Assembly: GCA_965207885.1 (NCBI GenBank)
Contig: OZ242311.1
Location: 1,376,001-1,440,000, forward strand
DNA length: 64,000 nucleotides
Source: Candidatus Latescibacterota bacterium
GTDB taxonomy: Bacteria; Latescibacterota; UBA2968
Direction of reading: 5' to 3'
Within the stretch, counting starts at the first letter, position 1; each line of letters starts with the position of its first letter. Below, piece after piece: positions 1-64,000 of this stretch. The notes under the pieces are model-generated. The model saw only the letters and a program-made list of their open reading frames with translations. It made no database searches and was not told the DNA's origin. The position numbers were made by a program, and so were the translations under genes.

Positions 1-1
1 C

Positions 2-1939
2 AAGCTGGACGACCTGGTAAATCAATTTGCCGCGAAAGTCGAATCGCGCGGGGCAAAGGTCTTCCTCGCAAAAGACGGTGCTGCTGCGATTGACTACATC
101 TTAAAGCTATCAGCAGAGAAAAACGCCGAGACCGTGGCAAAATCAAAATCGCTAACAAGCGAAGAAATCGAAGTCAATCACCCGATGGAAGACGCGGGCT
201 TAGAAGTAATTGAGACCGACCTTGGCGAGCTTATTATTCAAAAAGTCCACGAAAAACCATTCCATCTGGTATTTCCCGCTGTCCATAAAACCGCAGTTGA
301 AGTAGCCGAAATATTTAAAAAAGAAACAGGTGAGGACGTCCCCAACGATGTGGATGCAATCATGAGAATCGTGCGCAAATACCTGCGACCAATTTTTCTC
401 AACGCCGACATCGGCATGACAGGCGCAAATGTAGGCGTAGCCGAATCGGGCACAATCCTGATCGAGACCAACGAAGGCAATGCCCGTCTGGTATCGAGCA
501 TACCCGATGTACACATCTGCATTATGGGACGCGAAAAAGTAGTGGAAACAGTAGAAGATGCGCTGCAAATGATGCTGGCACATCCGGTCAGCGCTGTCGG
601 TCAACACACGACAACCTATGTAACGTGGATGAGTGGGAGATCACCTCTGGGGCAGGGCGAGGGACGCGCACCGCGAGAATCGCATATCATCATCCTGGAC
701 AATGGTCGCACCAGGATGCAAGAAGACCCCCTATTCTCGGACGCACTCAACTGCATCCGCTGCGGTGCCTGCATGAATATCTGCCCGACATACGGCGTAG
801 TCGGCGGCCATGCATTTGGATACATATACCCCGGACCGATTGGCATACCCTGGACAGCTGAAGTCCACGGCGTGGATAAAGCCGGCGACTTCGCGCCACT
901 GTGTATCTCGTGTGGATTGTGCAAAGAAATATGCCCCGCAGAAATCGACATCCCAATGATGATAGCCGGAGTAAAAGACCGCGACAGCGAAGCCAATCCG
1001 CATCCGCGCGTCAACAAAATGCTGATGGCCGCTGAAAAAGCCGCAAAAATGAGCAGCTTGACAGCACCCATATCCAATTGGATGATGGACATTGGACTAG
1101 TGCGATGGGCAATGGAAAAAGTGATGGGCATTGATCGGCGACGCCAGCTACCCAAATTCAGCCGAAAAACACTCGTAAAACGCTTCGCAAAACGCGGGCC
1201 TTCTCCCGTATCGAACCCCGTTCGCAAAGTGGCCTTTTTTACAGATCTGTTTGCCAATTACAACGACCCCGACCTGGGAATGGCGGCAATTGAACGCCTG
1301 GAAGCACTCGGTTGCGAAGTCATCATCCCCCCGCAAAAAAGCAGCGGATACCCCTATATCGGCTACGGCGACCTGAAAAACGCGAAAAAAATTGCACGCG
1401 AAAACGTGGATCTCCTCCTCCCCTATATACAGCAGGGCTATGAGGTCGTTGCAACAGAACCCACAGCAACGTATTGCCTGAAAATTTCATACCCCAAATT
1501 ACTCGAAAAAGCAGACGACGCCGTCTCTGTCGCCGAGCACACGTATGAGTTTTTCGAGTTCATCTCTCTACTCGAAAGCAATATTTCAGATGAAGAGCAA
1601 AATACTCTACGAGGACGCGCATTTGGATTCCACATCCCCTGCCACCAGCGTCCTCTGGGATCAGGGGAACACGCAATGGCATTCTTGCGCCAGCGCGGTG
1701 CAAACGTCGCCCTCATAGAAACGGGCACCTGCTGTGGTATGGCGGGAACATTTGGCCTGAAAGCCGGACCACTCGGTTACGAACTCGCACAGGCTGTTGG
1801 AGAACCGCTCTTCGAAGGCTTCCGCGAAGCCAATATAGAAGCCATCGTAACAGAAAGCAGCGTGTGCGCCATCCACCTGTCAGAAGGAACCGAACTCGAA
1901 GTCTGGCATCCCTTAAACCTGCTTCGCCTCCTGGAATAG
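2..1939 (+). CDS. lutB: LutB-like lactate utilization protein (LUD domain, two 4Fe-4S motifs, C-terminal CCG domains); 5' end outside the window
   Basis: Frame is open from position 2 (KLDDLVNQF...VAKSKS). Contains ETDLGE, TNEGN, CIRCGACMNICP, CISCGLCKEICP and CCGMAGTFG motifs. Confidence 0.8.
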   Translation, partial: KLDDLVNQFAAKVESRGAKVFLAKDGAAAIDYILKLSAEKNAETVAKSKSLTSEEIEVNHPMEDAGLEVIETDLGELIIQKVHEKPFHLVFPAVHKTAVEVAEIFKKETGEDVPNDVDAIMRIVRKYLRPIFLNADIGMTGANVGVAESGTILIETNEGNARLVSSIPDVHICIMGREKVVETVEDALQMMLAHPVSAVGQHTTTYVTWMSGRSPLGQGEGRAPRESHIIILDNGRTRMQEDPLFSDALNCIRCGACMNICPTYGVVGGHAFGYIYPGPIGIPWTAEVHGVDKAGDFAPLCISCGLCKEICPAEIDIPMMIAGVKDRDSEANPHPRVNKMLMAAEKAAKMSSLTAPISNWMMDIGLVRWAMEKVMGIDRRRQLPKFSRKTLVKRFAKRGPSPVSNPVRKVAFFTDLFANYNDPDLGMAAIERLEALGCEVIIPPQKSSGYPYIGYGDLKNAKKIARENVDLLLPYIQQGYEVVATEPTATYCLKISYPKLLEKADDAVSVAEHTYEFFEFISLLESNISDEEQNTLRGRAFGFHIPCHQRPLGSGEHAMAFLRQRGANVALIETGTCCGMAGTFGLKAGPLGYELAQAVGEPLFEGFREANIEAIVTESSVCAIHLSEGTELEVWHPLNLLRLLE

Positions 1940-1981
1940 AGCACATCCTGTCCTCAAAATGAAGACAGTTTCAAAAATAAC

Positions 1982-2018
1982 TTGCATTTTAACAGAAGTG
2001 TATTATATTAGTAATACA
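1982..2018 (+). promoter_or_regulatory. sigma70-like promoter overlapped by an inverted-repeat operator (YtrA/GntR type)
   Basis: TTGCAT (1982-1987) with TATATT 16 nt downstream (2004-2009); perfect 7-bp inverted repeat TGTATTA-N6-TAATACA at 1999-2018, directly before the GntR gene. Confidence 0.6.
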
Positions 2019-2045
2019 GTAATTCACCTATTGAGAGAATACCTC

Positions 2046-2441
2046 ATGTTGATCTCGATTGACCACCATAATGGCATACCCGTTTTTCGCCAGATTATCG
2101 ACCAGGTAAAATTCCACGTAGTCAGCGGGCTACTCGCGCCGGGTGACGAATTGCCCTCGACCCGCGCATTATCGGGACAACTGGGACTCAACCCAATGAC
2201 AGTAAGCAAGGCATACAGCCTGTTAGAAGCAGAGGGATTGGTCGAGCGGCGACGTGGACGACCCTTAACTATAAAACCCTTAAAAGATCAGATCGTACAC
2301 GCCGAAAAACTGGCACAACTCAAACCACAACTCACGCAATTGGCAACAATGGTTCGGCAGTTGGGGGTTGATCGGACGGAAGTCGTAGATCTTTTCCACT
2401 CCATCTTAGATACTCTGGAGGAAGACAATCATGACACATGA
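2046..2441 (+). CDS. GntR-family (YtrA subfamily) transcriptional regulator
   Basis: PVFRQII...GLLAPGDELPSTRALSGQLGLNPMTVSKAYSLLEAEG winged-HTH with a short C-terminus; precedes ABC genes. Start moved to ATG 2046. Confidence 0.9.
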   Translation: MLISIDHHNGIPVFRQIIDQVKFHVVSGLLAPGDELPSTRALSGQLGLNPMTVSKAYSLLEAEGLVERRRGRPLTIKPLKDQIVHAEKLAQLKPQLTQLATMVRQLGVDRTEVVDLFHSILDTLEEDNHDT

Positions 2442-3321
2442 CCAGACATCTGTATTTGAAGCCACATCACTGACCAAAAAATTCGGTAACACCACAGCGC
2501 TCAACTCCGTAACGCTCTCTCTTGGGGCGCATCGCGTAATTGGATTGATCGGACGCAATGGCGGGGGCAAAACCACCTTAATTCAGCACATGATCGGCCT
2601 GTATTTGCCCACAGAGGGCACGTGTAAAACACTGGGACGTGCATGCGATCAATTGGGAGCAAACGAACTTTCGCGCATAGGCGTGGTACACCAGGAAAAC
2701 CGCTTTTTTGAATGGATGACCGTCGAACAGCATCTGCGCTACGTATCCTCATTTTACGAAACATGGGACCGCGACCTGGAAGCGCATCTGTTGCGCGAAC
2801 TCGAACTGGAAACCTCCGCGCGCGTGGGCAACCTATCTTCGGGTAACATGCAAAAACTGGGAATCATTCTGGCAGTGTGTCATCATCCCGAGCTATTGAT
2901 CTTAGATGAGCCAGTCAGTGGCCTGGACCCCATTGCCCGCGAGACACTGTTGAAATTTCTAATGACACTTCTGGCTGAAGATGAAAACACAATCGTGATC
3001 TCCTCCCATATTCTGCGGGACATCGAAAAAATAGTAGATTGGGTCGTATGCCTCGACGAAGGGACAATCAAAGCCGACAAATCACTGGACGACCTGCACC
3101 AGACTTATGCAAAGTGGACAGTCACAGGAAACAATCTACCCCAGCAATTTTCTGAACCTTATATCCTATCACAAACAGTGAACGGAGTACAGGCACAATT
3201 AATAGTCAATCAGACCCTGGGCAATGCAGATCAATTCAAGCGGACTTATCAGGCTAATATCACCAGTCAGTCCCTGAACCTCGACCAGCTATTTCCCATC
3301 CTGATTCGGGAGGGCGCATAA
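2431..3321 (+). CDS. ABC transporter ATP-binding protein (YtrB-like)
   Basis: Walker A GRNGGGKT, signature LSSGN, Walker B LLILDEP, SSH switch. Confidence 0.92.
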   Translation: MTHDQTSVFEATSLTKKFGNTTALNSVTLSLGAHRVIGLIGRNGGGKTTLIQHMIGLYLPTEGTCKTLGRACDQLGANELSRIGVVHQENRFFEWMTVEQHLRYVSSFYETWDRDLEAHLLRELELETSARVGNLSSGNMQKLGIILAVCHHPELLILDEPVSGLDPIARETLLKFLMTLLAEDENTIVISSHILRDIEKIVDWVVCLDEGTIKADKSLDDLHQTYAKWTVTGNNLPQQFSEPYILSQTVNGVQAQLIVNQTLGNADQFKRTYQANITSQSLNLDQLFPILIREGA

Positions 3322-4787
3322 TGGGTATTCTTCCATTTTTCACATTTTGGCGAAGCCCTGTTTACATTATCATCGCCTCTTGTGTAGGCTGGTTTCTCTT
3401 CCAAAACGCGTTGGCTTCCCACGCACATCGGTTCTCTGTATTCTTTTTATTTTTCTTTATTGAACTTTACGGTGGAATTATCGGCGATATTGTAGGAGAG
3501 AACCAGCATCGGATGCTCACCTGGACCCTACCACATTTTCGCAAGCGTCTGATGATCTGGTCAATAATTGTCGGACTATTTTCCGTTGTAGCGTGGACGA
3601 TTGTGCTGACTTATGCACCCCTCAATGCGTCCTGGTCAACGATTTTGCTCCTGAATATGTGCCTCTATTGTTTGGGATTTACCCTTTTTGGGGGGTGGAG
3701 TTTAGATACTAATCGCCCCGGGTTGATTTACAAGTGTCGAGCCCCCCTCTCATTGCTGGTGTTGGCATTAGCCTATTTGTGGCAAGAGGTGCTCGCTTTT
3801 GGAGAGCAACAAAAGTTGGGATTGGCTCTCATCGCATTCGCCATCACAATTGGAACTCATTATTTCGCCTTTAACCAGACAGCTTTTCGCAGTAGGCCAT
3901 TTTCTTTTTTCGTTGGTTCATTCTACTCGGGTTTTGATCCTCAAACCCGGGAGATTCAAAAGAATGCAATGAAGATGCGAAAGACGAGTACCAGGGTATG
4001 GCATCTCGATCACATCGGTACAGGCATCTACAATTGGCTGCGTGCCGGTCAGTATGAAAATTCTGGTCTGGGCGGGTGGAGATGGCCACTTTCCGCGCTC
4101 AGCGCAGCATTGGTAATGGTATTCATTTTTTTTAGCATGGAGACGAATTTCTTAGGATTGTTGGGTCAATCTCCCTACGATTTTGAGACCGTCTCGAAAA
4201 TGATTTATCACCTGATCTTTTATTTTAACCAGTTAGATCCTAAGATCGCCATTAATATATCGTTTTCTGTGTGCTTCGGCATTTATATGTTTATTTTTTT
4301 CCCTGCCTTTTTCTTAAAAAGAGGGTATGTCTATCCGCTTTCTCGCACCCAGCGGATGCGGATTCAGTATTGCGGTTTGCTGGTGCAAAATATTTCTTTT
4401 ATTGCCGCATCTATTCTGGTGTTGGGCGTTCTGGGCATCCTATCTGGAGCAAAGGTTGGGTTTGTGTCTGAAGGAAATATTTCTCTGGGAATACTTCGCG
4501 TTTTTGGATGGGCAGTGGTTCTGATACCGATATTTCAGTGGTTGCAAGTCAAATATGACCTGTATGAATTTCAAAGAATGCGGGGATATCGGTGGAGGTT
4601 CGCTCTTGGGTTACTGCTCATGATTTTGGGTATTGGAATCGGTAGTTTTACCAGTCTGATGCGTATCTGGTATCCCGACCTAGCACTGACCTATGAAGCG
4701 CCGGTTCTTTTGGTCTGTTTTATTCTTTTGCAATGGTTCCTGTTGGCCCGGCTCAAACGGTATTATGCCACACAGGACCTAATTTAG
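3321..4787 (+). CDS. Polytopic membrane protein, probable ABC permease (copy 1)
   Basis: Many hydrophobic segments; TAATG stop/start overlap with the ATPase gene; paralogous to 5764..7248. Confidence 0.75.
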   Translation: MGILPFFTFWRSPVYIIIASCVGWFLFQNALASHAHRFSVFFLFFFIELYGGIIGDIVGENQHRMLTWTLPHFRKRLMIWSIIVGLFSVVAWTIVLTYAPLNASWSTILLLNMCLYCLGFTLFGGWSLDTNRPGLIYKCRAPLSLLVLALAYLWQEVLAFGEQQKLGLALIAFAITIGTHYFAFNQTAFRSRPFSFFVGSFYSGFDPQTREIQKNAMKMRKTSTRVWHLDHIGTGIYNWLRAGQYENSGLGGWRWPLSALSAALVMVFIFFSMETNFLGLLGQSPYDFETVSKMIYHLIFYFNQLDPKIAINISFSVCFGIYMFIFFPAFFLKRGYVYPLSRTQRMRIQYCGLLVQNISFIAASILVLGVLGILSGAKVGFVSEGNISLGILRVFGWAVVLIPIFQWLQVKYDLYEFQRMRGYRWRFALGLLLMILGIGIGSFTSLMRIWYPDLALTYEAPVLLVCFILLQWFLLARLKRYYATQDLI

Positions 4788-4815
4788 ATTTAACCTTATC
4801 AACAAGGAAGAAGAG

Positions 4816-5654
4816 ATGACGTATCCAAATCTAAAGCAGTCTATTTGGCTGCTGGTATTATTGGTCCTGATTAGCGCAGGTTTGGGGATACCGGTTGCGA
4901 TCCTGGGAACGATTATTGACCAGCCGTTACACAAAAGTCCTTATGCTATCTGGCCAGTGACACTGGTGAGTTTTGTTTTGGTCGTACACTATGTTTTGCG
5001 TCGAACCGATCGAACCTGGGCTTCGTGGTCTGATATCATGCCCATAAAAGCCATTTCGTGGCAATTGCTACTGCCACTTGTGGTATCTATCCTTGGATTG
5101 CTGATCGTCTCTCTGGAATTGGGAAAAGTGATGATGTCTTTGGCCCCAACGCCGAGGGGGTGAAGGATACACTCCGTGGGTTGGTCGGCAAAAAAACCTC
5201 TTATTGGTTGGCCTTTTACGGCGCGGTGATTCAAACACCTATCATAGAAGAGGCACTTTTTAGAGGCATTATTGTAGGTGGTTTATTGGCGTATTGGTCA
5301 AAGTATCAGGCCGCAATTTGGTCGGCAATTTTGTTTGGCATATATCACTTGAACCCCGCGCAATTTCCCGTAGCCTTCATATTGGGGCTTGTATTCGCAT
5401 GGTGGATTATTCAAACGAGATCTTTATTACCTTGTATCCTGGGACACGCATTGAACAATTTTCTGGCTATTACATTAGCACGGTCGGGAATACCGGGCTT
5501 TAAAAATCCAAAGGCTCTGATCTTTCTGCCGTGGTGGGTGGTCGTGTGTGCCGTACTATTGGCCGCGATTGGGTTATGGTGGTTTTATCAAATAGCAAAA
5601 CGCGAAGAAACAGAACATCTTGAAGCGGAAGTTGAACCCGAGAGACATTGTTGA
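4816..5654 (+). pseudogene. CAAX/CPBP (Abi-family) intramembrane metalloprotease, split by a frameshift near 5152-5160
   Basis: N-terminal TM part is in 4816..5163; catalytic EEALFRG, FGIYH and HALNN motifs are in the other frame (to 5654). One extra base at ccgaggggg joins them. Confidence 0.75.
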
Positions 5655-5763
5655 AATTTCTAATGACACTTTTGACCGAGGACGAAAACACAACCGTGAT
5701 TTCGTCACATCATGCACTAAACCTCGACCAGCTATTTCCCATCCTGATACGGGAGGGCGCATA
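5637..5763 (+). repeat. Degenerate, internally deleted copy of the 3' part of the ABC ATPase gene
   Basis: 5637-5710 resembles 2936-3009 (gagacattgttgaaatttctaatgacactt...); 5717-5766 resembles 3274-3323 (aacctcgaccagctatttcccatcctgat..gggagggcgcataatg). Confidence 0.85.
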
Positions 5764-7248
5764 ATGGGTGTTCTGTCGTTTTTCACATTTTTGCGAAGCC
5801 CTGTTCACATTATCATCGCATTTTTTGCATGCCTGTTACTCGCTCATGTCTCCTGGACTGCCGACAGAGATCAGTTCTTTGTGTTTCTCGTATTTCTGCT
5901 ATTCTTCTTTAGTGGATTTTGGGGCTATGCTATCGGAGGTATTGTAGCAGAGAACCAGCATCGGAAGCTCACATGGACCCTGCCGCATTTTCGCAATCGT
6001 CTGATGATCTGGTCGATAATTGTCGGACTGTTTTCCGTAGTGGCGTGGACGATTATGCTGACATTCGCCCCCCTCAATGCGTCCTGGTCAACAATCTTGC
6101 TAATAAACTTGGGCTTTTATTGTTTCGGATTTGTCTGTACAGCGGGTTGGGATTTTGGTGTTTATCATTCTCTGTTGATCCAGGCATGTCAGACCATATT
6201 AATTTTTTTATTTCTCATATTGGCTTTTTTTTGGCAAGAGGTACTCGCTTTTGGAGAGCAACAAAAATTGGGGTTGGCTCTCATCGCATTCGCCATCACA
6301 ATTGCGGCTTATTATTTTTCGTTTAAGCAGACAACTTTTCGGAGAAAGCCTCTTTCCTTGTTATGGTCACTGCACTCGGTTTTTTATCCTCATATCTGGG
6401 AGATGTGGAAAAGGGATGCAATGAAGAGGCGAAAGCCGAGTACCAGGGTATGGCATCTCGATTACATCGGTACAGGCATCTTCAATTGGCTACGTGCGAG
6501 CCGATATGAAAATAGTGGTGGCACGCTATGGCTATGGCTGCTTCCCGGGTTTAGCGCAGTATTGGCAATGGCGTTCTATTCCATTGGCATGATGACGAAT
6601 GGATTCGGGATATTGGATCGGTCTCCCTACGATTTTGAGACTGTATTGATAACGATTTATCACATGATTTTTTATTTCGACCGGTTGGCCCCCAAGATCG
6701 CCATCAATATATCTCTTTCAGCGTTTTTCGGCATTTGGATATATACGGTGTATGTTTGGAGTCATCCTTTTTTCTTAAAAAGAGGGTATGTTTATCCGCT
6801 TTCTCGCACCCAGCGGATGTGGATTCGGTATTGTGGTTTTCTGGTGCAAAATATTTCTTTTTTTATAGTATCTATTCTGGTGTTGGGCGTTCTGGGCATA
6901 CTGGCAGGGGCAAAGGTCGGGTTTATGCATGAAGGGGATATTTCCTTGAGAATACTTTGTGTCTTTGGGTGGACAGTGGTTCTTTGGCCGATGTTTCAGT
7001 GGTTGCAAGTCAAATATCACCTGTATGAATTTCCAAGAACGCGGCGACAAGTATGGGGGATGGCTTTTCTGTTCTTGATCATGATTTTGGCTTGTGGAAT
7101 CGCTGGTTTTGCTGCTCTGATGCGTAATCTGCATCCCGACCTGGCACTGACCTATGAAGCGCCGATCCTTTTCGTCTCTTTTCTTCTCTTGCAATGGCTC
7201 CTATTGTCTCGGCTCAAACGGTATTACGCCACACAGGATCTGATTTAG
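5764..7248 (+). CDS. Polytopic membrane protein, probable ABC permease (copy 2)
   Basis: Shares blocks with copy 1 (ENQHR.LTWTLPHFR, FFLKRGYVYPLSRTQRM, RLKRYYATQDLI). Start ATG 5764 is in the same gggagggcgcataATG context. Confidence 0.8.
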   Translation: MGVLSFFTFLRSPVHIIIAFFACLLLAHVSWTADRDQFFVFLVFLLFFFSGFWGYAIGGIVAENQHRKLTWTLPHFRNRLMIWSIIVGLFSVVAWTIMLTFAPLNASWSTILLINLGFYCFGFVCTAGWDFGVYHSLLIQACQTILIFLFLILAFFWQEVLAFGEQQKLGLALIAFAITIAAYYFSFKQTTFRRKPLSLLWSLHSVFYPHIWEMWKRDAMKRRKPSTRVWHLDYIGTGIFNWLRASRYENSGGTLWLWLLPGFSAVLAMAFYSIGMMTNGFGILDRSPYDFETVLITIYHMIFYFDRLAPKIAINISLSAFFGIWIYTVYVWSHPFFLKRGYVYPLSRTQRMWIRYCGFLVQNISFFIVSILVLGVLGILAGAKVGFMHEGDISLRILCVFGWTVVLWPMFQWLQVKYHLYEFPRTRRQVWGMAFLFLIMILACGIAGFAALMRNLHPDLALTYEAPILFVSFLLLQWLLLSRLKRYYATQDLI

Positions 7249-7512
7249 ATTAAGTAGATTGATAAATCAAGTCGGATGGTGTAGTGATTGCGATGCGTTC
7301 AACTCAAATCTCGTAGAACAAAAAGCATAATTCTTGTATAATTATGCATATATGCATTTGTTTTCTCATAGGTTTTTTAATTTTTTATACACGGTGATAG
7401 CATTTAATAACTTGCAGCGTGCCGCCAGGGTTACGACAATAAGAGACACGAAGTATTGGCGTATCCATTATTTTGCACACGTATGTATTCCTATACCTGA
7501 AAAATAACGTGT

Positions 7513-10500
7513 ATGTTTGAAAACGGAACGATTCTCGACAACAAATACCAAATCCAAGCGCACCTGGGAACCGGGGGCATGGGCGAAGTCTATCGGGTGT
7601 TAGACCTGGAGCAAGGCCAGGAGTGCGCGCTCAAAATTTTGAATACCATGGTGGATCAGAAGGCTGTGTACCGCCGTTTTCACAGAGAATTTCAAGTATT
7701 GAACAGATTTCAGCACCCGCGCCTGGTGCGCACATACACCTGGGGCTTTGCCGAGGAGCGTCCCTATTTTACAATGGAATATTTGCCCGGAAAGACATTG
7801 GAAAAAATAATTGCCGATCGTACACATTCAGGGCAATTCCGGACGTCTCACTTTTTCGATTTGATACAACAAATTGCTGAAGGGTTGGCTTATATCCACG
7901 CGCAGGGTGCGGTGCACCGCGATCTCAAACCATCCAATATTATGGTTTTGAAAACAGAAAAGGGGATTGAGACCACGATCCTGGATATGGGACTGGCAAA
8001 ACTCAGGCATCTGCATAGCGTTTCCATTACGCAGACGGGCACAGCCATTGGCACGGCAGAATATATGTCGCCAGAGCAGGGTAAGGGCTTGTGGGTGGAC
8101 CATCGGTCAGATCTATACTCATTGGGCATAATTTTATACGAGATGCTCACGGGCGCACCGCCATTTTCTGGACAAAATCCAATATCCGTTATTATGAAGC
8201 ATATTCGAGAGTCACCGCCACCAATAGGTGAAGCCCATGTCGAGATTCCTACCCAGACGCAAGAAATTGTGCTGAGGTTGCTGGCAAAGGAACCTGTTGA
8301 TCGTTATCAGTCAGCAGAGGAATTGTTGCAGACCTTAAATGATGTGGCACCATTGAAGTTTGTGCTATCCGATGACGAGCAGCGCGATGTGCATAGAAAA
8401 GTGATGCGGCCGCAATTTATCGGGCGCGAATCCGAGATGAAGATGTTGCGCACGATGTTGCAGGATGTACAGGCTGGCGAGCAACGTGTGGTTCTGATCT
8501 CCGGTGAGTCTGGTGTGGGAAAAACGAGACTTATTGAGGAACTATTGGGCGATGCTTTGATCCATGATTTTCTGTGTTTGAAAGGGGCGAGCCAGGAAGA
8601 AGGTGGACAAATATACGGTGCGTTGATTGATGCTTTTCAAGGGAAGGTGGATTTGGTGGCAGAGTTACCCGACCCTGCAGAATCGGACAAGTTTTCTGTT
8701 ATGGAGCGTTGGTTGCAATTATTAAAACGTCTGCGACAGAAACAGCCCATTGTGTTGTGTTTGGAAGATATTCAATGGCTTGATGAATTGACCCTGGAAT
8801 TTTTGCAGTATGTATTGCGCGATCCAGAACCCTGCCCATTTTTGTTATACCTGACCTGTCGATGGTCTAACCTGGAACCCCTTCCAAAGGAAATTGAAAA
8901 ATTTATACACAGCAATGAACTTGCTAAGGCGACCCGGATCCAGTTGGAAAATCTACCCCGTGAAGAGGTGGGATATTTAGCGGCGTCCATGTTGGGTGAA
9001 ATATCCATACCACGAGATGCATTACAATCCCTATTCAGAGAAACAGGTGGACAACCCCTGTTTGTGGTGGAGGCTGTGAGGGCACTGGTGAGTGCCGATG
9101 TGGTTCGACAGAATGTGTCTGGCGATTGGCAGTGGGGAGAATTTCCAGAAACTTTGTTATCCAATGATTTTTCAGAGATTTTGTACAGACGTATAGCTAC
9201 TCTGCCTGCGGTACAACAGCGAGTGCTGGAATACGCGTGTGTTTTTCTGAGTGATTTTCCTTTTGAATTATTGGCTGCGGTTTGGCGCAGCGATGAGTTA
9301 GAATTGCTGGATGTACTGGACGAATTGATTGCAGAAGGGCTTTTGACAGCTTGTGGAGAGGATGAAGATCAATATCGATTTTCGCAGGAATTGTGTCGGC
9401 GGGCAATTTATGATCGCATGCAATATGTAAGACGGCGCCTATTACACCGAGAAATTGGCAATGCTTTGGAAAAGACGGAAGATGCAGAAGAACTGACGGA
9501 AGAATTGGCGGATCATTTTGCGGCGGCGGAAGAACGAGATAAAGCTATAAAATATATGCGCCTATCAGGCAAAAAAGCATTGGAAAAACACGCTTATCGC
9601 CAGGCAAGAATGCGGTTTGAGAGTGTCCGAAAGTGGACACCAGATGACGCTTTTGAATCACCTGCAGATACGATCATTTTTTTATGCGATTACGCAAACG
9701 TTTTACGTTGCTGTAGTCAGCACAATAGCGCACTGAAACTTTTAGACGAGGCAAAGGCGTTATTGCCTGCTGATCGCAAAGATTTAAAGGCGCGTATTTT
9801 AAATGACTTGGGTGAGATTCGTAGCGTAACTCATCATGGAGAAATTGCCGAAGAATATATGCTGAAGGCATTACAACTTTATCGTGAACTTGGTGATCTC
9901 GATGGGGAAATTCAGGCATTGGGAATTTTGGCTTATTTGTGCGACGTTTCTGGCCGGCACGAAGAAGCGATTGCATATATGCGTCGAGAAATAGAGAAAC
10001 GTCGTGTGCTGGAAGATCCGCAACAGAACACTTTTATACAAGGGCGGGAAGGTCAAGCTGCATTAATGGGATTTCGATTTGAGATAGCTAAGGGGTACTT
10101 GGAAACTGCTGTAAAGGCCTTTAAGCAACCTGGTCTGGAGCACCATCGCCTTTGGGCACTTAACTTGCTTCCAAGAGTGTATTTTTTTCTGGGTAATCTC
10201 AACCGGGCGGAAGCCATTTGCTATAAAGTCATTGGTGAGTGGCAGAAGCGAGGCGTTGTGTACTCGGAGGCAGTGAATCTTCTCTGGTTGGGAGAATTGG
10301 CACTGGAACGCGGTGATTTTGTCGAGGCATTGGAATATGCCGAGATCTCGATAGAGCGATTTTTGCAAACACCGCGAAAAGATTATGTCTATCGCGCTTA
10401 TGCGATTGCGGCAACGGCTACCGCGGGAATGGAAGATACAGAAGCAGCACTCGAATGGGGAGAAAAAGCCAGTGAAGGTGTACAGCAAACATCGAGCATG

Positions 10501-12333
10501 TACACGGGCATATTACCCTTGGTGCACTGCGGTATTGGTGTTGCTTTCGCCCAGGCAGGGCGGACTGCTGAGGCTGAAGAGGCTTTTAAGCAGGCGATTG
10601 AATGCCGGAGAGAATCCAAAGGCGATCACTGGGCGCGTGCATTGCTGATGGCAGGGGAGTTTTATCTCCAGCGCGATGATATGACAAGAGCTACGGAGTA
10701 TCTCGAAGCGGCAAAACAGGCGTTTGAAGAAATGGAAATGTCCTATTTTTTGGAGAAAACACAGGTGCTATTAAATCAATTATCTCACGACAAAGATGGC
10801 CGCGGCAATAATGTCGCACCCAGTTCTGAGATTTCAGTCGATACGTTGTCTGTTGATCGCTGGCGCTTGCTTTACGATGTGAGTCGGGAATTGACCACAG
10901 AGCGCGATGTCAAAGTGTTGTTGGATCGAACTTTGGGTAATTTACTGGCTGTTTATCCCGCAGAGCGAGTACTTATTGCAGTGAAAAATGAGACTCCAAA
11001 AAGCTTTGTGGTTGATGCAGTCCGTTACCACAATGTAGAAGCAGATGATGCGGAAGCACTGAGTCGGGGTATTATTCGTCGGGTTATTGAGACAAATGAA
11101 CCCATTTTGAGCGTTGATGCACAGGCAGACGACAGGCTAAATCAATATCAGAGCGTGATGGACTACAATATCCGGTCTGTATTGTGCGTATCCCTATTTC
11201 ATGTTAGCGAAGGTGTAATGGGTGCCCTGTATGTGGATCATCGCAGTATTGGCAACGCATTTTCTGAAGCAGATCAGACGTTTTTGCAGGCATTTGCGAA
11301 TCTGGTGGGGGTGGCACTGGTCAATGCGAAGATGTACGAACAATTAGAAGATAAAGCGCGATATTTGCAGCACCAAGTCGAAAGACGGTACCAGCTTGGC
11401 GATCTGGTCGGGCAAAGCGATGCGATGCAGACCATCTACTATCTTATCGAACGCGCTTCACAAAGTGATATACCCGTGCTTGTGCAAGGCGAAACAGGTA
11501 CGGGCAAAGAATTGGCTGCCCGTGCTATACACTACAATAGCAGACGCAAAGACCAGCCATTTTTGTCTCAAAATTGTGCTGCATTTTCGCCAGAGTTGTT
11601 GCAGAGCGAGTTGTTTGGGTACAAAAAAGGCGCATTTACAGGAGCGACTGAAGATCATAAGGGGATTTTTGAGGCGGCCAATGGGGGTACGGTTTTTTTA
11701 GATGAAATCGCCGATGCCTCGCCACAGTTGCAAAGGAGTTTGTTGCGGGTGTTACAAGAAGGAGAGGTGCGGCGTGTGGGAGAAACAGAGGATCGCGCAG
11801 TGGATGTACGCATTATTGCGGCGACCAATCAAGACTTAAAAAAAGAAGTAGAAAACAGATCCTTCCGTGAAGATTTGTATTACCGGTTGCATGTGATTCA
11901 GATCGATATGCCGCCTTTGCGAAAACGCATTGAAGATGTGCCATTATTGGCCGAACATCTGCTCACCCGAACAAAAGAAGAGTCAAACAAGTCGGTTGGA
12001 GGGCTGACAGTGGGTGCAATCAGGGCGCTCACAAGTTATGACTGGCCGGGCAATGTGCGCGAGTTGGAAAATAAGGTTCGACTTGCGGTTACATTGGCAG
12101 AAGAAGGTGGTGAAATCACGTCCGATTTGTTTTCAGAAGCTGTCGGTCACGCGGTGTCAGGTGCCTCTGTCGAATATCAAAAGCGTTTACGAGATCGTGT
12201 TCAGGAATATGAGAAACGGTTGATTATGGATGCGCTCGAGAAATGCGAGGGCAATATTACGCATACGGCTAAAGAACTGAGGATAACGCGTGCTGGCCTA
12301 CAAAAAAAGATCAATCGTTTGGGGTTGAAATAG
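7513..12333 (+). CDS. Multidomain signalling protein: Ser/Thr kinase - STAND-type AAA ATPase - TPR - GAF - sigma54 AAA+ activator - Fis HTH
   Basis: Kinase GTGGMGEVY, HRDLKPSN, DMG (for DFG), GTAEYMSPEQ; P-loop GESGVGKT with LEDIQW; helical repeats; GAF (RSVLCVSL...LYVD); GETGTGKE, GAFTGA, FLDEI, FREDLYYRL, WPGNVRELEN; C-terminal HTH. Confidence 0.9.
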   Translation: MFENGTILDNKYQIQAHLGTGGMGEVYRVLDLEQGQECALKILNTMVDQKAVYRRFHREFQVLNRFQHPRLVRTYTWGFAEERPYFTMEYLPGKTLEKIIADRTHSGQFRTSHFFDLIQQIAEGLAYIHAQGAVHRDLKPSNIMVLKTEKGIETTILDMGLAKLRHLHSVSITQTGTAIGTAEYMSPEQGKGLWVDHRSDLYSLGIILYEMLTGAPPFSGQNPISVIMKHIRESPPPIGEAHVEIPTQTQEIVLRLLAKEPVDRYQSAEELLQTLNDVAPLKFVLSDDEQRDVHRKVMRPQFIGRESEMKMLRTMLQDVQAGEQRVVLISGESGVGKTRLIEELLGDALIHDFLCLKGASQEEGGQIYGALIDAFQGKVDLVAELPDPAESDKFSVMERWLQLLKRLRQKQPIVLCLEDIQWLDELTLEFLQYVLRDPEPCPFLLYLTCRWSNLEPLPKEIEKFIHSNELAKATRIQLENLPREEVGYLAASMLGEISIPRDALQSLFRETGGQPLFVVEAVRALVSADVVRQNVSGDWQWGEFPETLLSNDFSEILYRRIATLPAVQQRVLEYACVFLSDFPFELLAAVWRSDELELLDVLDELIAEGLLTACGEDEDQYRFSQELCRRAIYDRMQYVRRRLLHREIGNALEKTEDAEELTEELADHFAAAEERDKAIKYMRLSGKKALEKHAYRQARMRFESVRKWTPDDAFESPADTIIFLCDYANVLRCCSQHNSALKLLDEAKALLPADRKDLKARILNDLGEIRSVTHHGEIAEEYMLKALQLYRELGDLDGEIQALGILAYLCDVSGRHEEAIAYMRREIEKRRVLEDPQQNTFIQGREGQAALMGFRFEIAKGYLETAVKAFKQPGLEHHRLWALNLLPRVYFFLGNLNRAEAICYKVIGEWQKRGVVYSEAVNLLWLGELALERGDFVEALEYAEISIERFLQTPRKDYVYRAYAIAATATAGMEDTEAALEWGEKASEGVQQTSSMYTGILPLVHCGIGVAFAQAGRTAEAEEAFKQAIECRRESKGDHWARALLMAGEFYLQRDDMTRATEYLEAAKQAFEEMEMSYFLEKTQVLLNQLSHDKDGRGNNVAPSSEISVDTLSVDRWRLLYDVSRELTTERDVKVLLDRTLGNLLAVYPAERVLIAVKNETPKSFVVDAVRYHNVEADDAEALSRGIIRRVIETNEPILSVDAQADDRLNQYQSVMDYNIRSVLCVSLFHVSEGVMGALYVDHRSIGNAFSEADQTFLQAFANLVGVALVNAKMYEQLEDKARYLQHQVERRYQLGDLVGQSDAMQTIYYLIERASQSDIPVLVQGETGTGKELAARAIHYNSRRKDQPFLSQNCAAFSPELLQSELFGYKKGAFTGATEDHKGIFEAANGGTVFLDEIADASPQLQRSLLRVLQEGEVRRVGETEDRAVDVRIIAATNQDLKKEVENRSFREDLYYRLHVIQIDMPPLRKRIEDVPLLAEHLLTRTKEESNKSVGGLTVGAIRALTSYDWPGNVRELENKVRLAVTLAEEGGEITSDLFSEAVGHAVSGASVEYQKRLRDRVQEYEKRLIMDALEKCEGNITHTAKELRITRAGLQKKINRLGLK

Positions 12334-12344
12334 ACGTTGAACAG

Positions 12345-12467
12345 GTGCATCCAACTGTATGCAGTAGTGCATCCAACTGTATGCACCTATCTATCCTTAT
12401 ATAATTCAAATAGTTATATTGATTTTCTTTAAATAAACGATTTAGAGGTGCATCCAATTGTATGCAC
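12345..12467. promoter_or_regulatory. Three copies of an imperfect palindrome, putative upstream activator (enhancer) sites
   Basis: GTGCATCCAACTGTATGCA at 12345-12363 and 12367-12385 (22-bp period); GTGCATCCAATTGTATGCAC at 12448-12467. Confidence 0.75.
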
Positions 12468-12576
12468 TTTCGCCAGAATTTCCCAAATTTAGCATAAATG
12501 ATTTTTTAATTTTATCTCTTTGCTTTTCAATCACTTGAGCACATTCAAGTGCTTTTTTTTGTGCTGAGACGATTTT

Positions 12577-12592
12577 GGGCACGGATCTTGCA
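12577..12592 (+). promoter_or_regulatory. sigma54 (-24/-12) promoter
   Basis: GGGCACGGATCTTGCA = GG-N10-GC, matching GGCAC-N5-TTGC; lies between the enhancer boxes and a strong RBS. Confidence 0.8.
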
Positions 12593-12647
12593 ATATGGAA
12601 AGGGCAAACAGTTATGGCGCAGGTTTTTTCCATTAAAGGAGGATAAC

Positions 12648-12827
12648 ATGACAACACGACGCAAGTTGACTTTGATTAATGGAGCAATAGATGCGAAAGG
12701 AGATATTCAAATATACCGATTCACGAATAGCCTTGAAATTGGGGGATGTCCATCTGGTTCGCCGGTTGTTCCTCCTGTCCCCTTTCCCGATGATGACGAT
12801 TGGGACGATTTTGAACAGGCTGAGTGA
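12648..12827 (+). CDS. Putative RiPP precursor peptide, 59 aa (ranthipeptide-like leader, single Cys, Pro-rich then acidic core)
   Basis: AAAGGAGG RBS before ATG 12648; MTTRRKLTLINGAIDAKGDIQIYRFTNSLEIGGCPSGSPVVPPVPFPDDDDWDDFEQAE; immediately upstream of an RRE-radical SAM-SPASM gene. Confidence 0.75.
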   Translation: MTTRRKLTLINGAIDAKGDIQIYRFTNSLEIGGCPSGSPVVPPVPFPDDDDWDDFEQAE

Positions 12828-12850
12828 TTTAATTTTAGGGAGTGTTTGAC

Positions 12851-14287
12851 ATGCTGTGCATTCAGAGATGCGAAATGCATCTTTTTCATACTGAAGAGCA
12901 AAAACAGCCGATTGTCTATCAGGTTGAGACTGGTCTGTTTTTTGCACTGGATACTCTTTTTCAGTCGATTTTAGAGTGCTGTGAGGGGATGTCTGCTTCA
13001 CAGGTTGTCCAGAGGTTGACCAATCAATACGAGGCAGAAGAAATTGTCGAGGCCATTGAGGAACTGTCTCAAGTGGGTTTGATTTCGGATGGTGCTTTGC
13101 CCCTAATATCCAATGTGCCGACGACAGAAGGGGTGGCAGCCTGTGGGGTTTCGCAGACAGATCGTTTGCAGGTGTCCTTGCACGTTTCGCATACGTGCAA
13201 TATTCAATGTGCGTATTGCTTTGCCCACGGTGGAGATTATGGCGGTAAGGCCATGCTGATGCAAATAGATGTTGCCGAGCAAGCCATACGCTGGATTGTC
13301 ACCGAGGCTCAGGTATTCGGACGGTGCCAGATTGATTTTTTTGGCGGAGAGCCGCTTCTGAATTTTCCATTGATGCAGGAGCTTGTTCCGTTTGCCAAAT
13401 CCCTATCAGCGCGATTGGGGGTGCAGGTTGGTTTTGGCATTGTGACCAATGGCACGTTGTTGACTGATGAGATGAGGCAATTTTTGGTTGATGAAAATTT
13501 TCAGATTAAGGTCAGCCTGGATGGGGGGCGTAAAACACAGGACCGCATTCGCAAGTTTCACAATGGTTCTGGGACTTATGATGTTGTGGCAAAGAATGTG
13601 GAGAAACTGACTGCTGAGGTGCCTGAGCGCGTGTATTTGCAGGCTGTTATGACAGCTTATGATATGGACGAGGATCAGATTGCCGATGCGTTGCGTTCTC
13701 TGGGTACTGAAAACGCGCTTGTTGGTCCGGCTGTTGTCTCTCCCGATGCGCCTTATGCGATTGGGGAAGAACACATACCCGTTTTGAAGGAACAAATTCA
13801 CAAGCGGAGTAGGCGTGCGCTCAAAGCTATTTTAAGCGGTGAAGAGAGTGAAGATAAAGAGTTTGATCCGCGGATTCAAAAACTTTTGACGCGCCAAAAA
13901 TCCTGTCATGGGTGTCTGGGTGGTAAGCAGTATCTGGCTATTGCAGCAGATGGGTCGATTTATTTTTGCTCGAGTTTGGCCGATGCGCCCGAGTTTAAGA
14001 TGGGTGATGTGTTTGCGGGTATTGATCGCGAAAAGCAGCAGCATTTTGACGCGCAGTTCAATGTGAATAATCGCCCTGAGTGCAAGACGTGCTGGGCGCG
14101 CAACTTATGTGGTGGCGGGTGTCTTTGGGAGGCGCGGACAACAACGGGTGACCCAATGTATCCAAATCCAGTTTCTTGTGAACAGACGCGTTATCGCTAT
14201 GAATTGGCGATGGAGATGTGTATGGAGATTGCAGAAGCGGATGCGTCTTTGTTACAGCGACGATATGATCTGGAAGTGGTATCATAA
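12851..14287 (+). CDS. Radical SAM/SPASM peptide maturase with N-terminal RRE-like domain (CteB/PapB/QhpD-like)
   Basis: CNIQCAYC (CX3CX2C), FFGGEPLL, VTNGTLL, SLDG; SPASM CHGCLGG...FC...CKTCWARNLCGGGC...C; N-terminal ~80-aa strand/helix region ending IEELSQVGLI. AGGGAG precedes ATG 12851. Confidence 0.88.
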   Translation: MLCIQRCEMHLFHTEEQKQPIVYQVETGLFFALDTLFQSILECCEGMSASQVVQRLTNQYEAEEIVEAIEELSQVGLISDGALPLISNVPTTEGVAACGVSQTDRLQVSLHVSHTCNIQCAYCFAHGGDYGGKAMLMQIDVAEQAIRWIVTEAQVFGRCQIDFFGGEPLLNFPLMQELVPFAKSLSARLGVQVGFGIVTNGTLLTDEMRQFLVDENFQIKVSLDGGRKTQDRIRKFHNGSGTYDVVAKNVEKLTAEVPERVYLQAVMTAYDMDEDQIADALRSLGTENALVGPAVVSPDAPYAIGEEHIPVLKEQIHKRSRRALKAILSGEESEDKEFDPRIQKLLTRQKSCHGCLGGKQYLAIAADGSIYFCSSLADAPEFKMGDVFAGIDREKQQHFDAQFNVNNRPECKTCWARNLCGGGCLWEARTTTGDPMYPNPVSCEQTRYRYELAMEMCMEIAEADASLLQRRYDLEVVS

Positions 14288-14323
14288 GCAAAGAAGTTCT
14301 GATGAAAAACTGGTATCCAATAC

Positions 14324-14376
14324 GGCATCCAAATAGGGATTAACACTCTGTTAGATGCCATTTATTTTGTTTCTTT
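14324..14376 (+). terminator. Possible intrinsic terminator after the radical SAM gene
   Basis: Imperfect stem GGCATCCAAATAGGG / CTCTGTTAGATGCC followed by ATTTATTTTGTTTCTTT. Confidence 0.4.
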
Positions 14377-14404
14377 GGGTGGGAGTCTCGACAGATTGTT
14401 GGTG

Positions 14405-15397
14405 ATGGGAGAAATATATCAATCAAAAAAATCCGGCCTCAATAAATGGCCGCTCATTGGACAGCATTCCTCACTCTTAGACGTGCAAAAGCGCGCGTAC
14501 CGCGTGGCAAATAGCGAATTGCCCGTCAACATCAGTGGAGAAACTGGCACGGGTAAGGAATTGCTCGCCCGTTATGTTCACGGCATTAGCCACCGCAACA
14601 GGGGACCATTTGTAACCGTTGACTGCGGTCTGCTCTCTTCTGAAATGTCGCGCAGCGAGTTATTTGGACATGTTCGAGGTGCTTTTACTGGCGCCAGCCA
14701 AACGCGCATCGGACTGGTTGAATCTGCCCAAGGCGGTACGCTATTCCTCGATGAAGTAGGCGAATTGCCTGCCAACCTTCAGTTGCAATTGCTACGCCTG
14801 GTACAGGAACAGGAATTTCGTCGCGTAGGCGAAGCATCCATGCGCCGGTCCAACGTGCGCCTGATCACTGCGACACACTGTAACTTGAAAAAAATGGTGC
14901 GAAAAGGGACTTTCCGAGAAGATCTCTATTACCGCTTAACTGTCGTACCTCTACATTTGCCACCCTTGCGGAAGCGACTGAGCGACTTGCCTCTTTTAAT
15001 CACGCATTTTTGCAAAAGTATGAAAGAATACAATCGCGCATTTTCCCCCGAAGTAATTCAAAGGATGTCGCATTACGCCTGGCCCGGCAATGTTCGGGAA
15101 CTACAACACGAAGTCGCCCGATTGATGGTCATGAGCGAAGGTAAAATTATCCGCGTATCCGATCTGCACCCTCGCATTCGAGGATCCAAAGCCGAGGTCG
15201 ATGTATTTGACCTCCCGTTTAAAGAAGCCAGACAACTGGCGAACAGCCGGTTTATGCGGGAGTATCTCGACAGAGCCTTGAAGCGAACACAGGGCAATGT
15301 AACCCAGGCAGCGCAACAATGCGGGATTGGCCGACAGTATTTCCAATTGCGCATGTCTGAATACGGTCTAAAGTCGGCATCTTACAAACAGAAATAA
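14405..15397 (+). CDS. sigma54-dependent activator (AAA+ and Fis HTH) with no N-terminal sensory domain
   Basis: LIGQHS near the N-terminus, GETGTGKE, GAFTGA, FLDEV, FREDLYYRL, WPGNVREL, GNVTQAAQQCGIGRQ HTH. Confidence 0.88.
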   Translation: MGEIYQSKKSGLNKWPLIGQHSSLLDVQKRAYRVANSELPVNISGETGTGKELLARYVHGISHRNRGPFVTVDCGLLSSEMSRSELFGHVRGAFTGASQTRIGLVESAQGGTLFLDEVGELPANLQLQLLRLVQEQEFRRVGEASMRRSNVRLITATHCNLKKMVRKGTFREDLYYRLTVVPLHLPPLRKRLSDLPLLITHFCKSMKEYNRAFSPEVIQRMSHYAWPGNVRELQHEVARLMVMSEGKIIRVSDLHPRIRGSKAEVDVFDLPFKEARQLANSRFMREYLDRALKRTQGNVTQAAQQCGIGRQYFQLRMSEYGLKSASYKQK

Positions 15398-15413
15398 TAC
15401 CTCACGGTGTACT

Positions 15414-15449
15414 AAAAAAACGTCAATGGAAAAATCCATTGACGTTTTT
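15414..15449. terminator. Intrinsic terminator, potentially bidirectional
   Basis: Perfect stem CGTCAATGGA-AAAA-TCCATTGACG flanked by an A-run and a T-run. Confidence 0.8.
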
Positions 15450-15476
15450 CTTTGCAGGGTGTTTCTTGAGCGTATC

Positions 15477-18400
15477 ATGCAATACATCGCCGACATACAC
15501 CTGCACTCGCGTTTTGCCCGCGCAACCAGCAAAACCCTGAACCCCGAAAACCTGTATCGGTGGAGCCTCATCAAAGGCCTGACAGTAGTAGGCACCGGAG
15601 ATTTCACCCATCCGGTATGGTTTGACGAACTGCGCGATCAACTCGAACCCGCCGAAGAAGGGCTATATCAACTGCGATCAGACCTCAGGCGAGGTATAGA
15701 CGCCGAGTTGCCACAAGCCTGTCGCGGACAAATGCGGTTTGTGCTCTCGGTCGAAATCAGTCTCATATACAAAAAGAACGACAAAACCAGAAAAATACAT
15801 CACGTCGTCACAATGCCGAGTTTTGACGCTGCGGCGCGATTAAATGCCCGACTCGGCGCAATAGGCAACCTGAAATCCGACGGACGCCCCATTCTTGGCC
15901 TGGACAGCCGGGACCTGGTAGAGATCTGTCTGGAAGCCTGTGACGAGGTACTCTTCATACCCGCGCACATCTGGACCCCTCATTTTGCTGTCCTGGGCGC
16001 GAGTTCCGGGTTTGACACCCTGGAAGAATGTTTTGAAGACATGCTCCCCCACATCTTCGCCGTAGAAACCGGCCTATCCTCCGACCCACCGATGAACTGG
16101 CGCCTATCCATGCTGGACAACTACGCAATCGTCTCCAATTCAGACGCGCATTCCCCACAAAAACTCGCCCGCGAAGCCACCTGCTTTAACACAGACCTAT
16201 CATTCCGCGGAATGTATAACGCATTAAAAGACCGCGACCCAACGCGCTTTACGGGCACCCTGGAATTCTATCCCGAAGAAGGCAAATATCACTTTGACGG
16301 ACACAGAAAATGCGACATATGCTGGAAACCCGTACAAACCCTCGACGCAGACGAAATCTGCCCGGTATGTGGCCGCAAATTGACCGTTGGCGTACTCCAC
16401 CGCGTTGAAAAACTCGCAGACCGCGCAGAAGGCGACCGCCCCGACGTGGTAATGCCCTTTGAAAACCTGATCCCACTGCCGGAAATCATCGGCTCAGTCC
16501 TCCAGGTGGGACCCACCAGCAAGCGCGTACAAACCGTGTACGAACAAATGCTATCAACACACGGAGCAGAATTGAAAATCTTGCGCGAACTGCCCATCGA
16601 AGAAATCGCCAAAACAGGAGACTTCCTCATCGCCGAAGGCATTCGACGCATGCGCGAAGGGGAAGTTCACATAGACCCGGGATACGACGGCGTGTACGGA
16701 AAAATTCAAGTCTTCTCCGACGAAGACCGCGCACGCCTGAGCGGGCAGGAAACGCTGTTTCACATACCAGCCGGGGAGCCTTCGAAAGAGAAAGCAGAGA
16801 ACGCGAGCCTGGACAAGAGCACAGAAAACTCAATAGCCAAAGATTCTTCTTTCACACTTCCCACTTCACTCTTCCCACTTCTCGACCCCCACCAGCAAGC
16901 AGCCGTAACAACGGAAAAAGGTCCCGTCATCGTAACAGCGGGACCCGGCACCGGAAAAACCCGGGTCCTCACCCATCGCGTAATCGACTTGATCCAAAAC
17001 CGCGGCGTATCACCCGCTTCTGTGATGGCCGTAACATTCACCAATCGCGCCGCAACTGAAATGTGGGAACGGATCGTATCCCTATCCTCAGGAGGCGAAG
17101 AACTGGTCCCCATGCGCGTGGGCACATTCCACCGCCTATCACTGGACCTCCTGCGAGAATACGCCCCCGAGCGAATGGGCGCAATAGCTGACCGAGGAGA
17201 AGCCCGCACCGTCTTACAGGAAGCAATCGCCGACATCGACACCGAAACATCGGTCGATGACGCCCTCTCCCAAATCTCGCTATGCAAAGCTACAGGACAG
17301 GAAATACCCGACATCACCGACACCGAACTCCAAACCATTTACACCAATTATCAACATCGCCTCACCACTTATGGCCTGATGGACTTTGACGACATCTTAC
17401 TCATACTCCACGACGTACTCTCCGGTGACATTTTACAAACAATCCAGGCGCGATTTACCCACGTACTCGTCGATGAATTTCAGGACGTCAACGCCGTACA
17501 GTACGCACTGATTCAAAAACTGTCCGGAGATGGATCGGGCCTCTTCGTCATCGGCGATCCCGATCAAGCCATCTACGGTTTTCGGGGCGCGAGCGCGGGA
17601 TATTTCGCGCAATTAAAAGCGGATTATCCCGGATCAAACGAAGTAATCCTGCAGCACACATATCGCTCCACCCCACAGATCATCTCCGCAGCATCCAGCC
17701 TGCTTCGCGGACGATCGTATGTCCCCGTGCGAGAAAATGGCCCAAATCTGAGAGCCTTATCCACACCGGGCGAAACCGGCGAAGGCATCGCCATCGTAGA
17801 AGAAATCTCCCGAATGGTCGGCGGTGCAGACTTATTGCAAGCCAACGAAGAAGGCAAACGCAGCCTGGACGACTTCGCCGTATTATTCCGTACCGGACGA
17901 CAAGCAGACGCCCTGGAAACGTGCTTCTTACAGGCCGGGATCCCCTACCGCGTCGTCGGGCAGAAAAGCTATCTGGACGCAGCTTCGGTACAGCACGCCC
18001 TATCGTTTTTTAAGTGCGTCCTGAGAGATATTTCCAGTGCCCCAACCACCAGAGATATAATCGACCTCCTCTCCATCCCCGCATTTGACCCTGGCAGAGA
18101 AGCGCGCGCAACAATGCGTCGTCAGGCTCAAAACACCGCGCTATCTGACACTGTACAGGAAAAATTGGACGCCGCGATGGAAGCCGTAGATCGCTTCCGC
18201 AATGAAACATCTCACCTATCGCCTTCCGAACGCATAGCAAAATGGGCAGAAGAATTTGCGACATCAGACGACATCGACATCGAACGACTGAGCCTGTTGG
18301 CTCAAGGCGTGGATTCCATCGCAGAGCTATTGGAAATCATCACCCTGGGACAGGATGGCGACTTTGTGCGTCGTGGAAAAATTGCGCGGCCCGAAGCCGT

Positions 18401-18707
18401 CACACTCATGACCTTGCATGCGTCCAAGGGCCTGGAATTCCCCGTGGTATTTATCTGTGGGGTTGAGGAAGGATTAATCCCGCACGCCAATGCGGATATC
18501 GAAGAAGAGAAACGCCTATTTTTCGTCGGCATAACCCGCGGACAAGACGAAGTGATCTTGACCCGCGCCCGAAGCCGCAGGCGATTTGGCGAACGCATCG
18601 CGCCCAAAATATCGCGCTTTGTAGCCGACATCCCCGAAGAAGTGATCGACTTTGTCGATCTGCGAACCGAAAGACGCAAACCCGCCGAACAACTATCCTT
18701 ATTTTAA
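15477..18707 (+). CDS. Endonuclease Q-like PHP domain fused to a UvrD/Rep (SF1A) helicase
   Basis: ADIHLHSRF, GTGDFTHP, PAHIWTP, ETGLSSD, NSDAHS, GKYHFDGHRKC, CPVCG, PGYDGVYG; then AGPGTGKT, VDEFQD, GDPDQAIYGFRGA, TLHASKGLEF, FFVGITR. Ends QLSLF. Confidence 0.85.
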   Translation: MQYIADIHLHSRFARATSKTLNPENLYRWSLIKGLTVVGTGDFTHPVWFDELRDQLEPAEEGLYQLRSDLRRGIDAELPQACRGQMRFVLSVEISLIYKKNDKTRKIHHVVTMPSFDAAARLNARLGAIGNLKSDGRPILGLDSRDLVEICLEACDEVLFIPAHIWTPHFAVLGASSGFDTLEECFEDMLPHIFAVETGLSSDPPMNWRLSMLDNYAIVSNSDAHSPQKLAREATCFNTDLSFRGMYNALKDRDPTRFTGTLEFYPEEGKYHFDGHRKCDICWKPVQTLDADEICPVCGRKLTVGVLHRVEKLADRAEGDRPDVVMPFENLIPLPEIIGSVLQVGPTSKRVQTVYEQMLSTHGAELKILRELPIEEIAKTGDFLIAEGIRRMREGEVHIDPGYDGVYGKIQVFSDEDRARLSGQETLFHIPAGEPSKEKAENASLDKSTENSIAKDSSFTLPTSLFPLLDPHQQAAVTTEKGPVIVTAGPGTGKTRVLTHRVIDLIQNRGVSPASVMAVTFTNRAATEMWERIVSLSSGGEELVPMRVGTFHRLSLDLLREYAPERMGAIADRGEARTVLQEAIADIDTETSVDDALSQISLCKATGQEIPDITDTELQTIYTNYQHRLTTYGLMDFDDILLILHDVLSGDILQTIQARFTHVLVDEFQDVNAVQYALIQKLSGDGSGLFVIGDPDQAIYGFRGASAGYFAQLKADYPGSNEVILQHTYRSTPQIISAASSLLRGRSYVPVRENGPNLRALSTPGETGEGIAIVEEISRMVGGADLLQANEEGKRSLDDFAVLFRTGRQADALETCFLQAGIPYRVVGQKSYLDAASVQHALSFFKCVLRDISSAPTTRDIIDLLSIPAFDPGREARATMRRQAQNTALSDTVQEKLDAAMEAVDRFRNETSHLSPSERIAKWAEEFATSDDIDIERLSLLAQGVDSIAELLEIITLGQDGDFVRRGKIARPEAVTLMTLHASKGLEFPVVFICGVEEGLIPHANADIEEEKRLFFVGITRGQDEVILTRARSRRRFGERIAPKISRFVADIPEEVIDFVDLRTERRKPAEQLSLF

Positions 18708-20008
18708 ATACCGAGCATCTCGTGTACCACGTTGTGAATGCGGTCTTCCGTATCTTCAACAAAGGGACCCGTGCGCTTCCAGTGTTGCTGATTGAACCAG
18801 ACCTCGTAGCCCCCTTCTGGAATCTGGCGTTTAACGGGAATATAACCAACAATATCATTTGTATAAGCCGCCACCAGAAGATTCTCAAAATAAGGCGCCA
18901 ATTCTCTTTTCAAACGCAACCCGTGCTCCACATTCATCTCAGCAGCAAGCCCGACAATAGCCAGCGCATCGCCAAAACGCATAGTCTGGATCTCAAACGG
19001 AAAGCTGGTCGCAACCGGAATATTGTTTTCAACGCTCTCGAACAAATGTCGCGCCCAGGCCCGTACATAGTCCGAACCGGCATCCAGACTGGACTTGACC
19101 AGATCCATATCAATGGGTTCGGTCTCTATATTCAGCACCGTCTGCGCAATAGAAATCGGACCGCTTATGTGCCGCAGGTCCTGCGAAGCGAGTACACGGA
19201 TAACAGACTCACCCAATTCGACACCAATATCGCGGATCTCATCGACCTCCCGCTGAACAAAAACATTTGATGCAGGATCGACGGGCTTCGTCTTCTGATC
19301 TCCGGCACAGCCCTGCAGGAAACAAGTCGCGACATCGGGATACACCGCTTCGATATGGTCGTAAGCAAAACACACATAATCCCCCCCAATAAGCGTCCCG
19401 CTGCGGCTGGTGGGATGACAGGCATAAGAAAAAATAACACATCGCAACTCGCCCTCGGGAGATTCCACTGCAATAACCGGCACATCGTGGTCGTGAGGCG
19501 CTTTCAAAGAGGGTACCCACGCCACACCGCCCTTTCCATCTGGCTTTCGACGGGACCTCGCGATATCGCAACTCCCCGTACCAAAACGAAGACGCGCAGA
19601 AGACCTTACATCCCAGGCTACTTTTGCACAACGCGCGACATTTTCAAAAAGATCTTCGAGATAATCGTCGTCCAGTTCCCCGTGCCGCTCCCTGTCCATC
19701 TCCCGGATACAGGGGCCACAATGCGTATGCGAACCATTGAGAATAATATGCGCCGGATCAATACCCGTAGCCGCGTTAATCCTGCTTCGTACCTCTTCTG
19801 TGCGCTCGTAAAAACCCAGAATCTCGGCACCGACGATAAGCAACGGTGTCTCGCCGTCATCTATCGCAACCGCCGTAGCCTTCAAAGGATGATAAACCTC
19901 AGTAGAAGGCTCTTGCCGCGCCGCGAACCCGGCCAGATAAATCCCCACGGGCGGGGTAATATCGACCGTGCCGACGCCGACTTGATAGGTATGATTGGAC
20001 GATGACAT
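18704..20008 (-). CDS. Neutral/alkaline ceramidase N-terminal domain-like hydrolase
   Basis: VDITPP.G..LAGF, SHTHCGP, YACHP, FLQGCAGD, GYIP...EGGYE. Confidence 0.7.
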   Translation of the reverse strand: MSSSNHTYQVGVGTVDITPPVGIYLAGFAARQEPSTEVYHPLKATAVAIDDGETPLLIVGAEILGFYERTEEVRSRINAATGIDPAHIILNGSHTHCGPCIREMDRERHGELDDDYLEDLFENVARCAKVAWDVRSSARLRFGTGSCDIARSRRKPDGKGGVAWVPSLKAPHDHDVPVIAVESPEGELRCVIFSYACHPTSRSGTLIGGDYVCFAYDHIEAVYPDVATCFLQGCAGDQKTKPVDPASNVFVQREVDEIRDIGVELGESVIRVLASQDLRHISGPISIAQTVLNIETEPIDMDLVKSSLDAGSDYVRAWARHLFESVENNIPVATSFPFEIQTMRFGDALAIVGLAAEMNVEHGLRLKRELAPYFENLLVAAYTNDIVGYIPVKRQIPEGGYEVWFNQQHWKRTGPFVEDTEDRIHNVVHEMLGI

Positions 20009-20020
20009 AACATATATTCC

Positions 20021-21154
20021 CTATAAAAATCGCGTAATTTGATACGCATCAATCTCTGTCTCGAGATCTTTCCTCAAAACCAGATCCGCGATGAGTTTTC
20101 CGCTATAAGGACCGAGTTGCAAGCCCGTGGGACCGTGCCCGGTCGCGAGATAAATATTTCGAATATTTGGAACGCTCCCCAGCACCGGCAAATGATCCTC
20201 CGTGTACGGACGCAGCCCAACCCGAATCTCCCGAACCTCTGCCTGCGCCAGACCCGGCGCCACCCGCAGAGCTTCAGCGAGAACCTCGAGCACCCCCGCG
20301 GCAGTCGTGCGCGCCTCAAAACCGGATCCAGTCTCCCGCGTAGCCCCCACAACCACGCGACCATCCGGCCACGGAACCATATAGTGACCCCGCACCGCAC
20401 TGATAATGGGCCATGACGACGTATCCGTATCGCCCAGACCCAAATGAATAATCTGACCGCGCTGCGGTTCAACCAGAATATGAACGCCAAGCTGATCTCC
20501 GAACGCCTGTGACCATGCCCCACCCGCGATCACAACCTTACCCGCAGAGACAGTTTCTCCACCTGTTATAACGCCCGTAACCGCATTATCCTGGATCAAC
20601 AACTGTTCAACCCCAGCGTGTTTAACCGCAAGACCCCTCGCTTCCGCGGCTCGATGCAAAGCAGCCGACAGAAGCCGACCATCCACGCGGGCGGCATCGC
20701 GGTAGAAAATCGCACCACGCACATCTCCCAGAGCGGGAAAACGCCTGCGCGCCTCGTCCGAAGAAATCTCGTACAAATCTTCCTCAGCCGGTTCACCGCG
20801 TTGATCCCGGCGATTAAAAATGTGTTGCCGCGCAATAGCAAAGGAATCTATTTCGTCGTACGAAACAGCGACGAGCATCATCCCACAAGTTGCAAAACCC
20901 GTCTCCTCATCCTGCTCCGCCTGCAAATTATCCACCAATTTTGGATAATATTCGGAAGCAAACGCAGCAAGACGCAACCAGGGACCTGGATCGCGGGTAT
21001 TGGTAGCGGGCGAAAGAATACCCGCACCAGCATCCGTAGCGCGCCCCGCATCCCTCCGGTCAACGAGCAGAGTCTTTGCACCGTCGCACACCAGATGATA
21101 CGCGGCAGAAATCCCGACAACACCACCGCCGATAACAATAGCGTCATAACTCAT
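20021..21154 (-). CDS. FAD-dependent oxidoreductase (D-amino acid/glycine oxidase family)
   Basis: IGGGVVG, ATDAGAGIL, PQRGQ, VGLRPYT, ATGHGPTGLQLGP. Confidence 0.85.
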   Translation of the reverse strand: MSYDAIVIGGGVVGISAAYHLVCDGAKTLLVDRRDAGRATDAGAGILSPATNTRDPGPWLRLAAFASEYYPKLVDNLQAEQDEETGFATCGMMLVAVSYDEIDSFAIARQHIFNRRDQRGEPAEEDLYEISSDEARRRFPALGDVRGAIFYRDAARVDGRLLSAALHRAAEARGLAVKHAGVEQLLIQDNAVTGVITGGETVSAGKVVIAGGAWSQAFGDQLGVHILVEPQRGQIIHLGLGDTDTSSWPIISAVRGHYMVPWPDGRVVVGATRETGSGFEARTTAAGVLEVLAEALRVAPGLAQAEVREIRVGLRPYTEDHLPVLGSVPNIRNIYLATGHGPTGLQLGPYSGKLIADLVLRKDLETEIDAYQITRFL

Positions 21155-21185
21155 TTTTTATCATCTCTTTCAGTATTATGAACGT

Positions 21186-22028
21186 TCATCCCCCCAAACC
21201 CCATATCTCAGCCGCAGTCCCGCCCAGAATGCGTTCTATATCCCCATCCGTCAGAAAGGGCAACCCCTCGCGAATAAGACGCAGTTCATCAGCAAGCGTG
21301 GGCCACTTGTGCTTGACCCGGTGATACCCGGGATAACCAGTCCCCCAGACCGTACGCTGAGCAGTAAAAACCGCCAGCGCCGCCTCAATATAGGGATGCA
21401 CATCTTCGTACGGATGAACTTTTTGCGAACGCCCAGCCACATCCGAAAGTTTAAAAAACACATTGTCAAAACGCGCCAGATCCAGAACAGGCTGATATTT
21501 AGCAAGCGGACGATCTATCTGCGGGTACCCCATATGGTCTAAGATAAGAACAGTATCCGGACACCGCTGAGCAATCGCAGCGACCTGATCCGCATCCTCA
21601 GGCCGCAAATGAAACTGGATAACAGCGTCGAGCGCCGCGATCTCTTCCCACATCGGACCGTTCTGCACCGTAAGCAGAATCTTTTCATCGGGATAGTACA
21701 TCGGATGCAAACGGAACCCAACCAGACCGCGCTCCCGGATCCAGTAACGCACCTGCTCGGCATTGTCGGGATCCTGGGGATCAACAAGACCATGCCCGAC
21801 AAACCGATCCGGATACCGAATCACCGAATCCGCAATATAACCATTATCCCACGTGGACCAACTCGTCTGCACGAGCACCGTCCAATCCACCCCTTCGGCA
21901 TCCATATCAGCCAAAAGTTCCTCAGCCGTACCTGGCTCATCCGGATAGCTATTCCACGTCGGCGCAGTGGGACCAACCGGATACTTATCCGAAATTTCCC
22001 AAATGTGAACGTGCGTATCTACAATCAT
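21186..22028 (-). CDS. Amidohydrolase-2 family protein
   Basis: VDTHVHIW, GFRL, LDHMG, KLS, WGTGYP. Confidence 0.85.
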   Translation of the reverse strand: MIVDTHVHIWEISDKYPVGPTAPTWNSYPDEPGTAEELLADMDAEGVDWTVLVQTSWSTWDNGYIADSVIRYPDRFVGHGLVDPQDPDNAEQVRYWIRERGLVGFRLHPMYYPDEKILLTVQNGPMWEEIAALDAVIQFHLRPEDADQVAAIAQRCPDTVLILDHMGYPQIDRPLAKYQPVLDLARFDNVFFKLSDVAGRSQKVHPYEDVHPYIEAALAVFTAQRTVWGTGYPGYHRVKHKWPTLADELRLIREGLPFLTDGDIERILGGTAAEIWGLGG

Positions 22029-22047
22029 AAAAAAGTCCTATAAGAAG

Positions 22048-22075
22048 CAAAAGCCCGATAGAATCGGGCTTATTC
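22048..22075. repeat. Hairpin of the CAAAAGCCC...CGGGCTT family (copy A)
   Basis: CAAAAGCCCGATAGAATCGGGCTT; related to 23531 and 32092. Confidence 0.55.
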
Positions 22076-22114
22076 ATATAATTTGCGGGATGTGCATAAT
22101 TCCATATAACCGCG

Positions 22115-22363
22115 TCACGCATCCAACGCTTGCTCAAACGCCTCAAGACTGGACACCTGAATCGCCGTACGATGCAACTTCTTCAGGCGTTGCAAATCTT
22201 CAATAGCGGCAATGCGAGCAGATAAGGGATCTGTTTCAGGTAGATCGAATCGAATTTCCAGCACCTCGATGATATCGGCAATAGCGCGGTCTCTCTCCCC
22301 GCGCTCAATGCCCTGCTTCATAATGTATTGTGTAAACGATGACTCGCGCATAATGGCATCCAT
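22115..22363 (-). CDS. Possible in-frame intragenic small protein (82 aa, RpnS-like antitoxin)
   Basis: Minus strand reads ACAGGAGGGTCTTATGGATGCC: AGGAGG then ATG, in frame with the Rpn-like ORF. Confidence 0.5.
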   Translation of the reverse strand: MDAIMRESSFTQYIMKQGIERGERDRAIADIIEVLEIRFDLPETDPLSARIAAIEDLQRLKKLHRTAIQVSSLEAFEQALDA

Positions 22364-22996
22364 AAGACCCTCCTGTAATAGAATACGATTGATCAGTATC
22401 GGATCATACTCTAACCCACTCAATATCATCAACCTGCCCAAAAAGTCAACCTTTATTGATTCATCCACCCGCAACGCATCCGTCGCGTCAACACAGTGAC
22501 GCAACCACGCCTCTGAATTTATCCCAACAGGATGTTTCATCAAGGGGACGAATGGAAACAAGCCCGAAGGTCCGCCATCAAGAATATCCTGTCCCTCTAT
22601 TTCACTCAGCCGAATCACTGTGTATTCTATCAAAACGTCACGGCCGGATATTTCATGAATAAAGTGTCCCGGATCGCGCCGACCTGCACTGCGCCGCAAG
22701 TAGATCACACTGGAGTAAATCGGCAGGTCGTGACGCTCAATCGCACGTATAATATAGCCCGCCATGCGGAGCGGCATAGATGGATCGTCAATCGTTTGAA
22801 ACTCGTGATGCACCAATGCCTCCTTGCCCGCAATATGGACGCGGATAAGGCTATCGGTATGTCGTGTATCAACCGTGCTTTGCTCCGTATCGAGTATGTC
22901 CAGGACTTCTACATCGTCCTGTTCAAGCGTGAGGCGGATAAAGTCTTTGGGATAGGTCTGGATCAGATCTTTGGAGACAGAGTCATATTCGGCCAT
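22115..22996 (-). CDS. Rpn/YhgA-like PD-(D/E)XK nuclease (putative transposase family) with a small C-terminal helical domain
   Basis: YDSVSKDL, RHTDSL, HHEFQT, MPLRMAGY, VIYL, and EVLEIRF C-terminal pattern. Confidence 0.7.
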   Translation of the reverse strand: MAEYDSVSKDLIQTYPKDFIRLTLEQDDVEVLDILDTEQSTVDTRHTDSLIRVHIAGKEALVHHEFQTIDDPSMPLRMAGYIIRAIERHDLPIYSSVIYLRRSAGRRDPGHFIHEISGRDVLIEYTVIRLSEIEGQDILDGGPSGLFPFVPLMKHPVGINSEAWLRHCVDATDALRVDESIKVDFLGRLMILSGLEYDPILINRILLQEGLMDAIMRESSFTQYIMKQGIERGERDRAIADIIEVLEIRFDLPETDPLSARIAAIEDLQRLKKLHRTAIQVSSLEAFEQALDA

Positions 22997-23331
22997 GTGG
23001 AATGCCCTGAGTCTGATGGGTGAATTTTACACGCAACAGTCAGACCCTGAGCAAATATCAAGCCAACATCTCAGAATTGAGCGATACATTGTATGGACAG
23101 AAGCTCACATATCCTCATCAGGCTTTTAATATGCTATATTGCGCCTTAACTTAAATGTAAGGATCGCCTTTGGAGGCACAGACAAACCGAACGCAGCGGG
23201 ATACAAAAGTGTACGTTTTGATCCATGAACGATGGGGTATCGTGAAAGATTTTTACATTTGAAAAATAGCGACCTGCCGCGCTGTGCTTAATGGCTTTTT
23301 TTAGGAATTGGCTGATGGCATATTTGAAGGC

Positions 23332-23502
23332 TTATTTTGATTTAGATAGTGTTAGTGTCACATCTCTCACTGCCAGTAAAAACGCCTCTATATCCCCATT
23401 TTGCTCATAATCCTCAAGCGCAACGGAAAGATATATCTTCGCGCCTTCTGGATCACGTAGCTGCTCAATATGATAGTCTTTGAAGTTTAGATAGTTACTC
23501 AT
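23332..23502 (-). pseudogene. Truncated addiction-module antidote-like protein (HTH missing)
   Basis: FKDYHIEQLRDPEGAKIYLSVALEDYEQNGDIEAFLLAVRDV, then a stop where the HTH would be expected. Confidence 0.55.
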
Positions 23503-23530
23503 TTTTGGACTCTGTTGAGTTATGCTCTCT

Positions 23531-23575
23531 AAAACAAAAGCCCGCTGGATGTGCATCCCATCGGGCTTTTTCATT
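23531..23575. repeat. Hairpin repeat (copy B), left flank of the ssp-like island; can act as a terminator
   Basis: AAAACAAAAGCCCGCTGGATGTGCATCCCATCGGGCTTTTTCATT. Confidence 0.65.
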
Positions 23576-23621
23576 CTTGATGTTTCTTTACTATATTGTG
23601 CAGAAATTTCAGAACTTCGGT

Positions 23622-24890
23622 TTAGTCGTATAGCCTATCCGGAAGATTGACATTTGATCGTTCCTCTTCTGGAAAGTGACTGGCGTAAAAGTCTTTTAGA
23701 TTATCAAGTTCCGATTTCGAGAGCGACTCACCTAAGTAGTAAGCAATAAACCTCGATGCGAAATTTATCGCCTGCGTACCGCTGACGATTCTCGATCCGT
23801 TCATTAGAATACGTTGCCACATTGGGTTATCAATCCCCCAATCAACTTCATTGACTCGCTGAAGGATATCATTCCAAGAAAACCGTGATCCGTCAGATTT
23901 ATCTGCCGCCTTCAATCGAACGACCGCGAGCATTAATGCCCGCTGGCAAACCGGTTTGCCGAGAAGCAATGTATCTCTGATCTCCTTTCGTTTCTCATCT
24001 CCGCTATCCTCTTTATCCACCAACGCAGCGTGATATGTTGTTATGCCATTCGAGAGCTTTTCCCAATATTCCTTTGCTAGGTTCCGATAAAGTACTCGTG
24101 TCGCCGGATCAGGTAGAGTTTGGGTCTCTATCTTACCAAATGTTTCTGCGAGTACGGACTTAGTTGACTCGTAAATTGTTGACAAAGTTGTGAAGTAATG
24201 TGCAGTTTTTGACAAAGTGTTGGATCGATAGTTGACAAGACGACTTCCGATAACTTCGTTCGCGATCTCCCTCGAAATAACAGAGATAATATCATCGTCT
24301 GCAGTAATCAGATTCTCTGCCTTGGTTGTAGCCTTTGCGTATCGATTTACCTTATTGAAGATTTTTCGCCCTTTATACGGGTCATCATGTTTAATTAAGA
24401 TTAGCAAGACATCATCGTTAGCCAATTCTTGGTTTGGGCTGAATTCTTCTATTGGTCTATCCTTCTCGTCCTTACCGGACAGAGCGAATTGGATTGCGGC
24501 AAGTCTATGTTGACCATCCAATGGAACCAACAGCTCACCGCCTGAGAGTATGAGAAACCCAAAGGATTTCGCCGCTGTCTCGTAGAGTGTCGGAACCTCA
24601 TGCAGTATTTTGTTCGCTGGCTCAAATTTCATCTCTTCCGCATTAATTACGGCAACGATTAGTGCCCCAAAAAATTGATCTGAATCGGTAGCGAGATAGG
24701 GCGCGATTTGTTTCTTAACTCGATTATAGTTAATCTCCCGCTGAAAGCGTTCTTCAAGATCAAGTTCTCCCCAGTTAGGAATTTCTCTTGGTATAGTGAG
24801 CTGGTTTTTAACGTCGTTCGCTTTCATAGTAATCATAAAATAGTCGGTTGAACCGAACCGCCCTTTCATAGCGGGATGTACGCTAGCCAT
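23622..24890 (-). CDS. DGQHR-domain (DndB-family, ParB/Srx-like) protein
   Basis: PAMKGRFGSTDYF, FQREINYNRV, FFGALIV, PLDGQHRL, KIFNKVNRYAK. Confidence 0.85.
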   Translation of the reverse strand: MASVHPAMKGRFGSTDYFMITMKANDVKNQLTIPREIPNWGELDLEERFQREINYNRVKKQIAPYLATDSDQFFGALIVAVINAEEMKFEPANKILHEVPTLYETAAKSFGFLILSGGELLVPLDGQHRLAAIQFALSGKDEKDRPIEEFSPNQELANDDVLLILIKHDDPYKGRKIFNKVNRYAKATTKAENLITADDDIISVISREIANEVIGSRLVNYRSNTLSKTAHYFTTLSTIYESTKSVLAETFGKIETQTLPDPATRVLYRNLAKEYWEKLSNGITTYHAALVDKEDSGDEKRKEIRDTLLLGKPVCQRALMLAVVRLKAADKSDGSRFSWNDILQRVNEVDWGIDNPMWQRILMNGSRIVSGTQAINFASRFIAYYLGESLSKSELDNLKDFYASHFPEEERSNVNLPDRLYD

Positions 24891-25266
24891 GTGTTTTCCT
24901 CCAATTAGTTGATTTTGGCGTGTAGTCTTGATACCGATCTTCGTTCGTTATTGGTTGTAAAAAAAGAATAAGTGACTTTTCGAGATCGTCTATTTCTGTC
25001 TCTTCACATCGAAGGTATATGAATTTGACGTCTCCATCTAGTGCTTTAACCCAAAGAGATAGCTTCGCGTTGTGGGACCCATTATAGTGTTGTGTCAATC
25101 GCTCCTGTACACCCTGATCAGTAGATTTCCCCACATAGACGAAGTCATGGTTGTGATAAAATATGTAGACACCTATCGTTTTCTTTGGAATATCCAATAT
25201 GTTCTGTAAAGTAAATCGTCTTCCGTTGTTTCTGAGTTCTCTTGAGAAGTTATTCGGGAACAGCAT
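24883..25266 (-). CDS. Small GIY-YIG nuclease
   Basis: GVYIF...FVYVGKS...RLTQH...LEKSLI...QPITN; stop overlaps the start of the DGQHR gene. Confidence 0.75.
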   Translation of the reverse strand: MLFPNNFSRELRNNGRRFTLQNILDIPKKTIGVYIFYHNHDFVYVGKSTDQGVQERLTQHYNGSHNAKLSLWVKALDGDVKFIYLRCEETEIDDLEKSLILFLQPITNEDRYQDYTPKSTNWRKTHG

Positions 25267-25347
25267 TTCGTTTATCCTGACGATACATAAAAGTTACTCC
25301 ATACTATTTCAGGCACTTAGAAACCAAAGTAAACTTATACTGACAGA

Positions 25348-26160
25348 CTATAAATGACAAATCGCGCAACCCTCAGTCTCATCAATCACGGGCAAGTCTC
25401 TGAGAGGTTGATCTACAATATCATCCAGGGTTTTCCCATCCACCCAGGTAAATTTCTTCCCATCCTTCACCTGTTCGTATTCTTTGGCCTTCTCGAACAG
25501 ATCAGGATGTTCTTCTTTCAACCTCTGCCACTCCCCAATCTGCTGATAAAAGCAAAAGTAACACCCCGACCGTGACCGCCACTTGTAATACTCAGGCAAT
25601 CCCAATCCAGACTCTTCCAGAATCTGTTTAATATCCGATAGGCCAAGCCCATCATCCTTAAACGGATAAACCGGAATAATATTAGGCTGTTGAGAAATCG
25701 AGGGGGGTTTTTTTGCGATGTACCCATCCCGGTCTTCATCGTCGCGGATACCAATATAACTATATGCCTGGCTATCACCAACATAATCCTCAAAAGGTTC
25801 AATTTTTAACACGCGAGTACACCACCGTGATCTCGGGCTGGGCAAATAGCCGCCGTATATTTCATTCAAATACATATCAAACGGATTGCGCCCGGGTTTC
25901 TTCTCCACCTTTAAGCCGTCGAGCGCGTTCAAATGCACGATTTTCACGCCTAACAAGGCTTCCAAACGCTCCAGGTATTGATATGTCTCATCCAATTCGC
26001 ATCCGGTATCACAAAACACATACTCTGCACGGATCTCTGGATAATACTGACGCATATAAATCGCCAATGCAGCAGAATCTTTCCCGCCCGATACACTAAC
26101 AATGTGGCGCATCTCGGGATTATCCTGCAAGCTTGCCAGTGCTTCCTTGAGCGTTGCCAT
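25348..26160 (-). CDS. sspD: PAPS-reductase-family PP-loop ATP pyrophosphatase, SspD-like
   Basis: SVSGGKDS, FCDTG, RWCT, GIRDDE, SRSGCYFCFYQ, C-terminal CAICHL; fourth gene after desulfurase, DUF4007 and ATPase. Confidence 0.78.
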   Translation of the reverse strand: MATLKEALASLQDNPEMRHIVSVSGGKDSAALAIYMRQYYPEIRAEYVFCDTGCELDETYQYLERLEALLGVKIVHLNALDGLKVEKKPGRNPFDMYLNEIYGGYLPSPRSRWCTRVLKIEPFEDYVGDSQAYSYIGIRDDEDRDGYIAKKPPSISQQPNIIPVYPFKDDGLGLSDIKQILEESGLGLPEYYKWRSRSGCYFCFYQQIGEWQRLKEEHPDLFEKAKEYEQVKDGKKFTWVDGKTLDDIVDQPLRDLPVIDETEGCAICHL

Positions 26161-29100
26161 TTTCCGTCTCCCCTGTTAGTTGCTCCGAAATTAAAGCGTG
26201 AGCCTGCTCTTCCCCCACCAAATCTTTTAGACGACCGATCAATTCACCAATCCTCCCACTTACGAGAATGGCAAGACCTTGAACGGCTTCCCCATTGTCT
26301 TTCATATTCGCATCTGCGGACAGAGCAGATTCCTCTATACGTCGCACCACATTCTGAACTTCACGATCAAAATTCGCGATCGTGCTGTCATCCCACCGCG
26401 ATGTGGTTTTACCCGATAGCAAACTCGCCAGCGAATCTAAAAACAAAGCATCGGTCTCATAAGGCATCCGCATTCGAGACAGCAACCCCTTTGCAACACC
26501 ATCTGTCAACTGCATCACAAATTCTCGCGGAAAACACTCTGCCCAACGCCTCGCGCACTCGCGGATATTATCTTCTCGACCTCGCACCCCAATAGAAATT
26601 GCACGACGCAATGAAGTTGCAGCGTGTTTGCGAAAAATACCCACTACATCATCCAACTCTTGCTTATGCGTTACCAGAGCATTCAAAAATGCATCGCAAT
26701 CATCCAATGAATAGCCCAATAGCGCACCGGGAATCCGTTCAAACAGCAACTGCACGGGGTCCGACGACCGTTGAATCGCTGCCTGAAAACGACGTGCTCG
26801 TTCAGATACTTGCTTTGTCGTCAATGCAGCCGGGGGCAATTGCGCCTTCCATGCTTCCAGTGCATCGTAACACCGACGTATGAGATCGCCATCGGGCATC
26901 TGCCCTACGTGTTCGCCAGCAAAGCACTGATAAAACCCGAGCAAATAGTCGCGTTTGGACGTATCTATATCCAGCACAATCAATTGATAGTGATCTGGCT
27001 CGCGGCACAACTGCTCGATAACAGATGGCAATACATCGGCCACGTATTTACCCTCGTACGCCAAAGATAATGCACTCGGAAATGCCTTTAAGCCCGTCCC
27101 AAATAGAATGGGCAACAATCCAGCGCGAACCCCATAAGGCGGTGCCATAAGCGTATTGAAAAATCCCTGAATATCCTTCGGCTCTTTTGCAGGTGTTGTC
27201 AAAAATACGCGAACCTCATCCCAAACGCCTCTTAGCCCTTCGTCTTCTACTTCCTCGGACATCGCATAACGCCAGCGTCCATCATCGTCTTCTCTATATA
27301 ATCCTGTGTGCAACAACACCGTACGGAACATGGACGCATCCGGGTAATTACCCTCTATGCCCAGCATCTCCTGACCTGACCTCTCCAGCACACCGAGCAA
27401 CAGTTTTTTGCGGGAGTTCACAATGGTGGCTGCAGGCTTGTTACGCACGATGAGTTCATTATTGATCTTTGGCGTCAGAGGATATACTTGCTTTGCGATC
27501 TCAGATAAAGCACTGCGCAACGCGCTCGGACTCTGCACATCAAGCTCTGCCCCACGATAAAACCATCGTGGACCATTGGGCGCAGGATGCACGAGCCGAT
27601 CAATCAAACGCTGCATAAGCCCGCGCGCATCATCGGCCATCTGATGTAACTCGGGCACTACGAGAGGATCGGAATCGACAAGGTCGGCATCAAATTGCAT
27701 TTGGGACAGACACCAAACCTCAAGCGCGGCTTCAAACAGCGGTAGAGGTTCTCTCGGAATTGCCAGTATCACGCGGTCGTGATCCGAATGATTGCGTGCC
27801 GTATCCTCGGCATAATCCAACTCGCTATGTGTCTCAGCCGTTACATAAACAATTTTGCCATCACTCGCATCTTCAACATAATCTGTTTGAAACTCCGGAC
27901 TCAAAAATCCTCGTAAGGTACTCTGGTTTTGAAATTCACCGACAAAATACCGCCGAATACAAAACTCGTCATTATAACGCACAGGTCGCCAGGCGGGAGG
28001 ACGCACTTCTTCCGTCAGAAATTCCCATAACTCAAAGGTATCGCGATATCGATTCTTCTCTTCTTCCAATCGCCCCCGCAAATCCATATCCGTGCCATGC
28101 CACACAGCCACTTCATCACTGTGCTTGCGGTGGAGCAGCAACTTATGCTCAATCAAGCGATCAATTGTTGCAGTTTCACGCTTTGATTCAATATACCCTT
28201 TCAGGGCAAATTCCAAAAGGTCACGACCCGCACGTGACCGCTCTCCACTCGTGCCCAACCCCAACAAACACGCTATTTTCAACGCACTGACAGCATCTTC
28301 GTCGTGACCGACCTTTGTCAACGCACTTTGTGTTTCCAACCACTGCCGATACGTCCCCCCCACAGCAGAATCTGCACGCATATCTGGAGAGAAAAAATCG
28401 TAAAGCGCGTCGGGTTTCACAAAGGACGTAAAATCTACCTGGTAGAGAAAACTAAATAACGTGCGTTCATTTTGCGCCACACGCGCTGAAAGACGAGGCA
28501 ACAAATACAACGCAACAGGCTCAAGCGGACAAGAAAGTACAAATAAATCTGCCAATTCCTTCCTGGTAAAATCAGAAAAAATATCCAACTCACGGCACTG
28601 ATTAACAGCCCTTTGAATCGCTTTTTTGTCGATCTTATCGAATTGTGATCGGGCAGATACGGCTTCAGCAATCAGGCGATAAATCTCTTTGCTGTCATCG
28701 ATATACTGAATGGTCTGAAAACGCCCCTCAATTTTTCGCCATTCGGTTCGCACCGCCTGCGGCATACTACCTGCATATTGCAACAACTCCTGGTGCAACA
28801 ATAGCCCGAGTGTCACGGGAATGGCCTTAGACCGACTCACGAACTCGGCCAACGACTGAATTTCACTCAAAGCAGCGGAACGCCCTTCGGAAATCAATGA
28901 CTCAATATGGCGTCCAAACTCATCCCACAAAATCACAATCCGATCACAGCCTGATGCAAGCGCCTTATCCCGGACCGCGGCGAGCAATTCTATTGCCTGA
29001 TCAATCGTCTCACACGGCATGGCGTCAATCGCACGCGCTTGACGACCGAGCTTGATACGCCACATCCCCTTGAGTGCGGCATCTTTCAGGCTCGTACTTA

Positions 29101-29467
29101 AATCCCGACAATAGCCCTGCAATGCCAGCACAAGCCCATTGTCTTTCGCTTTGCGACGTTCTTTGGAAAACTTACCCAAATCTGGACTAACCACCTTCAA
29201 CTTGTCTTCAACAGTAGATAGTGTTTCATCGGCATCGGGACGATTTTCAACCAAATGCAACAAATAGGTCGCTGTAATTGATTTCCCCGTTCCATAGGGT
29301 GCGACCACAAAAAAGGCGCGATCAGGCATCTGTCCCGCGAGTGCCTTGAGCAGCGATACACTCTTCCCCGTTGGGCGATAGTGAGACACCCGCTCGGGAT
29401 AATTGGCATCGTATTGGATATTGATAGAGCGCAAAAACGCTTCAGCAGTCTGTTCATTATGCGGCAC
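26120..29467 (-). CDS. sspC: Large P-loop ATPase, SspC-like
   Basis: APYGTGKS Walker A, ILWDEFGR Walker B, EWRKIEGRF, QNERTLFSFL; overlaps both neighbouring genes. Confidence 0.72.
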   Translation of the reverse strand: MPHNEQTAEAFLRSINIQYDANYPERVSHYRPTGKSVSLLKALAGQMPDRAFFVVAPYGTGKSITATYLLHLVENRPDADETLSTVEDKLKVVSPDLGKFSKERRKAKDNGLVLALQGYCRDLSTSLKDAALKGMWRIKLGRQARAIDAMPCETIDQAIELLAAVRDKALASGCDRIVILWDEFGRHIESLISEGRSAALSEIQSLAEFVSRSKAIPVTLGLLLHQELLQYAGSMPQAVRTEWRKIEGRFQTIQYIDDSKEIYRLIAEAVSARSQFDKIDKKAIQRAVNQCRELDIFSDFTRKELADLFVLSCPLEPVALYLLPRLSARVAQNERTLFSFLYQVDFTSFVKPDALYDFFSPDMRADSAVGGTYRQWLETQSALTKVGHDEDAVSALKIACLLGLGTSGERSRAGRDLLEFALKGYIESKRETATIDRLIEHKLLLHRKHSDEVAVWHGTDMDLRGRLEEEKNRYRDTFELWEFLTEEVRPPAWRPVRYNDEFCIRRYFVGEFQNQSTLRGFLSPEFQTDYVEDASDGKIVYVTAETHSELDYAEDTARNHSDHDRVILAIPREPLPLFEAALEVWCLSQMQFDADLVDSDPLVVPELHQMADDARGLMQRLIDRLVHPAPNGPRWFYRGAELDVQSPSALRSALSEIAKQVYPLTPKINNELIVRNKPAATIVNSRKKLLLGVLERSGQEMLGIEGNYPDASMFRTVLLHTGLYREDDDGRWRYAMSEEVEDEGLRGVWDEVRVFLTTPAKEPKDIQGFFNTLMAPPYGVRAGLLPILFGTGLKAFPSALSLAYEGKYVADVLPSVIEQLCREPDHYQLIVLDIDTSKRDYLLGFYQCFAGEHVGQMPDGDLIRRCYDALEAWKAQLPPAALTTKQVSERARRFQAAIQRSSDPVQLLFERIPGALLGYSLDDCDAFLNALVTHKQELDDVVGIFRKHAATSLRRAISIGVRGREDNIRECARRWAECFPREFVMQLTDGVAKGLLSRMRMPYETDALFLDSLASLLSGKTTSRWDDSTIANFDREVQNVVRRIEESALSADANMKDNGEAVQGLAILVSGRIGELIGRLKDLVGEEQAHALISEQLTGETENGNAQGSTGKLAG

Positions 29468-30371
29468 GACGGTCTCCTCGTTCCAAATCTGCGTAATAGT
29501 TCCGCAACCAATCGAGAGGTTTTTTCTTAGTCACTCGAATCATACGACTACCAGCCAGGCCAGCAATCTGAATCTCCCGCGCCCCCAGAGTGGCTTCAAC
29601 CTGTGAGGTTAAGTCAAACAACGATTCACTTGTCAACACAAATGCTCGCCCGGGGCCACCGGGTTGTCGCGCAGCCTGAAGTAGCGGAATATCTACGGTC
29701 CCCTCACCTTCAGTCAAGTCTGGAAAAGCCTGAGCCAGAGCATAACCAAACAAATGAGGAGGCACATCCTTCATACCCTGATGTAATTGATAATATCCCG
29801 ACATCCGAAAATGGTTCAACAACCCCAATTCGACAAATGGACATTCCCGCGCTTCTTCTGGATCATCGTGCTCAACGGGAATCACGCGTCCATAGCTGGC
29901 CAGCATACATGCGAGATCGCGTTCCAAAGTCGATGTCCTGGGAGAACGGACCCCCGACATAAGCACATGCCGGCGTAAACTCTCCAAGCACACCGACCGA
30001 TCAAATCGGTGCAAATTAAAATGGTTGAAGAACCATTTCCAAGTATATACCTGTGTCTTGGGGGCAACCAGATTTAGATGCAAAGCCCACCATGTCCCTG
30101 CTTCATTAAAATAGCGATCACGCTCATAAATAAGCCTACCAAGTTCTGTTTCTTCCAACGGGGACTGACGCCCATTACCTGTCACGCGCTCAGCCAATCC
30201 CGTTACCACCAGCCAATGACGAATAGAACGAGACATATTTTTTCCAACGCCGAGCCAATCGGCAACATATTCATCATATAGCAACTCGGGATCCTCAATG
30301 AGTAGCTTAAGCCCTTTGTGAAGCCATCCCTCTCGAATTGCAAAAGTTTCGTGTCCACTAAATTTCATCAT
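29457..30371 (-). CDS. sspB: DUF4007 family protein, SspB-like
   Basis: FSGHETFAIREGWLHKG, LGVGKNM..SIRHWL, DRYF...TWWALH, CPFVELGL. Confidence 0.8.
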   Translation of the reverse strand: MMKFSGHETFAIREGWLHKGLKLLIEDPELLYDEYVADWLGVGKNMSRSIRHWLVVTGLAERVTGNGRQSPLEETELGRLIYERDRYFNEAGTWWALHLNLVAPKTQVYTWKWFFNHFNLHRFDRSVCLESLRRHVLMSGVRSPRTSTLERDLACMLASYGRVIPVEHDDPEEARECPFVELGLLNHFRMSGYYQLHQGMKDVPPHLFGYALAQAFPDLTEGEGTVDIPLLQAARQPGGPGRAFVLTSESLFDLTSQVEATLGAREIQIAGLAGSRMIRVTKKKPLDWLRNYYADLERGDRRAA

Positions 30372-31549
30372 CCCACCTCTGCTGAAAGCGACAACCGTCG
30401 CCGACTAAACCTCCGCAATTGTTCACACAACCACGCCAGATGTGCAACCGTATCATCGACATCTTCAACCGTATTAAACTCCGAAAAACTAAATCGGATA
30501 CTCGCATAAGCCTCGGATTCAGACAGGCCCATAGCTCGCAACACATACGAAGGCTCGGGTCGCTGATTGGTACATGCCGAACTCTGTGAACAGCGAATCC
30601 CTTCCTGGTCCAACCGTGCCACGAGTGCCTGACCATCCACATCTCGAAAAAGCAAATTCGTCGCATTGCAAACTCGCATATCGGGATCGCCATTGATCTC
30701 GACATCGGGCACGCGATCAATGACTGATTGCTCAAAATCATCTCGAAGCGAAGCCATAAGCCCCTGTATATCCTCTAATCGCTCCAACCGCAACTGAGCC
30801 GCGGTTCCCATGCCAATAATACCCGGCACATTCTCCGTCCCTGGTCGCAACCCACCTTCTTGCGATCCGCCCCAAAGCAATGGCAATAACTCTTTGGACG
30901 ACCTTACATAAAGTGCCCCAATTCCCTGTGGCCCGTGGAATTTGTGCGCTGTAAAAGTTAAAAAATCAATGGGCAGTTCTGTTATAGAAACGGGCAGTTT
31001 ACCAACAGCCTGCGCCGCATCAGTGTGAAATAACACCCCTCGAGATTGACAAAGCCGAGCAACCCGCTCAATGGGCAAAATCGCGCCTGTTTCATTATTC
31101 ACCCACTGCACAGAAACCAGATCAGTATCTGGCGTAATAGCCTCATCCAATGCTTCCCAAGCCAACTGCCCGCAACGATCCACCGGAACAGATACCACTT
31201 CAACGCCTCTTGCGCCGAGATAGTCACACATCTTCACAATTGACGAGTGTTCTACGGTCGTCGTCACAATGCGAACCCGTTTTTCGGTTGGGGCACGTTG
31301 AACAACAGAATTAAACACCGTGTTATTTGCCTCCGTTCCACTCCCCATAAACACAATCTGATCGGCCTCAGCCCCCACCAACTGTGCAACGGCTTCACGC
31401 GCTGCAACCATTGCTTCGCGCACCCGATCACCAGCCGAATGTGCGCTCGACGGATTGCCAAAATCCTCGCCCATTACACGCATCATTGTTTCGCGCACCT
31501 CGGGCAAAGGCTTTGTTGTCGCATTATTGTCTAAATACACTTCTCTCAT
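30368..31549 (-). CDS. sspA: Cysteine desulfurase (IscS/DndA/SspA-like)
   Basis: YLDNNATT, GNPSSAH, GTEANN, HTDAAQAVGK, AHKFHGP, RPGTEN, SSACT; ATGA overlap with the DUF4007 gene. Confidence 0.85.
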   Translation of the reverse strand: MREVYLDNNATTKPLPEVRETMMRVMGEDFGNPSSAHSAGDRVREAMVAAREAVAQLVGAEADQIVFMGSGTEANNTVFNSVVQRAPTEKRVRIVTTTVEHSSIVKMCDYLGARGVEVVSVPVDRCGQLAWEALDEAITPDTDLVSVQWVNNETGAILPIERVARLCQSRGVLFHTDAAQAVGKLPVSITELPIDFLTFTAHKFHGPQGIGALYVRSSKELLPLLWGGSQEGGLRPGTENVPGIIGMGTAAQLRLERLEDIQGLMASLRDDFEQSVIDRVPDVEINGDPDMRVCNATNLLFRDVDGQALVARLDQEGIRCSQSSACTNQRPEPSYVLRAMGLSESEAYASIRFSFSEFNTVEDVDDTVAHLAWLCEQLRRFSRRRLSLSAEVG

Positions 31550-31640
31550 GATCAACTCTCATTAAAAGCAAAATTCGTACCAAAAATCGAAACTTTTTCT
31601 AAATCCCTGTAAATTTTCGATCTAAGACCACCGACAAATT

Positions 31641-31907
31641 TCAGACCCTGGACAAATCAGAGCGGTTATGGTTAAAAAGTTTCAACTGATTTGCATCGGA
31701 TTGATCAATAGGTTCAATTCGATTGGCAAACTGGCGAATCTCTTCCGCCTCAGCAGAAGTGAAGAGAATTTGCCGACCACGATACCGATGTCCAGCAGGA
31801 ACTTTGCCTTCATTCCGCCATCGCCAAAGCGTTTGGCGCGACACATTCAAAGCATCTATGACCTCGGTTGCTGAATAATAGGTGATACTGTCAATCTGAA
31901 TCGGCAT
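31641..31907 (-). CDS. Small excisionase/MerR-like helix-turn-helix DNA-binding protein
   Basis: YYSATEVIDALNVSRQTLWRWRNEGKVP...RGRQILF; sits upstream of the ssp-like genes on the same strand. Confidence 0.75.
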   Translation of the reverse strand: MPIQIDSITYYSATEVIDALNVSRQTLWRWRNEGKVPAGHRYRGRQILFTSAEAEEIRQFANRIEPIDQSDANQLKLFNHNRSDLSRV

Positions 31908-32091
31908 ATCGATGTCTCGCAGTGTCTTAAAGCGTTACGTATGTCTCTTTATGTAACATGCAGTTCTATGCTAAGACTCAAATATGCTACTGTCAACAAC
32001 AATATGCACTGATTAACTGCTCAAATGTTCAGTAAAATATAATCAAGGAATTGAAATTCCGCAAGTTGACAGGCAAATCAACACACGGCTG

Positions 32092-32146
32092 CTAAAAAAC
32101 AAAAGCCCAATGGATAACTGGATCCACCGGGCTTTTTTATTTTCAT
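32092..32146. repeat. Hairpin repeat (copy C), right flank of the ssp-like island; likely terminator of the permease gene
   Basis: CTAAAAAACAAAAGCCCAATGGATAACTGGATCCACCGGGCTTTTTTATTTTCATT. Confidence 0.65.
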
Positions 32147-32155
32147 TATACCAAT

Positions 32156-34612
32156 CTACTCATGCCGCAACGCTTCCACTGGATTGGACACAGCCGCGCG
32201 AAGGGCGTGGAAACTCACAGTAAACAACGCAATCGCCAGGGCAACCGCGCCACTCAACACAAATATCCACCACGAAAGATCCGTGCGATAGGCAAAACCC
32301 TCCAGCCAACTTCGCATGGCAAAATACGCAATCGGCCAAGCAAACAAATTCGCAATCAAAACCATAATGGCAAATGTCCTGGAAATCAGCATCACAATAT
32401 TTGACACACTCGCACCCAACACCTTGCGCACTCCAATCTCTTTCACGCGCTGCTCAACTGTAAATGCCGCAAGGCCAAAAAGCCCCATACACGCGAGCAA
32501 AATTGCCATCCCCGAAGAGAGCAATGTCAGCGCCTGCGCCCGTTGTTCTGCAGAGTACATATATTCAAACTGCTGATCCCACATCATATATTCAAAAGGC
32601 TGCTCTGCGGGAGCGAATCGCTTCCAGGTCTTTTCAAAAAAAGCGAGCGTCTCTTCTATGCCTTCGGCTTTGACGCGCACGCCCAAACTGTAAAATTGCT
32701 GGTGCCGAAGCGTCAGCGCAACAGGCCCAATTTCTTCTTGCAACGGACCGTAGTGAAAGTCTTTCACAACACCAACCACCGTCCCCTTTCGGTTTCTCTC
32801 TCGATCAACCCACTCAAAAGACTTGCCAATAGGATCGTCCCAGCCGAGCCGCGCAACCGCTGTTTCATTGATGATAAAAGCTTTTGACGTATCTGTGGGA
32901 AATGCAATAGGATCAAATTTGCGCCCTTCTACCAGTTCGATTTGAAACACGTCGAGATAATCTTCATCGACCTCCAAGAGAGGCATACGCCAATCCGTGC
33001 CCTCGTGCCCCTCTGCCCGAATGGTTCGGGTAATACCCCCACTCCAACCAACCCGCCAGCGATACGCCGTTGCTTCGAGCGCGTTCGGATGGGCGAGGAA
33101 TGCCTCTTTCACCGTCGCATAACGGGCGGCGAGCTTTTGCCCCGGATCCAATTTTGTTTCCTGGTCAAGAACAAATATGGGCATGAGAACCATCTGCTCC
33201 ATATTAAGACCCAGATGCTTATTTTTAATATAATCGAGTTGCTGATAGATCACTCCCGTACTCGCGAGCAGCGTAATTGAAATTGCAAATTGCGCCACCA
33301 CCAATCCTCTTCGAATCCACTGCCCCCGAGAACCCGCGCGAAACGCTCCCTTTAGCGTTTCTGTGGGTTCATACGCCGAAAGAAAAAATGCGGGATAGAC
33401 GCCAGCCAACAGCCCGACTAATACGGCAATACCAATCAGGGCAATTGCGAGCAACGGATCACTCGACAAATTCAACTCGATCTGCTTAAAGAAAAAGGCA
33501 TTAAACTCGGGAAGCACGAGTTCGACGGCACTAAGCGCGAGCACAAGCGCGACCAATGAAGTGAGAACAGATTCGCCCAAAAACTGCCCCATCAGTTGTG
33601 AACGATACGCACCTGACACCTTTCGCAAACCCACCTCGTGTGCCCTGCGAGCCGATTGTGCCGTAGTCAAATTTGTAAAATTGATACATCCAATTGCGAG
33701 CACCAGCACTGCAATAGCCCCAAATTGATAGACGCGGTCAATATCGCCGTACCAATCCAGATTGTAATCCTGCCTCGAATAAAGATGAATGTGATTGAGA
33801 GGCTGGAGATGATACGCATTTGTGCGCGCGATCTCTGCCCCCATATAGCGATCAATCAATTCGGGAAATTTTGCGGACAGTGCCTTTGGATCCGCCCCTT
33901 CTCGCAGCAGAAAATACGTATTGACGGGACGCCAACCATCGGTTGGTATCCAATCTTCCCAGAGATATTTCGCGCCTTCGGACGAGAAACTGCCTGTTCC
34001 GATATAATCGATATAATCGGTTTCTCCGTAGCGGCTGAGTGTAGAGTTGCGGGGCACATCTTTTATTAAAGCAGTGATAGTGCGCTCGCCTCCGTGATGC
34101 TTGCTTTCAGAGGTGATGGTCTTGCCAATCGGGTCTTCGTCTCCAAATAACCGCTTTGCTGCTGATTCTGTTATAGCAATAGCATTGGGATTGAGAAATG
34201 CAGTTTCGAGATTGCCGCGCACAAATGGAAAATCGAAAATTTCAAACAACTCGGGATCGGCAATACAGATACTCAGTGGAAATTCTTTTTCTCCCAGGCT
34301 TACGTCTATGAAATCAATCCATACGCGCACGGCTTTCTCCACCTCGGGAAAGTCCCGCTCAAGTGCCCCTGCCAGTGCGCCCGACGTATCGGGCAAATAA
34401 TTCGATTGTCCCCCAGCCTTAGTCTCCCGCATCACGCGATAAATCCGATCTCCTTTTGCATGCCAACTGTCAAAACTCAACTCATCCTGAATATAGAGCA
34501 CGATCAAAATGCACGTAGCCAGACCAATGGCAAGCCCCAAAATATTAATCGCGCTAAAGGTCTTTTGCCGCTTGAGATTTCTCAGCGCGATAATCAGGTA
34601 ATTTCTAAACAC
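32156..34612 (-). CDS. MacB/FtsX-family duplicated-domain ABC permease without an adjacent ATPase
   Basis: MFRNYLIIALRNL...INILGLAIG, CINFTNL...EVGLRKVSGA, LVVAQF, KEIGVRKVLGAS, NPVEALRHE. Confidence 0.88.
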   Translation of the reverse strand: MFRNYLIIALRNLKRQKTFSAINILGLAIGLATCILIVLYIQDELSFDSWHAKGDRIYRVMRETKAGGQSNYLPDTSGALAGALERDFPEVEKAVRVWIDFIDVSLGEKEFPLSICIADPELFEIFDFPFVRGNLETAFLNPNAIAITESAAKRLFGDEDPIGKTITSESKHHGGERTITALIKDVPRNSTLSRYGETDYIDYIGTGSFSSEGAKYLWEDWIPTDGWRPVNTYFLLREGADPKALSAKFPELIDRYMGAEIARTNAYHLQPLNHIHLYSRQDYNLDWYGDIDRVYQFGAIAVLVLAIGCINFTNLTTAQSARRAHEVGLRKVSGAYRSQLMGQFLGESVLTSLVALVLALSAVELVLPEFNAFFFKQIELNLSSDPLLAIALIGIAVLVGLLAGVYPAFFLSAYEPTETLKGAFRAGSRGQWIRRGLVVAQFAISITLLASTGVIYQQLDYIKNKHLGLNMEQMVLMPIFVLDQETKLDPGQKLAARYATVKEAFLAHPNALEATAYRWRVGWSGGITRTIRAEGHEGTDWRMPLLEVDEDYLDVFQIELVEGRKFDPIAFPTDTSKAFIINETAVARLGWDDPIGKSFEWVDRERNRKGTVVGVVKDFHYGPLQEEIGPVALTLRHQQFYSLGVRVKAEGIEETLAFFEKTWKRFAPAEQPFEYMMWDQQFEYMYSAEQRAQALTLLSSGMAILLACMGLFGLAAFTVEQRVKEIGVRKVLGASVSNIVMLISRTFAIMVLIANLFAWPIAYFAMRSWLEGFAYRTDLSWWIFVLSGAVALAIALFTVSFHALRAAVSNPVEALRHE

Positions 34613-34711
34613 AATAGCCCTCCCCTGTTACAAGCAGAACGAATTAAAAACTATTAACCCATTAGACACACCTGGTAAATAATGGGGTGGAAAGTTTTCC
34701 ATCCCAAGAGG

Positions 34712-34730
34712 AAGCAATTTCTGTGCCAAA
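34712..34730 (-). promoter_or_regulatory. sigma54 (-24/-12) promoter of the permease gene
   Basis: Minus strand TTTGGCACAGAAATTGCTT, a consensus TGGCAC-N5-TTGC match about 100 nt upstream of the start. Confidence 0.8.
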
Positions 34731-34792
34731 ATCCTCTTCTCTATGTTTTACAAGGAGTTATAAAAATTAGTGCCATGGGCACAGTTCAATAA

Positions 34793-34831
34793 GTGTCCGA
34801 TTTTGATACAGTAGTGTCCGAAAATGAACAC
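34793..34831. promoter_or_regulatory. Tandem enhancer-like boxes upstream of the sigma54 promoter
   Basis: GTGTCCGATTTTGATACA-gta-GTGTCCGAAAATGAACAC. Confidence 0.55.
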
Positions 34832-34833
34832 CT

Positions 34834-34874
34834 AAAATAAAAACAGACACATTGTTTTTATTTCAATGTGCCTG
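34834..34874 (-). terminator. Intrinsic terminator (minus strand)
   Basis: Stem CAGACACATTG / CAATGTGCCTG with AAAATAAAAA on its left (a T-run on the minus strand). Confidence 0.55.
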
Positions 34875-34902
34875 CTGTATTATCCGTTTTAAACCACACA
34901 AC

Positions 34903-36099
34903 CATAGTACACGACAAAACCTAAATCGGGTTAAAATCTGGCGGATTAATCAGTAAACGAATGCATTTGAGGAACTGCTGGGCTTGTTGGTGTATATTGA
35001 GCAGGACATACTGCAAATAGTCCAACCCATATCGGAAGAGACTTTTTTCCATCCGTCCGTGGTTTTTGACCTTCAAAGGTTTTGTAAGGGCGATCCATTC
35101 GCCGATGATATGGGCCCAGGTGCAGGCAATAGCCAAAAGCGCGATGAGTTTTTCAATGCGATCTTGATGTATAAGGTGGGTCTCTTCCAGATTAAATCCT
35201 CGACTTTTCAAATTTGCAAAAAGGACTTCAATGCCCCAACGTTTTTTATACACCTCCAATGCGACTTGACGTTGTTGGTTGCTTGCAAGAATGAGGTATT
35301 GATCCTTCAATCTTAGCGCAGACACATACACAGGTAGGTCATAAACGCGGCGAGGTCTTTGTAGGCTGACCTGCTGATGGATGTGCAAATTTTCAAAGAG
35401 TTTTTTTATGGGTATCTCTCTATCTGCCCTTGAGACAAGGGCATTTTCCTTGATGCGGATGACAAAAGGGATGTTTTGTGTGTCTAACCACGCAAACCAT
35501 TCTCTTCCAATGAATTCTCTATCTGCCAATACAACGCGGATATGAGACTTGGGAATGCGCGTAAGCACCTGTTTCATCAAATTGATACGCTCATCACTAT
35601 TGGAATTGCCTCGTTTTTTTAACAAGTGCCAACACATAGGAAAGGCGACCCCTTCATAGATAATGCCTGCGGTTAGGATGTTGATATTGAATTTGCCTAA
35701 CTTCCAATTAGTGCGATCTATTGAGACTGCAAAATCGGTCTTTATAGGTAATAAGTGCAAGATCAGTCGCGTCACGGCTTCATAAGGAATGTCAAACTCA
35801 GCGAAAAAACGCTGTATCCTGCGGTAATTTGATTGCGGTTTGACCTGTCCATTTAGCGCATTAGCCAATTTGGCGAAGTTGACCCTGCTCAGCTTGACCA
35901 AAGACAAGATGAAGGCCGCTGTGAAAGTGATGCGTGCTTTATGCCACCCAAAATGGCCTTGCAATACATGGTGAAGTTGTATAACTTGACGAGACATAGA
36001 CCTGTGCCTTGTTGAGATGAGAAGGTTCGTTTTCACACATTCAAACCTAACTCTTTTTCACGTTTTGCACAGGTCTTTTATTTTTTGTCGTGTACTTTA
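34903..36099 (-). mobile_element. Complete IS4-family insertion sequence (IS10-like) with a 9-bp target-site duplication
   Basis: Inverted repeats AGTACACGACAAAA (34906-34919) and TTTTGTCGTGTACT (36083-36096); direct repeat CCACACAAC at 34894-34902 and 36100-36108. Confidence 0.92.
34921..36036 (-). CDS. IS4-family DDE transposase
   Basis: SIDRTNWK, LADREF, YKKRWGIEVLFANLK (YREK motif), GFNLEETH. Confidence 0.92.
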   Translation of the reverse strand: MKTNLLISTRHRSMSRQVIQLHHVLQGHFGWHKARITFTAAFILSLVKLSRVNFAKLANALNGQVKPQSNYRRIQRFFAEFDIPYEAVTRLILHLLPIKTDFAVSIDRTNWKLGKFNINILTAGIIYEGVAFPMCWHLLKKRGNSNSDERINLMKQVLTRIPKSHIRVVLADREFIGREWFAWLDTQNIPFVIRIKENALVSRADREIPIKKLFENLHIHQQVSLQRPRRVYDLPVYVSALRLKDQYLILASNQQRQVALEVYKKRWGIEVLFANLKSRGFNLEETHLIHQDRIEKLIALLAIACTWAHIIGEWIALTKPLKVKNHGRMEKSLFRYGLDYLQYVLLNIHQQAQQFLKCIRLLINPPDFNPI

Positions 36100-36110
36100 C
36101 CACACAACAT

Positions 36111-37895
36111 TCAAATCACCAACATCTTCACCTCGTGTTTCTTAGCGAAATACACATTATTTCCCATCACAGGACCGGGGACTTGGAAGGCGTCTTCTTC
36201 CTCATACAGGGGCGTAATAGCGCGGTGGGCGGGATCGAACGCATAAAAAGACGCCGTCGTAAAACCGTATAGCTTCCCATCTGGCCCATTCTGAAGCCCC
36301 AGATCCAGAGGACGGCCATCTAAGGGAATCGCATAGTGAAACGCCCGCGAAACAGGATCAAACGCAAACAGAACAGGACCCTCATCGCCCAGAGCCGTAC
36401 CGTACAGCAACCCATCCTCGCCGACAACAAGTGCATTAATCGCCGAAATCTGCCTATCGAGCGTACCCTCCCACGCTTTCTCTTCCCGCTCATAATCCCA
36501 CAAAAACAACACCGCCTGTGAAACCCGCGGACGGGTACCAGACCCCCCATTAATCGTCGTCCCCACCGCGAGCAAATCCTGGCGAACCAGCCCTGCCAGC
36601 GACCAGCAACTCGCCTCCCCGGCAATATCGCGGTAAGACCCAAACTGCTCCGTACCCGGATCGAACCACGACAACGGACCGCCCCACAAACCGTAATCCG
36701 GAACAGAAGCGATCCACACCCGCCCCATCGGACCCGTCATCATCGCACGGGGGCGATAGGACACCTCATCCACACGCCCCAAATCGCGCGGATTGCTATC
36801 AGCCGCCACCCCAAATTCATACGGCCGCGAAGGATCATACACCGACAGCCTCGCACCGGGATAAGAACAAATATAGAGCTTCCCGTCCAAATTCCCCATC
36901 GAATATGCTTCACCAGTCGCCGTGGAACAAACCCCCAGATCCGTCATATCGCCCGAAGAAGGCACAAAGCGGAACAAATGCAACGGCAAAATACTCGACC
37001 CGTATATATTGTCATCTGGCCCGCGATGCATCAAAAACAACTCACTCCCCGCCGATTCATACGCAATGGGCAACCGCCTCGTCGTCCCCGTCCTGGGATG
37101 CGTAATCCCAACCACGCGGTACATCTGCGTATCCCGATCCGCAAAATCAACAATCGAGCCATCGGACATCGTCGGCAGCGTTTCAGACTCGGGAAGCGAC
37201 GCCACCCGAACCGCCTCAAACCCTTCCAGACGAAAATTGCCTTCAGACGACGCGATATAAAGCGTCCCATCGGACGCCCGAATCAACGCCGACGCCCCAC
37301 CATCCTCCTTTGCCACAACCGGTCCCACCGCCTCCCGAACACCCGTCTTCGGATCCAACACCACCACATGGGGCCGCGTCATCTTAATATCGCAGGCAAT
37401 TGTCCCATCGGGCGCACACATCGGATAACAATACATATCCATCTCATCCATCCGTCCATACCGCACAAACACACCCGTCCTCGGATCGTAACTCGTCAGC
37501 CCCGCCGAACCGTAACACCCGATCCACAGCACCCCCTGGGCATCCTCATCAATACGGCAGGGAAACGTATCATCCGGCAAATTAATCGCCCCCAAATTAT
37601 CCAAACGCCCCGCCATTGGATCATAGCAAAACAAATACCCCGCGTACGCCGCCCCGATATAAATCACGCCACTGCGACTCAGCAACGTCGCCGTCGGATA
37701 ATGCGCCGAAGGCAGCGTCGCCGTCACCTGATCCGTATCCCCCGTAACCGGATCTACCTTCACCACCATGAAACCATCTGCCTGCTGGCCCATCACAGCC
37801 ACCAGACAATCGCGACCCTCTGCATCCAGCACCGGAAAAATACGCACCCAATTCACACTGCGGATCGGCACGCCAAGAGTATGGACAGAAGACAT
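36111..37895 (-). CDS. Hypothetical beta-propeller-like repeat protein
   Basis: Recurrent YDP / G.LY / DLG blade-like motifs. Start uncertain (ATG 37895 or TTG 37949). Confidence 0.6.
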   Translation of the reverse strand: MSSVHTLGVPIRSVNWVRIFPVLDAEGRDCLVAVMGQQADGFMVVKVDPVTGDTDQVTATLPSAHYPTATLLSRSGVIYIGAAYAGYLFCYDPMAGRLDNLGAINLPDDTFPCRIDEDAQGVLWIGCYGSAGLTSYDPRTGVFVRYGRMDEMDMYCYPMCAPDGTIACDIKMTRPHVVVLDPKTGVREAVGPVVAKEDGGASALIRASDGTLYIASSEGNFRLEGFEAVRVASLPESETLPTMSDGSIVDFADRDTQMYRVVGITHPRTGTTRRLPIAYESAGSELFLMHRGPDDNIYGSSILPLHLFRFVPSSGDMTDLGVCSTATGEAYSMGNLDGKLYICSYPGARLSVYDPSRPYEFGVAADSNPRDLGRVDEVSYRPRAMMTGPMGRVWIASVPDYGLWGGPLSWFDPGTEQFGSYRDIAGEASCWSLAGLVRQDLLAVGTTINGGSGTRPRVSQAVLFLWDYEREEKAWEGTLDRQISAINALVVGEDGLLYGTALGDEGPVLFAFDPVSRAFHYAIPLDGRPLDLGLQNGPDGKLYGFTTASFYAFDPAHRAITPLYEEEDAFQVPGPVMGNNVYFAKKHEVKMLVI

Positions 37896-37949
37896 ATTTA
37901 CATTCCCAAAAAATATGGGATGACCCGTTTTTGGATCATCCCACAGCAA

Positions 37950-40148
37950 TCAAAACTGATATTCCCGCTTAGTCCTCGGCTTTTTCGGTTGACTGGGCGA
38001 GGGCAAAGACTGCGGAGTCGAAGTATGTACAGGACACGGACGCCTGGGTTCTGTCCCCGGCTTAAACACCTCCGTATAGCGCCTGGAACAATAAATAGAC
38101 GCCACCTGGTATGTCTCCCCACAAACCTCCACCTTTGGAATATCTTCTGGCAACACAAAATCTTCAACCGGCAACTGGAGCATCGTGTGCGCGCGCCTCA
38201 TAAACTCCGCCCAAATCGGCAACGCCACAGCCGCACCCGACATTCGGCTACCCATCGACACCTTGGAATCGAACCCCACCCAAACCCCACACACAATCTG
38301 CGGCGTAAACCCGATAAACCACGCATCGGCATACTCCTGCGTCGTACCCGTCTTCCCCGCTGCTGGACGGCGAAAACCAAAAGCCGTGCGCGCAATCCGC
38401 CCCGTCCCGGTCAAAACCGCGTAATTTTCACCCGCCCGCATATCCAGAACCGACCGCATCAGATCCACAGTCACAGCCGCAGACTCTTCGCTCAACACCA
38501 CCTGTTCGCGCCCCTGCACATTCTCCTCGAGCACATTCCCATTCTTATCCTCAATTTTCAAAATCGACACTGGCGTCACCCGAATACCCTTATTCGCCAG
38601 CGTGCCATAAGCCGACACCAATTCCAGCAACTTGACCTCACTCGTACCCATCCCCAAAGACAAAACCGGTTGAACCTGCGAGTCAATACCCATCCTCATC
38701 GCGTAATCCACCACCGTCTGCGGCCCCACCTTTTCCAACACCTGAGTCGTCACCACATTGCGAGAACCCGCAAGCCCCTCGCGCATCGTCATCCACCCCA
38801 AAAATTTTCGGTCGTAATTCTCCGGCTGCCAATACGTCCCGTCGAACATCTTAATCGACACAGCCGTATCGGGCAACCGCCACGTAGGCGTATGGCCCTT
38901 ATCAACCGCAGCCGTATAAATAAAAGGCTTAAAAGAAGACCCGGGCTGACGCAACGCCTGCGTTGCACGATTGAACTTACTCTCTTCAAAATCGCGCCCA
39001 CCCACCATCGCCAAAACATGTCCCGTATGCGGGTCCAGCGCGACCAGCGCCCCCTGCAACACCAGATTCGCCAGCGTATCCTGATGCGTCTTAATCTTCG
39101 CAAAAAAAGCCGCACCCGGGGGATTGCGCTTCCAATTGGCAGCCACGCGATCTTTTATCCGCTCCATCAAATTTTGCGACACCACATCTTCTGCAATCTC
39201 CTGCAACCTGCTATCCAGCGTCGTAGTAACAGTCGCGCCATCGTAAAGCACACTCAGCCCATAGGTATATTCCAAATACTTGCGGATATCCTCTGTAAAA
39301 TAGGGCGCCTCTCCCGTCTCCTCTCGGACCTCCTTCAAAACAATCGGACGCTGCGCAATCGAATCGTATGCTGCCGCCGTAATCTTACCCGACCCCCGCA
39401 TATTGTACAACACCACATTATTGCGCCTATCCAGCGAGCGCTCGGGATGGTAAATCGGCGAATAGGGCGTTGGTCCCTTCAAAAGCCCGACCAACAACGC
39501 CCCTTCCTCCAGCGTCAAACGCTCGACATCCTTCCCGAAAAAACGACGCGCAGCCGTCTGAATACCGTACGCACTATTGCCAAAATACATCTGATTAAAA
39601 TACATCGTAATAATTTCGCGCTTGGTATAGGTGCGCTCCAAGAGCACGGCAGTCAACTGCTCCTGAATTTTGCGCGTCCATGTTGGATCCAGCGTCAAAA
39701 AAATATTGCGCGCCAATTGTTGTGTCAGCGTACTCGCACCGTGCCCTTTCAAAGTACCCGATGTATAAACATTGCGGAACACCACGCGGATAATATCGGG
39801 AACACTCACACCCCAGTGCCCCCAAAAACGCTGATCTTCCGTAACAATCAGAGCATCAATCACAGCACGCGGCAACTGCTCAAACGCAATGGGATCGCGC
39901 CTCTGCACCCAGAACTTCTTCAACTCGACCCCATCTCGAGAAAAAATATTAGTCGTCTGCGCGGGATCCACATCCTCTAACTTATCAAAAGACGGCAAAC
40001 CATCCTTGTACGCGTAAATCACCGCAGCAGCAATGCCCAAATACCCCACCGCGCAAATCACACAATAGATCGCCATACGGAAAAGATGGGGCCTTATCCA
40101 ATGGATTATACGATCAATATAGGGTCTTATCTTATCTATCCTGATCAT
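37950..40148 (-). CDS. mrcA: Class A penicillin-binding protein (PBP1A, transglycosylase/transpeptidase)
   Basis: EDQRF, GASTLTQQL, RKIQE; RQPGSSFKP (SxxK), SRN, KTGT; N-terminal TM anchor. Confidence 0.9.
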   Translation of the reverse strand: MIRIDKIRPYIDRIIHWIRPHLFRMAIYCVICAVGYLGIAAAVIYAYKDGLPSFDKLEDVDPAQTTNIFSRDGVELKKFWVQRRDPIAFEQLPRAVIDALIVTEDQRFWGHWGVSVPDIIRVVFRNVYTSGTLKGHGASTLTQQLARNIFLTLDPTWTRKIQEQLTAVLLERTYTKREIITMYFNQMYFGNSAYGIQTAARRFFGKDVERLTLEEGALLVGLLKGPTPYSPIYHPERSLDRRNNVVLYNMRGSGKITAAAYDSIAQRPIVLKEVREETGEAPYFTEDIRKYLEYTYGLSVLYDGATVTTTLDSRLQEIAEDVVSQNLMERIKDRVAANWKRNPPGAAFFAKIKTHQDTLANLVLQGALVALDPHTGHVLAMVGGRDFEESKFNRATQALRQPGSSFKPFIYTAAVDKGHTPTWRLPDTAVSIKMFDGTYWQPENYDRKFLGWMTMREGLAGSRNVVTTQVLEKVGPQTVVDYAMRMGIDSQVQPVLSLGMGTSEVKLLELVSAYGTLANKGIRVTPVSILKIEDKNGNVLEENVQGREQVVLSEESAAVTVDLMRSVLDMRAGENYAVLTGTGRIARTAFGFRRPAAGKTGTTQEYADAWFIGFTPQIVCGVWVGFDSKVSMGSRMSGAAVALPIWAEFMRRAHTMLQLPVEDFVLPEDIPKVEVCGETYQVASIYCSRRYTEVFKPGTEPRRPCPVHTSTPQSLPSPSQPKKPRTKREYQF

Positions 40149-40154
40149 CCTGAC

Positions 40155-41762
40155 CTATTCCGGGTAAAGCCACGGCACGCGGCTGATGAGATAATCGCGT
40201 TGTTCCTCCATCATCACCTCAATCACAGTAGGACCTTCCAGCCCCAGAGTATCGGCAAAAACCGCTTCAAAACGGTCGGGATCATCCACGCGGATCCCCC
40301 GTGCACCCAGAGACCGCGCCAGATCTGCAAGACGAGGCGTCTTCATATCCGTATCGATCACCCGACCATTAAAAGCCTTCGCCTGCGCACCGCGAATCGC
40401 CGAAAGACTGCCATCATTGGAAACGACCGAAACTGTCTCAACGCCGTGTTCAGCCGCAGTAGCGAGCTCGCTCGCCGTCATCTGAAACCCGCCATCGCCA
40501 CAAAACGCGACAACCTGCTGATCTGGACACGCGAGCTTCGCGCCAATAGCAGCGGGAACCGCAAAACCCAGCGTAACCGAATGACTGGGATAGAGAAACG
40601 TGCGCGGCACAGTAATCGGATACTCGTCAAACGCGCGATACCCAATAGACGTAACATCCACCACAATAATCGCATCATCTGGAAGCGACTTGCGCGTAAC
40701 CCCCATAATGGGCACTGGCGCGCGGTTGGCCCCGGCTTCGGCCCGCGTGCGATCGACAAAATCGCCCCAATCCGCCGTATAATCACCCACCACCTCGACA
40801 AGCTGGGGAATCGACAGCGCCAGATCGCCCGCAGCACCCGCTTCAATCGGATACTCGCGCCCAAGCTCTCGCGGATCGGGATCGAGTTGAACCTTGCGCT
40901 CCGGCAGAGGAAGTGACCAGCTCCGCGTATCGATCTGCGTAAAGCGACAGCCAATCGCGAGAAGCAAATCGGCACTGCCGAGAACCGTCTTGCCCGCCTG
41001 TGCCGAACAATGCCCCACAGTCAGGGGATGGCCATCTGGCATAACCCCCTTGCCAAGACGGGTATAAACAACGGGAATATTGAGATCCTCTGCGAGAGAA
41101 CGGAGCGCATCGGTGGCATTGGCGTGAATAACCGCACTACCCGCCAGAATAGCCGGGCGTTTTGCCGTGCGAAGCACCTCAGCCACGCGGTCAATATCCA
41201 CACTATCGGGACAAAGGCGGTCCCCCTCAACTACAGGTGGAATATCCGCCATACCCTCCTCTGCGGCGACATCGGTCGGTATTTCAATAACCGCAGGACC
41301 GGGGCGCGGAGCGCGCAGTGCCTTGAACGCACCGACAACCGCATCGGGAATTTCAGCAACAGACCTGGGACGCGCAAAAAAGTGCGTAATCGACTTAAAA
41401 AAAGACGCCTGATCCAGACCGTGAAAACACTTGGCGCGATCCCGCCCGTCAAAAGCCACCTCTGTACCCCCGGTAATCAACAGCACGGGAACGCAATCCG
41501 TATGGGCATCCACCAGACCCGTAGAAGCATTTGTCGAACCAGGCCCTGGAACAGTAAGCGCGACACCAACGCGCCCAGAAGCACGCGCATACCCATTCGC
41601 AATCAAAGTCGCGCCCTGTTCGTGGCGGATGAGCAGGTGGCGAATACCACCCGCGCGCAGCACCGCGTCGTAAAGGTGAATATTCTGATTGCCGGGCATA
41701 CCCGTAAGCGTATCAACACCCTGCGCTTTCAGACTCTGGATAAGTACATCAGCACCAGTCAT
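40155..41762 (-). CDS. Thiamine pyrophosphate-binding enzyme (acetolactate synthase-like family)
   Basis: MTGADVL, RHEQGA, GYARASG, PGPG.TN, GDGGFQM...ND. Confidence 0.88.
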   Translation of the reverse strand: MTGADVLIQSLKAQGVDTLTGMPGNQNIHLYDAVLRAGGIRHLLIRHEQGATLIANGYARASGRVGVALTVPGPGSTNASTGLVDAHTDCVPVLLITGGTEVAFDGRDRAKCFHGLDQASFFKSITHFFARPRSVAEIPDAVVGAFKALRAPRPGPAVIEIPTDVAAEEGMADIPPVVEGDRLCPDSVDIDRVAEVLRTAKRPAILAGSAVIHANATDALRSLAEDLNIPVVYTRLGKGVMPDGHPLTVGHCSAQAGKTVLGSADLLLAIGCRFTQIDTRSWSLPLPERKVQLDPDPRELGREYPIEAGAAGDLALSIPQLVEVVGDYTADWGDFVDRTRAEAGANRAPVPIMGVTRKSLPDDAIIVVDVTSIGYRAFDEYPITVPRTFLYPSHSVTLGFAVPAAIGAKLACPDQQVVAFCGDGGFQMTASELATAAEHGVETVSVVSNDGSLSAIRGAQAKAFNGRVIDTDMKTPRLADLARSLGARGIRVDDPDRFEAVFADTLGLEGPTVIEVMMEEQRDYLISRVPWLYPE

Positions 41763-41774
41763 AAAAAGTTCCTT

Positions 41775-42860
41775 TCAACGCATAAAAAGATCGAAATATT
41801 CTACAGCAGTCTTATCCCATGTAAACCCAGAACGCACATAATCGCGGGCTTCGCGTTCTATTTCCTCGCGCTCTGTTGCGGGCAATTGAAAAAAAGCGTG
41901 AATCTGATCGACAAACGCCTGATAATCATTGGACGGGATGAGATACCCCCCCTTGCTAACACTCTCCGTAAGCGCATCCACAGCAAAAGCAACCACGGGC
42001 GTACCATCGTGCATACATTCGAGATGGGTAATACCAAACCCCTCCACATCGTTGGGATAGGGCACATTGGGCATAAGAAAAAGATCGGCTGCGCCTCTAA
42101 TAAATCCCAATTCTTCATCGCTCAGATAAAGCAACAACACGCGGTCTTGAAGGCCATTTTCTTTGCAAATCTCGCGAATGCGCTCGGCATCTGGCCCAGA
42201 GCCGCTCACGATCAGTTTGATATCTCGGTCGAGCAAAGGCACGCCGCATGCCAAAAATTTAGCCACGCCTTTCCGGGGCACTTGCCTGCCGAAATTCAGA
42301 ACAATTTTGTCCCGTCCAAATTGAACACCGTGTTCGGCTTCAAATCGCGCTTTGAGAGCCTCGCGCTGCGCCCTGGGAATACTGGGCGGATCGATACCGA
42401 GATAAATAATATCAATTTTTTCAGCGGGCACACCAGCCTGAATGGAAAGTTCTCTGGTAATTTGACTGATAACAGCCACCCTGTCACAAAACGAAACACC
42501 AAAGCGCATCATGCGGCTAAATATCGGATTGGAAAACGTCATCTCCAAACCGTAAATAGTCACCACAAAACGCACGCGCGTGAACAACCTCAGAAATGGC
42601 GCAATAGAACAAATCACGCCATCGCTAAAATAAATCGCATCAACCCGCCTGAAAATAACACAACAAAATGATATCAGAAACGCATAAGGCACGAACCAGA
42701 TCAGATGCAAAAGCGAATCTCTGCCCAGTGCGACCAGTTTAACCGAACACATCTCCATCAAACGATGATAGAGATTATAACAATGCGTCTGAATACCCCC
42801 CACACTGGGCGGATAGCGACGCGCGAGAAAAAGGATGCGGAAGTTGTTTTTAGAAGACAT
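41775..42860 (-). CDS. Glycosyltransferase family 4
   Basis: YPPSVGGIQ, GRQVPRKG, EGFGITHLE. Confidence 0.85.
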   Translation of the reverse strand: MSSKNNFRILFLARRYPPSVGGIQTHCYNLYHRLMEMCSVKLVALGRDSLLHLIWFVPYAFLISFCCVIFRRVDAIYFSDGVICSIAPFLRLFTRVRFVVTIYGLEMTFSNPIFSRMMRFGVSFCDRVAVISQITRELSIQAGVPAEKIDIIYLGIDPPSIPRAQREALKARFEAEHGVQFGRDKIVLNFGRQVPRKGVAKFLACGVPLLDRDIKLIVSGSGPDAERIREICKENGLQDRVLLLYLSDEELGFIRGAADLFLMPNVPYPNDVEGFGITHLECMHDGTPVVAFAVDALTESVSKGGYLIPSNDYQAFVDQIHAFFQLPATEREEIEREARDYVRSGFTWDKTAVEYFDLFMR

Positions 42861-42862
42861 AA

Positions 42863-43918
42863 CTATGCAATATCCGCCTGCTCACTACGCTGAATCAATT
42901 CTCGTTCCGCCTGCTCGCGGTCCGCTGCGTTTTCAAGTGGAATAACAGTCGCGCCGGGACAGGGTTTGGGATACATAATGCGACTGGCACCGGCCTGTTC
43001 CATAGCCTCGACAACCGGCTTTGTATCGCACGCAAGCGCGATAATCGTGCCGCCACCCCCTGCGCCAGCGAGCTTTGCGCCCAGAGCGCCGCCATCCAAT
43101 GCAGCCTGAATCAGCCGCTCATTTTCCGGACCCGATCCTCCCAAATCGCGCTGAATCTCGTGGTTCTCAACCATCAGCGCGCCCAGATGCGCCCAATCTT
43201 TGGCGAGAATCGCGCGTTTGCCCATACGCGCCAGATGGGCAATCCGCAAATAACAACGCCTGACCTCTCGATCGCCCTCCAACCAGCGCTCTCGAATCGG
43301 CAAATGAACAGTACCCGACGAACGCTGGACACCCGTATGCCCCAACACAAAGGGATAATCCCCGACATATTCGTGGAGCGGTTCAACAGTCGCATAAGGT
43401 TCATCGCCAAATGCGCGGTAAAACTGCTTGCCATTAAAATCCATATAATTCAGACCGCCAAACATGCACATATACGCATCTTGATACCCGCATAAAGCCA
43501 TATAGTTCAACTCAATATGCCGCGCCATCTCAGCGCAAAAAAAAGGATGCTCATCGCGTCCCAGAAATGCAAAAATCGCGTTGAGAATAGACACACTCAT
43601 AGCCGACGAACTGGAAAGCCCGGCGGCAAAAGGCACATTGCACGCCCAGCGTAGAGAAAATTTCGCGCTGCCGAGATCCAAAAAATGGACGATAGCCTTC
43701 GCCACATCAAAATAACCGCCATCCGGATACAGATCCTCCGGGCAATGCACTTCAAAGCGTTGCCCGGAGACTTCAAAACTGAGCACATCGGACGGCGCAA
43801 TCAGAACCGCGGCGCGTTCTCGCGTCGAACACGAAATAACGCTACCGCCGTACATATCGGTGGGATTTCCAATAATGCCACACCGCCCTGGGGCAGTGGA
43901 AAAAAACGCATGGGTCAT
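42863..43918 (-). CDS. GHMP-family sugar kinase (glucuronokinase-like)
   Basis: APGRCGIIGNPTDMYGG, VPFAAGLSSSSA, CGYQD, GAKLAGAGGGG. Confidence 0.8.
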   Translation of the reverse strand: MTHAFFSTAPGRCGIIGNPTDMYGGSVISCSTRERAAVLIAPSDVLSFEVSGQRFEVHCPEDLYPDGGYFDVAKAIVHFLDLGSAKFSLRWACNVPFAAGLSSSSAMSVSILNAIFAFLGRDEHPFFCAEMARHIELNYMALCGYQDAYMCMFGGLNYMDFNGKQFYRAFGDEPYATVEPLHEYVGDYPFVLGHTGVQRSSGTVHLPIRERWLEGDREVRRCYLRIAHLARMGKRAILAKDWAHLGALMVENHEIQRDLGGSGPENERLIQAALDGGALGAKLAGAGGGGTIIALACDTKPVVEAMEQAGASRIMYPKPCPGATVIPLENAADREQAERELIQRSEQADIA

Positions 43919-44838
43919 TAGAATTGTCTCAGGCGCTTTTGCAGGTACTGGCGAAGAAGGTACCCATAGCGCTGATCGAAAAGGGAAAAATCGATAAAGG
44001 ATTTGAAATACGATTCAAAATCGCCAATATCATAGCGCAATTCTTCGGGATACAACTTGATACAGCGAACAGTATGTCCCATTTTAATAAGCGTCGAAAT
44101 CGCATCTGTAAGCTCGAGCTTGCCCCTGTAACTGGGAGATGTGCGTTTGAGAGCAGTAAAAATTTCGGGATTAAAAATATAACGCGCGGCCACGCCGAGA
44201 TTGCTCGGTGCATTTTCCGGAGCGGGCTTCTCCACAATATGCGCGATTTCAAAATCGTCTTCAGACTCGCCGTTCACAGGCTCGACAATACCGTACTGGT
44301 TCTCTTCGCCCCCGGGCACTTCAACAACCGCAATAGTACAACTGGACCCGTTTTCGCAGTGCGATTTGATCATCCGCCGCAAGAGACCCGCATGATTGCC
44401 CGACTTGATAATCGTATCGCCAAACGCGACCACAAATGGCTCGCCGCCAACAAAGTCCTCAGCCCTGCTAATGGCATCTCCTATGCCCGCGGGTGTAATG
44501 TGACCGGAAGGAATAATTTGTCGCGTATAGAAAAATTTGACCCCTTCTCTTTCATAATCGAGTTCATCGAGTGTGTGATCGCTCTCCGAGAGATAATTCT
44601 GCAATTCCGGATCCCGATCAAAATGATCTTCTATCGTGCGCTTATCCTTTCCCGTCACAAAGAGTATCTTCTTTAACCCCTGCTCAATCACCTCTTCAAC
44701 CACATACTGAACCACGGGTTTTCTCCCCACGGGCAACATCTCTTTGGGTTGAGATTTGGTCGCAGGCAACAGACTCGTGCCCAAACCGGCAACCGGAATA
44801 ACGACTTTTTCAATCTCCATAGCGCGATGCTCCTCCAA
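43918..44838 (-). CDS. galU: UTP--sugar-1-phosphate uridylyltransferase (GalU family)
   Basis: VIPVAGLGTSLLPATKSQPKEMLP, IEDHFD, VEKP, ELTDAI. Confidence 0.8.
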   Translation of the reverse strand: MEEHRAMEIEKVVIPVAGLGTSLLPATKSQPKEMLPVGRKPVVQYVVEEVIEQGLKKILFVTGKDKRTIEDHFDRDPELQNYLSESDHTLDELDYEREGVKFFYTRQIIPSGHITPAGIGDAISRAEDFVGGEPFVVAFGDTIIKSGNHAGLLRRMIKSHCENGSSCTIAVVEVPGGEENQYGIVEPVNGESEDDFEIAHIVEKPAPENAPSNLGVAARYIFNPEIFTALKRTSPSYRGKLELTDAISTLIKMGHTVRCIKLYPEELRYDIGDFESYFKSFIDFSLFDQRYGYLLRQYLQKRLRQF

Positions 44839-44933
44839 ATGCCAAACGCTTGACAGAGTGCTATTTGTCCCTTAGAATATCAATAAAAAATAACAGGAGA
44901 AACTTGTAGAACGCAAGGTAAAAGAATTTCATC

Positions 44934-45893
44934 ATGTTAAACAAACAAATAACAGACGCCCGTGCGTGGACTGCTGATACAATTGATGCGTCTTCTGACT
45001 GGTATTACCCCCTGTCTGAAAGCTATTTGTCTGCGCTCGATAACGAAGTGCAAAAACATGCGGACGCAATATCTGATCTCCGCGTCTCCGACGCCATCGC
45101 TTGTGCGCCGTGTCTCCAGCCCGTTCTGGACGTATTGCACACTGGACGTGGATTTGCCATCATCGAGCGCTTGCCCGTAGAATATTACACGCGGGACCAG
45201 GCGCGAGCCGCATATTGGATGATTGGACAGTGTTTGGGCGTACCCTTTGAACAAAATATCGAAGGCACGCTACTCTACGACGTACGGGACACCGGACGAG
45301 ATGTAAAATCGGGCGCGCGTTTTTCTGTAACCAACGCAGAAAGTTCGTTTCACACAGATGGTGCATTCGGAACACAAGTACCCGAAATAGTCGGCCTGTT
45401 ATGTATCAAAACCGCGCGATCGGGTGGGCGCAGTCAACTGATCAGTGCCTGTGCAGTACACAATATATTACACCAACAAGCGCCCAATGTTCTAAACGCG
45501 CTCTACTCATCTTTCTATTTTGACCGACGCGGACAATATCTCCCGAACGAAGCACCTGTAAAAAAGACCCCTGTGTTTTCCTGGGACAAACAAACACTAA
45601 TGATGCGCTACCTGCATTATTATATCCAGGTGGGACATCGAGAAGCAGGAGTGCCACTCACGCCAGAACAAGAGCGCGCACTACAAACCGTTGAAGACAT
45701 ATTAAAGCATCCCGAAATGTGCGTGGAATTTGATCTCGCGCCTGGACAAATGCTATTTACCAACAACAACTGGATCCTGCACAATCGAACGGCATTTGAA
45801 GACCATCCAGATCCAGATCAAAGACGGCATTACGTGCGACTGTGGTTGATGCAAAAGGACAATGTAGATGGCTGCATTGAGATCCGCGATTGA
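44934..45893 (+). CDS. TauD/TfdA-family Fe(II)/2-oxoglutarate dioxygenase
   Basis: FHTD, VGLLC...SGG.S, NNWILHNRTAF, RRHYVRLWL. Confidence 0.85.
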   Translation: MLNKQITDARAWTADTIDASSDWYYPLSESYLSALDNEVQKHADAISDLRVSDAIACAPCLQPVLDVLHTGRGFAIIERLPVEYYTRDQARAAYWMIGQCLGVPFEQNIEGTLLYDVRDTGRDVKSGARFSVTNAESSFHTDGAFGTQVPEIVGLLCIKTARSGGRSQLISACAVHNILHQQAPNVLNALYSSFYFDRRGQYLPNEAPVKKTPVFSWDKQTLMMRYLHYYIQVGHREAGVPLTPEQERALQTVEDILKHPEMCVEFDLAPGQMLFTNNNWILHNRTAFEDHPDPDQRRHYVRLWLMQKDNVDGCIEIRD

Positions 45894-46992
45894 AGACCGC
45901 AAAAGCCGGTGGCAGATCAGTCTGTTGTTGGACGAGCAGGCTGTCAGTGGTCTCGGTGTGGTAAAAAAACACATGCAGATCGATTCTGCTGTTGTAAAAA
46001 TGGGTGGCATTGCCGGTGTATGGACGGATTCCAATCATCGCCGGAAAGGATATGCCAGTCAGGCCATGTGGGAATCGATTGCACTGATGGAGCGCCAGAA
46101 CTGCGACATGAGCATTTTGTTTGGCATTGACGATTTTTACCATCGATATGGGTATGCCGTGGTATTTGCCGATCAGTCTATGTGGTTGAAAACATCGCAA
46201 TTATTGTCGCTGAACGGCCCTTTGAAAGCGCGGAGAGGGCGCAGGGCTGATCACGAGGCAATGCGCCGATTGTACAGAAATTACAATGCCGCACGCTCAG
46301 GCATGGACGCACGTCAAAAGAACTGGAAGCCGAGATGGTATATGCCAAACCTGGGCAAAGATACGGTTCGCCGTGCGGGAAAATTTCTGGTGGTGTATGA
46401 CGCTCGGGACCGGGTGCGCGGATATGCAGTTTACGACATACAGGCGGAGCGCACCGTGGTAACAGAAGTCTGCGGAAAGGACCGCGAAGCACTTGCCTCT
46501 GTCGGGAAAACCATCGCAAGACGAGCAAAACGTGCGGGCGCTGAAGAAGTACTCTTTCATCTGCCTTGCGATGATCCATTTATCTCGCTGTGCATACCCC
46601 TGGGATGTACGTGTTTAATTGCGTATCCGTTTAATCAAAGCGCAATGGGACGCATTATCCATCTGAATCGTCTGATGAAAAAATTGCTGCCCGTATTCCA
46701 AAAACGATGGGCGCACTCAGAATTGAATTGGACAGGTGAATTTGCCATTGATACAGACATTGGGCGCGTGGGCTTCGAGATTTCCGAATCAGATATTGTC
46801 ATGGCCGATGTTGGTGGCCGTGCCCGGGTGTCAATGCCTCAAATGGCGTTGACACAACTGGTAATGGGGTATCGACAGGTAGTAGATATTGCTTATAATG
46901 ATGGAATAAAAATATCCAGACAACTGCTACCTGTGCTGGATATCCTGTTTCCCAAAGGCAATCCGTATATGTGGTGGACAGATCGATTTTAG
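45868..46992 (+). CDS. GNAT acetyltransferase, Eis-like with SCP2-like C-terminus
   Basis: GGIAGVWTDSNHRRKGYA, FYHRYGY, C-terminal LFP...PYMWWTDRF. Confidence 0.75.
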   Translation: MAALRSAIEDRKSRWQISLLLDEQAVSGLGVVKKHMQIDSAVVKMGGIAGVWTDSNHRRKGYASQAMWESIALMERQNCDMSILFGIDDFYHRYGYAVVFADQSMWLKTSQLLSLNGPLKARRGRRADHEAMRRLYRNYNAARSGMDARQKNWKPRWYMPNLGKDTVRRAGKFLVVYDARDRVRGYAVYDIQAERTVVTEVCGKDREALASVGKTIARRAKRAGAEEVLFHLPCDDPFISLCIPLGCTCLIAYPFNQSAMGRIIHLNRLMKKLLPVFQKRWAHSELNWTGEFAIDTDIGRVGFEISESDIVMADVGGRARVSMPQMALTQLVMGYRQVVDIAYNDGIKISRQLLPVLDILFPKGNPYMWWTDRF

Positions 46993-47009
46993 TACGAAAG
47001 GAGAGAGCA

Positions 47010-47894
47010 ATGTCAACCTTCACAATCGGCTTACTGAGTCCCGGCGATATGGGACACGTCGTCGGACAAGTGGCAATCGCCTCTGGCGCACGGGTAATAA
47101 CCTGTCTCAATGGCCGCAGTGAGCGCACGCGCAAGCTCGCAGAAATAGCCGGAATCGAAGACGTACCCACATATTCCGACCTCGTGCGCGAAGCTTCACT
47201 CGTAATATGCATTCTCGTCCCCGCAGCAGCAGAATCGGTAGCCGCCCGCGTGGCTGACGCCCTGAAAGAAACGAATGAACAAATTGTATATACCGACTGC
47301 AATGCCATAGCCCCGGCAACAACTGTGCGCATTGGCAAAACAATTGAAAACGCGGGCAGTGTATTTGTCGATGCGGGTATTATCGGCGGACCGCCGCGCC
47401 AGCCTGGGGGCACGCGGTTTTACTGTTCGGGACCCGACACATCGGTCTTTGAAAAACTGAACGACTACGGGCTGGACGCGCGAAAAGTAGGCGATGAAAT
47501 CGGACAGGCGTCGGGATTAAAAATGTGCTATGCCGCACAGACCAAAGGGACGACCGCGCTACAAACGGAATTGCTCATCGCCGCACGGCGCATGGGCCTG
47601 TACGAAGGATTGATCGCAGAGTGGGAAATGAGTCAGCAAGACCGGTTGGCGGGCATGGAGCGGGGCTTGCCGGGAATGCCGACCAAAGCAAAGCGGTGGA
47701 TAGGTGAAATGGAGGAAATCGCCAAAACCTTCGGCGATTTGGGACTCACGCCCAAAATATACGAAGGCGCCGCAGACATGTACCGACTCGTCAGTGAAAC
47801 ACCCCTGGCAGACGAAGCACCAGAAACGCGAGACAGGAGCCGAACGCTCGCGCAGGTCATCGATATTTTTTCAGAGCAATCAAAAAGTAAATAG
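47010..47894 (+). CDS. NAD(P)-dependent oxidoreductase, 6PGD/HIBADH-like with DUF1932
   Basis: GLLSPGDMG, DCNAIAP, DAGIIGGPP, ASGLKMCYA, RWIGEMEEI. Confidence 0.8.
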   Translation: MSTFTIGLLSPGDMGHVVGQVAIASGARVITCLNGRSERTRKLAEIAGIEDVPTYSDLVREASLVICILVPAAAESVAARVADALKETNEQIVYTDCNAIAPATTVRIGKTIENAGSVFVDAGIIGGPPRQPGGTRFYCSGPDTSVFEKLNDYGLDARKVGDEIGQASGLKMCYAAQTKGTTALQTELLIAARRMGLYEGLIAEWEMSQQDRLAGMERGLPGMPTKAKRWIGEMEEIAKTFGDLGLTPKIYEGAADMYRLVSETPLADEAPETRDRSRTLAQVIDIFSEQSKSK

Positions 47895-47916
47895 ATTTAA
47901 AGACAACACACAAAAT

Positions 47917-47958
47917 ATCCCCTTCTCCTATCAAATGTAGAAGGGGATTTTATTTTTT
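47917..47958 (+). terminator. Intrinsic terminator
   Basis: ATCCCCTTCT...AGAAGGGGAT followed by TTTATTTTTT. Confidence 0.65.
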
Positions 47959-48066
47959 ATTTATCTTTTATAAACATATGCCCAATGGTAAATTGACTTT
48001 TCGATTGTGACAAGCTATATTACGCGTTCTAAAAAACAGTGGGGAAATTTAAACCGGGAGATGTAA

Positions 48067-49110
48067 GTGAAAGCAGCACAAATCGTCGCACCCAGACGCA
48101 TTGTGGTCGTCGAAACAGACGAACCACAACTCATGGGTGCCGGGCAAGTAAAAATTCAACTCGAACGGGCGTGTCTTTGCGGTTCAGACGTGCCATTATG
48201 GGATTACGACCACAACGAACTGGCAGAAAGAGCGCGACTCAATCCGCGCAAAGCAAAACGCGCACCATTTGTCGATTACGTCAATGGAGACCCGTATCCC
48301 CTGCGCGTTGGCCTCTCGATTCACGAATGCCTGGGCACAGTCGTTGAATCGACATCTGATCAATTTCAAACCGGCGATTTTGTCCTTGCACTACCCGACG
48401 CACAAAAGGGACTGTGCGAATATATTTGCGCCCCCGACAGCCGAACCATTCCACTGCCCAAAGGGGCTGTACCCGACGAACAAATTCTGATGACACAGCC
48501 CCTGGGCACAGTCGTATGGGCGTGCCAAAAACTCGGCAACATCGTCGATAGTGACGTGGCAATTGTCGGACAAGGCCCTATGGGCCTGATGTTCACGCGC
48601 ATGCTGGCAAATTTGGGCGCGCGAACCGTAATTGGACTCGACAAATTGGATTACCGCTTACACACCGCAAAAAAAATGCACGCAACCCATACGGTCAACG
48701 TCGATAAAGACGACCCTGTGGAAGCCATCCGCGAGATCACAAACGGCAAAATGGCGGATCTGGTAGTCGAAGCAGTCGGCCATCAGACAAAAACACTCAA
48801 CTCGTGCATGAAACTCGTGCGCCACATGGGCACACTGCTGTGCTTTGGCGTACCCGATGATGCGTATTACCCATTTGCATATCCCGAATTTTTCAGATTA
48901 AATCTCAACCTGATCTCCACAGTTGGTCCCAATGTGGTGCCCAATTTTTCTCTCGCCCGCGACCTGATCGCACAAGGACGTGTTGACATGGCACCTCTGG
49001 TAACTCATGTATTGCCCTTTGAAGAGATTCAGCACGGATATGAGCTGTTCACCGATCGCCTCAATGGGGCCATTAAAGTGGTTATCGATTACAATTCGCT
49101 GCGAACCTGA
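48067..49110 (+). CDS. Zinc-binding (MDR) dehydrogenase
   Basis: CGSD, IHEC.G.V, GQGPMG, EAVG, LVTHVLPF, KVVI. Confidence 0.85.
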   Translation: MKAAQIVAPRRIVVVETDEPQLMGAGQVKIQLERACLCGSDVPLWDYDHNELAERARLNPRKAKRAPFVDYVNGDPYPLRVGLSIHECLGTVVESTSDQFQTGDFVLALPDAQKGLCEYICAPDSRTIPLPKGAVPDEQILMTQPLGTVVWACQKLGNIVDSDVAIVGQGPMGLMFTRMLANLGARTVIGLDKLDYRLHTAKKMHATHTVNVDKDDPVEAIREITNGKMADLVVEAVGHQTKTLNSCMKLVRHMGTLLCFGVPDDAYYPFAYPEFFRLNLNLISTVGPNVVPNFSLARDLIAQGRVDMAPLVTHVLPFEEIQHGYELFTDRLNGAIKVVIDYNSLRT

Positions 49111-49146
49111 CCAGCGTTTGACAAACACAAAAGGGGGTTTTTACCT

Positions 49147-50733
49147 GTGGCAGCAACGTTTGAATACGGCGCAGTAGTTGGACAACCCGAATCTGATTCT
49201 GCGGCTGTAAGCATATTGAGAAAGGGTGGCAACGCAGTCGATGCCGCTGTAACAGCGGCATTCCTCGCCTGTGTTTTGGCACCTAAATCGTGCGGCATTG
49301 GCGGTTATGGCGGCGCGATGACCGCCTATATTGGCGGCGAAGTCGTCTGCATTGACTTTAACACAGTCGCACCCAAAGAGGCCCATGACCGGATGTTTCG
49401 CGTAACGCGCTCCGACGGGCGATTTGGTTCTGCTGTCAGCGGTTATGCCAATTCAACCGGTTATAAAGCCATCTCCGTACCCGGCGTACTGGCAGGTCTT
49501 GCTCTGGCCCTGGAAAAATTTGGCAAAATGCCACTATCTGAAGTACTCGCACCTGCTATTCGCGCATGTGAACGCGGATTTCGGGTATCGGCAAACTACG
49601 CTACAGGCGTTGCCCAAAGCGAAGCGCGCATTCGCGAGTTCCCAGAAACAACCCGCTTATTGATGATCAGCGGCGAAGTGCCCAAAAGCGGCGACCGTGC
49701 ACAAAACCCCTATTTGGGCAGAATGCTCAGTCAAGTTGCAGACAAAGGCGTACGCGAATTTTATGAGGGACGCATCGCAGAGCGCATTGTCAAACACATT
49801 CGGGATAACGGTGGGATCTTATCGCGAGATGATCTGGCAAATTACGAAGCTCAAGTCGTTGAACCAGTACAAACGGCTTGCATGGAATACGATGTGTACA
49901 GCTCGCCCCTTTGCAGTGCTGGATTGAGCCTGGCGCAAATGTGTGCCATTGCCGACGAAGCCGAATTAGACCTCTACGCACGAGATTCCGCCCGATTGGC
50001 CCATGGCATGGTCGAAATCATTCGCGCAGCCTGGATGGACCGATACCGGCATTTTGGCGATCCAAAGCAAATACATGTAGATACAGACATGCTGATGTCG
50101 GATATCAATCTCGGTGCAAATGCCAAAGAAATTGCCACATATATTGCCGAAGGAAAACGCGGACAATCGCTGTTGCGGCCATTTTATACGGGCGGCACGA
50201 CGCATATCTGCACAATAGACGCGCAAAGCAACATGGTCGCCCTGACCCTCACGCACGGACCGGGCTATGGCTCTCTTGTAACAATTCCCCGCATGGGCTT
50301 GTTGATGAATGCGGGCATGTCGCGGTTTGACCCCGGTTCGGGCTTAAAAAACTCAATTGCCCCCGGCAGAGCACCCATCATGAACATGGCACCAACCATT
50401 GTGTTGCAAGATGGCGAACCCGTCCTGACTGTGGGCGCGTCCGGCGGAACGCGCATCCCATCGTCTGTCTTTCAGGTTTTGGCGCGAAGGCTCGTACTCG
50501 ACGAAGATCCCGAATGGTCCATCGCAGCCCCTCGAGTACATTCAGAAGGCAATGAATGGGTAAGCATAGAAGAAGAGTTCGGCGAAGCCGCGCCAGATTA
50601 TCTGAGTTCAGTCGGATACAAAATAAACAAAAAGGGCGCGGCAGCCGCCCGTGTTCGGATGATTGAGATTGTGGAAGAAGGATTGCTGGCCATGTACGAT
50701 CCGCGCATGAAGGCGCGAGAAAAAGGCTATTAA
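49147..50733 (+). CDS. ggt: Gamma-glutamyltransferase-family (Ntn) hydrolase, no evident signal peptide
   Basis: GGNAVDAA, GIGG, SVPG, TTH nucleophile, GASGG.RI, APRVH. Confidence 0.85.
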   Translation: MAATFEYGAVVGQPESDSAAVSILRKGGNAVDAAVTAAFLACVLAPKSCGIGGYGGAMTAYIGGEVVCIDFNTVAPKEAHDRMFRVTRSDGRFGSAVSGYANSTGYKAISVPGVLAGLALALEKFGKMPLSEVLAPAIRACERGFRVSANYATGVAQSEARIREFPETTRLLMISGEVPKSGDRAQNPYLGRMLSQVADKGVREFYEGRIAERIVKHIRDNGGILSRDDLANYEAQVVEPVQTACMEYDVYSSPLCSAGLSLAQMCAIADEAELDLYARDSARLAHGMVEIIRAAWMDRYRHFGDPKQIHVDTDMLMSDINLGANAKEIATYIAEGKRGQSLLRPFYTGGTTHICTIDAQSNMVALTLTHGPGYGSLVTIPRMGLLMNAGMSRFDPGSGLKNSIAPGRAPIMNMAPTIVLQDGEPVLTVGASGGTRIPSSVFQVLARRLVLDEDPEWSIAAPRVHSEGNEWVSIEEEFGEAAPDYLSSVGYKINKKGAAAARVRMIEIVEEGLLAMYDPRMKAREKGY

Positions 50734-50735
50734 AT

Positions 50736-50791
50736 GTAGGTGGCGGTTGAACTGCTATCGCAGTTGTACATCACTCGAAACCGCCACCTAC
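50736..50791. repeat. GTAG-terminated inverted repeat (REP/REPIN-like)
   Basis: GTAGGTGGCGGTT ... AACCGCCACCTAC enclosing an inner hairpin AACTGC-TATC-GCAGTT. Confidence 0.6.
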
Positions 50792-50834
50792 CCTCACGTC
50801 TTACGTCTCACCTTTTTAACTGGAGATAAATCAC

Positions 50835-51953
50835 ATGGAGCGATATCCTTTTGGCAGCGGACGTCCCGATCCGGCATCATTTCCCAAGCGGGAATTGGCC
50901 GAAGCCGCCATGCGTATCTTGCCCGAAATGGGCAATGAACTGGCACTTTATCCCGGCACATTGGGATATCAACCGATGCGACAGGTCCTGGCCGATCGCC
51001 TGTTGCGGCGCGAAGGGATCGCCCCTCCCGTTGAAGAAATCGCATTGACCAATGGCTCAATGCAGCCCGTGACCCTGATGGCGCAGATGTTTATCGATCA
51101 GCCTGGCGATGGCGTCGTCATGGAGGAATTTTGTTACTCCGGTACAATTGGCGCATATAACAAAGAAGGCGCAGAATTGGTGAGCATTCCCGTGGATGAA
51201 CACGGCATGCGGATGGACGCGCTATCCGACGAATTAAAGAAACGGGGCGCCAATGGAAAACTACCCAAATTCATTTATGTACTCGCAACATTCCAAAATC
51301 CCACGGGTGCGATCATGCCCCTCGAACGGCGAAAAGAACTGTTGCAAATTGCCGCACAGTACGAGATCCCTGTCGTCGAAGACCACTGCTATGCCGACAC
51401 GGTGTACGAAGACGATTATTACGTACCTTCCCTCTATACCCTCCCAGCAGAAGTACCCGTAGTACATATTGAATCCCTCTCCAAAATTTTGGGGCCAGGT
51501 GTGCGTCTGGGATGCTTTTTTACCAAACAACCCCTCCTGGGCAAAATTTTGCAAATTCGCCGAGATGGCGGCACGAGTTCGCTCGCCGCAGCCATTGTGT
51601 ACGAATACTTTCGCGAGCACCTGTGGACCCATGTCAATAACATCAACGCAATCGTAAAAGAAAAGCGCGATTTGATGTTCGAAATGCTGGGACAATGTTC
51701 CGACGCTTTTGAATGGTTCAGCCGTCCCAAAGGCGGATTATTTATCTGGGTCAAATTGCCCGATGCCACCGATGTGATCGAATGCGAACAAATAGCCGAA
51801 GCCCGCGGCATCGACTACGCCACCGGCAAGGCATTTCACGTACACCACGACGACGTGCCCTATTTGCGCCTCGCATTTGGCTACGCATCACTCGCACAAA
51901 TACGAGAAGGCATTCCCAAGCTGGCAGAATGCGTCATGGCAACGCAGAAGTAA
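50835..51953 (+). CDS. PLP-dependent class I/II aminotransferase (MocR/ARO8-like, no HTH)
   Basis: G.PDP..FP, FQNPTG, EDHCY, SLSKILGPGVRLG, GGLFIW, LRLAF. Confidence 0.85.
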   Translation: MERYPFGSGRPDPASFPKRELAEAAMRILPEMGNELALYPGTLGYQPMRQVLADRLLRREGIAPPVEEIALTNGSMQPVTLMAQMFIDQPGDGVVMEEFCYSGTIGAYNKEGAELVSIPVDEHGMRMDALSDELKKRGANGKLPKFIYVLATFQNPTGAIMPLERRKELLQIAAQYEIPVVEDHCYADTVYEDDYYVPSLYTLPAEVPVVHIESLSKILGPGVRLGCFFTKQPLLGKILQIRRDGGTSSLAAAIVYEYFREHLWTHVNNINAIVKEKRDLMFEMLGQCSDAFEWFSRPKGGLFIWVKLPDATDVIECEQIAEARGIDYATGKAFHVHHDDVPYLRLAFGYASLAQIREGIPKLAECVMATQK

Positions 51954-51991
51954 AGCCGCATTTTTGAGCCGCTTATTGGTCTTTCAATAAT

Positions 51992-54900
51992 GTGGACATC
52001 GCTATGGTCCCAAGTCTTTCTCCCCATTTTCTCTCACTGGACCTCGAAGTCAGCAAGCAAGATCACCGCATTCGCGCATTCGCTGCGGTGCGTCCAGATG
52101 TTGAGCAGCCACTGGTTTTCCAAGGCGGCGATCTGGCAGCGGCGTTGGCGGAGCTCGACGACTTCGCTGATGGCGTGGACTTCCTGCTCGGCCACAACCT
52201 GATCACTTTCGATCTACCACATCTTAAAGCTGCAAAACCCAATCTACGAATGCTGAACCTACCGCCGGTAGATACATTGTGGCTCAACCCCCTCGCATTT
52301 CCCCGCAATCCCTATCACCACCTCGTCAAACACTATCAGGATGGACAGCTCAAACGCGGGCGATTAAACGACCCGGAACTCGACGCCCGACTCGCGCTGA
52401 AAGTCTTCGACAGTCAGCAAACCGCGTTACGCGATGCGCCACTTAGCTTACTCGCCGCGTGGCACTATCTGACCGGAACAGGACCTGACAGCGCGGGGTT
52501 CGACGCCGTATTCGCTGCCATAAGGTACTCGCCTCGGCCAAACGAAGCAGCAGCCAATGCGGCGATCCGCGAGCGACTTGCGGGCATCGCCTGCCAGAAT
52601 CGCGGTCAGGACATTCTCGAGAATGTCGCTCAAAGCGGCTGGCCACTTGCTTACGCGCTGGCCTGGCTATCGGTTTCTGGCGGTAATTCTGTGATGCCTC
52701 CGTGGGTTCGACATCAGTTTCCAGAAGCCAGTAAGCTGGTTCGCCAACTACGGGATATGCCCTGTGGCGAGTCGGACTGCGACTGGTGTGGGGAGAGACA
52801 CAATCCACGCAAAGAGCTTAAACGCTGGTTTGGATTTGATGACTTCCGCTCGGAACCGGTGGACGAGGAAGGTCGTCCCCTGCAGCAGACCATCGTCGAG
52901 ACAGCGATGGTCGGGGAGCACATCCTGGGTATTTTGCCCACCGGCACCGGCAAGTCGCTCTGCTACCAGATCCCGGCTTTATCTCGCTATGACAAGACCG
53001 GTGCTCTCACAGTGGTGATTTCGCCTCTGGTCGCGCTCATGGCGGATCAAGTGGCGGGGCTGGAGGCACACGGAATCGGCTCCTGTGTGGCTATCAACGG
53101 GTTGCTGTCCATGCCCGAGCGAGCCGATGCGTTAGACCGGGTTCGACTCGGGGACGCAGGCATCCTCATCATCTCACCGGAGCAACTCCGAAATCATTCT
53201 CTGCACAGGGTACTGGATCAACGCGAAATCGGTGCCTGGGTGCTGGACGAAGCCCATTGCCTCTCAAAGTGGGGGCACGACTTCCGACCCGATTATCGCT
53301 ACGTGGGGCGCTTCATCCGCGAAAAAGCAGGACAAGAGCCGATCCCGCCAGTGTTATGCCTGACCGCGACAGCCAAACTCGACGTGGTGGCGGACATCAA
53401 GCAGCATTTCCGAGATGAACTCGGTGTAAGACTGAAGGTTTTCGACGGCGGTGCCCATCGCACCAATCTGGAATTCACAGTGATGCCGACGACCGGGGGA
53501 GAGAAGTTCTCGCACATCCATCAGATTCTAATGACTGACTTGCCACCGGATATGCCCGGAGGTGCCATCGTCTATTGTGCGACGCAACGGCGGACCGAAG
53601 AGGTGGCCGAATTCCTGCAGGACAAAGAAATCGCGGCTGACTACTTCCACGCCGGGCTGCCGCCCGATACCAAGAAGAATGTACAGCAGTGCTTCATCAG
53701 CGGCGAACTGCGCGTGATCGCGGCCACCAATGCCTTCGGCATGGGCATCGACAAACCGGATGTGCGGCTGGTGATCCACGCCGACATCCCCGGGTCGTTG
53801 GAGAACTACCTGCAGGAGGCGGGTCGCGCCGGACGAGACCGACAGTCGGCGCATTGCGTACTACTCTATGCGACGGACGATGTGGAGAGACAATTCTTCA
53901 TGTCGGCGCGTTCGCGGCTCACCCGGCGGGAGATTCACGGCGTCCTGAGAGCACTACGTAACCTCGATCGGAAGAAGCGGCTGGGCGGCGAGGTCGTAGC
54001 CACCGCCGGCGAGATCTTCGGCGAGGACGACGAAAAGGTGTTCGAGAGGGACTCAGCCACAGACGATACCCGCGTGCGAACCGCCATCTCCTGGCTTGAG
54101 GAAGCGATACTATTGACCCGAAATGAGAACCGGATTCAAATATTTCCTTCGTCTCTCCGGGTGGATTCGGTTGAGGAAGCATGCAGTCGGTTGGCGAAGG
54201 TACCCATGGCCAGCGACTACCGGAGACGACTACTCAGAATCGCCGAGACATTGATCGATGCCGACCCCGATGAGGGCATCTCCACCGACGATCTAATGGG
54301 CGTATCCGGCCTGAGTGCCGAAGGTGTACGCGGTGCCCTGTACGACCTGGAGCGGCTGGGCATCGCCAGCAACGATACGGCGCTGACCGCCTTTGTACAC
54401 GCGGGAGTCGTGCGTAACTCACGCAAGCGCTTTGATGAAGCGATGGAGTTGGAAACTGCCCTGATCGCACAGATGCGAGAGGCGGCACCGAATATGGTCA
54501 AAGGAGACACCTCAGTCCTGCATTTGCGCGTCGCCGCACAATCCCTGCGAGATGCAGGGGTGGTTGATCCCCTGCCGGAACGACTATGGCGTATTCTCCG
54601 CAGCATCGCCAACGACGGACGAGGAGAAGGGGGCGACGCTGGCAGCCTCGGGGTACGACGGTGGGATGCGGAGACGGTACGGGTGACGTTACGACGTGAG
54701 TGGTCGGATTTGGAGGAACTCGCGTCGCGTCGGCGCGAGGGAGCAAAGCGCCTGCTGGATCACTTGCTCGCCTGCCTGCCGCCCGGAAGTCGAGGTACGG
54801 ACCTGCTGGTCGAGACCACCCTCGGCAAGCTGTTGGAAGCGATCACGTCCGACCTATTTATAGAGAGTAGAAATCCTGAAAAGTTGCTGGATCGCGCGCT

Positions 54901-57169
54901 CCTGTGGCTGCACGAGCAGGAAGTCATTCGTCTCAACAAGGGCCTTGCGGTATTCCGTCCAGCCATGACCATCCGGCTTGAAGAGGAAAGGCGCGGCTTC
55001 GCCAATGCTGACTTTGCACCGCTCGATTTTCACTACAAGGGGCAGGTACTACAGATCCATGTAATGGTGGAATTCGCGCAGCGGGGCCTCAACAACATAG
55101 CCGACGCTCTGCGTCTGGCCATTGACTACTTCAGCCTGAAGCAGGAGGATTTCCTTCGCCGCTGGCTACCAGATCGGGATAAGGAAATTGCAAGGGAGAC
55201 CACGCCCGAATCGTGGAGAGCCATCGTCGAAAGTCTGAAAAATCCCATTCAGCAGCGCATCGTTGCGGATGATCGGGAGCAGACGAACGTGCTGGTACTC
55301 GCCGGTCCCGGCTCCGGTAAGACGCGCGTGCTGGTGCATCGCATCGCCTACCTCATACGCGCAAGGCGCGAAAATCCCCGCGGCATTCTGGCCCTGGCCT
55401 ACAACCGACACGCGGCAGTCGAGATCCGGCGACGCCTCATAGATTTGATCGGCGACGACGCCCGCGGAGTAACCGTGCTCACCTGTCACGCTCTCGCCAT
55501 GCGACTGGTCGGTGTCAGCTTTCAAGAGCGAGAACGCCGGCTACTTGACGACGATGCATTCCGAGAGGTTTTGCGCCAGGCAACGGCCCTGCTGCGCGGC
55601 GAGGGGCTGGAGCCAGAAGAAGCGGATGATCAGCGGGAACGGCTTCTCGCGGGTTTCCGCTGGATTCTGGTAGATGAATACCAGGACATTGGCGCGGATC
55701 AATACGAGTTGATATCTGCCTTGGCCGGACGAACCCTGAAAGATGAGGATCGCAAGCTCACCCTCTTCGCAGTAGGCGACGACGACCAGAACATCTACGC
55801 CTTCAACGGTGCTTCGGTAGAGTTCATCCGTCGTTTCGAGGCGGATTACGGTCCAAAGCCCACCTACCTGATCGACAACTACCGATCCACTGACCACATC
55901 ATCGCAACGGCCAACGCGCTGATTAACCCGGCGCGCCAACGGATGAAGACCGGACATCCCATCCGCATTGACCGGGCGCGTGCGAAGAATCCGCCTGGTG
56001 GCAACTGGGATGCGCTGGACCCGATCTCTCGCGGTCGAGTCCAGATTCTATCCACCTGGCGCGATCCGATCTCGCAAGCGCAGGTCGCAATGGCAGAGTT
56101 ACAGCGTCTCGCAGCACTCTCTCCGAATTGGGATTGGTCCACATGTGCGGTGATCGCACGAGAGTGGAAATATCTGGATCCGGTACAAGCGTTTTGCGAA
56201 GTCCACCATATCCCGGTGCAAATAGGAAACGAAGAAATCCCGAGCTTCTGGCACCTGCGGGAAACCCGAGAATTTGTTGAATGGCTGCGTGGACGAGATA
56301 CCCGCCTGGTAGAAGGTGCGGATCTAAGCAATTGGGTAGATGCACATCCCCCAGGACCCTGGATTGAGCTACTGCAGCAAGCCCTGGAGGAGCACGCCCT
56401 GGAAACCGGTGGCGCGGAAGTACCGGTGGACCACTTCATCGAGTGGCTGGCCGAGTGGGGACGAGATATACGCCGCCGCCAGCGTGGACTCTTGCTGTTG
56501 ACCGCACACCGCGCCAAAGGATTGGAGTTTGATCACATAGTAGTACTCGACGGAGGCTGGAACAAAGTCGATAGGGGCGAAGACCCGGACGCACCGCGCA
56601 GACTCTACTACGTAGCCATGACGCGCGCCCGGCAGACTCTCGCGCTCGTGCGTTTTCAAGGATTGCGCCCGGCAGGAGGTACACGACCAGATTTCGTAAT
56701 GGAATCTGAACCTCCAGTGTACGGACGCTTGCACTCGCTACCGTATTCCTTTCCAAACAACGGCTCGGTTCTACACCGCACATCCGGTGACTCGCAACCG
56801 GAAACCCTGGAACTCGCACGTCAATATCGGCGACCCAGTCTGCGCGAAGTCAATCTGGGATTCGCAGGGCGTTACTACACCAACCATCCAGTCCATCGTG
56901 CAATAGCCGCCCTGTCGCCCGGTGATCCGATAGAGACGCGGATTGCCAAAACTGGCTCCTGGGAATTGCTGAACCAGTCGGGAATGGTGGTGGGGCGTCT
57001 TGCCCAGGCGTTTGAACCCCCATTGGGAATGCGGTGCAAGTCTGCCACAGTCTTCGCCGTCGTAGATTGGAGCCGCGAAGCATCGGAACCGCAGTACCGA
57101 GACCACGCGAAATGCGATGCCTGGGAGGTTGTGGTGCCGGAGTTGGTGTTCGAGCCGGAGCGCGAGTAG
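51992..57169 (+). CDS. DEDD exonuclease-like domain - RecQ (SF2) helicase - UvrD (SF1) helicase fusion
   Basis: DLEV, GHNLITFD, DPELD; LPTGTGKSLCYQ, DEAHCLSKWGHDFRPDY, AFGMGIDK, QEAGRAGRD; AGPGSGKT, VDEYQD, GDDDQNIY, NYRS, HRAKGLEF, YVAMTRA. Confidence 0.85.
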   Translation: MDIAMVPSLSPHFLSLDLEVSKQDHRIRAFAAVRPDVEQPLVFQGGDLAAALAELDDFADGVDFLLGHNLITFDLPHLKAAKPNLRMLNLPPVDTLWLNPLAFPRNPYHHLVKHYQDGQLKRGRLNDPELDARLALKVFDSQQTALRDAPLSLLAAWHYLTGTGPDSAGFDAVFAAIRYSPRPNEAAANAAIRERLAGIACQNRGQDILENVAQSGWPLAYALAWLSVSGGNSVMPPWVRHQFPEASKLVRQLRDMPCGESDCDWCGERHNPRKELKRWFGFDDFRSEPVDEEGRPLQQTIVETAMVGEHILGILPTGTGKSLCYQIPALSRYDKTGALTVVISPLVALMADQVAGLEAHGIGSCVAINGLLSMPERADALDRVRLGDAGILIISPEQLRNHSLHRVLDQREIGAWVLDEAHCLSKWGHDFRPDYRYVGRFIREKAGQEPIPPVLCLTATAKLDVVADIKQHFRDELGVRLKVFDGGAHRTNLEFTVMPTTGGEKFSHIHQILMTDLPPDMPGGAIVYCATQRRTEEVAEFLQDKEIAADYFHAGLPPDTKKNVQQCFISGELRVIAATNAFGMGIDKPDVRLVIHADIPGSLENYLQEAGRAGRDRQSAHCVLLYATDDVERQFFMSARSRLTRREIHGVLRALRNLDRKKRLGGEVVATAGEIFGEDDEKVFERDSATDDTRVRTAISWLEEAILLTRNENRIQIFPSSLRVDSVEEACSRLAKVPMASDYRRRLLRIAETLIDADPDEGISTDDLMGVSGLSAEGVRGALYDLERLGIASNDTALTAFVHAGVVRNSRKRFDEAMELETALIAQMREAAPNMVKGDTSVLHLRVAAQSLRDAGVVDPLPERLWRILRSIANDGRGEGGDAGSLGVRRWDAETVRVTLRREWSDLEELASRRREGAKRLLDHLLACLPPGSRGTDLLVETTLGKLLEAITSDLFIESRNPEKLLDRALLWLHEQEVIRLNKGLAVFRPAMTIRLEEERRGFANADFAPLDFHYKGQVLQIHVMVEFAQRGLNNIADALRLAIDYFSLKQEDFLRRWLPDRDKEIARETTPESWRAIVESLKNPIQQRIVADDREQTNVLVLAGPGSGKTRVLVHRIAYLIRARRENPRGILALAYNRHAAVEIRRRLIDLIGDDARGVTVLTCHALAMRLVGVSFQERERRLLDDDAFREVLRQATALLRGEGLEPEEADDQRERLLAGFRWILVDEYQDIGADQYELISALAGRTLKDEDRKLTLFAVGDDDQNIYAFNGASVEFIRRFEADYGPKPTYLIDNYRSTDHIIATANALINPARQRMKTGHPIRIDRARAKNPPGGNWDALDPISRGRVQILSTWRDPISQAQVAMAELQRLAALSPNWDWSTCAVIAREWKYLDPVQAFCEVHHIPVQIGNEEIPSFWHLRETREFVEWLRGRDTRLVEGADLSNWVDAHPPGPWIELLQQALEEHALETGGAEVPVDHFIEWLAEWGRDIRRRQRGLLLLTAHRAKGLEFDHIVVLDGGWNKVDRGEDPDAPRRLYYVAMTRARQTLALVRFQGLRPAGGTRPDFVMESEPPVYGRLHSLPYSFPNNGSVLHRTSGDSQPETLELARQYRRPSLREVNLGFAGRYYTNHPVHRAIAALSPGDPIETRIAKTGSWELLNQSGMVVGRLAQAFEPPLGMRCKSATVFAVVDWSREASEPQYRDHAKCDAWEVVVPELVFEPERE

Positions 57170-57268
57170 CACACCAAAAACTGTTTATTCAGAATTTTCC
57201 TTGATGATTTGGCGTCTTAATGGTACACTTTATACGCGATGTGTGACTTCAAATTGGAGGTAAAGAAG

Positions 57269-57511
57269 ATGGCCAGCATGACTATACGTAATCTTAGCGA
57301 CGACATTAAGCAGCGTCTGCGCATCCAGGCGGCTGAGCATGGCCACTCAATGGAAGAGGAAGCGCGGATAATTTTGCGTGCTGCGCTTATGGAGCACACG
57401 CCTCCCATCAATTTAGCACGCGCTATACACGACCGATTCGCGCCTCTGGGCGGTGTGGAACTGGATATACCGCCTCGCGAGCCGATGCGCGCCCCACCCC
57501 GATTCGGTTGA
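57269..57511 (+). CDS. fitA: FitA/StbC-like ribbon-helix-helix antitoxin
   Basis: MASMTIRNLSDDIKQRLRIQAAEHGHSMEEEARIILRAAL. Confidence 0.85.
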   Translation: MASMTIRNLSDDIKQRLRIQAAEHGHSMEEEARIILRAALMEHTPPINLARAIHDRFAPLGGVELDIPPREPMRAPPRFG

Positions 57512-57521
57512 ATTATCGAAT

Positions 57522-57974
57522 ATGATCCTACTCGATACCAACGTTGTCTCGGAGTTGATGCGCTCCAAGCCCGATCCCGGCGTAAAGATGTGGCTTGCTA
57601 AACAGGACACCACAAATGTCTTCATCTCGGTGATCACAGAGGCCGAGCTACGGTACGGCGTCGCTATTCTGCCAATGGGTCGGCGGCGAGATCAGATCGC
57701 AGCCGAAGTCGAAAATATGCTCAAGGAAGATTTTGCACGACGCATTCTACCTTTTGACAGTAAGGCATCACCCATCTATGCTGAGATTGGTGCTGGTCGC
57801 CGGGCCGCTGGCCTGCCGATCAGCCACGCGGACTGCCAAATAGCAGCTATCGCCCGTTGTCGCGGGGCGGCCATCGCTACTCGCAATGTCGGGCATTTCG
57901 AGCACTGTGGCATTGAGGTAATCAACCCTTGGACCGCTCTTACAGGTCTTCAGTCAGAGAGTACAGAGACATGA
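57522..57974 (+). CDS. vapC: PIN-domain toxin (VapC/FitB)
   Basis: MILLDTNVVSELM, EAELRYG, ADCQIAAIA, ATRNVGHF, INPW. Confidence 0.9.
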   Translation: MILLDTNVVSELMRSKPDPGVKMWLAKQDTTNVFISVITEAELRYGVAILPMGRRRDQIAAEVENMLKEDFARRILPFDSKASPIYAEIGAGRRAAGLPISHADCQIAAIARCRGAAIATRNVGHFEHCGIEVINPWTALTGLQSESTET

Positions 57975-58019
57975 GCACTGTAGAACAACGGGAGATCAAG
58001 ATGGAATATGGAGTAAGCT

Positions 58020-58241
58020 ATGGCGAGCCAAATTCACGTTAGTTCTAAGGCGGTTCAAGTCCCTGAGATAGCTTCCGAGCCGGATAAAACAACAAGCATG
58101 CCCTCAAGCAACGCGATCATCTGGCAAGAATGGACACAAAAACGCGCCCAAGACGCGCCGACTCTTGAACAGATCCAAGAAATCACTAAAAAAGTTAAAC
58201 TCAATGTGACACAAACTATCCTGGAAGGTCGGAAAATCTAA
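58020..58241 (+). CDS. Small hypothetical protein
   Basis: GGAG RBS before ATG; 73 aa; no recognised motif; sits among toxin-antitoxin genes. Confidence 0.4.
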   Translation: MASQIHVSSKAVQVPEIASEPDKTTSMPSSNAIIWQEWTQKRAQDAPTLEQIQEITKKVKLNVTQTILEGRKI

Positions 58242-58309
58242 TAATTTCAGATAAAGGCGTTTTGGCAACCATGCTCAAACACCTCGGCATTGACAGGAAG
58301 GAGTTCTGA
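58241..58309 (+). pseudogene. C-terminal relic of a HicA-like toxin gene
   Basis: Reads IISDKGVLATMLKHLGIDRKEF-stop, ending 3 nt before hicB; upstream in-frame stop at 58196 and no start codon before the relic. Confidence 0.55.
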
Positions 58310-58312
58310 TTC

Positions 58313-58747
58313 ATGCAATATGCCTATCCATGCAATCTGATTCCCGACCGCGAAGAGGGCGAGGGATTCATCGTGACCTTTCCCGACGTACCGGGAGCCA
58401 TAACAGGGGCGCAAACCAGAGAAGAATTTCTTTTCTTAGCCGAAGACGCCCTCGTTGCCATGCTCGCTGTGTACGTCCAACAGCAACGGGAAATCCCAAC
58501 GCCAAGCCCTGTTGCGGACGGTCAGGAACTCGTCGCAGTCCCACCTATCGCTGCCGCCAAGCTGGCCCTCTATACGGCCATGCGCGAGCAAGGAATCACT
58601 GGGGAAACACTCGCCACTCGTCTAAACCTGAGCGATTCAGCCCTTCGCAAGTTGCTCAACCCGGACTGCTTCTCCCATATCAGTCAGATCATGAAAGCAC
58701 TCCGAACCGTCGGGCGTAGCCTGGTCATAGAAGACAGAGCGGCATAG
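58313..58747 (+). CDS. hicB: HicB-family antitoxin with C-terminal HTH
   Basis: GFIVTFPDVPGAITGAQTREE...AEDAL, IPTPS, AAKLALYTAMREQG. Confidence 0.88.
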   Translation: MQYAYPCNLIPDREEGEGFIVTFPDVPGAITGAQTREEFLFLAEDALVAMLAVYVQQQREIPTPSPVADGQELVAVPPIAAAKLALYTAMREQGITGETLATRLNLSDSALRKLLNPDCFSHISQIMKALRTVGRSLVIEDRAA

Positions 58748-58803
58748 TTGCCCAAATGTAAAAAAACCTTTCTGGATTGCGGCTAAAACCCTGCCGCAAT
58801 GAC

Positions 58804-58827
58804 GGGCGAGGCATGCCTCGCCCCTAC
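58804..58827 (-). repeat. GTAG-type REP palindrome
   Basis: Minus strand GTAG-GGGCGAGGCATGCCTCGCCC: a GTAG tetranucleotide followed by a perfect 20-bp GC-rich palindrome. Confidence 0.7.
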
Positions 58828-58920
58828 AGCACCATAGCCTGCCCCGCATGCTTTAAGCAGGGGCCGCGATGACGGATTTCAGATACAGCGCATGCTACAA
58901 AATAAAAACAGGAGTATAAC

Positions 58921-59712
58921 GTGAGCGCACCACCAATCCCAGAACGCCCCCCCATCCCGGGTGTCAGACACATCGTCGCAATCGCCAGTGGCAAAGGTGG
59001 CGTGGGCAAAACGACAACCGCGTCAAATCTGGCTGTGGCAATGGCACAATCGGGACACGCGGTGGGATTGATGGATGCGGATATTTACGGACCCAATGTA
59101 CCGATCATGATGGGCAGCAAAGCGCAGCCGCAAATGACACCGGAGCAAAAAATTGAACCCCTTGAGCTGTACGGTGTAAAAATGGTATCTCTGGGACTAA
59201 TCGCCGGCGATGGCGTACCCATCATCTGGCGCGGACCCATGTTGGCCAAGATGGTCACCCAATTCGTGCGCGACGTGGCCTGGGCACCGCTCGATTGTCT
59301 GGTCATCGACTTGCCTCCGGGCACCGGCGATGTGCAACTGACCCTGACCCAATCAACCCCATTGGACGGCGCAGTCATCGTAACGACACCCCCCCTGGTC
59401 GCCCTGGAAGACGTGCGGCGTGGCGTCGAAATGTTTCACACCGTTGAAGTGCCCGTACTGGGTGTAATTGAAAACATGAGCACTTATATATGCGGCAAGT
59501 GCGGCACAGAAACGCCGATCTTTGGTCAGGGAGGTGGCGAGCGCACGGCAAAAGCCTATAGCGTGCCATTTTTGGGCGCGATTCCCCTGCACCTACAGGT
59601 ACAAATGGGAAGTGACACGGGAGCACCAATAGTAGCCTCTGACCCCGACTCGCCTCTGGCAAAAATATATCGCGACATCGCCGATAGCATCTGGCGATCT
59701 CTGGAGATGTGA
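58921..59712 (+). CDS. mrp: Mrp/ApbC/Nbp35 Fe-S cluster carrier ATPase
   Basis: ASGKGGVGKTT, DADIYGP, WRGPM, DLPPGTGD, ENMS..ICGKC. Confidence 0.92.
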   Translation: MSAPPIPERPPIPGVRHIVAIASGKGGVGKTTTASNLAVAMAQSGHAVGLMDADIYGPNVPIMMGSKAQPQMTPEQKIEPLELYGVKMVSLGLIAGDGVPIIWRGPMLAKMVTQFVRDVAWAPLDCLVIDLPPGTGDVQLTLTQSTPLDGAVIVTTPPLVALEDVRRGVEMFHTVEVPVLGVIENMSTYICGKCGTETPIFGQGGGERTAKAYSVPFLGAIPLHLQVQMGSDTGAPIVASDPDSPLAKIYRDIADSIWRSLEM

Positions 59713-59894
59713 AAACAGCATTGCACAATCGCATGTCACAAGAAGGCGATCGTTATGCGAACGTCTTTTTTTATTTCTCCCTTGAAAACTATACACCCGT
59801 TTAGTATATTTAATGCGGATTTCCGAAACCAGTCTTCCCACTGGTGCGTCAAAGGTCTTGTAGAATTCAGGCATATTCCAACCCGTGAGGATAA

Positions 59895-61145
59895 ATGATG
59901 TTGCAACGTATATCGGTTATACTCGGAATTCTAATTCTTCTCTGGGCGTTTTCGGGGTGCAGTGAGGAAGCCACTGCCGACAAGGCATCTTCTGATAGCA
60001 CGGCAAAGACCAGTTCGACCAAGGCCGATTCTGCCAAAGCTGATTCTGCCAAAGTTGCCGCAAAGCAGAAGCGCAACAAACAACCGAATCCAAAGGCCAA
60101 AACTCAACCAAATCCCAAGCGCAAAAATCAAAAACCGAGAGTCGCCGAAGGAGTCCCCGTAAAAGTATCTGTCGTGGGAACGGGTAAAATCTCCCAGCAT
60201 GTGCTCTACAGCTCCGCAGTAGAAGCCGAAGAAACCATCGACATTTACGCGCGAGGCTCCGGATTGGTGCGACGCGTACTGGTCGAAGAAGGGGAGCGTG
60301 TGCGCGAGGGCCAGGTGCTGATCGAACTGGTTGACGACGAATTAAAGCTCAACGAAGCCGAGGCGAAATTGATGTATCAGAAGTTGGAAAGCCAGCTCAA
60401 ACGAAAAGAAGAGTTATTTAATCGACAACTTTTGGCAAAAGAAGAATACGAAGACCTCAAAATCAATGTTGAACAGAACAAAATTCGGTGGGAACGCGCC
60501 CGATTATCTCTCGATTATGCGCGCGTGCGCGCGCCGGTAAGCGGGGTCATTTCAAGGCGCTCGGTCAAGCTGGGCGACCGCATCGGTGCCAGCACCAAGC
60601 TCTACGAAATGGTCAACTTGAGTCGCTTGATCGCTTATGTACATGTGCCGGGACAGGGCATGCACAATTTAGCGGTTGGACAGCCCGCACTCATAACAAC
60701 AGATTTCTTACCCGGTACAAAATTTGACGGAAAAATATTGCGTATCAGCCCAGTCGTCGATCCCGGATCGGGCACCTTTAAGGTAACCCTGGAACTGAAA
60801 TCAAAGAACCGGTTGCTGCGGCCCGGTATGTTTGTCAATGCACACATCGTCACAGCGACCCACCCCCAGGCTGTACTCGTACCCAAGCGGGCTGTGGTGT
60901 ACGACGATGGACTACCGCACGTATTCGTCGTGTCGGACAGCACAGTCAATAAAGTGCGCTTTGAAATGGGCTTTGACGACACCGAATTTGTCGAAGTACT
61001 CGCGGGCGTAAAAAAAGGCGACCAGATAGTCGTGGTGGGACAAAACGGTTTGAAGGACAAAGCCAAAGTGCGAATCATCGAAGGTGAAGGATTGCGCATT
61101 CCCGCGAAGCCAGATTCAACAGGGGAACAGGCAGAAAAGACGTGA
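59895..61145 (+). CDS. RND efflux periplasmic adaptor (membrane fusion protein), probable lipoprotein
   Basis: FSGC lipobox-like signal, low-complexity linker, VEEGERVREGQ, VRAPVSGVI, ISPVVDP, LRPGMFV, VPKRAV. Confidence 0.88.
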   Translation: MMLQRISVILGILILLWAFSGCSEEATADKASSDSTAKTSSTKADSAKADSAKVAAKQKRNKQPNPKAKTQPNPKRKNQKPRVAEGVPVKVSVVGTGKISQHVLYSSAVEAEETIDIYARGSGLVRRVLVEEGERVREGQVLIELVDDELKLNEAEAKLMYQKLESQLKRKEELFNRQLLAKEEYEDLKINVEQNKIRWERARLSLDYARVRAPVSGVISRRSVKLGDRIGASTKLYEMVNLSRLIAYVHVPGQGMHNLAVGQPALITTDFLPGTKFDGKILRISPVVDPGSGTFKVTLELKSKNRLLRPGMFVNAHIVTATHPQAVLVPKRAVVYDDGLPHVFVVSDSTVNKVRFEMGFDDTEFVEVLAGVKKGDQIVVVGQNGLKDKAKVRIIEGEGLRIPAKPDSTGEQAEKT

Positions 61146-61255
61146 TGAGGTATCTTTCTTTTGTTTGCCTGTCGTTGTATAAAATAGCGAATCGCAGACC
61201 TTAATGTGTGGGCGGTTCGCTGATTTTTTATGCGGAGCGATACAGGGAGAACAAT

Positions 61256-64000
61256 ATGGGATCGGAAGTTCGGGACAATGTAAAACGGGATTTTTCTCGC
61301 ACATTTGAGATTACAACCCGGCGGCCCGTAGCGATTTTTATGGTCGTCCTGGCCGTTGCCGTATTTGGTTATGTGTCTTATCAGCAACTGCCGCTAAACA
61401 TGATGCCCGACATTTCATATCCAACATTAACAGTGCGTACTGAATATCCCGATACCGCACCCGAAGAAGTTGAAAATTTGATCTCAAGGCCCATTGAACA
61501 GCGCCTGGGGGTTGTGAGCAATCTCGTAAGCATTACATCGATCTCCAGACCTGGCATGTCCGATGTCATTTTGGAATTTGGCTGGGACACCGATATGAAT
61601 GACGCCGTGCAAACAGTGCGCGAAAACCTCGACCGCCTCAACTTGCCGCGCGGGGTCAATCGCCCATTGATATTGCGCTACGACCCCACGCAAGATCCAA
61701 TCATGCGCGTTGGGATTTACGACACCGAAAATATGTATGTATTGCGCCATATCGCCGAAGAAGAAATCAAGCAAGAACTGGAAGCGCTCAAAGGCGTAGC
61801 AGCGGCGCGTGTAAAAGGCGGACTCGAAGAAGAAATTCGGGTTGAAATCAGCGAACGGCAATTGGCACTGATGGGACTCAATATCAACACCATCAACCGG
61901 CGGTTGCAAGAGGAAAATGTCAACCTGGCCGGCGGCAGTTTGCTGGATGGACAAACGCAGTACCTCGTGCGTACGCTGAATGAATTTCGCACCATTGACG
62001 AAATTGCCAATCTGGTGGTAGGCGACCGCAACAACATTGAAATCCGGGTAAAAGATGTGGGGCAAGTTTATCGCACGCACAAGGAGCGGGAGATCATCAC
62101 GCGGGTCAATGGCATAGAAAGTGTAGAAATCGAAATTTTTAAGGAAGCCGACGCCAATATCGTAGCCACAGCACAGCGTGTGCGCGACCGCCTGTTCGGC
62201 ACACCCGAACAATTGGCATACATAGAAAAACTCAAAGCGGGCGAGATCGAAAAAGCCAAAGCCAACGACCGGCGGGAACAGGTGCGGCAATTTGTGCAGA
62301 TGAAGGAGATGACGAGTTTTATCGCCTTTACATTGCCCGAAGGCGTGGCCATGGAAATGCTGTCCGATCAATCGACATTTATTGAATCATCGGTCAATGA
62401 GGTCAAGCAAACCGCGCTGATAGGCGGGTTATTGGCCATACTGGTCCTGTACATCTTCCTTCGCAATCCATCTCACACAGCTATTGTGGGCCTCGCCATC
62501 CCGATTTCAATTGTGGCGACATTTGCCCCCATGAACATTTTTGGCGTATCCCTGAATATCATGTCTCTGGGAGGGCTGGCACTCGGTATTGGAATGCTGG
62601 TTGACAATGCCATTGTGGTATTGGAAAGCATTTTTCGATGTCGCGAAGAAGGCGACGATATGATTTCGGCTACCATCCGGGGGACCGGGGAAGTCGGCGG
62701 AGCGGTTTTTGCATCCACGCTGACAACTGTGGCGGTGTTTTTTCCCATTGTATTTGTCGAAGGCGTGGCCGGGCAGATTTTTGGCGACATGGCACTAACC
62801 GTTGTTTTTTCACTCCTGGCATCTCTGGGCGTCGCGCTATTCTTTATCCCCATGCTGGCTTCTCGGCAAGTGCATCTGGCACGCGGCAATAGCGAAGGAC
62901 AAGGCGAGCGTCTAATGCAGTCTGAAGTATTGCAATTGCGTTCGGTCGCGTGGCTACTCGAAGGCATGGGCCTGAAAAACAGGGGCGAAAATGCGCTTCA
63001 ATATCACGCCATGAATTTTAGCACGCTGTTGATGCGCATGCCAATTGGCTTTATCTATTTACTGGGCGAATACATCGCCCGCACATTGTGGCTTGCAAGT
63101 GTAATTGCGATCGTGGCACTCAAAGCCGTATTCACCGTATTGGCCGTTCTTCTATACCCCATCATCTATCCCGGATGGGGATTTTATTGCTGGCTCGGTT
63201 CCGGACCCTTATGGCGTCGGGAAATAAATCGCCTGTGGGGACCTCTGTGCACCTGGGCTGAGGATCGCGACCTGTTTGGCAAAGCATGGGTGCGGATCAT
63301 ATGGGATGATTTGCTGGCATTTGTAACGCCCCAAAATTTGGGACGCGACTTGAGTGTGCAAATGCGATGGACAGGGAGTACATTGAAGCGTCTGTTCCGC
63401 TGGGTCGGGAAGCACGCGATCTGGAAGCGCGTCTTAAAAATCGCACCCGTGCTCCTCGGCTCAGTAGGCGTTTTGCTGCTCTTTGTGCTCGGTGCGGTTT
63501 ATTTTCTTCTTCGATTTCTGATCTTTACAACACTCATCCTGGTAGGCAAAATACTGATCTTGACACTCATGTTTGTATTTTTAACCGGATTGGTCGCATT
63601 GCTGGTGATCGCCCTTGTCCTGTTGCCCATCCTCGCGCCAGTACTGTTTTTGTTTGAGCGCGGTTTTGCAGCCATTCGGCGCGCTTACACGCCTTTTATC
63701 CGCTGGGCTTTGCACAACAGACTGAGCATTGTAGCGGGTGCTGTGGTGCCTTTTGCGATATGCTGGATGGTCTTGTTGCCCCGATTGGGCAATGAATTGA
63801 TCCCACAGGTGCATCAGGGCGAGTTTAATGTGGATATTGGTTTGCCCGTAGGCACACCGCTCGAAATGACCGATGAAACCCTGAAGCTCATCGAATCGCG
63901 GGTGATGGATGCTTATGATGTGGGCGCGATTTCTTCGACAGTTGGCGTGGATAAAACCGATATCACATCGTCTGATCAGGGCGAGCACACCGGAGTTGTG
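61256..64000 (+). CDS. AcrB/AcrD/AcrF-family RND permease (3' end outside the window; absent from the ORF track)
   Basis: AGGGAGA RBS, ATG 61256; RRPVAIFM, MPDISYP, YPDTAPEEVE, LNIMSLGGLALGIGMLVDNAIVVLE, ASTLTTVAVFFP; the parts translated by hand read in one frame to the window end. Confidence 0.92.
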   Translation, partial: MGSEVRDNVKRDFSRTFEITTRRPVAIFMVVLAVAVFGYVSYQQLPLNMMPDISYPTLTVRTEYPDTAPEEVENLISRPIEQRLGVVSNLVSITSISRPGMSDVILEFGWDTDMNDAVQTVRENLDRLNLPRGVNRPLILRYDPTQDPIMRVGIYDTENMYVLRHIAEEEIKQELEALKGVAAARVKGGLEEEIRVEISERQLALMGLNINTINRRLQEENVNLAGGSLLDGQTQYLVRTLNEFRTIDEIANLVVGDRNNIEIRVKDVGQVYRTHKEREIITRVNGIESVEIEIFKEADANIVATAQRVRDRLFGTPEQLAYIEKLKAGEIEKAKANDRREQVRQFVQMKEMTSFIAFTLPEGVAMEMLSDQSTFIESSVNEVKQTALIGGLLAILVLYIFLRNPSHTAIVGLAIPISIVATFAPMNIFGVSLNIMSLGGLALGIGMLVDNAIVVLESIFRCREEGDDMISATIRGTGEVGGAVFASTLTTVAVFFPIVFVEGVAGQIFGDMALTVVFSLLASLGVALFFIPMLASRQVHLARGNSEGQGERLMQSEVLQLRSVAWLLEGMGLKNRGENALQYHAMNFSTLLMRMPIGFIYLLGEYIARTLWLASVIAIVALKAVFTVLAVLLYPIIYPGWGFYCWLGSGPLWRREINRLWGPLCTWAEDRDLFGKAWVRIIWDDLLAFVTPQNLGRDLSVQMRWTGSTLKRLFRWVGKHAIWKRVLKIAPVLLGSVGVLLLFVLGAVYFLLRFLIFTTLILVGKILILTLMFVFLTGLVALLVIALVLLPILAPVLFLFERGFAAIRRAYTPFIRWALHNRLSIVAGAVVPFAICWMVLLPRLGNELIPQVHQGEFNVDIGLPVGTPLEMTDETLKLIESRVMDAYDVGAISSTVGVDKTDITSSDQGEHTGVV

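What the first reader, a model, noticed from the sequence alone, without database searches (positions are those of the whole stretch)
7513..15397. Candidate new system: sigma54-driven single-cysteine RiPP locus under a kinase-STAND-TPR-GAF enhancer-binding protein
Seen: one co-oriented block with a 1606-aa kinase/STAND/TPR/GAF/sigma54 activator, three palindromic boxes, a -24/-12 promoter, a strong-RBS 59-aa ORF, an RRE-radical SAM-SPASM gene and a second activator, closed by a strong terminator at 15414. Known: RRE-rSAM-SPASM enzymes such as CteB, PapB and QhpD install thioether cross-links in an adjacent precursor, and sigma54 promoters need an enhancer-bound AAA+ activator. Inference: a large signal-integrating protein switches on production of a modified peptide, possibly a signalling molecule that feeds back on the TPR sensor. 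I do not know of a described RiPP family with this arrangement.
Basis: partly seen in the sequence, partly recalled or inferred. Interest (0 to 1): 0.88.

Follow-up and report, generated by a model that had tools for sequence, protein, structure and literature searches.

The report
Sigma-54 switched single-cysteine peptide cassette
A giant sensor-regulator protein sits next to a sigma-54 promoter that drives a small one-cysteine peptide and the radical SAM enzyme likely to cross-link it, and the bacterium and its relatives carry two or three differently wired copies of this unit.

Summary
Window 7513-15397 carries a 1606-aa kinase/STAND/TPR/GAF/sigma-54 activator, three exact palindromic boxes, a -24/-12 promoter, a strong-RBS 59-aa one-Cys ORF, a CteB-like RRE-rSAM-SPASM gene, a short second activator and a strong hairpin terminator.

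Comparison changes the picture.
- The conserved unit is activator + boxes + hairpin/T-run + sigma-54 promoter + peptide + rSAM. It was present in 33 of 33 close loci, 4 of 4 loci with about 50% rSAM identity, and 3 of 4 more distant loci.
- The second activator flanks only one orthologous locus (13 of 14 A-type loci, 0 of 23 others). It is probably a neighbour.
- Most other copies carry a methyltransferase-like fourth gene that this window lacks.
- Genomes hold 1-3 copies. Their boxes differ and track the activator's HTH helix.
- All 33 peptides are unique. The six residues after the invariant Cys vary almost neutrally (dN/dS 0.95) and co-vary with TPR residues about 765-873.

The enzyme falls below every curated family cut-off and the peptide matches no family. 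I read it as a new family inside the known thioether (ranthipeptide-like) class, under an undescribed regulatory arrangement.

The parts
7513..12333 (+). Large enhancer-binding protein: Ser/Thr kinase, STAND NTPase (AAA_16), TPR sensor region, GAF, sigma-54 AAA+ domain, Fis-type HTH
   Evidence: Pfam domains. The kinase HRD/DxG/Lys motifs, NOD Walker A/B and GAFTGA are kept in 24-27 of 27 aligned relatives. It lies directly upstream of the peptide in 33 of 33 close loci.
12345..12363 (.). Upstream activator box 1 (imperfect palindrome, half-sites TGCAT/ATGCA)
   Evidence: The position is conserved in 14 A-type loci.
12367..12385 (.). Upstream activator box 2
12448..12466 (.). Upstream activator box 3, about 146 nt before the predicted transcript start
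   Evidence: An AT-rich stretch lies between boxes 2 and 3. I read it by eye as IHF-like; the IHF consensus is recalled.
12532..12559 (+). Hairpin plus T8: intrinsic terminator of the activator gene, placed between the boxes and the promoter
   Evidence: Listed by the scan. It is weak here (-7.8 kcal/mol, z = -1.1). A hairpin plus T-run with different stem sequences stands at the same place in 8 of 8 loci examined, distant ones included.
12577..12592 (+). Sigma-54 (-24/-12) promoter
   Evidence: Conserved across paralogues and in the 50% group. rpoN is present once in the genome.
12648..12827 (+). 59-aa precursor peptide: conserved N-terminal leader (KLxLxNG), one invariant Cys (residue 34), six hypervariable residues, VPxxPFP, acidic aromatic tail
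   Evidence: Whole-gene dN/dS is 0.33, so it is coding. No Pfam or NCBIfam match.
12842..14287 (+). RRE-radical SAM-SPASM peptide maturase (likely start 12851)
   Evidence: Radical_SAM E 1.7e-16; SPASM and PqqD matches just under cut-off. CteB (5wgg) aligns at E 4e-62 over residues 23-457 with the cluster cysteines kept. Best NCBIfam models are all below cut-off.
14375..15397 (+). Second, sensor-less sigma-54 activator: neighbour of this locus, not a core part
   Evidence: Relatives of 88% identity or more lie downstream in 13 of 14 A-type loci, with insertions of about 1-6.7 kb in four of them, and in 0 of 23 B/C/D/E loci.
15416..15449 (+). Strong hairpin terminator after the second activator

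Best explanation
This is a self-contained, sigma-54-dependent peptide-modification cassette.

Proposed mechanism:
1. The 1606-aa protein binds, through its C-terminal HTH, three palindromic boxes that start 12 nt after its own stop codon.
2. When its sensor modules (kinase, STAND NTPase, TPR, GAF) allow, its AAA+ domain opens the -24/-12 promoter about 150-250 nt downstream.
3. A terminator between boxes and promoter insulates the target from read-through.
4. The transcript encodes a 59-aa precursor and a CteB-like RRE-rSAM-SPASM enzyme.
5. The enzyme recognises the conserved N-terminal leader and most likely links the single invariant Cys to a downstream residue by one thioether. That would close a ring displaying six hypervariable residues.

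Shown: the parts, their linkage, their conservation, and the pairing of box type with HTH type.
Inferred: the DNA binding, sigma-54 dependence in vivo, the substrate relation and the chemistry.

The second activator downstream is a locus-specific neighbour, possibly co-transcribed, not a core part.
For: Linkage:
- Activator, peptide and rSAM lie together in 33 of 33 close loci (rSAM 88-100% identical), in 4 of 4 loci at 49-52% rSAM and 41% activator identity, and in L037, L076 and L078 at 42-44%.
- None of the 17 Bacillota-type SCIFF-like loci (27-34%) has the activator.

Promoter and genome:
- The promoter is conserved and rpoN is present.

Box and regulator pairing:
- Box half-sites differ by paralogue type: A TGCAT, B and C TGTAT, D TGTAA.
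- Of the 40 activator columns most informative about box type, 11 lie in the last 60 residues (1547-1598), where the HTH_8 domain lies.

Enzyme:
- It aligns full length to CteB with the CxxxCxxC and SPASM cysteines kept.
- Top NCBIfam models are thioether maturases: SCIFF 267 bits, QhpD 264 bits, PapB 229 bits.

Peptide:
- All 33 peptide ORFs found in 33 loci are intact and unique.
- The Cys is invariant; leader dN/dS is 0.26.

Expression:
- Contigs from sponge RNA libraries (4 runs, 2 studies) cover the peptide's 3' part and the rSAM gene. One 170-nt contig with 2 mismatches bridges the two.
Against: - No protease or exporter is conserved beside the cassette, so maturation and destination are unknown.
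- The enzyme is under every curated cut-off and the precursor has only one Cys, unlike SCIFF, PapA or QhpC. The cross-link partner, and even the chemistry, could therefore differ.
- Acidic residues that could serve as acceptors are absent from the 50%-group peptides.
- The RNA evidence is contigs only: DNA carry-over is not excluded and no transcript start is seen.
- Several activator genes are interrupted in MAGs (6 of 36 frames are shorter than 1400 aa although the contig holds the whole gene). This could be decay or assembly error.
- The promoter match alone is not above chance in the window.
Confidence: 0.7

Rival explanations
1. Cognate signal-receptor circuit. The modified (or unmodified) peptide is the ligand of its own activator's TPR sensor. 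Each cassette is then a positive-feedback or kin-specific signalling loop, and the paralogues are mutually insulated channels: their own peptide loop, TPR pocket, HTH and boxes. This extends rather than contradicts the best explanation.
For: - Peptide-core distance correlates best with activator residues 801-900 (r = 0.33, p = 0.0005). The partial Mantel test controlling for the rest of the protein gives r = 0.31, p = 0.0007, on 24 loci.
- GAF, HTH and residues 900-1130 give r of about 0, although they lie physically between that TPR segment and the peptide gene.
- Of the 40 activator columns most informative about peptide-core class, 21 lie at 765-873.
- All 6 peptides with an xPY core share one TPR variant, and both peptides with a Pro-x-Pro core share another, across different box types.
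- The six residues after Cys evolve at dN/dS 0.95.
- TPR domains are peptide receptors in RRNPP regulators (recalled knowledge).
Against:
- The sample is 24 related loci, the core classes were defined after seeing the data, and Mantel tests overstate significance among kin.
- Variable columns carry more information by construction.
- One gene-conversion tract swapping HTH plus boxes would give the same cross-cutting pattern without selection.
- The TPR hot-spot itself shows dN/dS of only 0.31.
- There is no conserved exporter, importer or leader protease.
Confidence: 0.25
2. Inducible conflict or defence module. The STAND-TPR part senses an invader or damage signal, as in Avs/NLR-like systems, and switches on a modified peptide that acts as an intracellular or secreted effector.
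For: - STAND NTPases with TPR sensors and multi-copy, diversifying loci are typical of conflict systems.
- A paper on such systems notes a radical SAM enzyme that 'likely modifies a peptide-effector' beside other NTPase regulators (PMC7159879, passages).
- Copies sit next to an IS4/5 transposase in one case.
Against: - The variable TPR segment tracks the cassette's own peptide. A sensor of foreign proteins need not do so.
- The flanking genes examined beside the three own copies showed no defence-type domain. The PADLOC library was not searched.
- The A-type locus is stably syntenic across 13 genomes.
Confidence: 0.1
3. The second activator belongs to the system. The large activator turns on peptide, enzyme and the short sensor-less activator, which then drives further sigma-54 promoters in a cascade.
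For: - Only 88 nt separate the rSAM stop from the second activator, and the scan lists no terminator there.
- The strong terminator comes only after the second activator.
- The second activator keeps GAFTGA and Walker A.
- It is syntenic in 13 of 14 A-type loci.
Against: - It is absent from all 23 B, C, D and E loci, which work without it.
- Insertions of about 1-6.7 kb separate it from the rSAM gene in L011, L013, L014 and L029.
- The A-type loci are orthologous, so synteny may only reflect descent.
Confidence: 0.15
4. The small ORF is not the enzyme's substrate: it is a regulatory small protein or an upstream ORF, and the rSAM enzyme acts on something else.
For: - There is one Cys only and no match to any precursor family.
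- No mass data exist.
Against: - The ORF lies 14-24 nt before the enzyme gene in this window. A small one- to three-Cys ORF with the same leader motif precedes the enzyme in every locus with enough flank, down to 42% enzyme identity.
- The enzyme keeps an N-terminal RRE-like domain aligned to that of CteB.
Confidence: 0.07

Closest known systems
CteB / SCIFF maturases (ranthipeptide class; PDB 5wgg)
   Same: Full-length alignment at E 4e-62 covering the RRE-like N-terminus, the CxxxCxxC core and the SPASM cysteines. The precursor gene lies directly upstream. As in SCIFF loci, no transporter is linked.
   Different: The score of 267 bits is below the 425-bit cut-off of TIGR03974. The precursor has one Cys instead of six and no sequence likeness. 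It is sigma-54 controlled by a dedicated giant activator. It occurs in Latescibacterota rather than Bacillota.
QhpD/QhpC and PapB/PapA (Cys to Asp/Glu thioethers)
   Same: Comparable NCBIfam scores (264 and 229 bits). The precursor has a conserved acidic run that could supply an acceptor, as Asp/Glu do in those systems (chemistry recalled).
   Different: Below cut-offs of 453 and 340 bits. No amine dehydrogenase genes nearby. No repeated CxxxD motif. The acidic run lies 14 or more residues from the Cys and is missing in the 50% group.
TOMM system kinase/cyclase fusion protein (NCBIfam TIGR03903)
   Same: Ser/Thr kinase + AAA_16 STAND + TPR protein, named by NCBIfam for its link to a RiPP system. 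The activator's N-terminal part matches at 288 bits in three stretches.
   Different: Below the 706-bit cut-off. The output here is GAF + sigma-54 AAA+ + HTH acting on DNA next door, not a nucleotide cyclase.
NifA/NorR-type GAF-sigma-54 activators
   Same: The C-terminal 490 residues match NifA at 387 bits and NorR at 357 bits, with GAF, GAFTGA and a Fis-type HTH.
   Different: Below cut-offs. Preceded by 1100 residues of kinase, STAND and TPR. The same six-domain architecture was seen in 6 of 6 distant cluster representatives tested (31-42% identity). The architecture itself is therefore widespread, yet I found no description of it in print.
RRNPP peptide receptors and MalT-type STAND activators
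   Same: A TPR sensor coupled to a transcription output. In RRNPP the ligand is a short peptide encoded next door, and receptor and peptide diversify together (recalled).
   Different: No sequence membership was tested. Here the output is a sigma-54 AAA+ motor, the peptide is probably rSAM-modified, and no Sec signal or Opp link is seen.

Membership tests
SCIFF / TIGR03974 thioether maturase system | Enzyme scores above the curated cut-off (425 bits) | tested here: not met
   266.7 bits
SCIFF / TIGR03974 thioether maturase system | Precursor with six Cys in about 45 residues | tested here: not met
   One Cys in 26 of 33 peptides and two in 7 of 33. No NCBIfam match.
rSAM-SPASM RiPP maturase (general) | CxxxCxxC radical SAM core plus C-terminal SPASM cysteines for auxiliary clusters | tested here: met
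   Radical_SAM E 1.7e-16. SPASM scores 20.8 bits, just under its 21.5-bit cut-off. The cysteines align with those of CteB.
rSAM-SPASM RiPP maturase (general) | N-terminal RiPP recognition element (PqqD-like) | tested here: inconclusive
   PqqD scores 19.8 bits against a 23.4-bit cut-off. Residues 23-100 align to the N-terminal domain of CteB. No structure could be predicted.
Ranthipeptide (non-alpha-carbon thioether) | A Cys sulfur to beta/gamma-carbon link in the product | not testable with these tools
   Needs mass spectrometry and NMR of the product.
QhpD (TIGR03906) | Score above 453 bits and neighbouring quinohemoprotein amine dehydrogenase subunits | tested here: not met
   263.8 bits. 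The neighbours are an unknown 542-aa protein, activators and a helicase.
PapB (NF047865) | Score above 340 bits and a precursor with repeated Cys-x3-Asp/Glu | tested here: not met
   229.1 bits. There is a single Cys, and Asp at +4 occurs in only a few peptides.
Sigma-54 dependent operon | GG-N10-GC promoter, an activator with GAFTGA and Walker motifs, rpoN in the genome, and upstream activator sites | tested here: met
   Activity in vivo was not tested.
TOMM kinase/cyclase regulator (TIGR03903) | Score above 705.75 bits, cyclase output domain | tested here: not met
   288.2 bits over the kinase, STAND and TPR parts only. No cyclase domain.

The most novel reading that the evidence does not exclude
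Each cassette is a private peptide-signalling channel. The rSAM-closed ring displays a six-residue hypervariable loop that is read by a matching, equally variable TPR pocket (residues about 765-873) of the cassette's own STAND activator. The activator then assembles its sigma-54 AAA+ motor on cassette-specific boxes. Two or three mutually orthogonal channels per genome would then form a RiPP-based, sigma-54-output recognition or quorum system in uncultivated sponge-associated bacteria. Its logic would be that of RRNPP systems, built from unrelated parts.
Probability: 0.25. Interest if true: 0.9.

Novelty: new variant of a known kind. Interest (0 to 1): 0.7.

Why it matters
- Ranthipeptide-type products are widespread, but their functions are mostly unknown; the sponge MAG paper says so (passages).
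- Here the genetics offer a handle: a dedicated sensor-regulator, a defined promoter and operator, and natural sets of diverged but parallel copies whose peptide loop, TPR segment, HTH and boxes can be swapped.
- It would give a first function for the widespread kinase-STAND-TPR-GAF-sigma-54 architecture. It would also test whether STAND oligomerisation can drive a sigma-54 AAA+ motor.
- The orthogonal activator/box pairs are ready-made parts for synthetic circuits.

Tried and rejected
- **Complex prediction.** I prepared a run of the TPR region (alignment A2) against the peptide (alignment A1).
- **Structure prediction.** The run for the methyltransferase-like fourth gene (A3) was switched off.
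- **Metagenome scan.** The scan for more loci gave only 3 relatives above 40% identity, all on short contigs. The co-variation sample therefore stayed at 24 loci.
- **Distant regulators.** Searches with P0131 and P0127 gave one usable locus, L067.
- **Exporter.** Two C39-peptidase ABC transporter genes exist in the genome. One lies 7.5 kb from copy B, behind an IS element and M16 peptidase genes. This set recurs only in L021 (M16 pair) and not in the other B loci, so I rejected it as a cassette part.
- **RNA families.** Rfam found nothing in 12200-15600 at E of 1 or below.
- **RNA-library cover.** The lack of cover over 12304-12571 and the depth differences between genes are not used as evidence. 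These are contigs of relatives laid at 88% likeness.
- **Positive selection in the TPR hot-spot.** A crude test gave dN/dS of 0.31, so none was shown.
- **Literature.** Five searches found no description of a sigma-54 or STAND-kinase controlled rSAM peptide locus.
Full report
**What is in the window**

- The 1606-aa ORF (7513-12333) carries Pkinase, AAA_16 (STAND), MalT-like TPR/TPR_12, GAF, Sigma54_activat and HTH_8 domains.
- Twelve bases after its stop codon begin two adjacent copies of a 19-nt imperfect palindrome, and a third copy lies 80 nt further on. The three exact matches compare with 0.16 expected by chance.
- A hairpin with a T8 run follows (12532-12559).
- Next comes a -24/-12 element (12577-12592), then a strong RBS and a 59-aa ORF with a single Cys.
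- The 481-aa ORF after it has a radical SAM core and near-threshold SPASM and PqqD matches.
- That ORF aligns over residues 23-457 with the thioether-forming maturase CteB at E 4e-62, with the cluster cysteines in register.
- Its best NCBIfam models are SCIFF maturase, QhpD, the nif11-type maturase and PapB, all far below their cut-offs. The peptide matches nothing.
- The 340-aa second activator has only the AAA+ domain with GAFTGA and an HTH.
- A strong hairpin (-21.2 kcal/mol, z = -5.9) closes the block.
- The genome has one rpoN gene.

**What is conserved elsewhere**

A scan of one genome per species returned 57 loci, and the own genome has three copies. I grouped loci by box sequence into types A to D, with E for the group at about 50% rSAM identity.

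- In 33 of 33 close loci (rSAM 88-100% identical; record titles name Latescibacterota MAGs), the large activator ends about 300-330 nt before a small ORF that directly precedes the rSAM gene.
- The same holds in 4 of 4 loci with 49-52% rSAM and 41% activator identity.
- It also holds in L037, L076 and L078 at 42-44%. L077 has the peptide and the enzyme but no activator within 8 kb.
- The 17 loci at 27-34% identity are Bacillota-type SCIFF-like genes without the activator.
- In the phylum survey, 25 of 168 genomes have the enzyme at E of 1e-80 or below. They fall in three families (18 of 30, 4 of 22 and 2 of 3; 0 in the others), with 1-3 copies each.

**What is not conserved**

- Relatives of the second activator, the helicase after it and the unknown 542-aa gene upstream occur only at the A-type locus. 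The second activator is found in 13 of 14 A-type loci; the fourteenth contig ends too early.
- In four of those loci, 1-6.7 kb is inserted between the rSAM gene and the second activator. None of the 23 B, C, D or E loci has it.
- I therefore treat it as a neighbour that may be co-transcribed here (88-nt gap, no listed terminator).
- Conversely, 15 loci (all 6 C, 4 of 5 D, 4 of 8 B and 1 A) carry a roughly 300-aa gene after the rSAM gene. In three D loci it starts 16 nt after the rSAM stop.
- That gene matches Methyltransf_24 only weakly (E 0.003-0.007, below cut-off). The window's copy of the cassette lacks it.
- No protease or exporter is conserved.

**The control region**

The layout is the same in all close loci: stop codon, two boxes, an AT-rich stretch, a third box, hairpin plus T-run, the -24/-12 element 60-82 nt before the start codon, then the RBS.

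- A hairpin plus T-run with quite different stem sequences stands at that place in 8 of 8 loci examined. These include the 42-52% relatives and an unrelated MAG (L067) whose activator is only about 33% identical.
- That pattern argues for a real terminator that insulates the sigma-54 promoter from the activator's own transcript.
- The boxes differ by copy: TGCAT...ATGCA in A, TGTAT-type in B and C, TGTAA...TTACA in D, and TGATAA...TTATCA in L037.
- The predicted recognition helix differs in step. Of the 40 activator columns most informative about box type, 11 lie in the last 60 residues (1547-1598).
- C and D never occur in one genome and share upstream genes, so they look like alleles of one locus. 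Every genome has A plus C or D, and sometimes B.
- Elsewhere the activators of different types are about as alike as those of one type (0.84 against 0.87 identity). That suggests exchange between copies.

**The peptide**

- All 33 peptides are different.
- Invariant positions are a leader motif (K6, L7, L9, N11, G12), Cys34, V41, P42, F46, P47 and D49.
- dN/dS by region: leader 0.26, Pro-rich block 0.12, acidic tail 0.22, and the six residues after the Cys 0.95.
- The 50% group and the more distant loci keep the leader motif and a Cys followed by a Pro/aromatic-rich stretch, but not the acidic tail.
- By analogy with CteB, PapB and QhpD (chemistry recalled), I infer one thioether from Cys34 to a downstream residue. 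That would close a ring around the variable loop. Neither the acceptor residue nor the ring size can be read from sequence.

**Co-variation**

- Across 24 loci with complete activators, peptide-core distance correlates best with activator residues 801-900, the most variable stretch. Plain Mantel gives r = 0.33, p = 0.0005. The partial Mantel test controlling for the rest of the protein gives r = 0.31, p = 0.0007.
- GAF, HTH and residues 900-1130 give r of about 0, although they lie between that TPR segment and the peptide gene.
- Of the 40 columns most informative about peptide-core class, 21 lie at 765-873. The pattern is visible by eye and cuts across box types.
- This fits a peptide read by its own TPR sensor.
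- The caveats are real. The sample is small and related. The classes were chosen after seeing the data. A single conversion tract over HTH plus boxes could give the same pattern. The TPR hot-spot has dN/dS of 0.31.
- The binding prediction could not be run.

**Expression**

Contigs from four sponge RNA libraries of two studies cover the peptide's 3' part and the rSAM gene.

- One 170-nt contig with 2 mismatches bridges the two genes.
- Another runs from a paralogue's rSAM end into the fourth gene.
- This shows presence in RNA libraries, not level, strand or transcript start.

**Comparison and novelty**

- The enzyme-peptide pair belongs in function to the rSAM-SPASM thioether class. A paper reports that antiSMASH labels clusters in sponge Latescibacterota MAGs as ranthipeptide, with unknown function (PMC12993501, passages).
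- It fails the membership tests for SCIFF, QhpD and PapB.
- The six-domain activator architecture is widespread: 6 of 6 distant representatives tested have it. In L067 it again precedes boxes, a sigma-54 promoter and a small ORF.
- Five literature searches found no description of this arrangement. The library's limits apply.

**Verdict**

This is a real, conserved cassette. It is a new enzyme and precursor family within a known class, under a new kind of dedicated control. Multi-copy orthogonal wiring and a hypervariable loop make the signalling reading worth testing.

Noticed in passing
L063:9193-10098 (-), L073:6123-7013 (+), and 13 further loci: A conserved gene of about 300 aa follows the rSAM gene in most B, C and D cassettes. 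It is 78-86% identical among copies and matches Methyltransf_24 only below cut-off. The window's cassette lacks it, and the copy beside cassette B is truncated next to an IS4/5 transposase.
   Followed up: partly
L073 (G000:C1:212000-222000), about 5550-7016: A PAS histidine kinase and an NtrC-type response regulator are followed by the same hairpin plus sigma-54 promoter module as in the cassette. That module here drives a 67-aa ORF and a third copy of the methyltransferase-like gene. A similar small ORF is inserted between peptide and rSAM in L006 and L018.
   Followed up: partly
L074 (G000:C1:5792000-5801000), minus strand, about 6350-6900: An orphan copy of the A-type control region: three A-type boxes, hairpin, promoter and RBS. 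The peptide start is decayed (a stop after five codons) and there is no activator beside it. Three secreted-looking genes (253, 208 and 852 aa) follow, so this may be a second target of the window's activator.
   Followed up: partly
L010, L018, L006, L019, L034 between the rSAM gene and the 300-aa gene: An extra ORF of about 75 aa (starting MACR...) sits between the rSAM gene and the methyltransferase-like gene in some B and C cassettes. It is deleted or decayed in others.
   Followed up: no
L037, L076, L078, L077: In the most distant relatives, a second rSAM-SPASM paralogue of 24-30% identity lies further downstream of the first one; in L037 and L077 it follows within about 200 nt.
   Followed up: no
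window 3321-4787 and 5620-7248 (+): Two paralogous genes (63% identical, 488 and 542 aa) lie upstream of the activator. The 542-aa product matches no Pfam or NCBIfam family; the 488-aa one was not searched. They are syntenic only with the A-type locus.
   Followed up: no
window 15426-18707 (+): A UvrD/PcrA-like helicase is fused to an N-terminal TIGR00375-like region. The listed ATG lies inside the terminator hairpin, and relatives align from residue 17, so the true start is probably later.
   Followed up: no
L067:5440-6020: In an unrelated MAG, an activator of the same architecture (about 33% identical) is followed by two TGTAAA-N6-TTTACA boxes, a hairpin/T-run, a TGGCAT-N5-TTGCT promoter and an 80-aa ORF with a signal-peptide-like start. 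A different radical SAM gene lies about 1.5 kb further on.
   Followed up: partly
L008, L012, L019, L023, L024, L029: The activator reading frame is interrupted in these six MAG loci. This may be gene decay or assembly error; it was not resolved.
   Followed up: no
window 34713-34728 (-): A perfect match to TGGCAC-N5-TTGCW, possibly another sigma-54 promoter. Its downstream gene was not examined.
   Followed up: no

Follow-up and report, generated by a model that had tools for sequence, protein, structure and literature searches.

Ranthipeptide-type cassettes are widespread, and those parts of PMC12993501 and PMC8326336 that deal with them describe their biological role as largely unknown. In the section concerned, the latter argues that SCIFF-type two-gene cassettes are not antimicrobials, and the former already reports clusters flagged by antiSMASH as 'ranthipeptide' in sponge Latescibacterota MAGs. 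The chemistry of QhpD and of the SCIFF maturases has been described, and the portions of PMC8326336 and PMC9413430 that treat these enzymes assign Cys-Asp and Cys-Glu thioethers to PapB and QhpD. For PapB, the corresponding portion of PMC9413430 gives Cys-Asp thioethers and acceptance of C-Xn-D motifs with n = 0-6.

We analyse here a locus in a window of 64,000 nucleotides (the whole stretch of DNA under analysis, in whose numbering all positions are given), in which a regulator gene, a small precursor-like gene and the gene of a radical SAM (rSAM)/SPASM enzyme follow one another on the plus strand. With the SCIFF system of Clostridia (CteA-CteB; structures 5wgg and 5why) the locus has in common a peptide gene and an rSAM/SPASM gene with no transporter or peptidase, a leader that is here modelled on an N-terminal RRE and, behind the leader, a Cys as presumed donor; the SCIFF maturase is also the best family match of the enzyme (267 bits), and 5wgg/5why is the nearest solved structure (E 4e-62). 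However, where SCIFF peptides carry six Cys the peptide here carries one, its core is Pro-rich and acidic and shows no detectable precursor homology, its enzyme stays under the 425-bit family cut-off, it comes with a dedicated sigma-54 regulator, and it belongs to Latescibacterota rather than Firmicutes. The enzymes of the PapB/freyrasin and QhpD/QhpC systems are related as well (229 and 264 bits), and here too a Cys could serve as donor and an invariant Asp run as acceptor. Freyrasin, however, has six C-X3-D motifs, and the repeated C-X3-D/E pattern is not found in our peptide, whose single Cys allows just one C-X13-D. QhpC, for its part, is a subunit of an enzyme whose dehydrogenase genes lie close by; no dehydrogenase genes flank the cassette here.

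The regulator has its own nearest relatives. Its N-terminal kinase, AAA_16 and TPR parts match the TOMM kinase/cyclase fusion family (TIGR03903) at 288 bits, which is below the 706-bit cut-off, and its output consists of GAF, sigma-54 AAA+ and HTH domains rather than a cyclase. Gram-positive bacteria offer a more distant likeness in their pherotype-polymorphic peptide signalling loci and their TPR peptide receptors (agr, com, RRNPP): there as here a variable peptide and a sensor segment appear to change together between conserved flanks, several distinct copies occur per genome, and a TPR segment is a candidate reader of the peptide. The differences are that the receptor here has a kinase-STAND-GAF-sigma-54 architecture, that the peptide is very probably an rSAM substrate, and that the variable segments are not contiguous. 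In the main texts of the literature we found no description of the precursor family, of the regulator or of their coupling.

Results

The precursor gene and its family

The open reading frame at 12648-12827 (ATG at 12648, TGA at 12825-12827) encodes a product of 59 residues, with RKLTLING at residues 5-12, IGG followed by Cys34, and a Pro-rich and acidic tail after that, just as an earlier sequence-only reading had it. A GGAGG at 12638-12642 lies 5 nt before the ATG, and both the start codon and this Shine-Dalgarno sequence are kept in 33 of 33 loci. A word-indexed search of 5.8 billion proteins yields a family of 101 proteins of 53-83 residues, the query counted, with a weakest E of 9.6e-10. 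Estimated from 33 gene copies, dN/dS comes to 0.18 over residues 1-12, 0.41 over residues 13-33, 0.95 over residues 35-40, 0.12 over residues 41-47 and 0.21 over residues 48-59, and the Cys34 codon shows zero non-synonymous changes, yet TGT and TGC both occur. Judged by this comparison of sequences, the frame is a genuine gene, far beyond chance, with purifying selection on leader and tail.

Pfam and NCBIfam hold no family for the peptide, and the NCBIfam precursor models match none of 52 aligned family members. An exhaustive profile search of 1.84 billion representatives returned 14 matches at E <= 0.001 and turned up no distant relative: the eight weaker matches that were inspected belong to this very family or are frameshifted or truncated versions of its members. 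Another match is a protein of 1159 residues. Four family members among the metagenome proteins (P0112, P0114, P0117 and P0118) look frameshifted: either a normal leader runs into unrelated sequence or it is the other way round. These may be decayed copies or assembly errors.

The family has a fixed layout: the leader, some 33 residues long and carrying a KLTLING that hardly varies, is followed by a Cys, a variable 6-mer, VPPxPFP and a run of Asp, after which W-D-D-F-D is usual. Within the leader (residues 1-33; 12648-12746) the N-terminal motif is the most conserved part, with [KR]L.L[IV]NG kept in 100 of the 101 homologues and K6, L7, L9, N11 and G12 invariant. Cys34 (12747-12749) is present in all 101, and 85 of them have one Cys in total, so that the conservation of leader motif and Cys on which the sequence-only reading had made its case depend is borne out; by analogy with substrates of related enzymes Cys34 would be the cross-link donor. 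Beyond the Cys, every one of the 101 homologues keeps [VI]P..[PS]FP and then at least three Asp within the next four residues. VPPxPFP (residues 41-47) and the Asp run with its acidic tail (48-59) occupy, together with the stop codon, 12768-12827; here P42, P45, F46, P47 and D49 are invariant, the distance from the Cys to the first Asp is 14 residues in 88 of 101 homologues, and the tail contains W-D-D and F-D-Q triplets.

Between these conserved parts stands the 6-mer at residues 35-40 (PSGSPV here; 12750-12767). Its length is six residues in 99 of the homologues and five in the other two, and it takes 81 distinct forms among the 101. It is also patterned, with Pro at C+2 in 72 of 99 and Gly at C+3 in 70, a hydrophobic residue at C+5 and a small one at C+6. 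Its dN/dS of 0.95 would fit neutral drift as well as diversification.

Several finer proposals about the peptide can be judged from the same alignment. The GG before the Cys, proposed as a possible site of leader cleavage, occurs in 31 of 101 homologues only and is thus not a conserved cleavage site; the S/T-P motifs, put forward as substrates of the neighbouring kinase, occur in 15 of 101 only and inside the variable 6-mer, and so are not a conserved kinase target. Trp52, proposed as a possible cross-link residue, is present in 88 of 101 homologues and so is not invariant. The leader had also been likened to that of SCIFF precursors. For this comparison we took 13 SCIFF precursors from Firmicutes loci of the rSAM search (SCIFF-like frames were found in 13 of 17 loci scanned); hhalign of these against the 52 family members gave a probability of 0.06 and an E of 0.73, so homology is not detectable and the likeness exists at the level of motifs only. 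The single Cys in 85 of 101 homologues and the lack of an NCBIfam match among the 52 members likewise set the family apart from SCIFF precursors, whose core of about 25 residues has six conserved Cys. A leader that was kept while the core was replaced is a plausible history of the peptide.

The maturase and its predicted recognition of the leader

The rSAM gene (12851-14287) starts 23 nt downstream of the peptide gene, and in 31 of 33 cassettes 21-29 nt separate the stop codon of the peptide gene from the first codon of the rSAM gene. By Pfam and NCBIfam its product of 478 residues is a radical SAM/SPASM maturase with a putative N-terminal PqqD-like RRE, the PqqD-like match scoring 19.8 bits, under the cut-off of 23.4. 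NCBIfam ranks the SCIFF maturase first (267 bits against its cut-off of 425), then QhpD (264), the nif11 rSAM (251), a ScfB-related orphan (244) and PapB (229), with further families at no more than 176 bits. The top five belong to the thioether-maturase clade (SCIFF/QhpD/PapB), and the earlier suggestion of a precursor-like peptide beside an rSAM gene agrees well with best matches that are thioether-forming SCIFF, QhpD, nif11 and PapB maturases. Since the enzyme stays below the curated cut-off of every NCBIfam family matched, its reaction may differ. In 28 rSAM sequences none of the Fe-S ligand Cys varies, neither the three of CX3CX2C (C116/C120/C123) nor the seven of the SPASM part.

For a model of the complex we combined the enzyme, with an alignment of 28 rows, and the peptide, with one of 52 rows, and added SAM and three 4Fe-4S clusters. 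The model scores 0.88 against 0.02 for the best control; of the solved complexes 58 of 80 come up to that mark, of the mismatched pairs 2 of 110. Its runs share at least 39% of contacts, and partner pLDDT is at least 47. In it leader residues 4-15 and 18-26 sit on rSAM residues 28-37, 68-75, 345-348 and 454-478, so that the leader motif is predicted to lie on the N-terminal RRE, in line with the leader/RRE module of the sequence-only reading, and KLTLING (residues 6-12) would be the recognition motif of the leader. The model places only the leader with confidence and leaves the core, Cys34 included, unplaced. The pass may also reflect the likeness of the modelled enzyme to that of 5wgg, a structure which we take to contain a bound leader. 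That the 59-residue peptide is a real substrate of this enzyme we regard as very probable.

Regulator and control region

The regulator gene (7513-12333) encodes 1606 residues, in which Pfam and NCBIfam find a Ser/Thr kinase, AAA_16 (a STAND-type NTPase), TPR, GAF, a sigma-54 AAA+ domain and HTH_8. Its translation contains HRDLKPSN and GAFTGA, and the catalytic motifs of the kinase are intact. Downstream of this gene lie, on the plus strand, three copies of a 19-nt palindromic site (12345-12363, 12367-12385 and 12448-12466), with 0 expected in 100 shuffles; the fourth match of the scan is the third site read in reverse. They are conserved in an alignment of 33 upstream regions and are likely to be upstream activator sites for the HTH of the regulator. 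A sigma-54 promoter follows at 12578-12592 (GGCAC-N5-TTGCA, with GGCAC at -24 and TTGCA at -12), and every one of 33 cassettes has the pattern GG[CT]A[CT]-N5-xTGC at a distance of 58-80 nt ahead of the start codon of its peptide gene. Between activator sites and promoter there is a conserved, terminator-like hairpin followed by a T run (12532-12551), which may terminate the regulator transcript. An Rfam search of 12300-12900 gave chance-level matches only.

The genome also encodes rpoN, so that all parts of a sigma-54 operon are found: the promoter, an activator with GAFTGA and HTH_8, the three palindromes and the sigma factor gene. From these elements we consider it quite probable that the neighbouring regulator exerts sigma-54 control over the peptide-rSAM operon. 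As the peptide family comes with its own regulator and promoter, its function would be testable with a simple reporter.

Two studies of sponges provide metatranscriptome libraries with contigs over the rSAM gene. One of these contigs (X18 record 1) covers 12720-13190, that is, the 3' part of the peptide frame into the rSAM gene, and another (X20 record 15), which comes from a relative about 89% alike, covers 12780-14275. Because such libraries may contain DNA, these bridging contigs lend weak support to transcription. The stretch 12274-12569 upstream of the promoter has no contig in four RNA-library runs; these being contigs, they carry no evidence on transcript starts.

Copies and distribution of the cassette

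The cassette of regulator, peptide and rSAM genes (7513-14287) is present three times in the genome, and the DNA block shared by the three is exactly 7513-14287. Relative to the copy in the window, the other two show protein identities of 80% for the regulator, 66% for the peptide and 91-94% for the enzyme. Among species-level genomes we counted 39 loci, in MAGs titled Latescibacterota and a few titled otherwise (one Poribacteria), often with two or three loci per genome. Across the cassettes compared, the repeated unit contains no transporter, exporter, importer, peptidase or immunity gene; with no exporter, importer or peptidase in the cassette, the route of any signalling is not evident.

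What follows the rSAM gene varies. In 12 loci, the window included, it is a sensor-less sigma-54 activator and a PHP-UvrD helicase. The activator of the window (14375-15397, plus strand) has 340 residues with AAA+ and HTH domains only by Pfam and neither a sensor nor a receiver domain, and it lies outside the repeated block, which ends at 14287; the PHP-domain UvrD-like helicase comes next at 15426-18707. In 15 other loci the rSAM gene is followed by a methyltransferase-like gene for 300 residues, which also stands behind the other two cassettes of this genome. This protein (7561-8460 of locus L002) has no Pfam match; a language-model look-alike search finds it to resemble Methyltransf_24-like proteins (score 0.96, to be read as a lead only), and in these 15 cassettes it may serve as a tailoring enzyme.

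Two deeper clades also combine a sigma-54 regulator, a small frame with an L-x-(L/P)-I-N motif and a conserved Cys, and an rSAM gene. In the first (L033-L036) the regulator is seen at full length, rSAM identity is about 51%, and a regular expression finds the sigma-54 promoter in 4 of 4 loci. In the other (L038 and L058) we see the C-terminal end of the regulator only, rSAM identity is 42-45%, and the same expression finds a promoter in 0 of 2 loci. The Asp run is absent in both, and thus Asp cannot be a universal acceptor. A scan of metagenome contigs gave 16 loci; since just two came from the main clade, both short, the sample for the analysis of co-variation could not be enlarged.

Apparent co-variation of sensor and core

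Four classes of peptide core were distinguished: A (CP.G), B (C.P[YF].F with VPL), C (C.PG) and D (C.P.P). For 28 cassettes we then counted how often the label changes on trees built from single segments of the regulator. The class definitions date from after inspection of the data, and 16 sliding windows were tested. On the tree of regulator residues 761-1080 the class changes 8 times (14.6 when shuffled, 0/1000) and synteny 7 times (7.7 when shuffled). On the trees of residues 561-760, GAF, sigma-54 and HTH, the class changes 11-13 times and synteny 3-4 times (7.6 when shuffled, at most 10/1000). The sliding windows localise the class signal to residues 701-920, with 8-9 changes against about 14.4 shuffled (0/300). 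This segment (residues ~701-920, the start of a TPR/MalT-like sensor; 9613-10272) is also the least conserved stretch of the regulator, with a mean pairwise identity of 0.64-0.72 against 0.81 for the whole protein. A partial Mantel test of TPR against peptide gives r 0.32 (0/500). The independent-pairs test has 4 contrasts for class A and 2 for class B, all in the same direction, too few for more than p 0.25-0.5; in this test class C shows no association with TPR type.

On these trees the regulator is a mosaic, whose TPR segment follows the class of the peptide core and whose remainder follows genomic position. The copy in the window illustrates this: its DNA at 9763-10360 is nearest to class-A cassettes, and for that at 10663-11860 the nearest are class-B cassettes that share its genomic position. 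Its peptide is most similar to that of locus L027. The rSAM gene behaves differently again. As a carrier of peptide specificity the enzyme was rejected, its tree showing no association with peptide class or synteny; this tree follows the genome (21 changes against 27.1 shuffled, 0/500). In the window the segment 13063-14287 of the rSAM gene is closest to the genome's own paralogues (0.93-0.95), and for 13063-14287 and 7513-7800 alike the own paralogues are nearer (0.93-0.96) than the same-position copies in other genomes. This pattern suggests gene conversion between the three cassettes of the genome.

Discussion

Our analysis points to the following sequence of events. The N-terminal RRE of the enzyme would bind the conserved KLTLING of the leader, as modelled. 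The enzyme would then act on Cys34, which would most likely be joined by a single thioether to some side-chain carbon in the invariant Asp run that starts 14 residues further on; going by the enzyme's relatives, the result would be a ring of about 15 residues that encloses the variable 6-mer and the rigid VPPxPFP. The peptide-rSAM operon would be read from the sigma-54 promoter that is seen in the sequence, presumably with the upstream kinase-STAND-TPR-GAF-sigma-54 protein acting on the three palindromes. Regulator, peptide and enzyme would form one unit, of which the genome has three. To RRE recognition, Cys34 chemistry, sigma-54 transcription and the three-gene unit, taken together, we give slightly more credence than not. 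Beyond this, the enzyme copies would be nearly interchangeable while the variable core and the TPR sensor (~701-920) change together, and the outcome would be a self-contained, pherotype-like signalling or feedback unit.

How is the single Cys modified? By analogy with the relatives of the enzyme, formation of a thioether at Cys34 is fairly probable. Asp as the acceptor of this link is a more tentative proposal, which we would not call probable. The spacing here is C-X13-D (n = 13), beyond the n = 0-6 shown for PapB in the pertinent part of PMC9413430, and in the portions of the literature that treat such links we found no precedent for a C-Xn-D thioether with n = 13; a ring closed at the Asp run would far exceed in size those shown for PapB. 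One may also imagine a different rSAM reaction, for instance an anSME-like conversion of Cys34 to formylglycine, or a C-C cyclophane at a tail Trp or Phe, in which case the Cys would be a cluster ligand only. It is true that every family match of the enzyme lies below its cut-off, and that it also matches anSME (E 1.9e-32) and the cyclophane maturases YhhB (E 5e-25) and FxsB (E 2e-20); moreover, the Pro at C+2 in 72 of 99 homologues recalls the sulfatase motif C-x-P, and the tail offers its W-D-D and F-D-Q triplets. However, these matches reach at most 113 bits against 229-267 bits for the thioether clade, the tail Trp is absent in 13 of 101 homologues, and anSME acts on whole sulfatases, not on leader peptides, so we hold such a reaction to be improbable. 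Still less can be said for the full model of the sequence-only reading, in which a SCIFF leader is retained, the core is swapped, the peptide is cleaved at GG and its SP motifs are phosphorylated by the neighbouring kinase. The SCIFF maturase is indeed the best match of the enzyme, the 13 Firmicutes SCIFF precursors also have a basic/hydrophobic N-terminal motif and often GGC, and the kinase has its catalytic motifs; but the hhalign probability of 0.06 and the scarcity of GG (31/101) and of S/T-P in the core (15/101) tell against it, as does the location of the SP positions in a segment with a dN/dS of 0.95, and we judge it very unlikely. Under the thioether reading, a single donor Cys makes for a minimal substrate, on which the chemistry of the enzyme would be easy to read.

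What could make one segment of the regulator follow the peptide while the remainder follows its place in the genome? Since the variable core and the TPR sensor change together, the peptide, probably in its modified form, is most likely what the sensor reads, and we put this forward as a tentative reading that falls somewhat short of probable. The co-variation might instead come only from the fast-evolving TPR and peptide segments escaping a gene conversion that homogenises their surroundings, with no physical recognition involved. Such conversion does seem to be active, since paralogues within the genome are the closest matches of the rSAM gene and of the 5' end of the regulator gene. In addition, the regulator varies most in its TPR stretch, and the strict test of contrasts is not significant. 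Against this, other poorly conserved stretches of the regulator (residues 241-280, 1081-1120 and 1521-1600) do not follow the peptide class, and about 2.4 kb that follow synteny separate the two co-varying segments. On balance we find an escape from conversion rather doubtful as the whole explanation. A third view takes the peptide to be exported for antimicrobial action or competition, its core caught in an arms race and the regulator sensing some outside cue. The 81 distinct 6-mers among 101 homologues and the several cassettes per genome would suit it, as would the antiSMASH ranthipeptide clusters in sponge Latescibacterota MAGs noted in the part of PMC12993501 cited above. The repeated unit, however, is free of transporter, peptidase and immunity genes, a TPR segment that follows the peptide class is not what one would expect from an external cue, and SCIFF-type two-gene cassettes have been argued, in the relevant section of PMC8326336, to be non-antimicrobial; we consider this unlikely.

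If the peptide is what the sensor reads, one can go further and picture private peptide signalling channels of a hitherto undescribed kind, in which an interchangeable rSAM enzyme cyclises a one-Cys peptide, and the TPR of the cassette's own kinase-STAND-sigma-54 activator reads the resulting loop and drives the peptide promoter. Each symbiont genome would then have two or three mutually distinct channels, and loop and sensor would be exchanged together between lineages in the manner of pherotypes. As a complete picture this is speculative and, we think, rather unlikely to hold in every part. Should the link between loop and TPR be real, there would be a direct connection between a radical-SAM peptide and a STAND/sigma-54 receptor of the cytoplasm, in a phylum that is uncultured and associated with sponges, and the cassettes would amount to a natural set of orthogonal peptide-sensor pairs. 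Such a pairing would be a new signalling architecture.

Two other regions of the window may be mentioned. Upstream of the cassette, 1959-7248 contains genes for a GntR regulator and an ABC ATPase and then for two paralogous large membrane proteins of 488 and 542 residues, with a CPBP/Rce1-like intramembrane protease between them; the 488-residue protein has no Pfam match, and the whole looks like a duplicated membrane module outside the repeated cassette. Further downstream, on the minus strand, the gene run at 22115-30371, with proteins of 270, 422, 1115 and 304 residues, looks like a defence or mobile island; its 270-residue protein has by eye an SGGKDS motif, which we take to recall PAPS-reductase-type enzymes.
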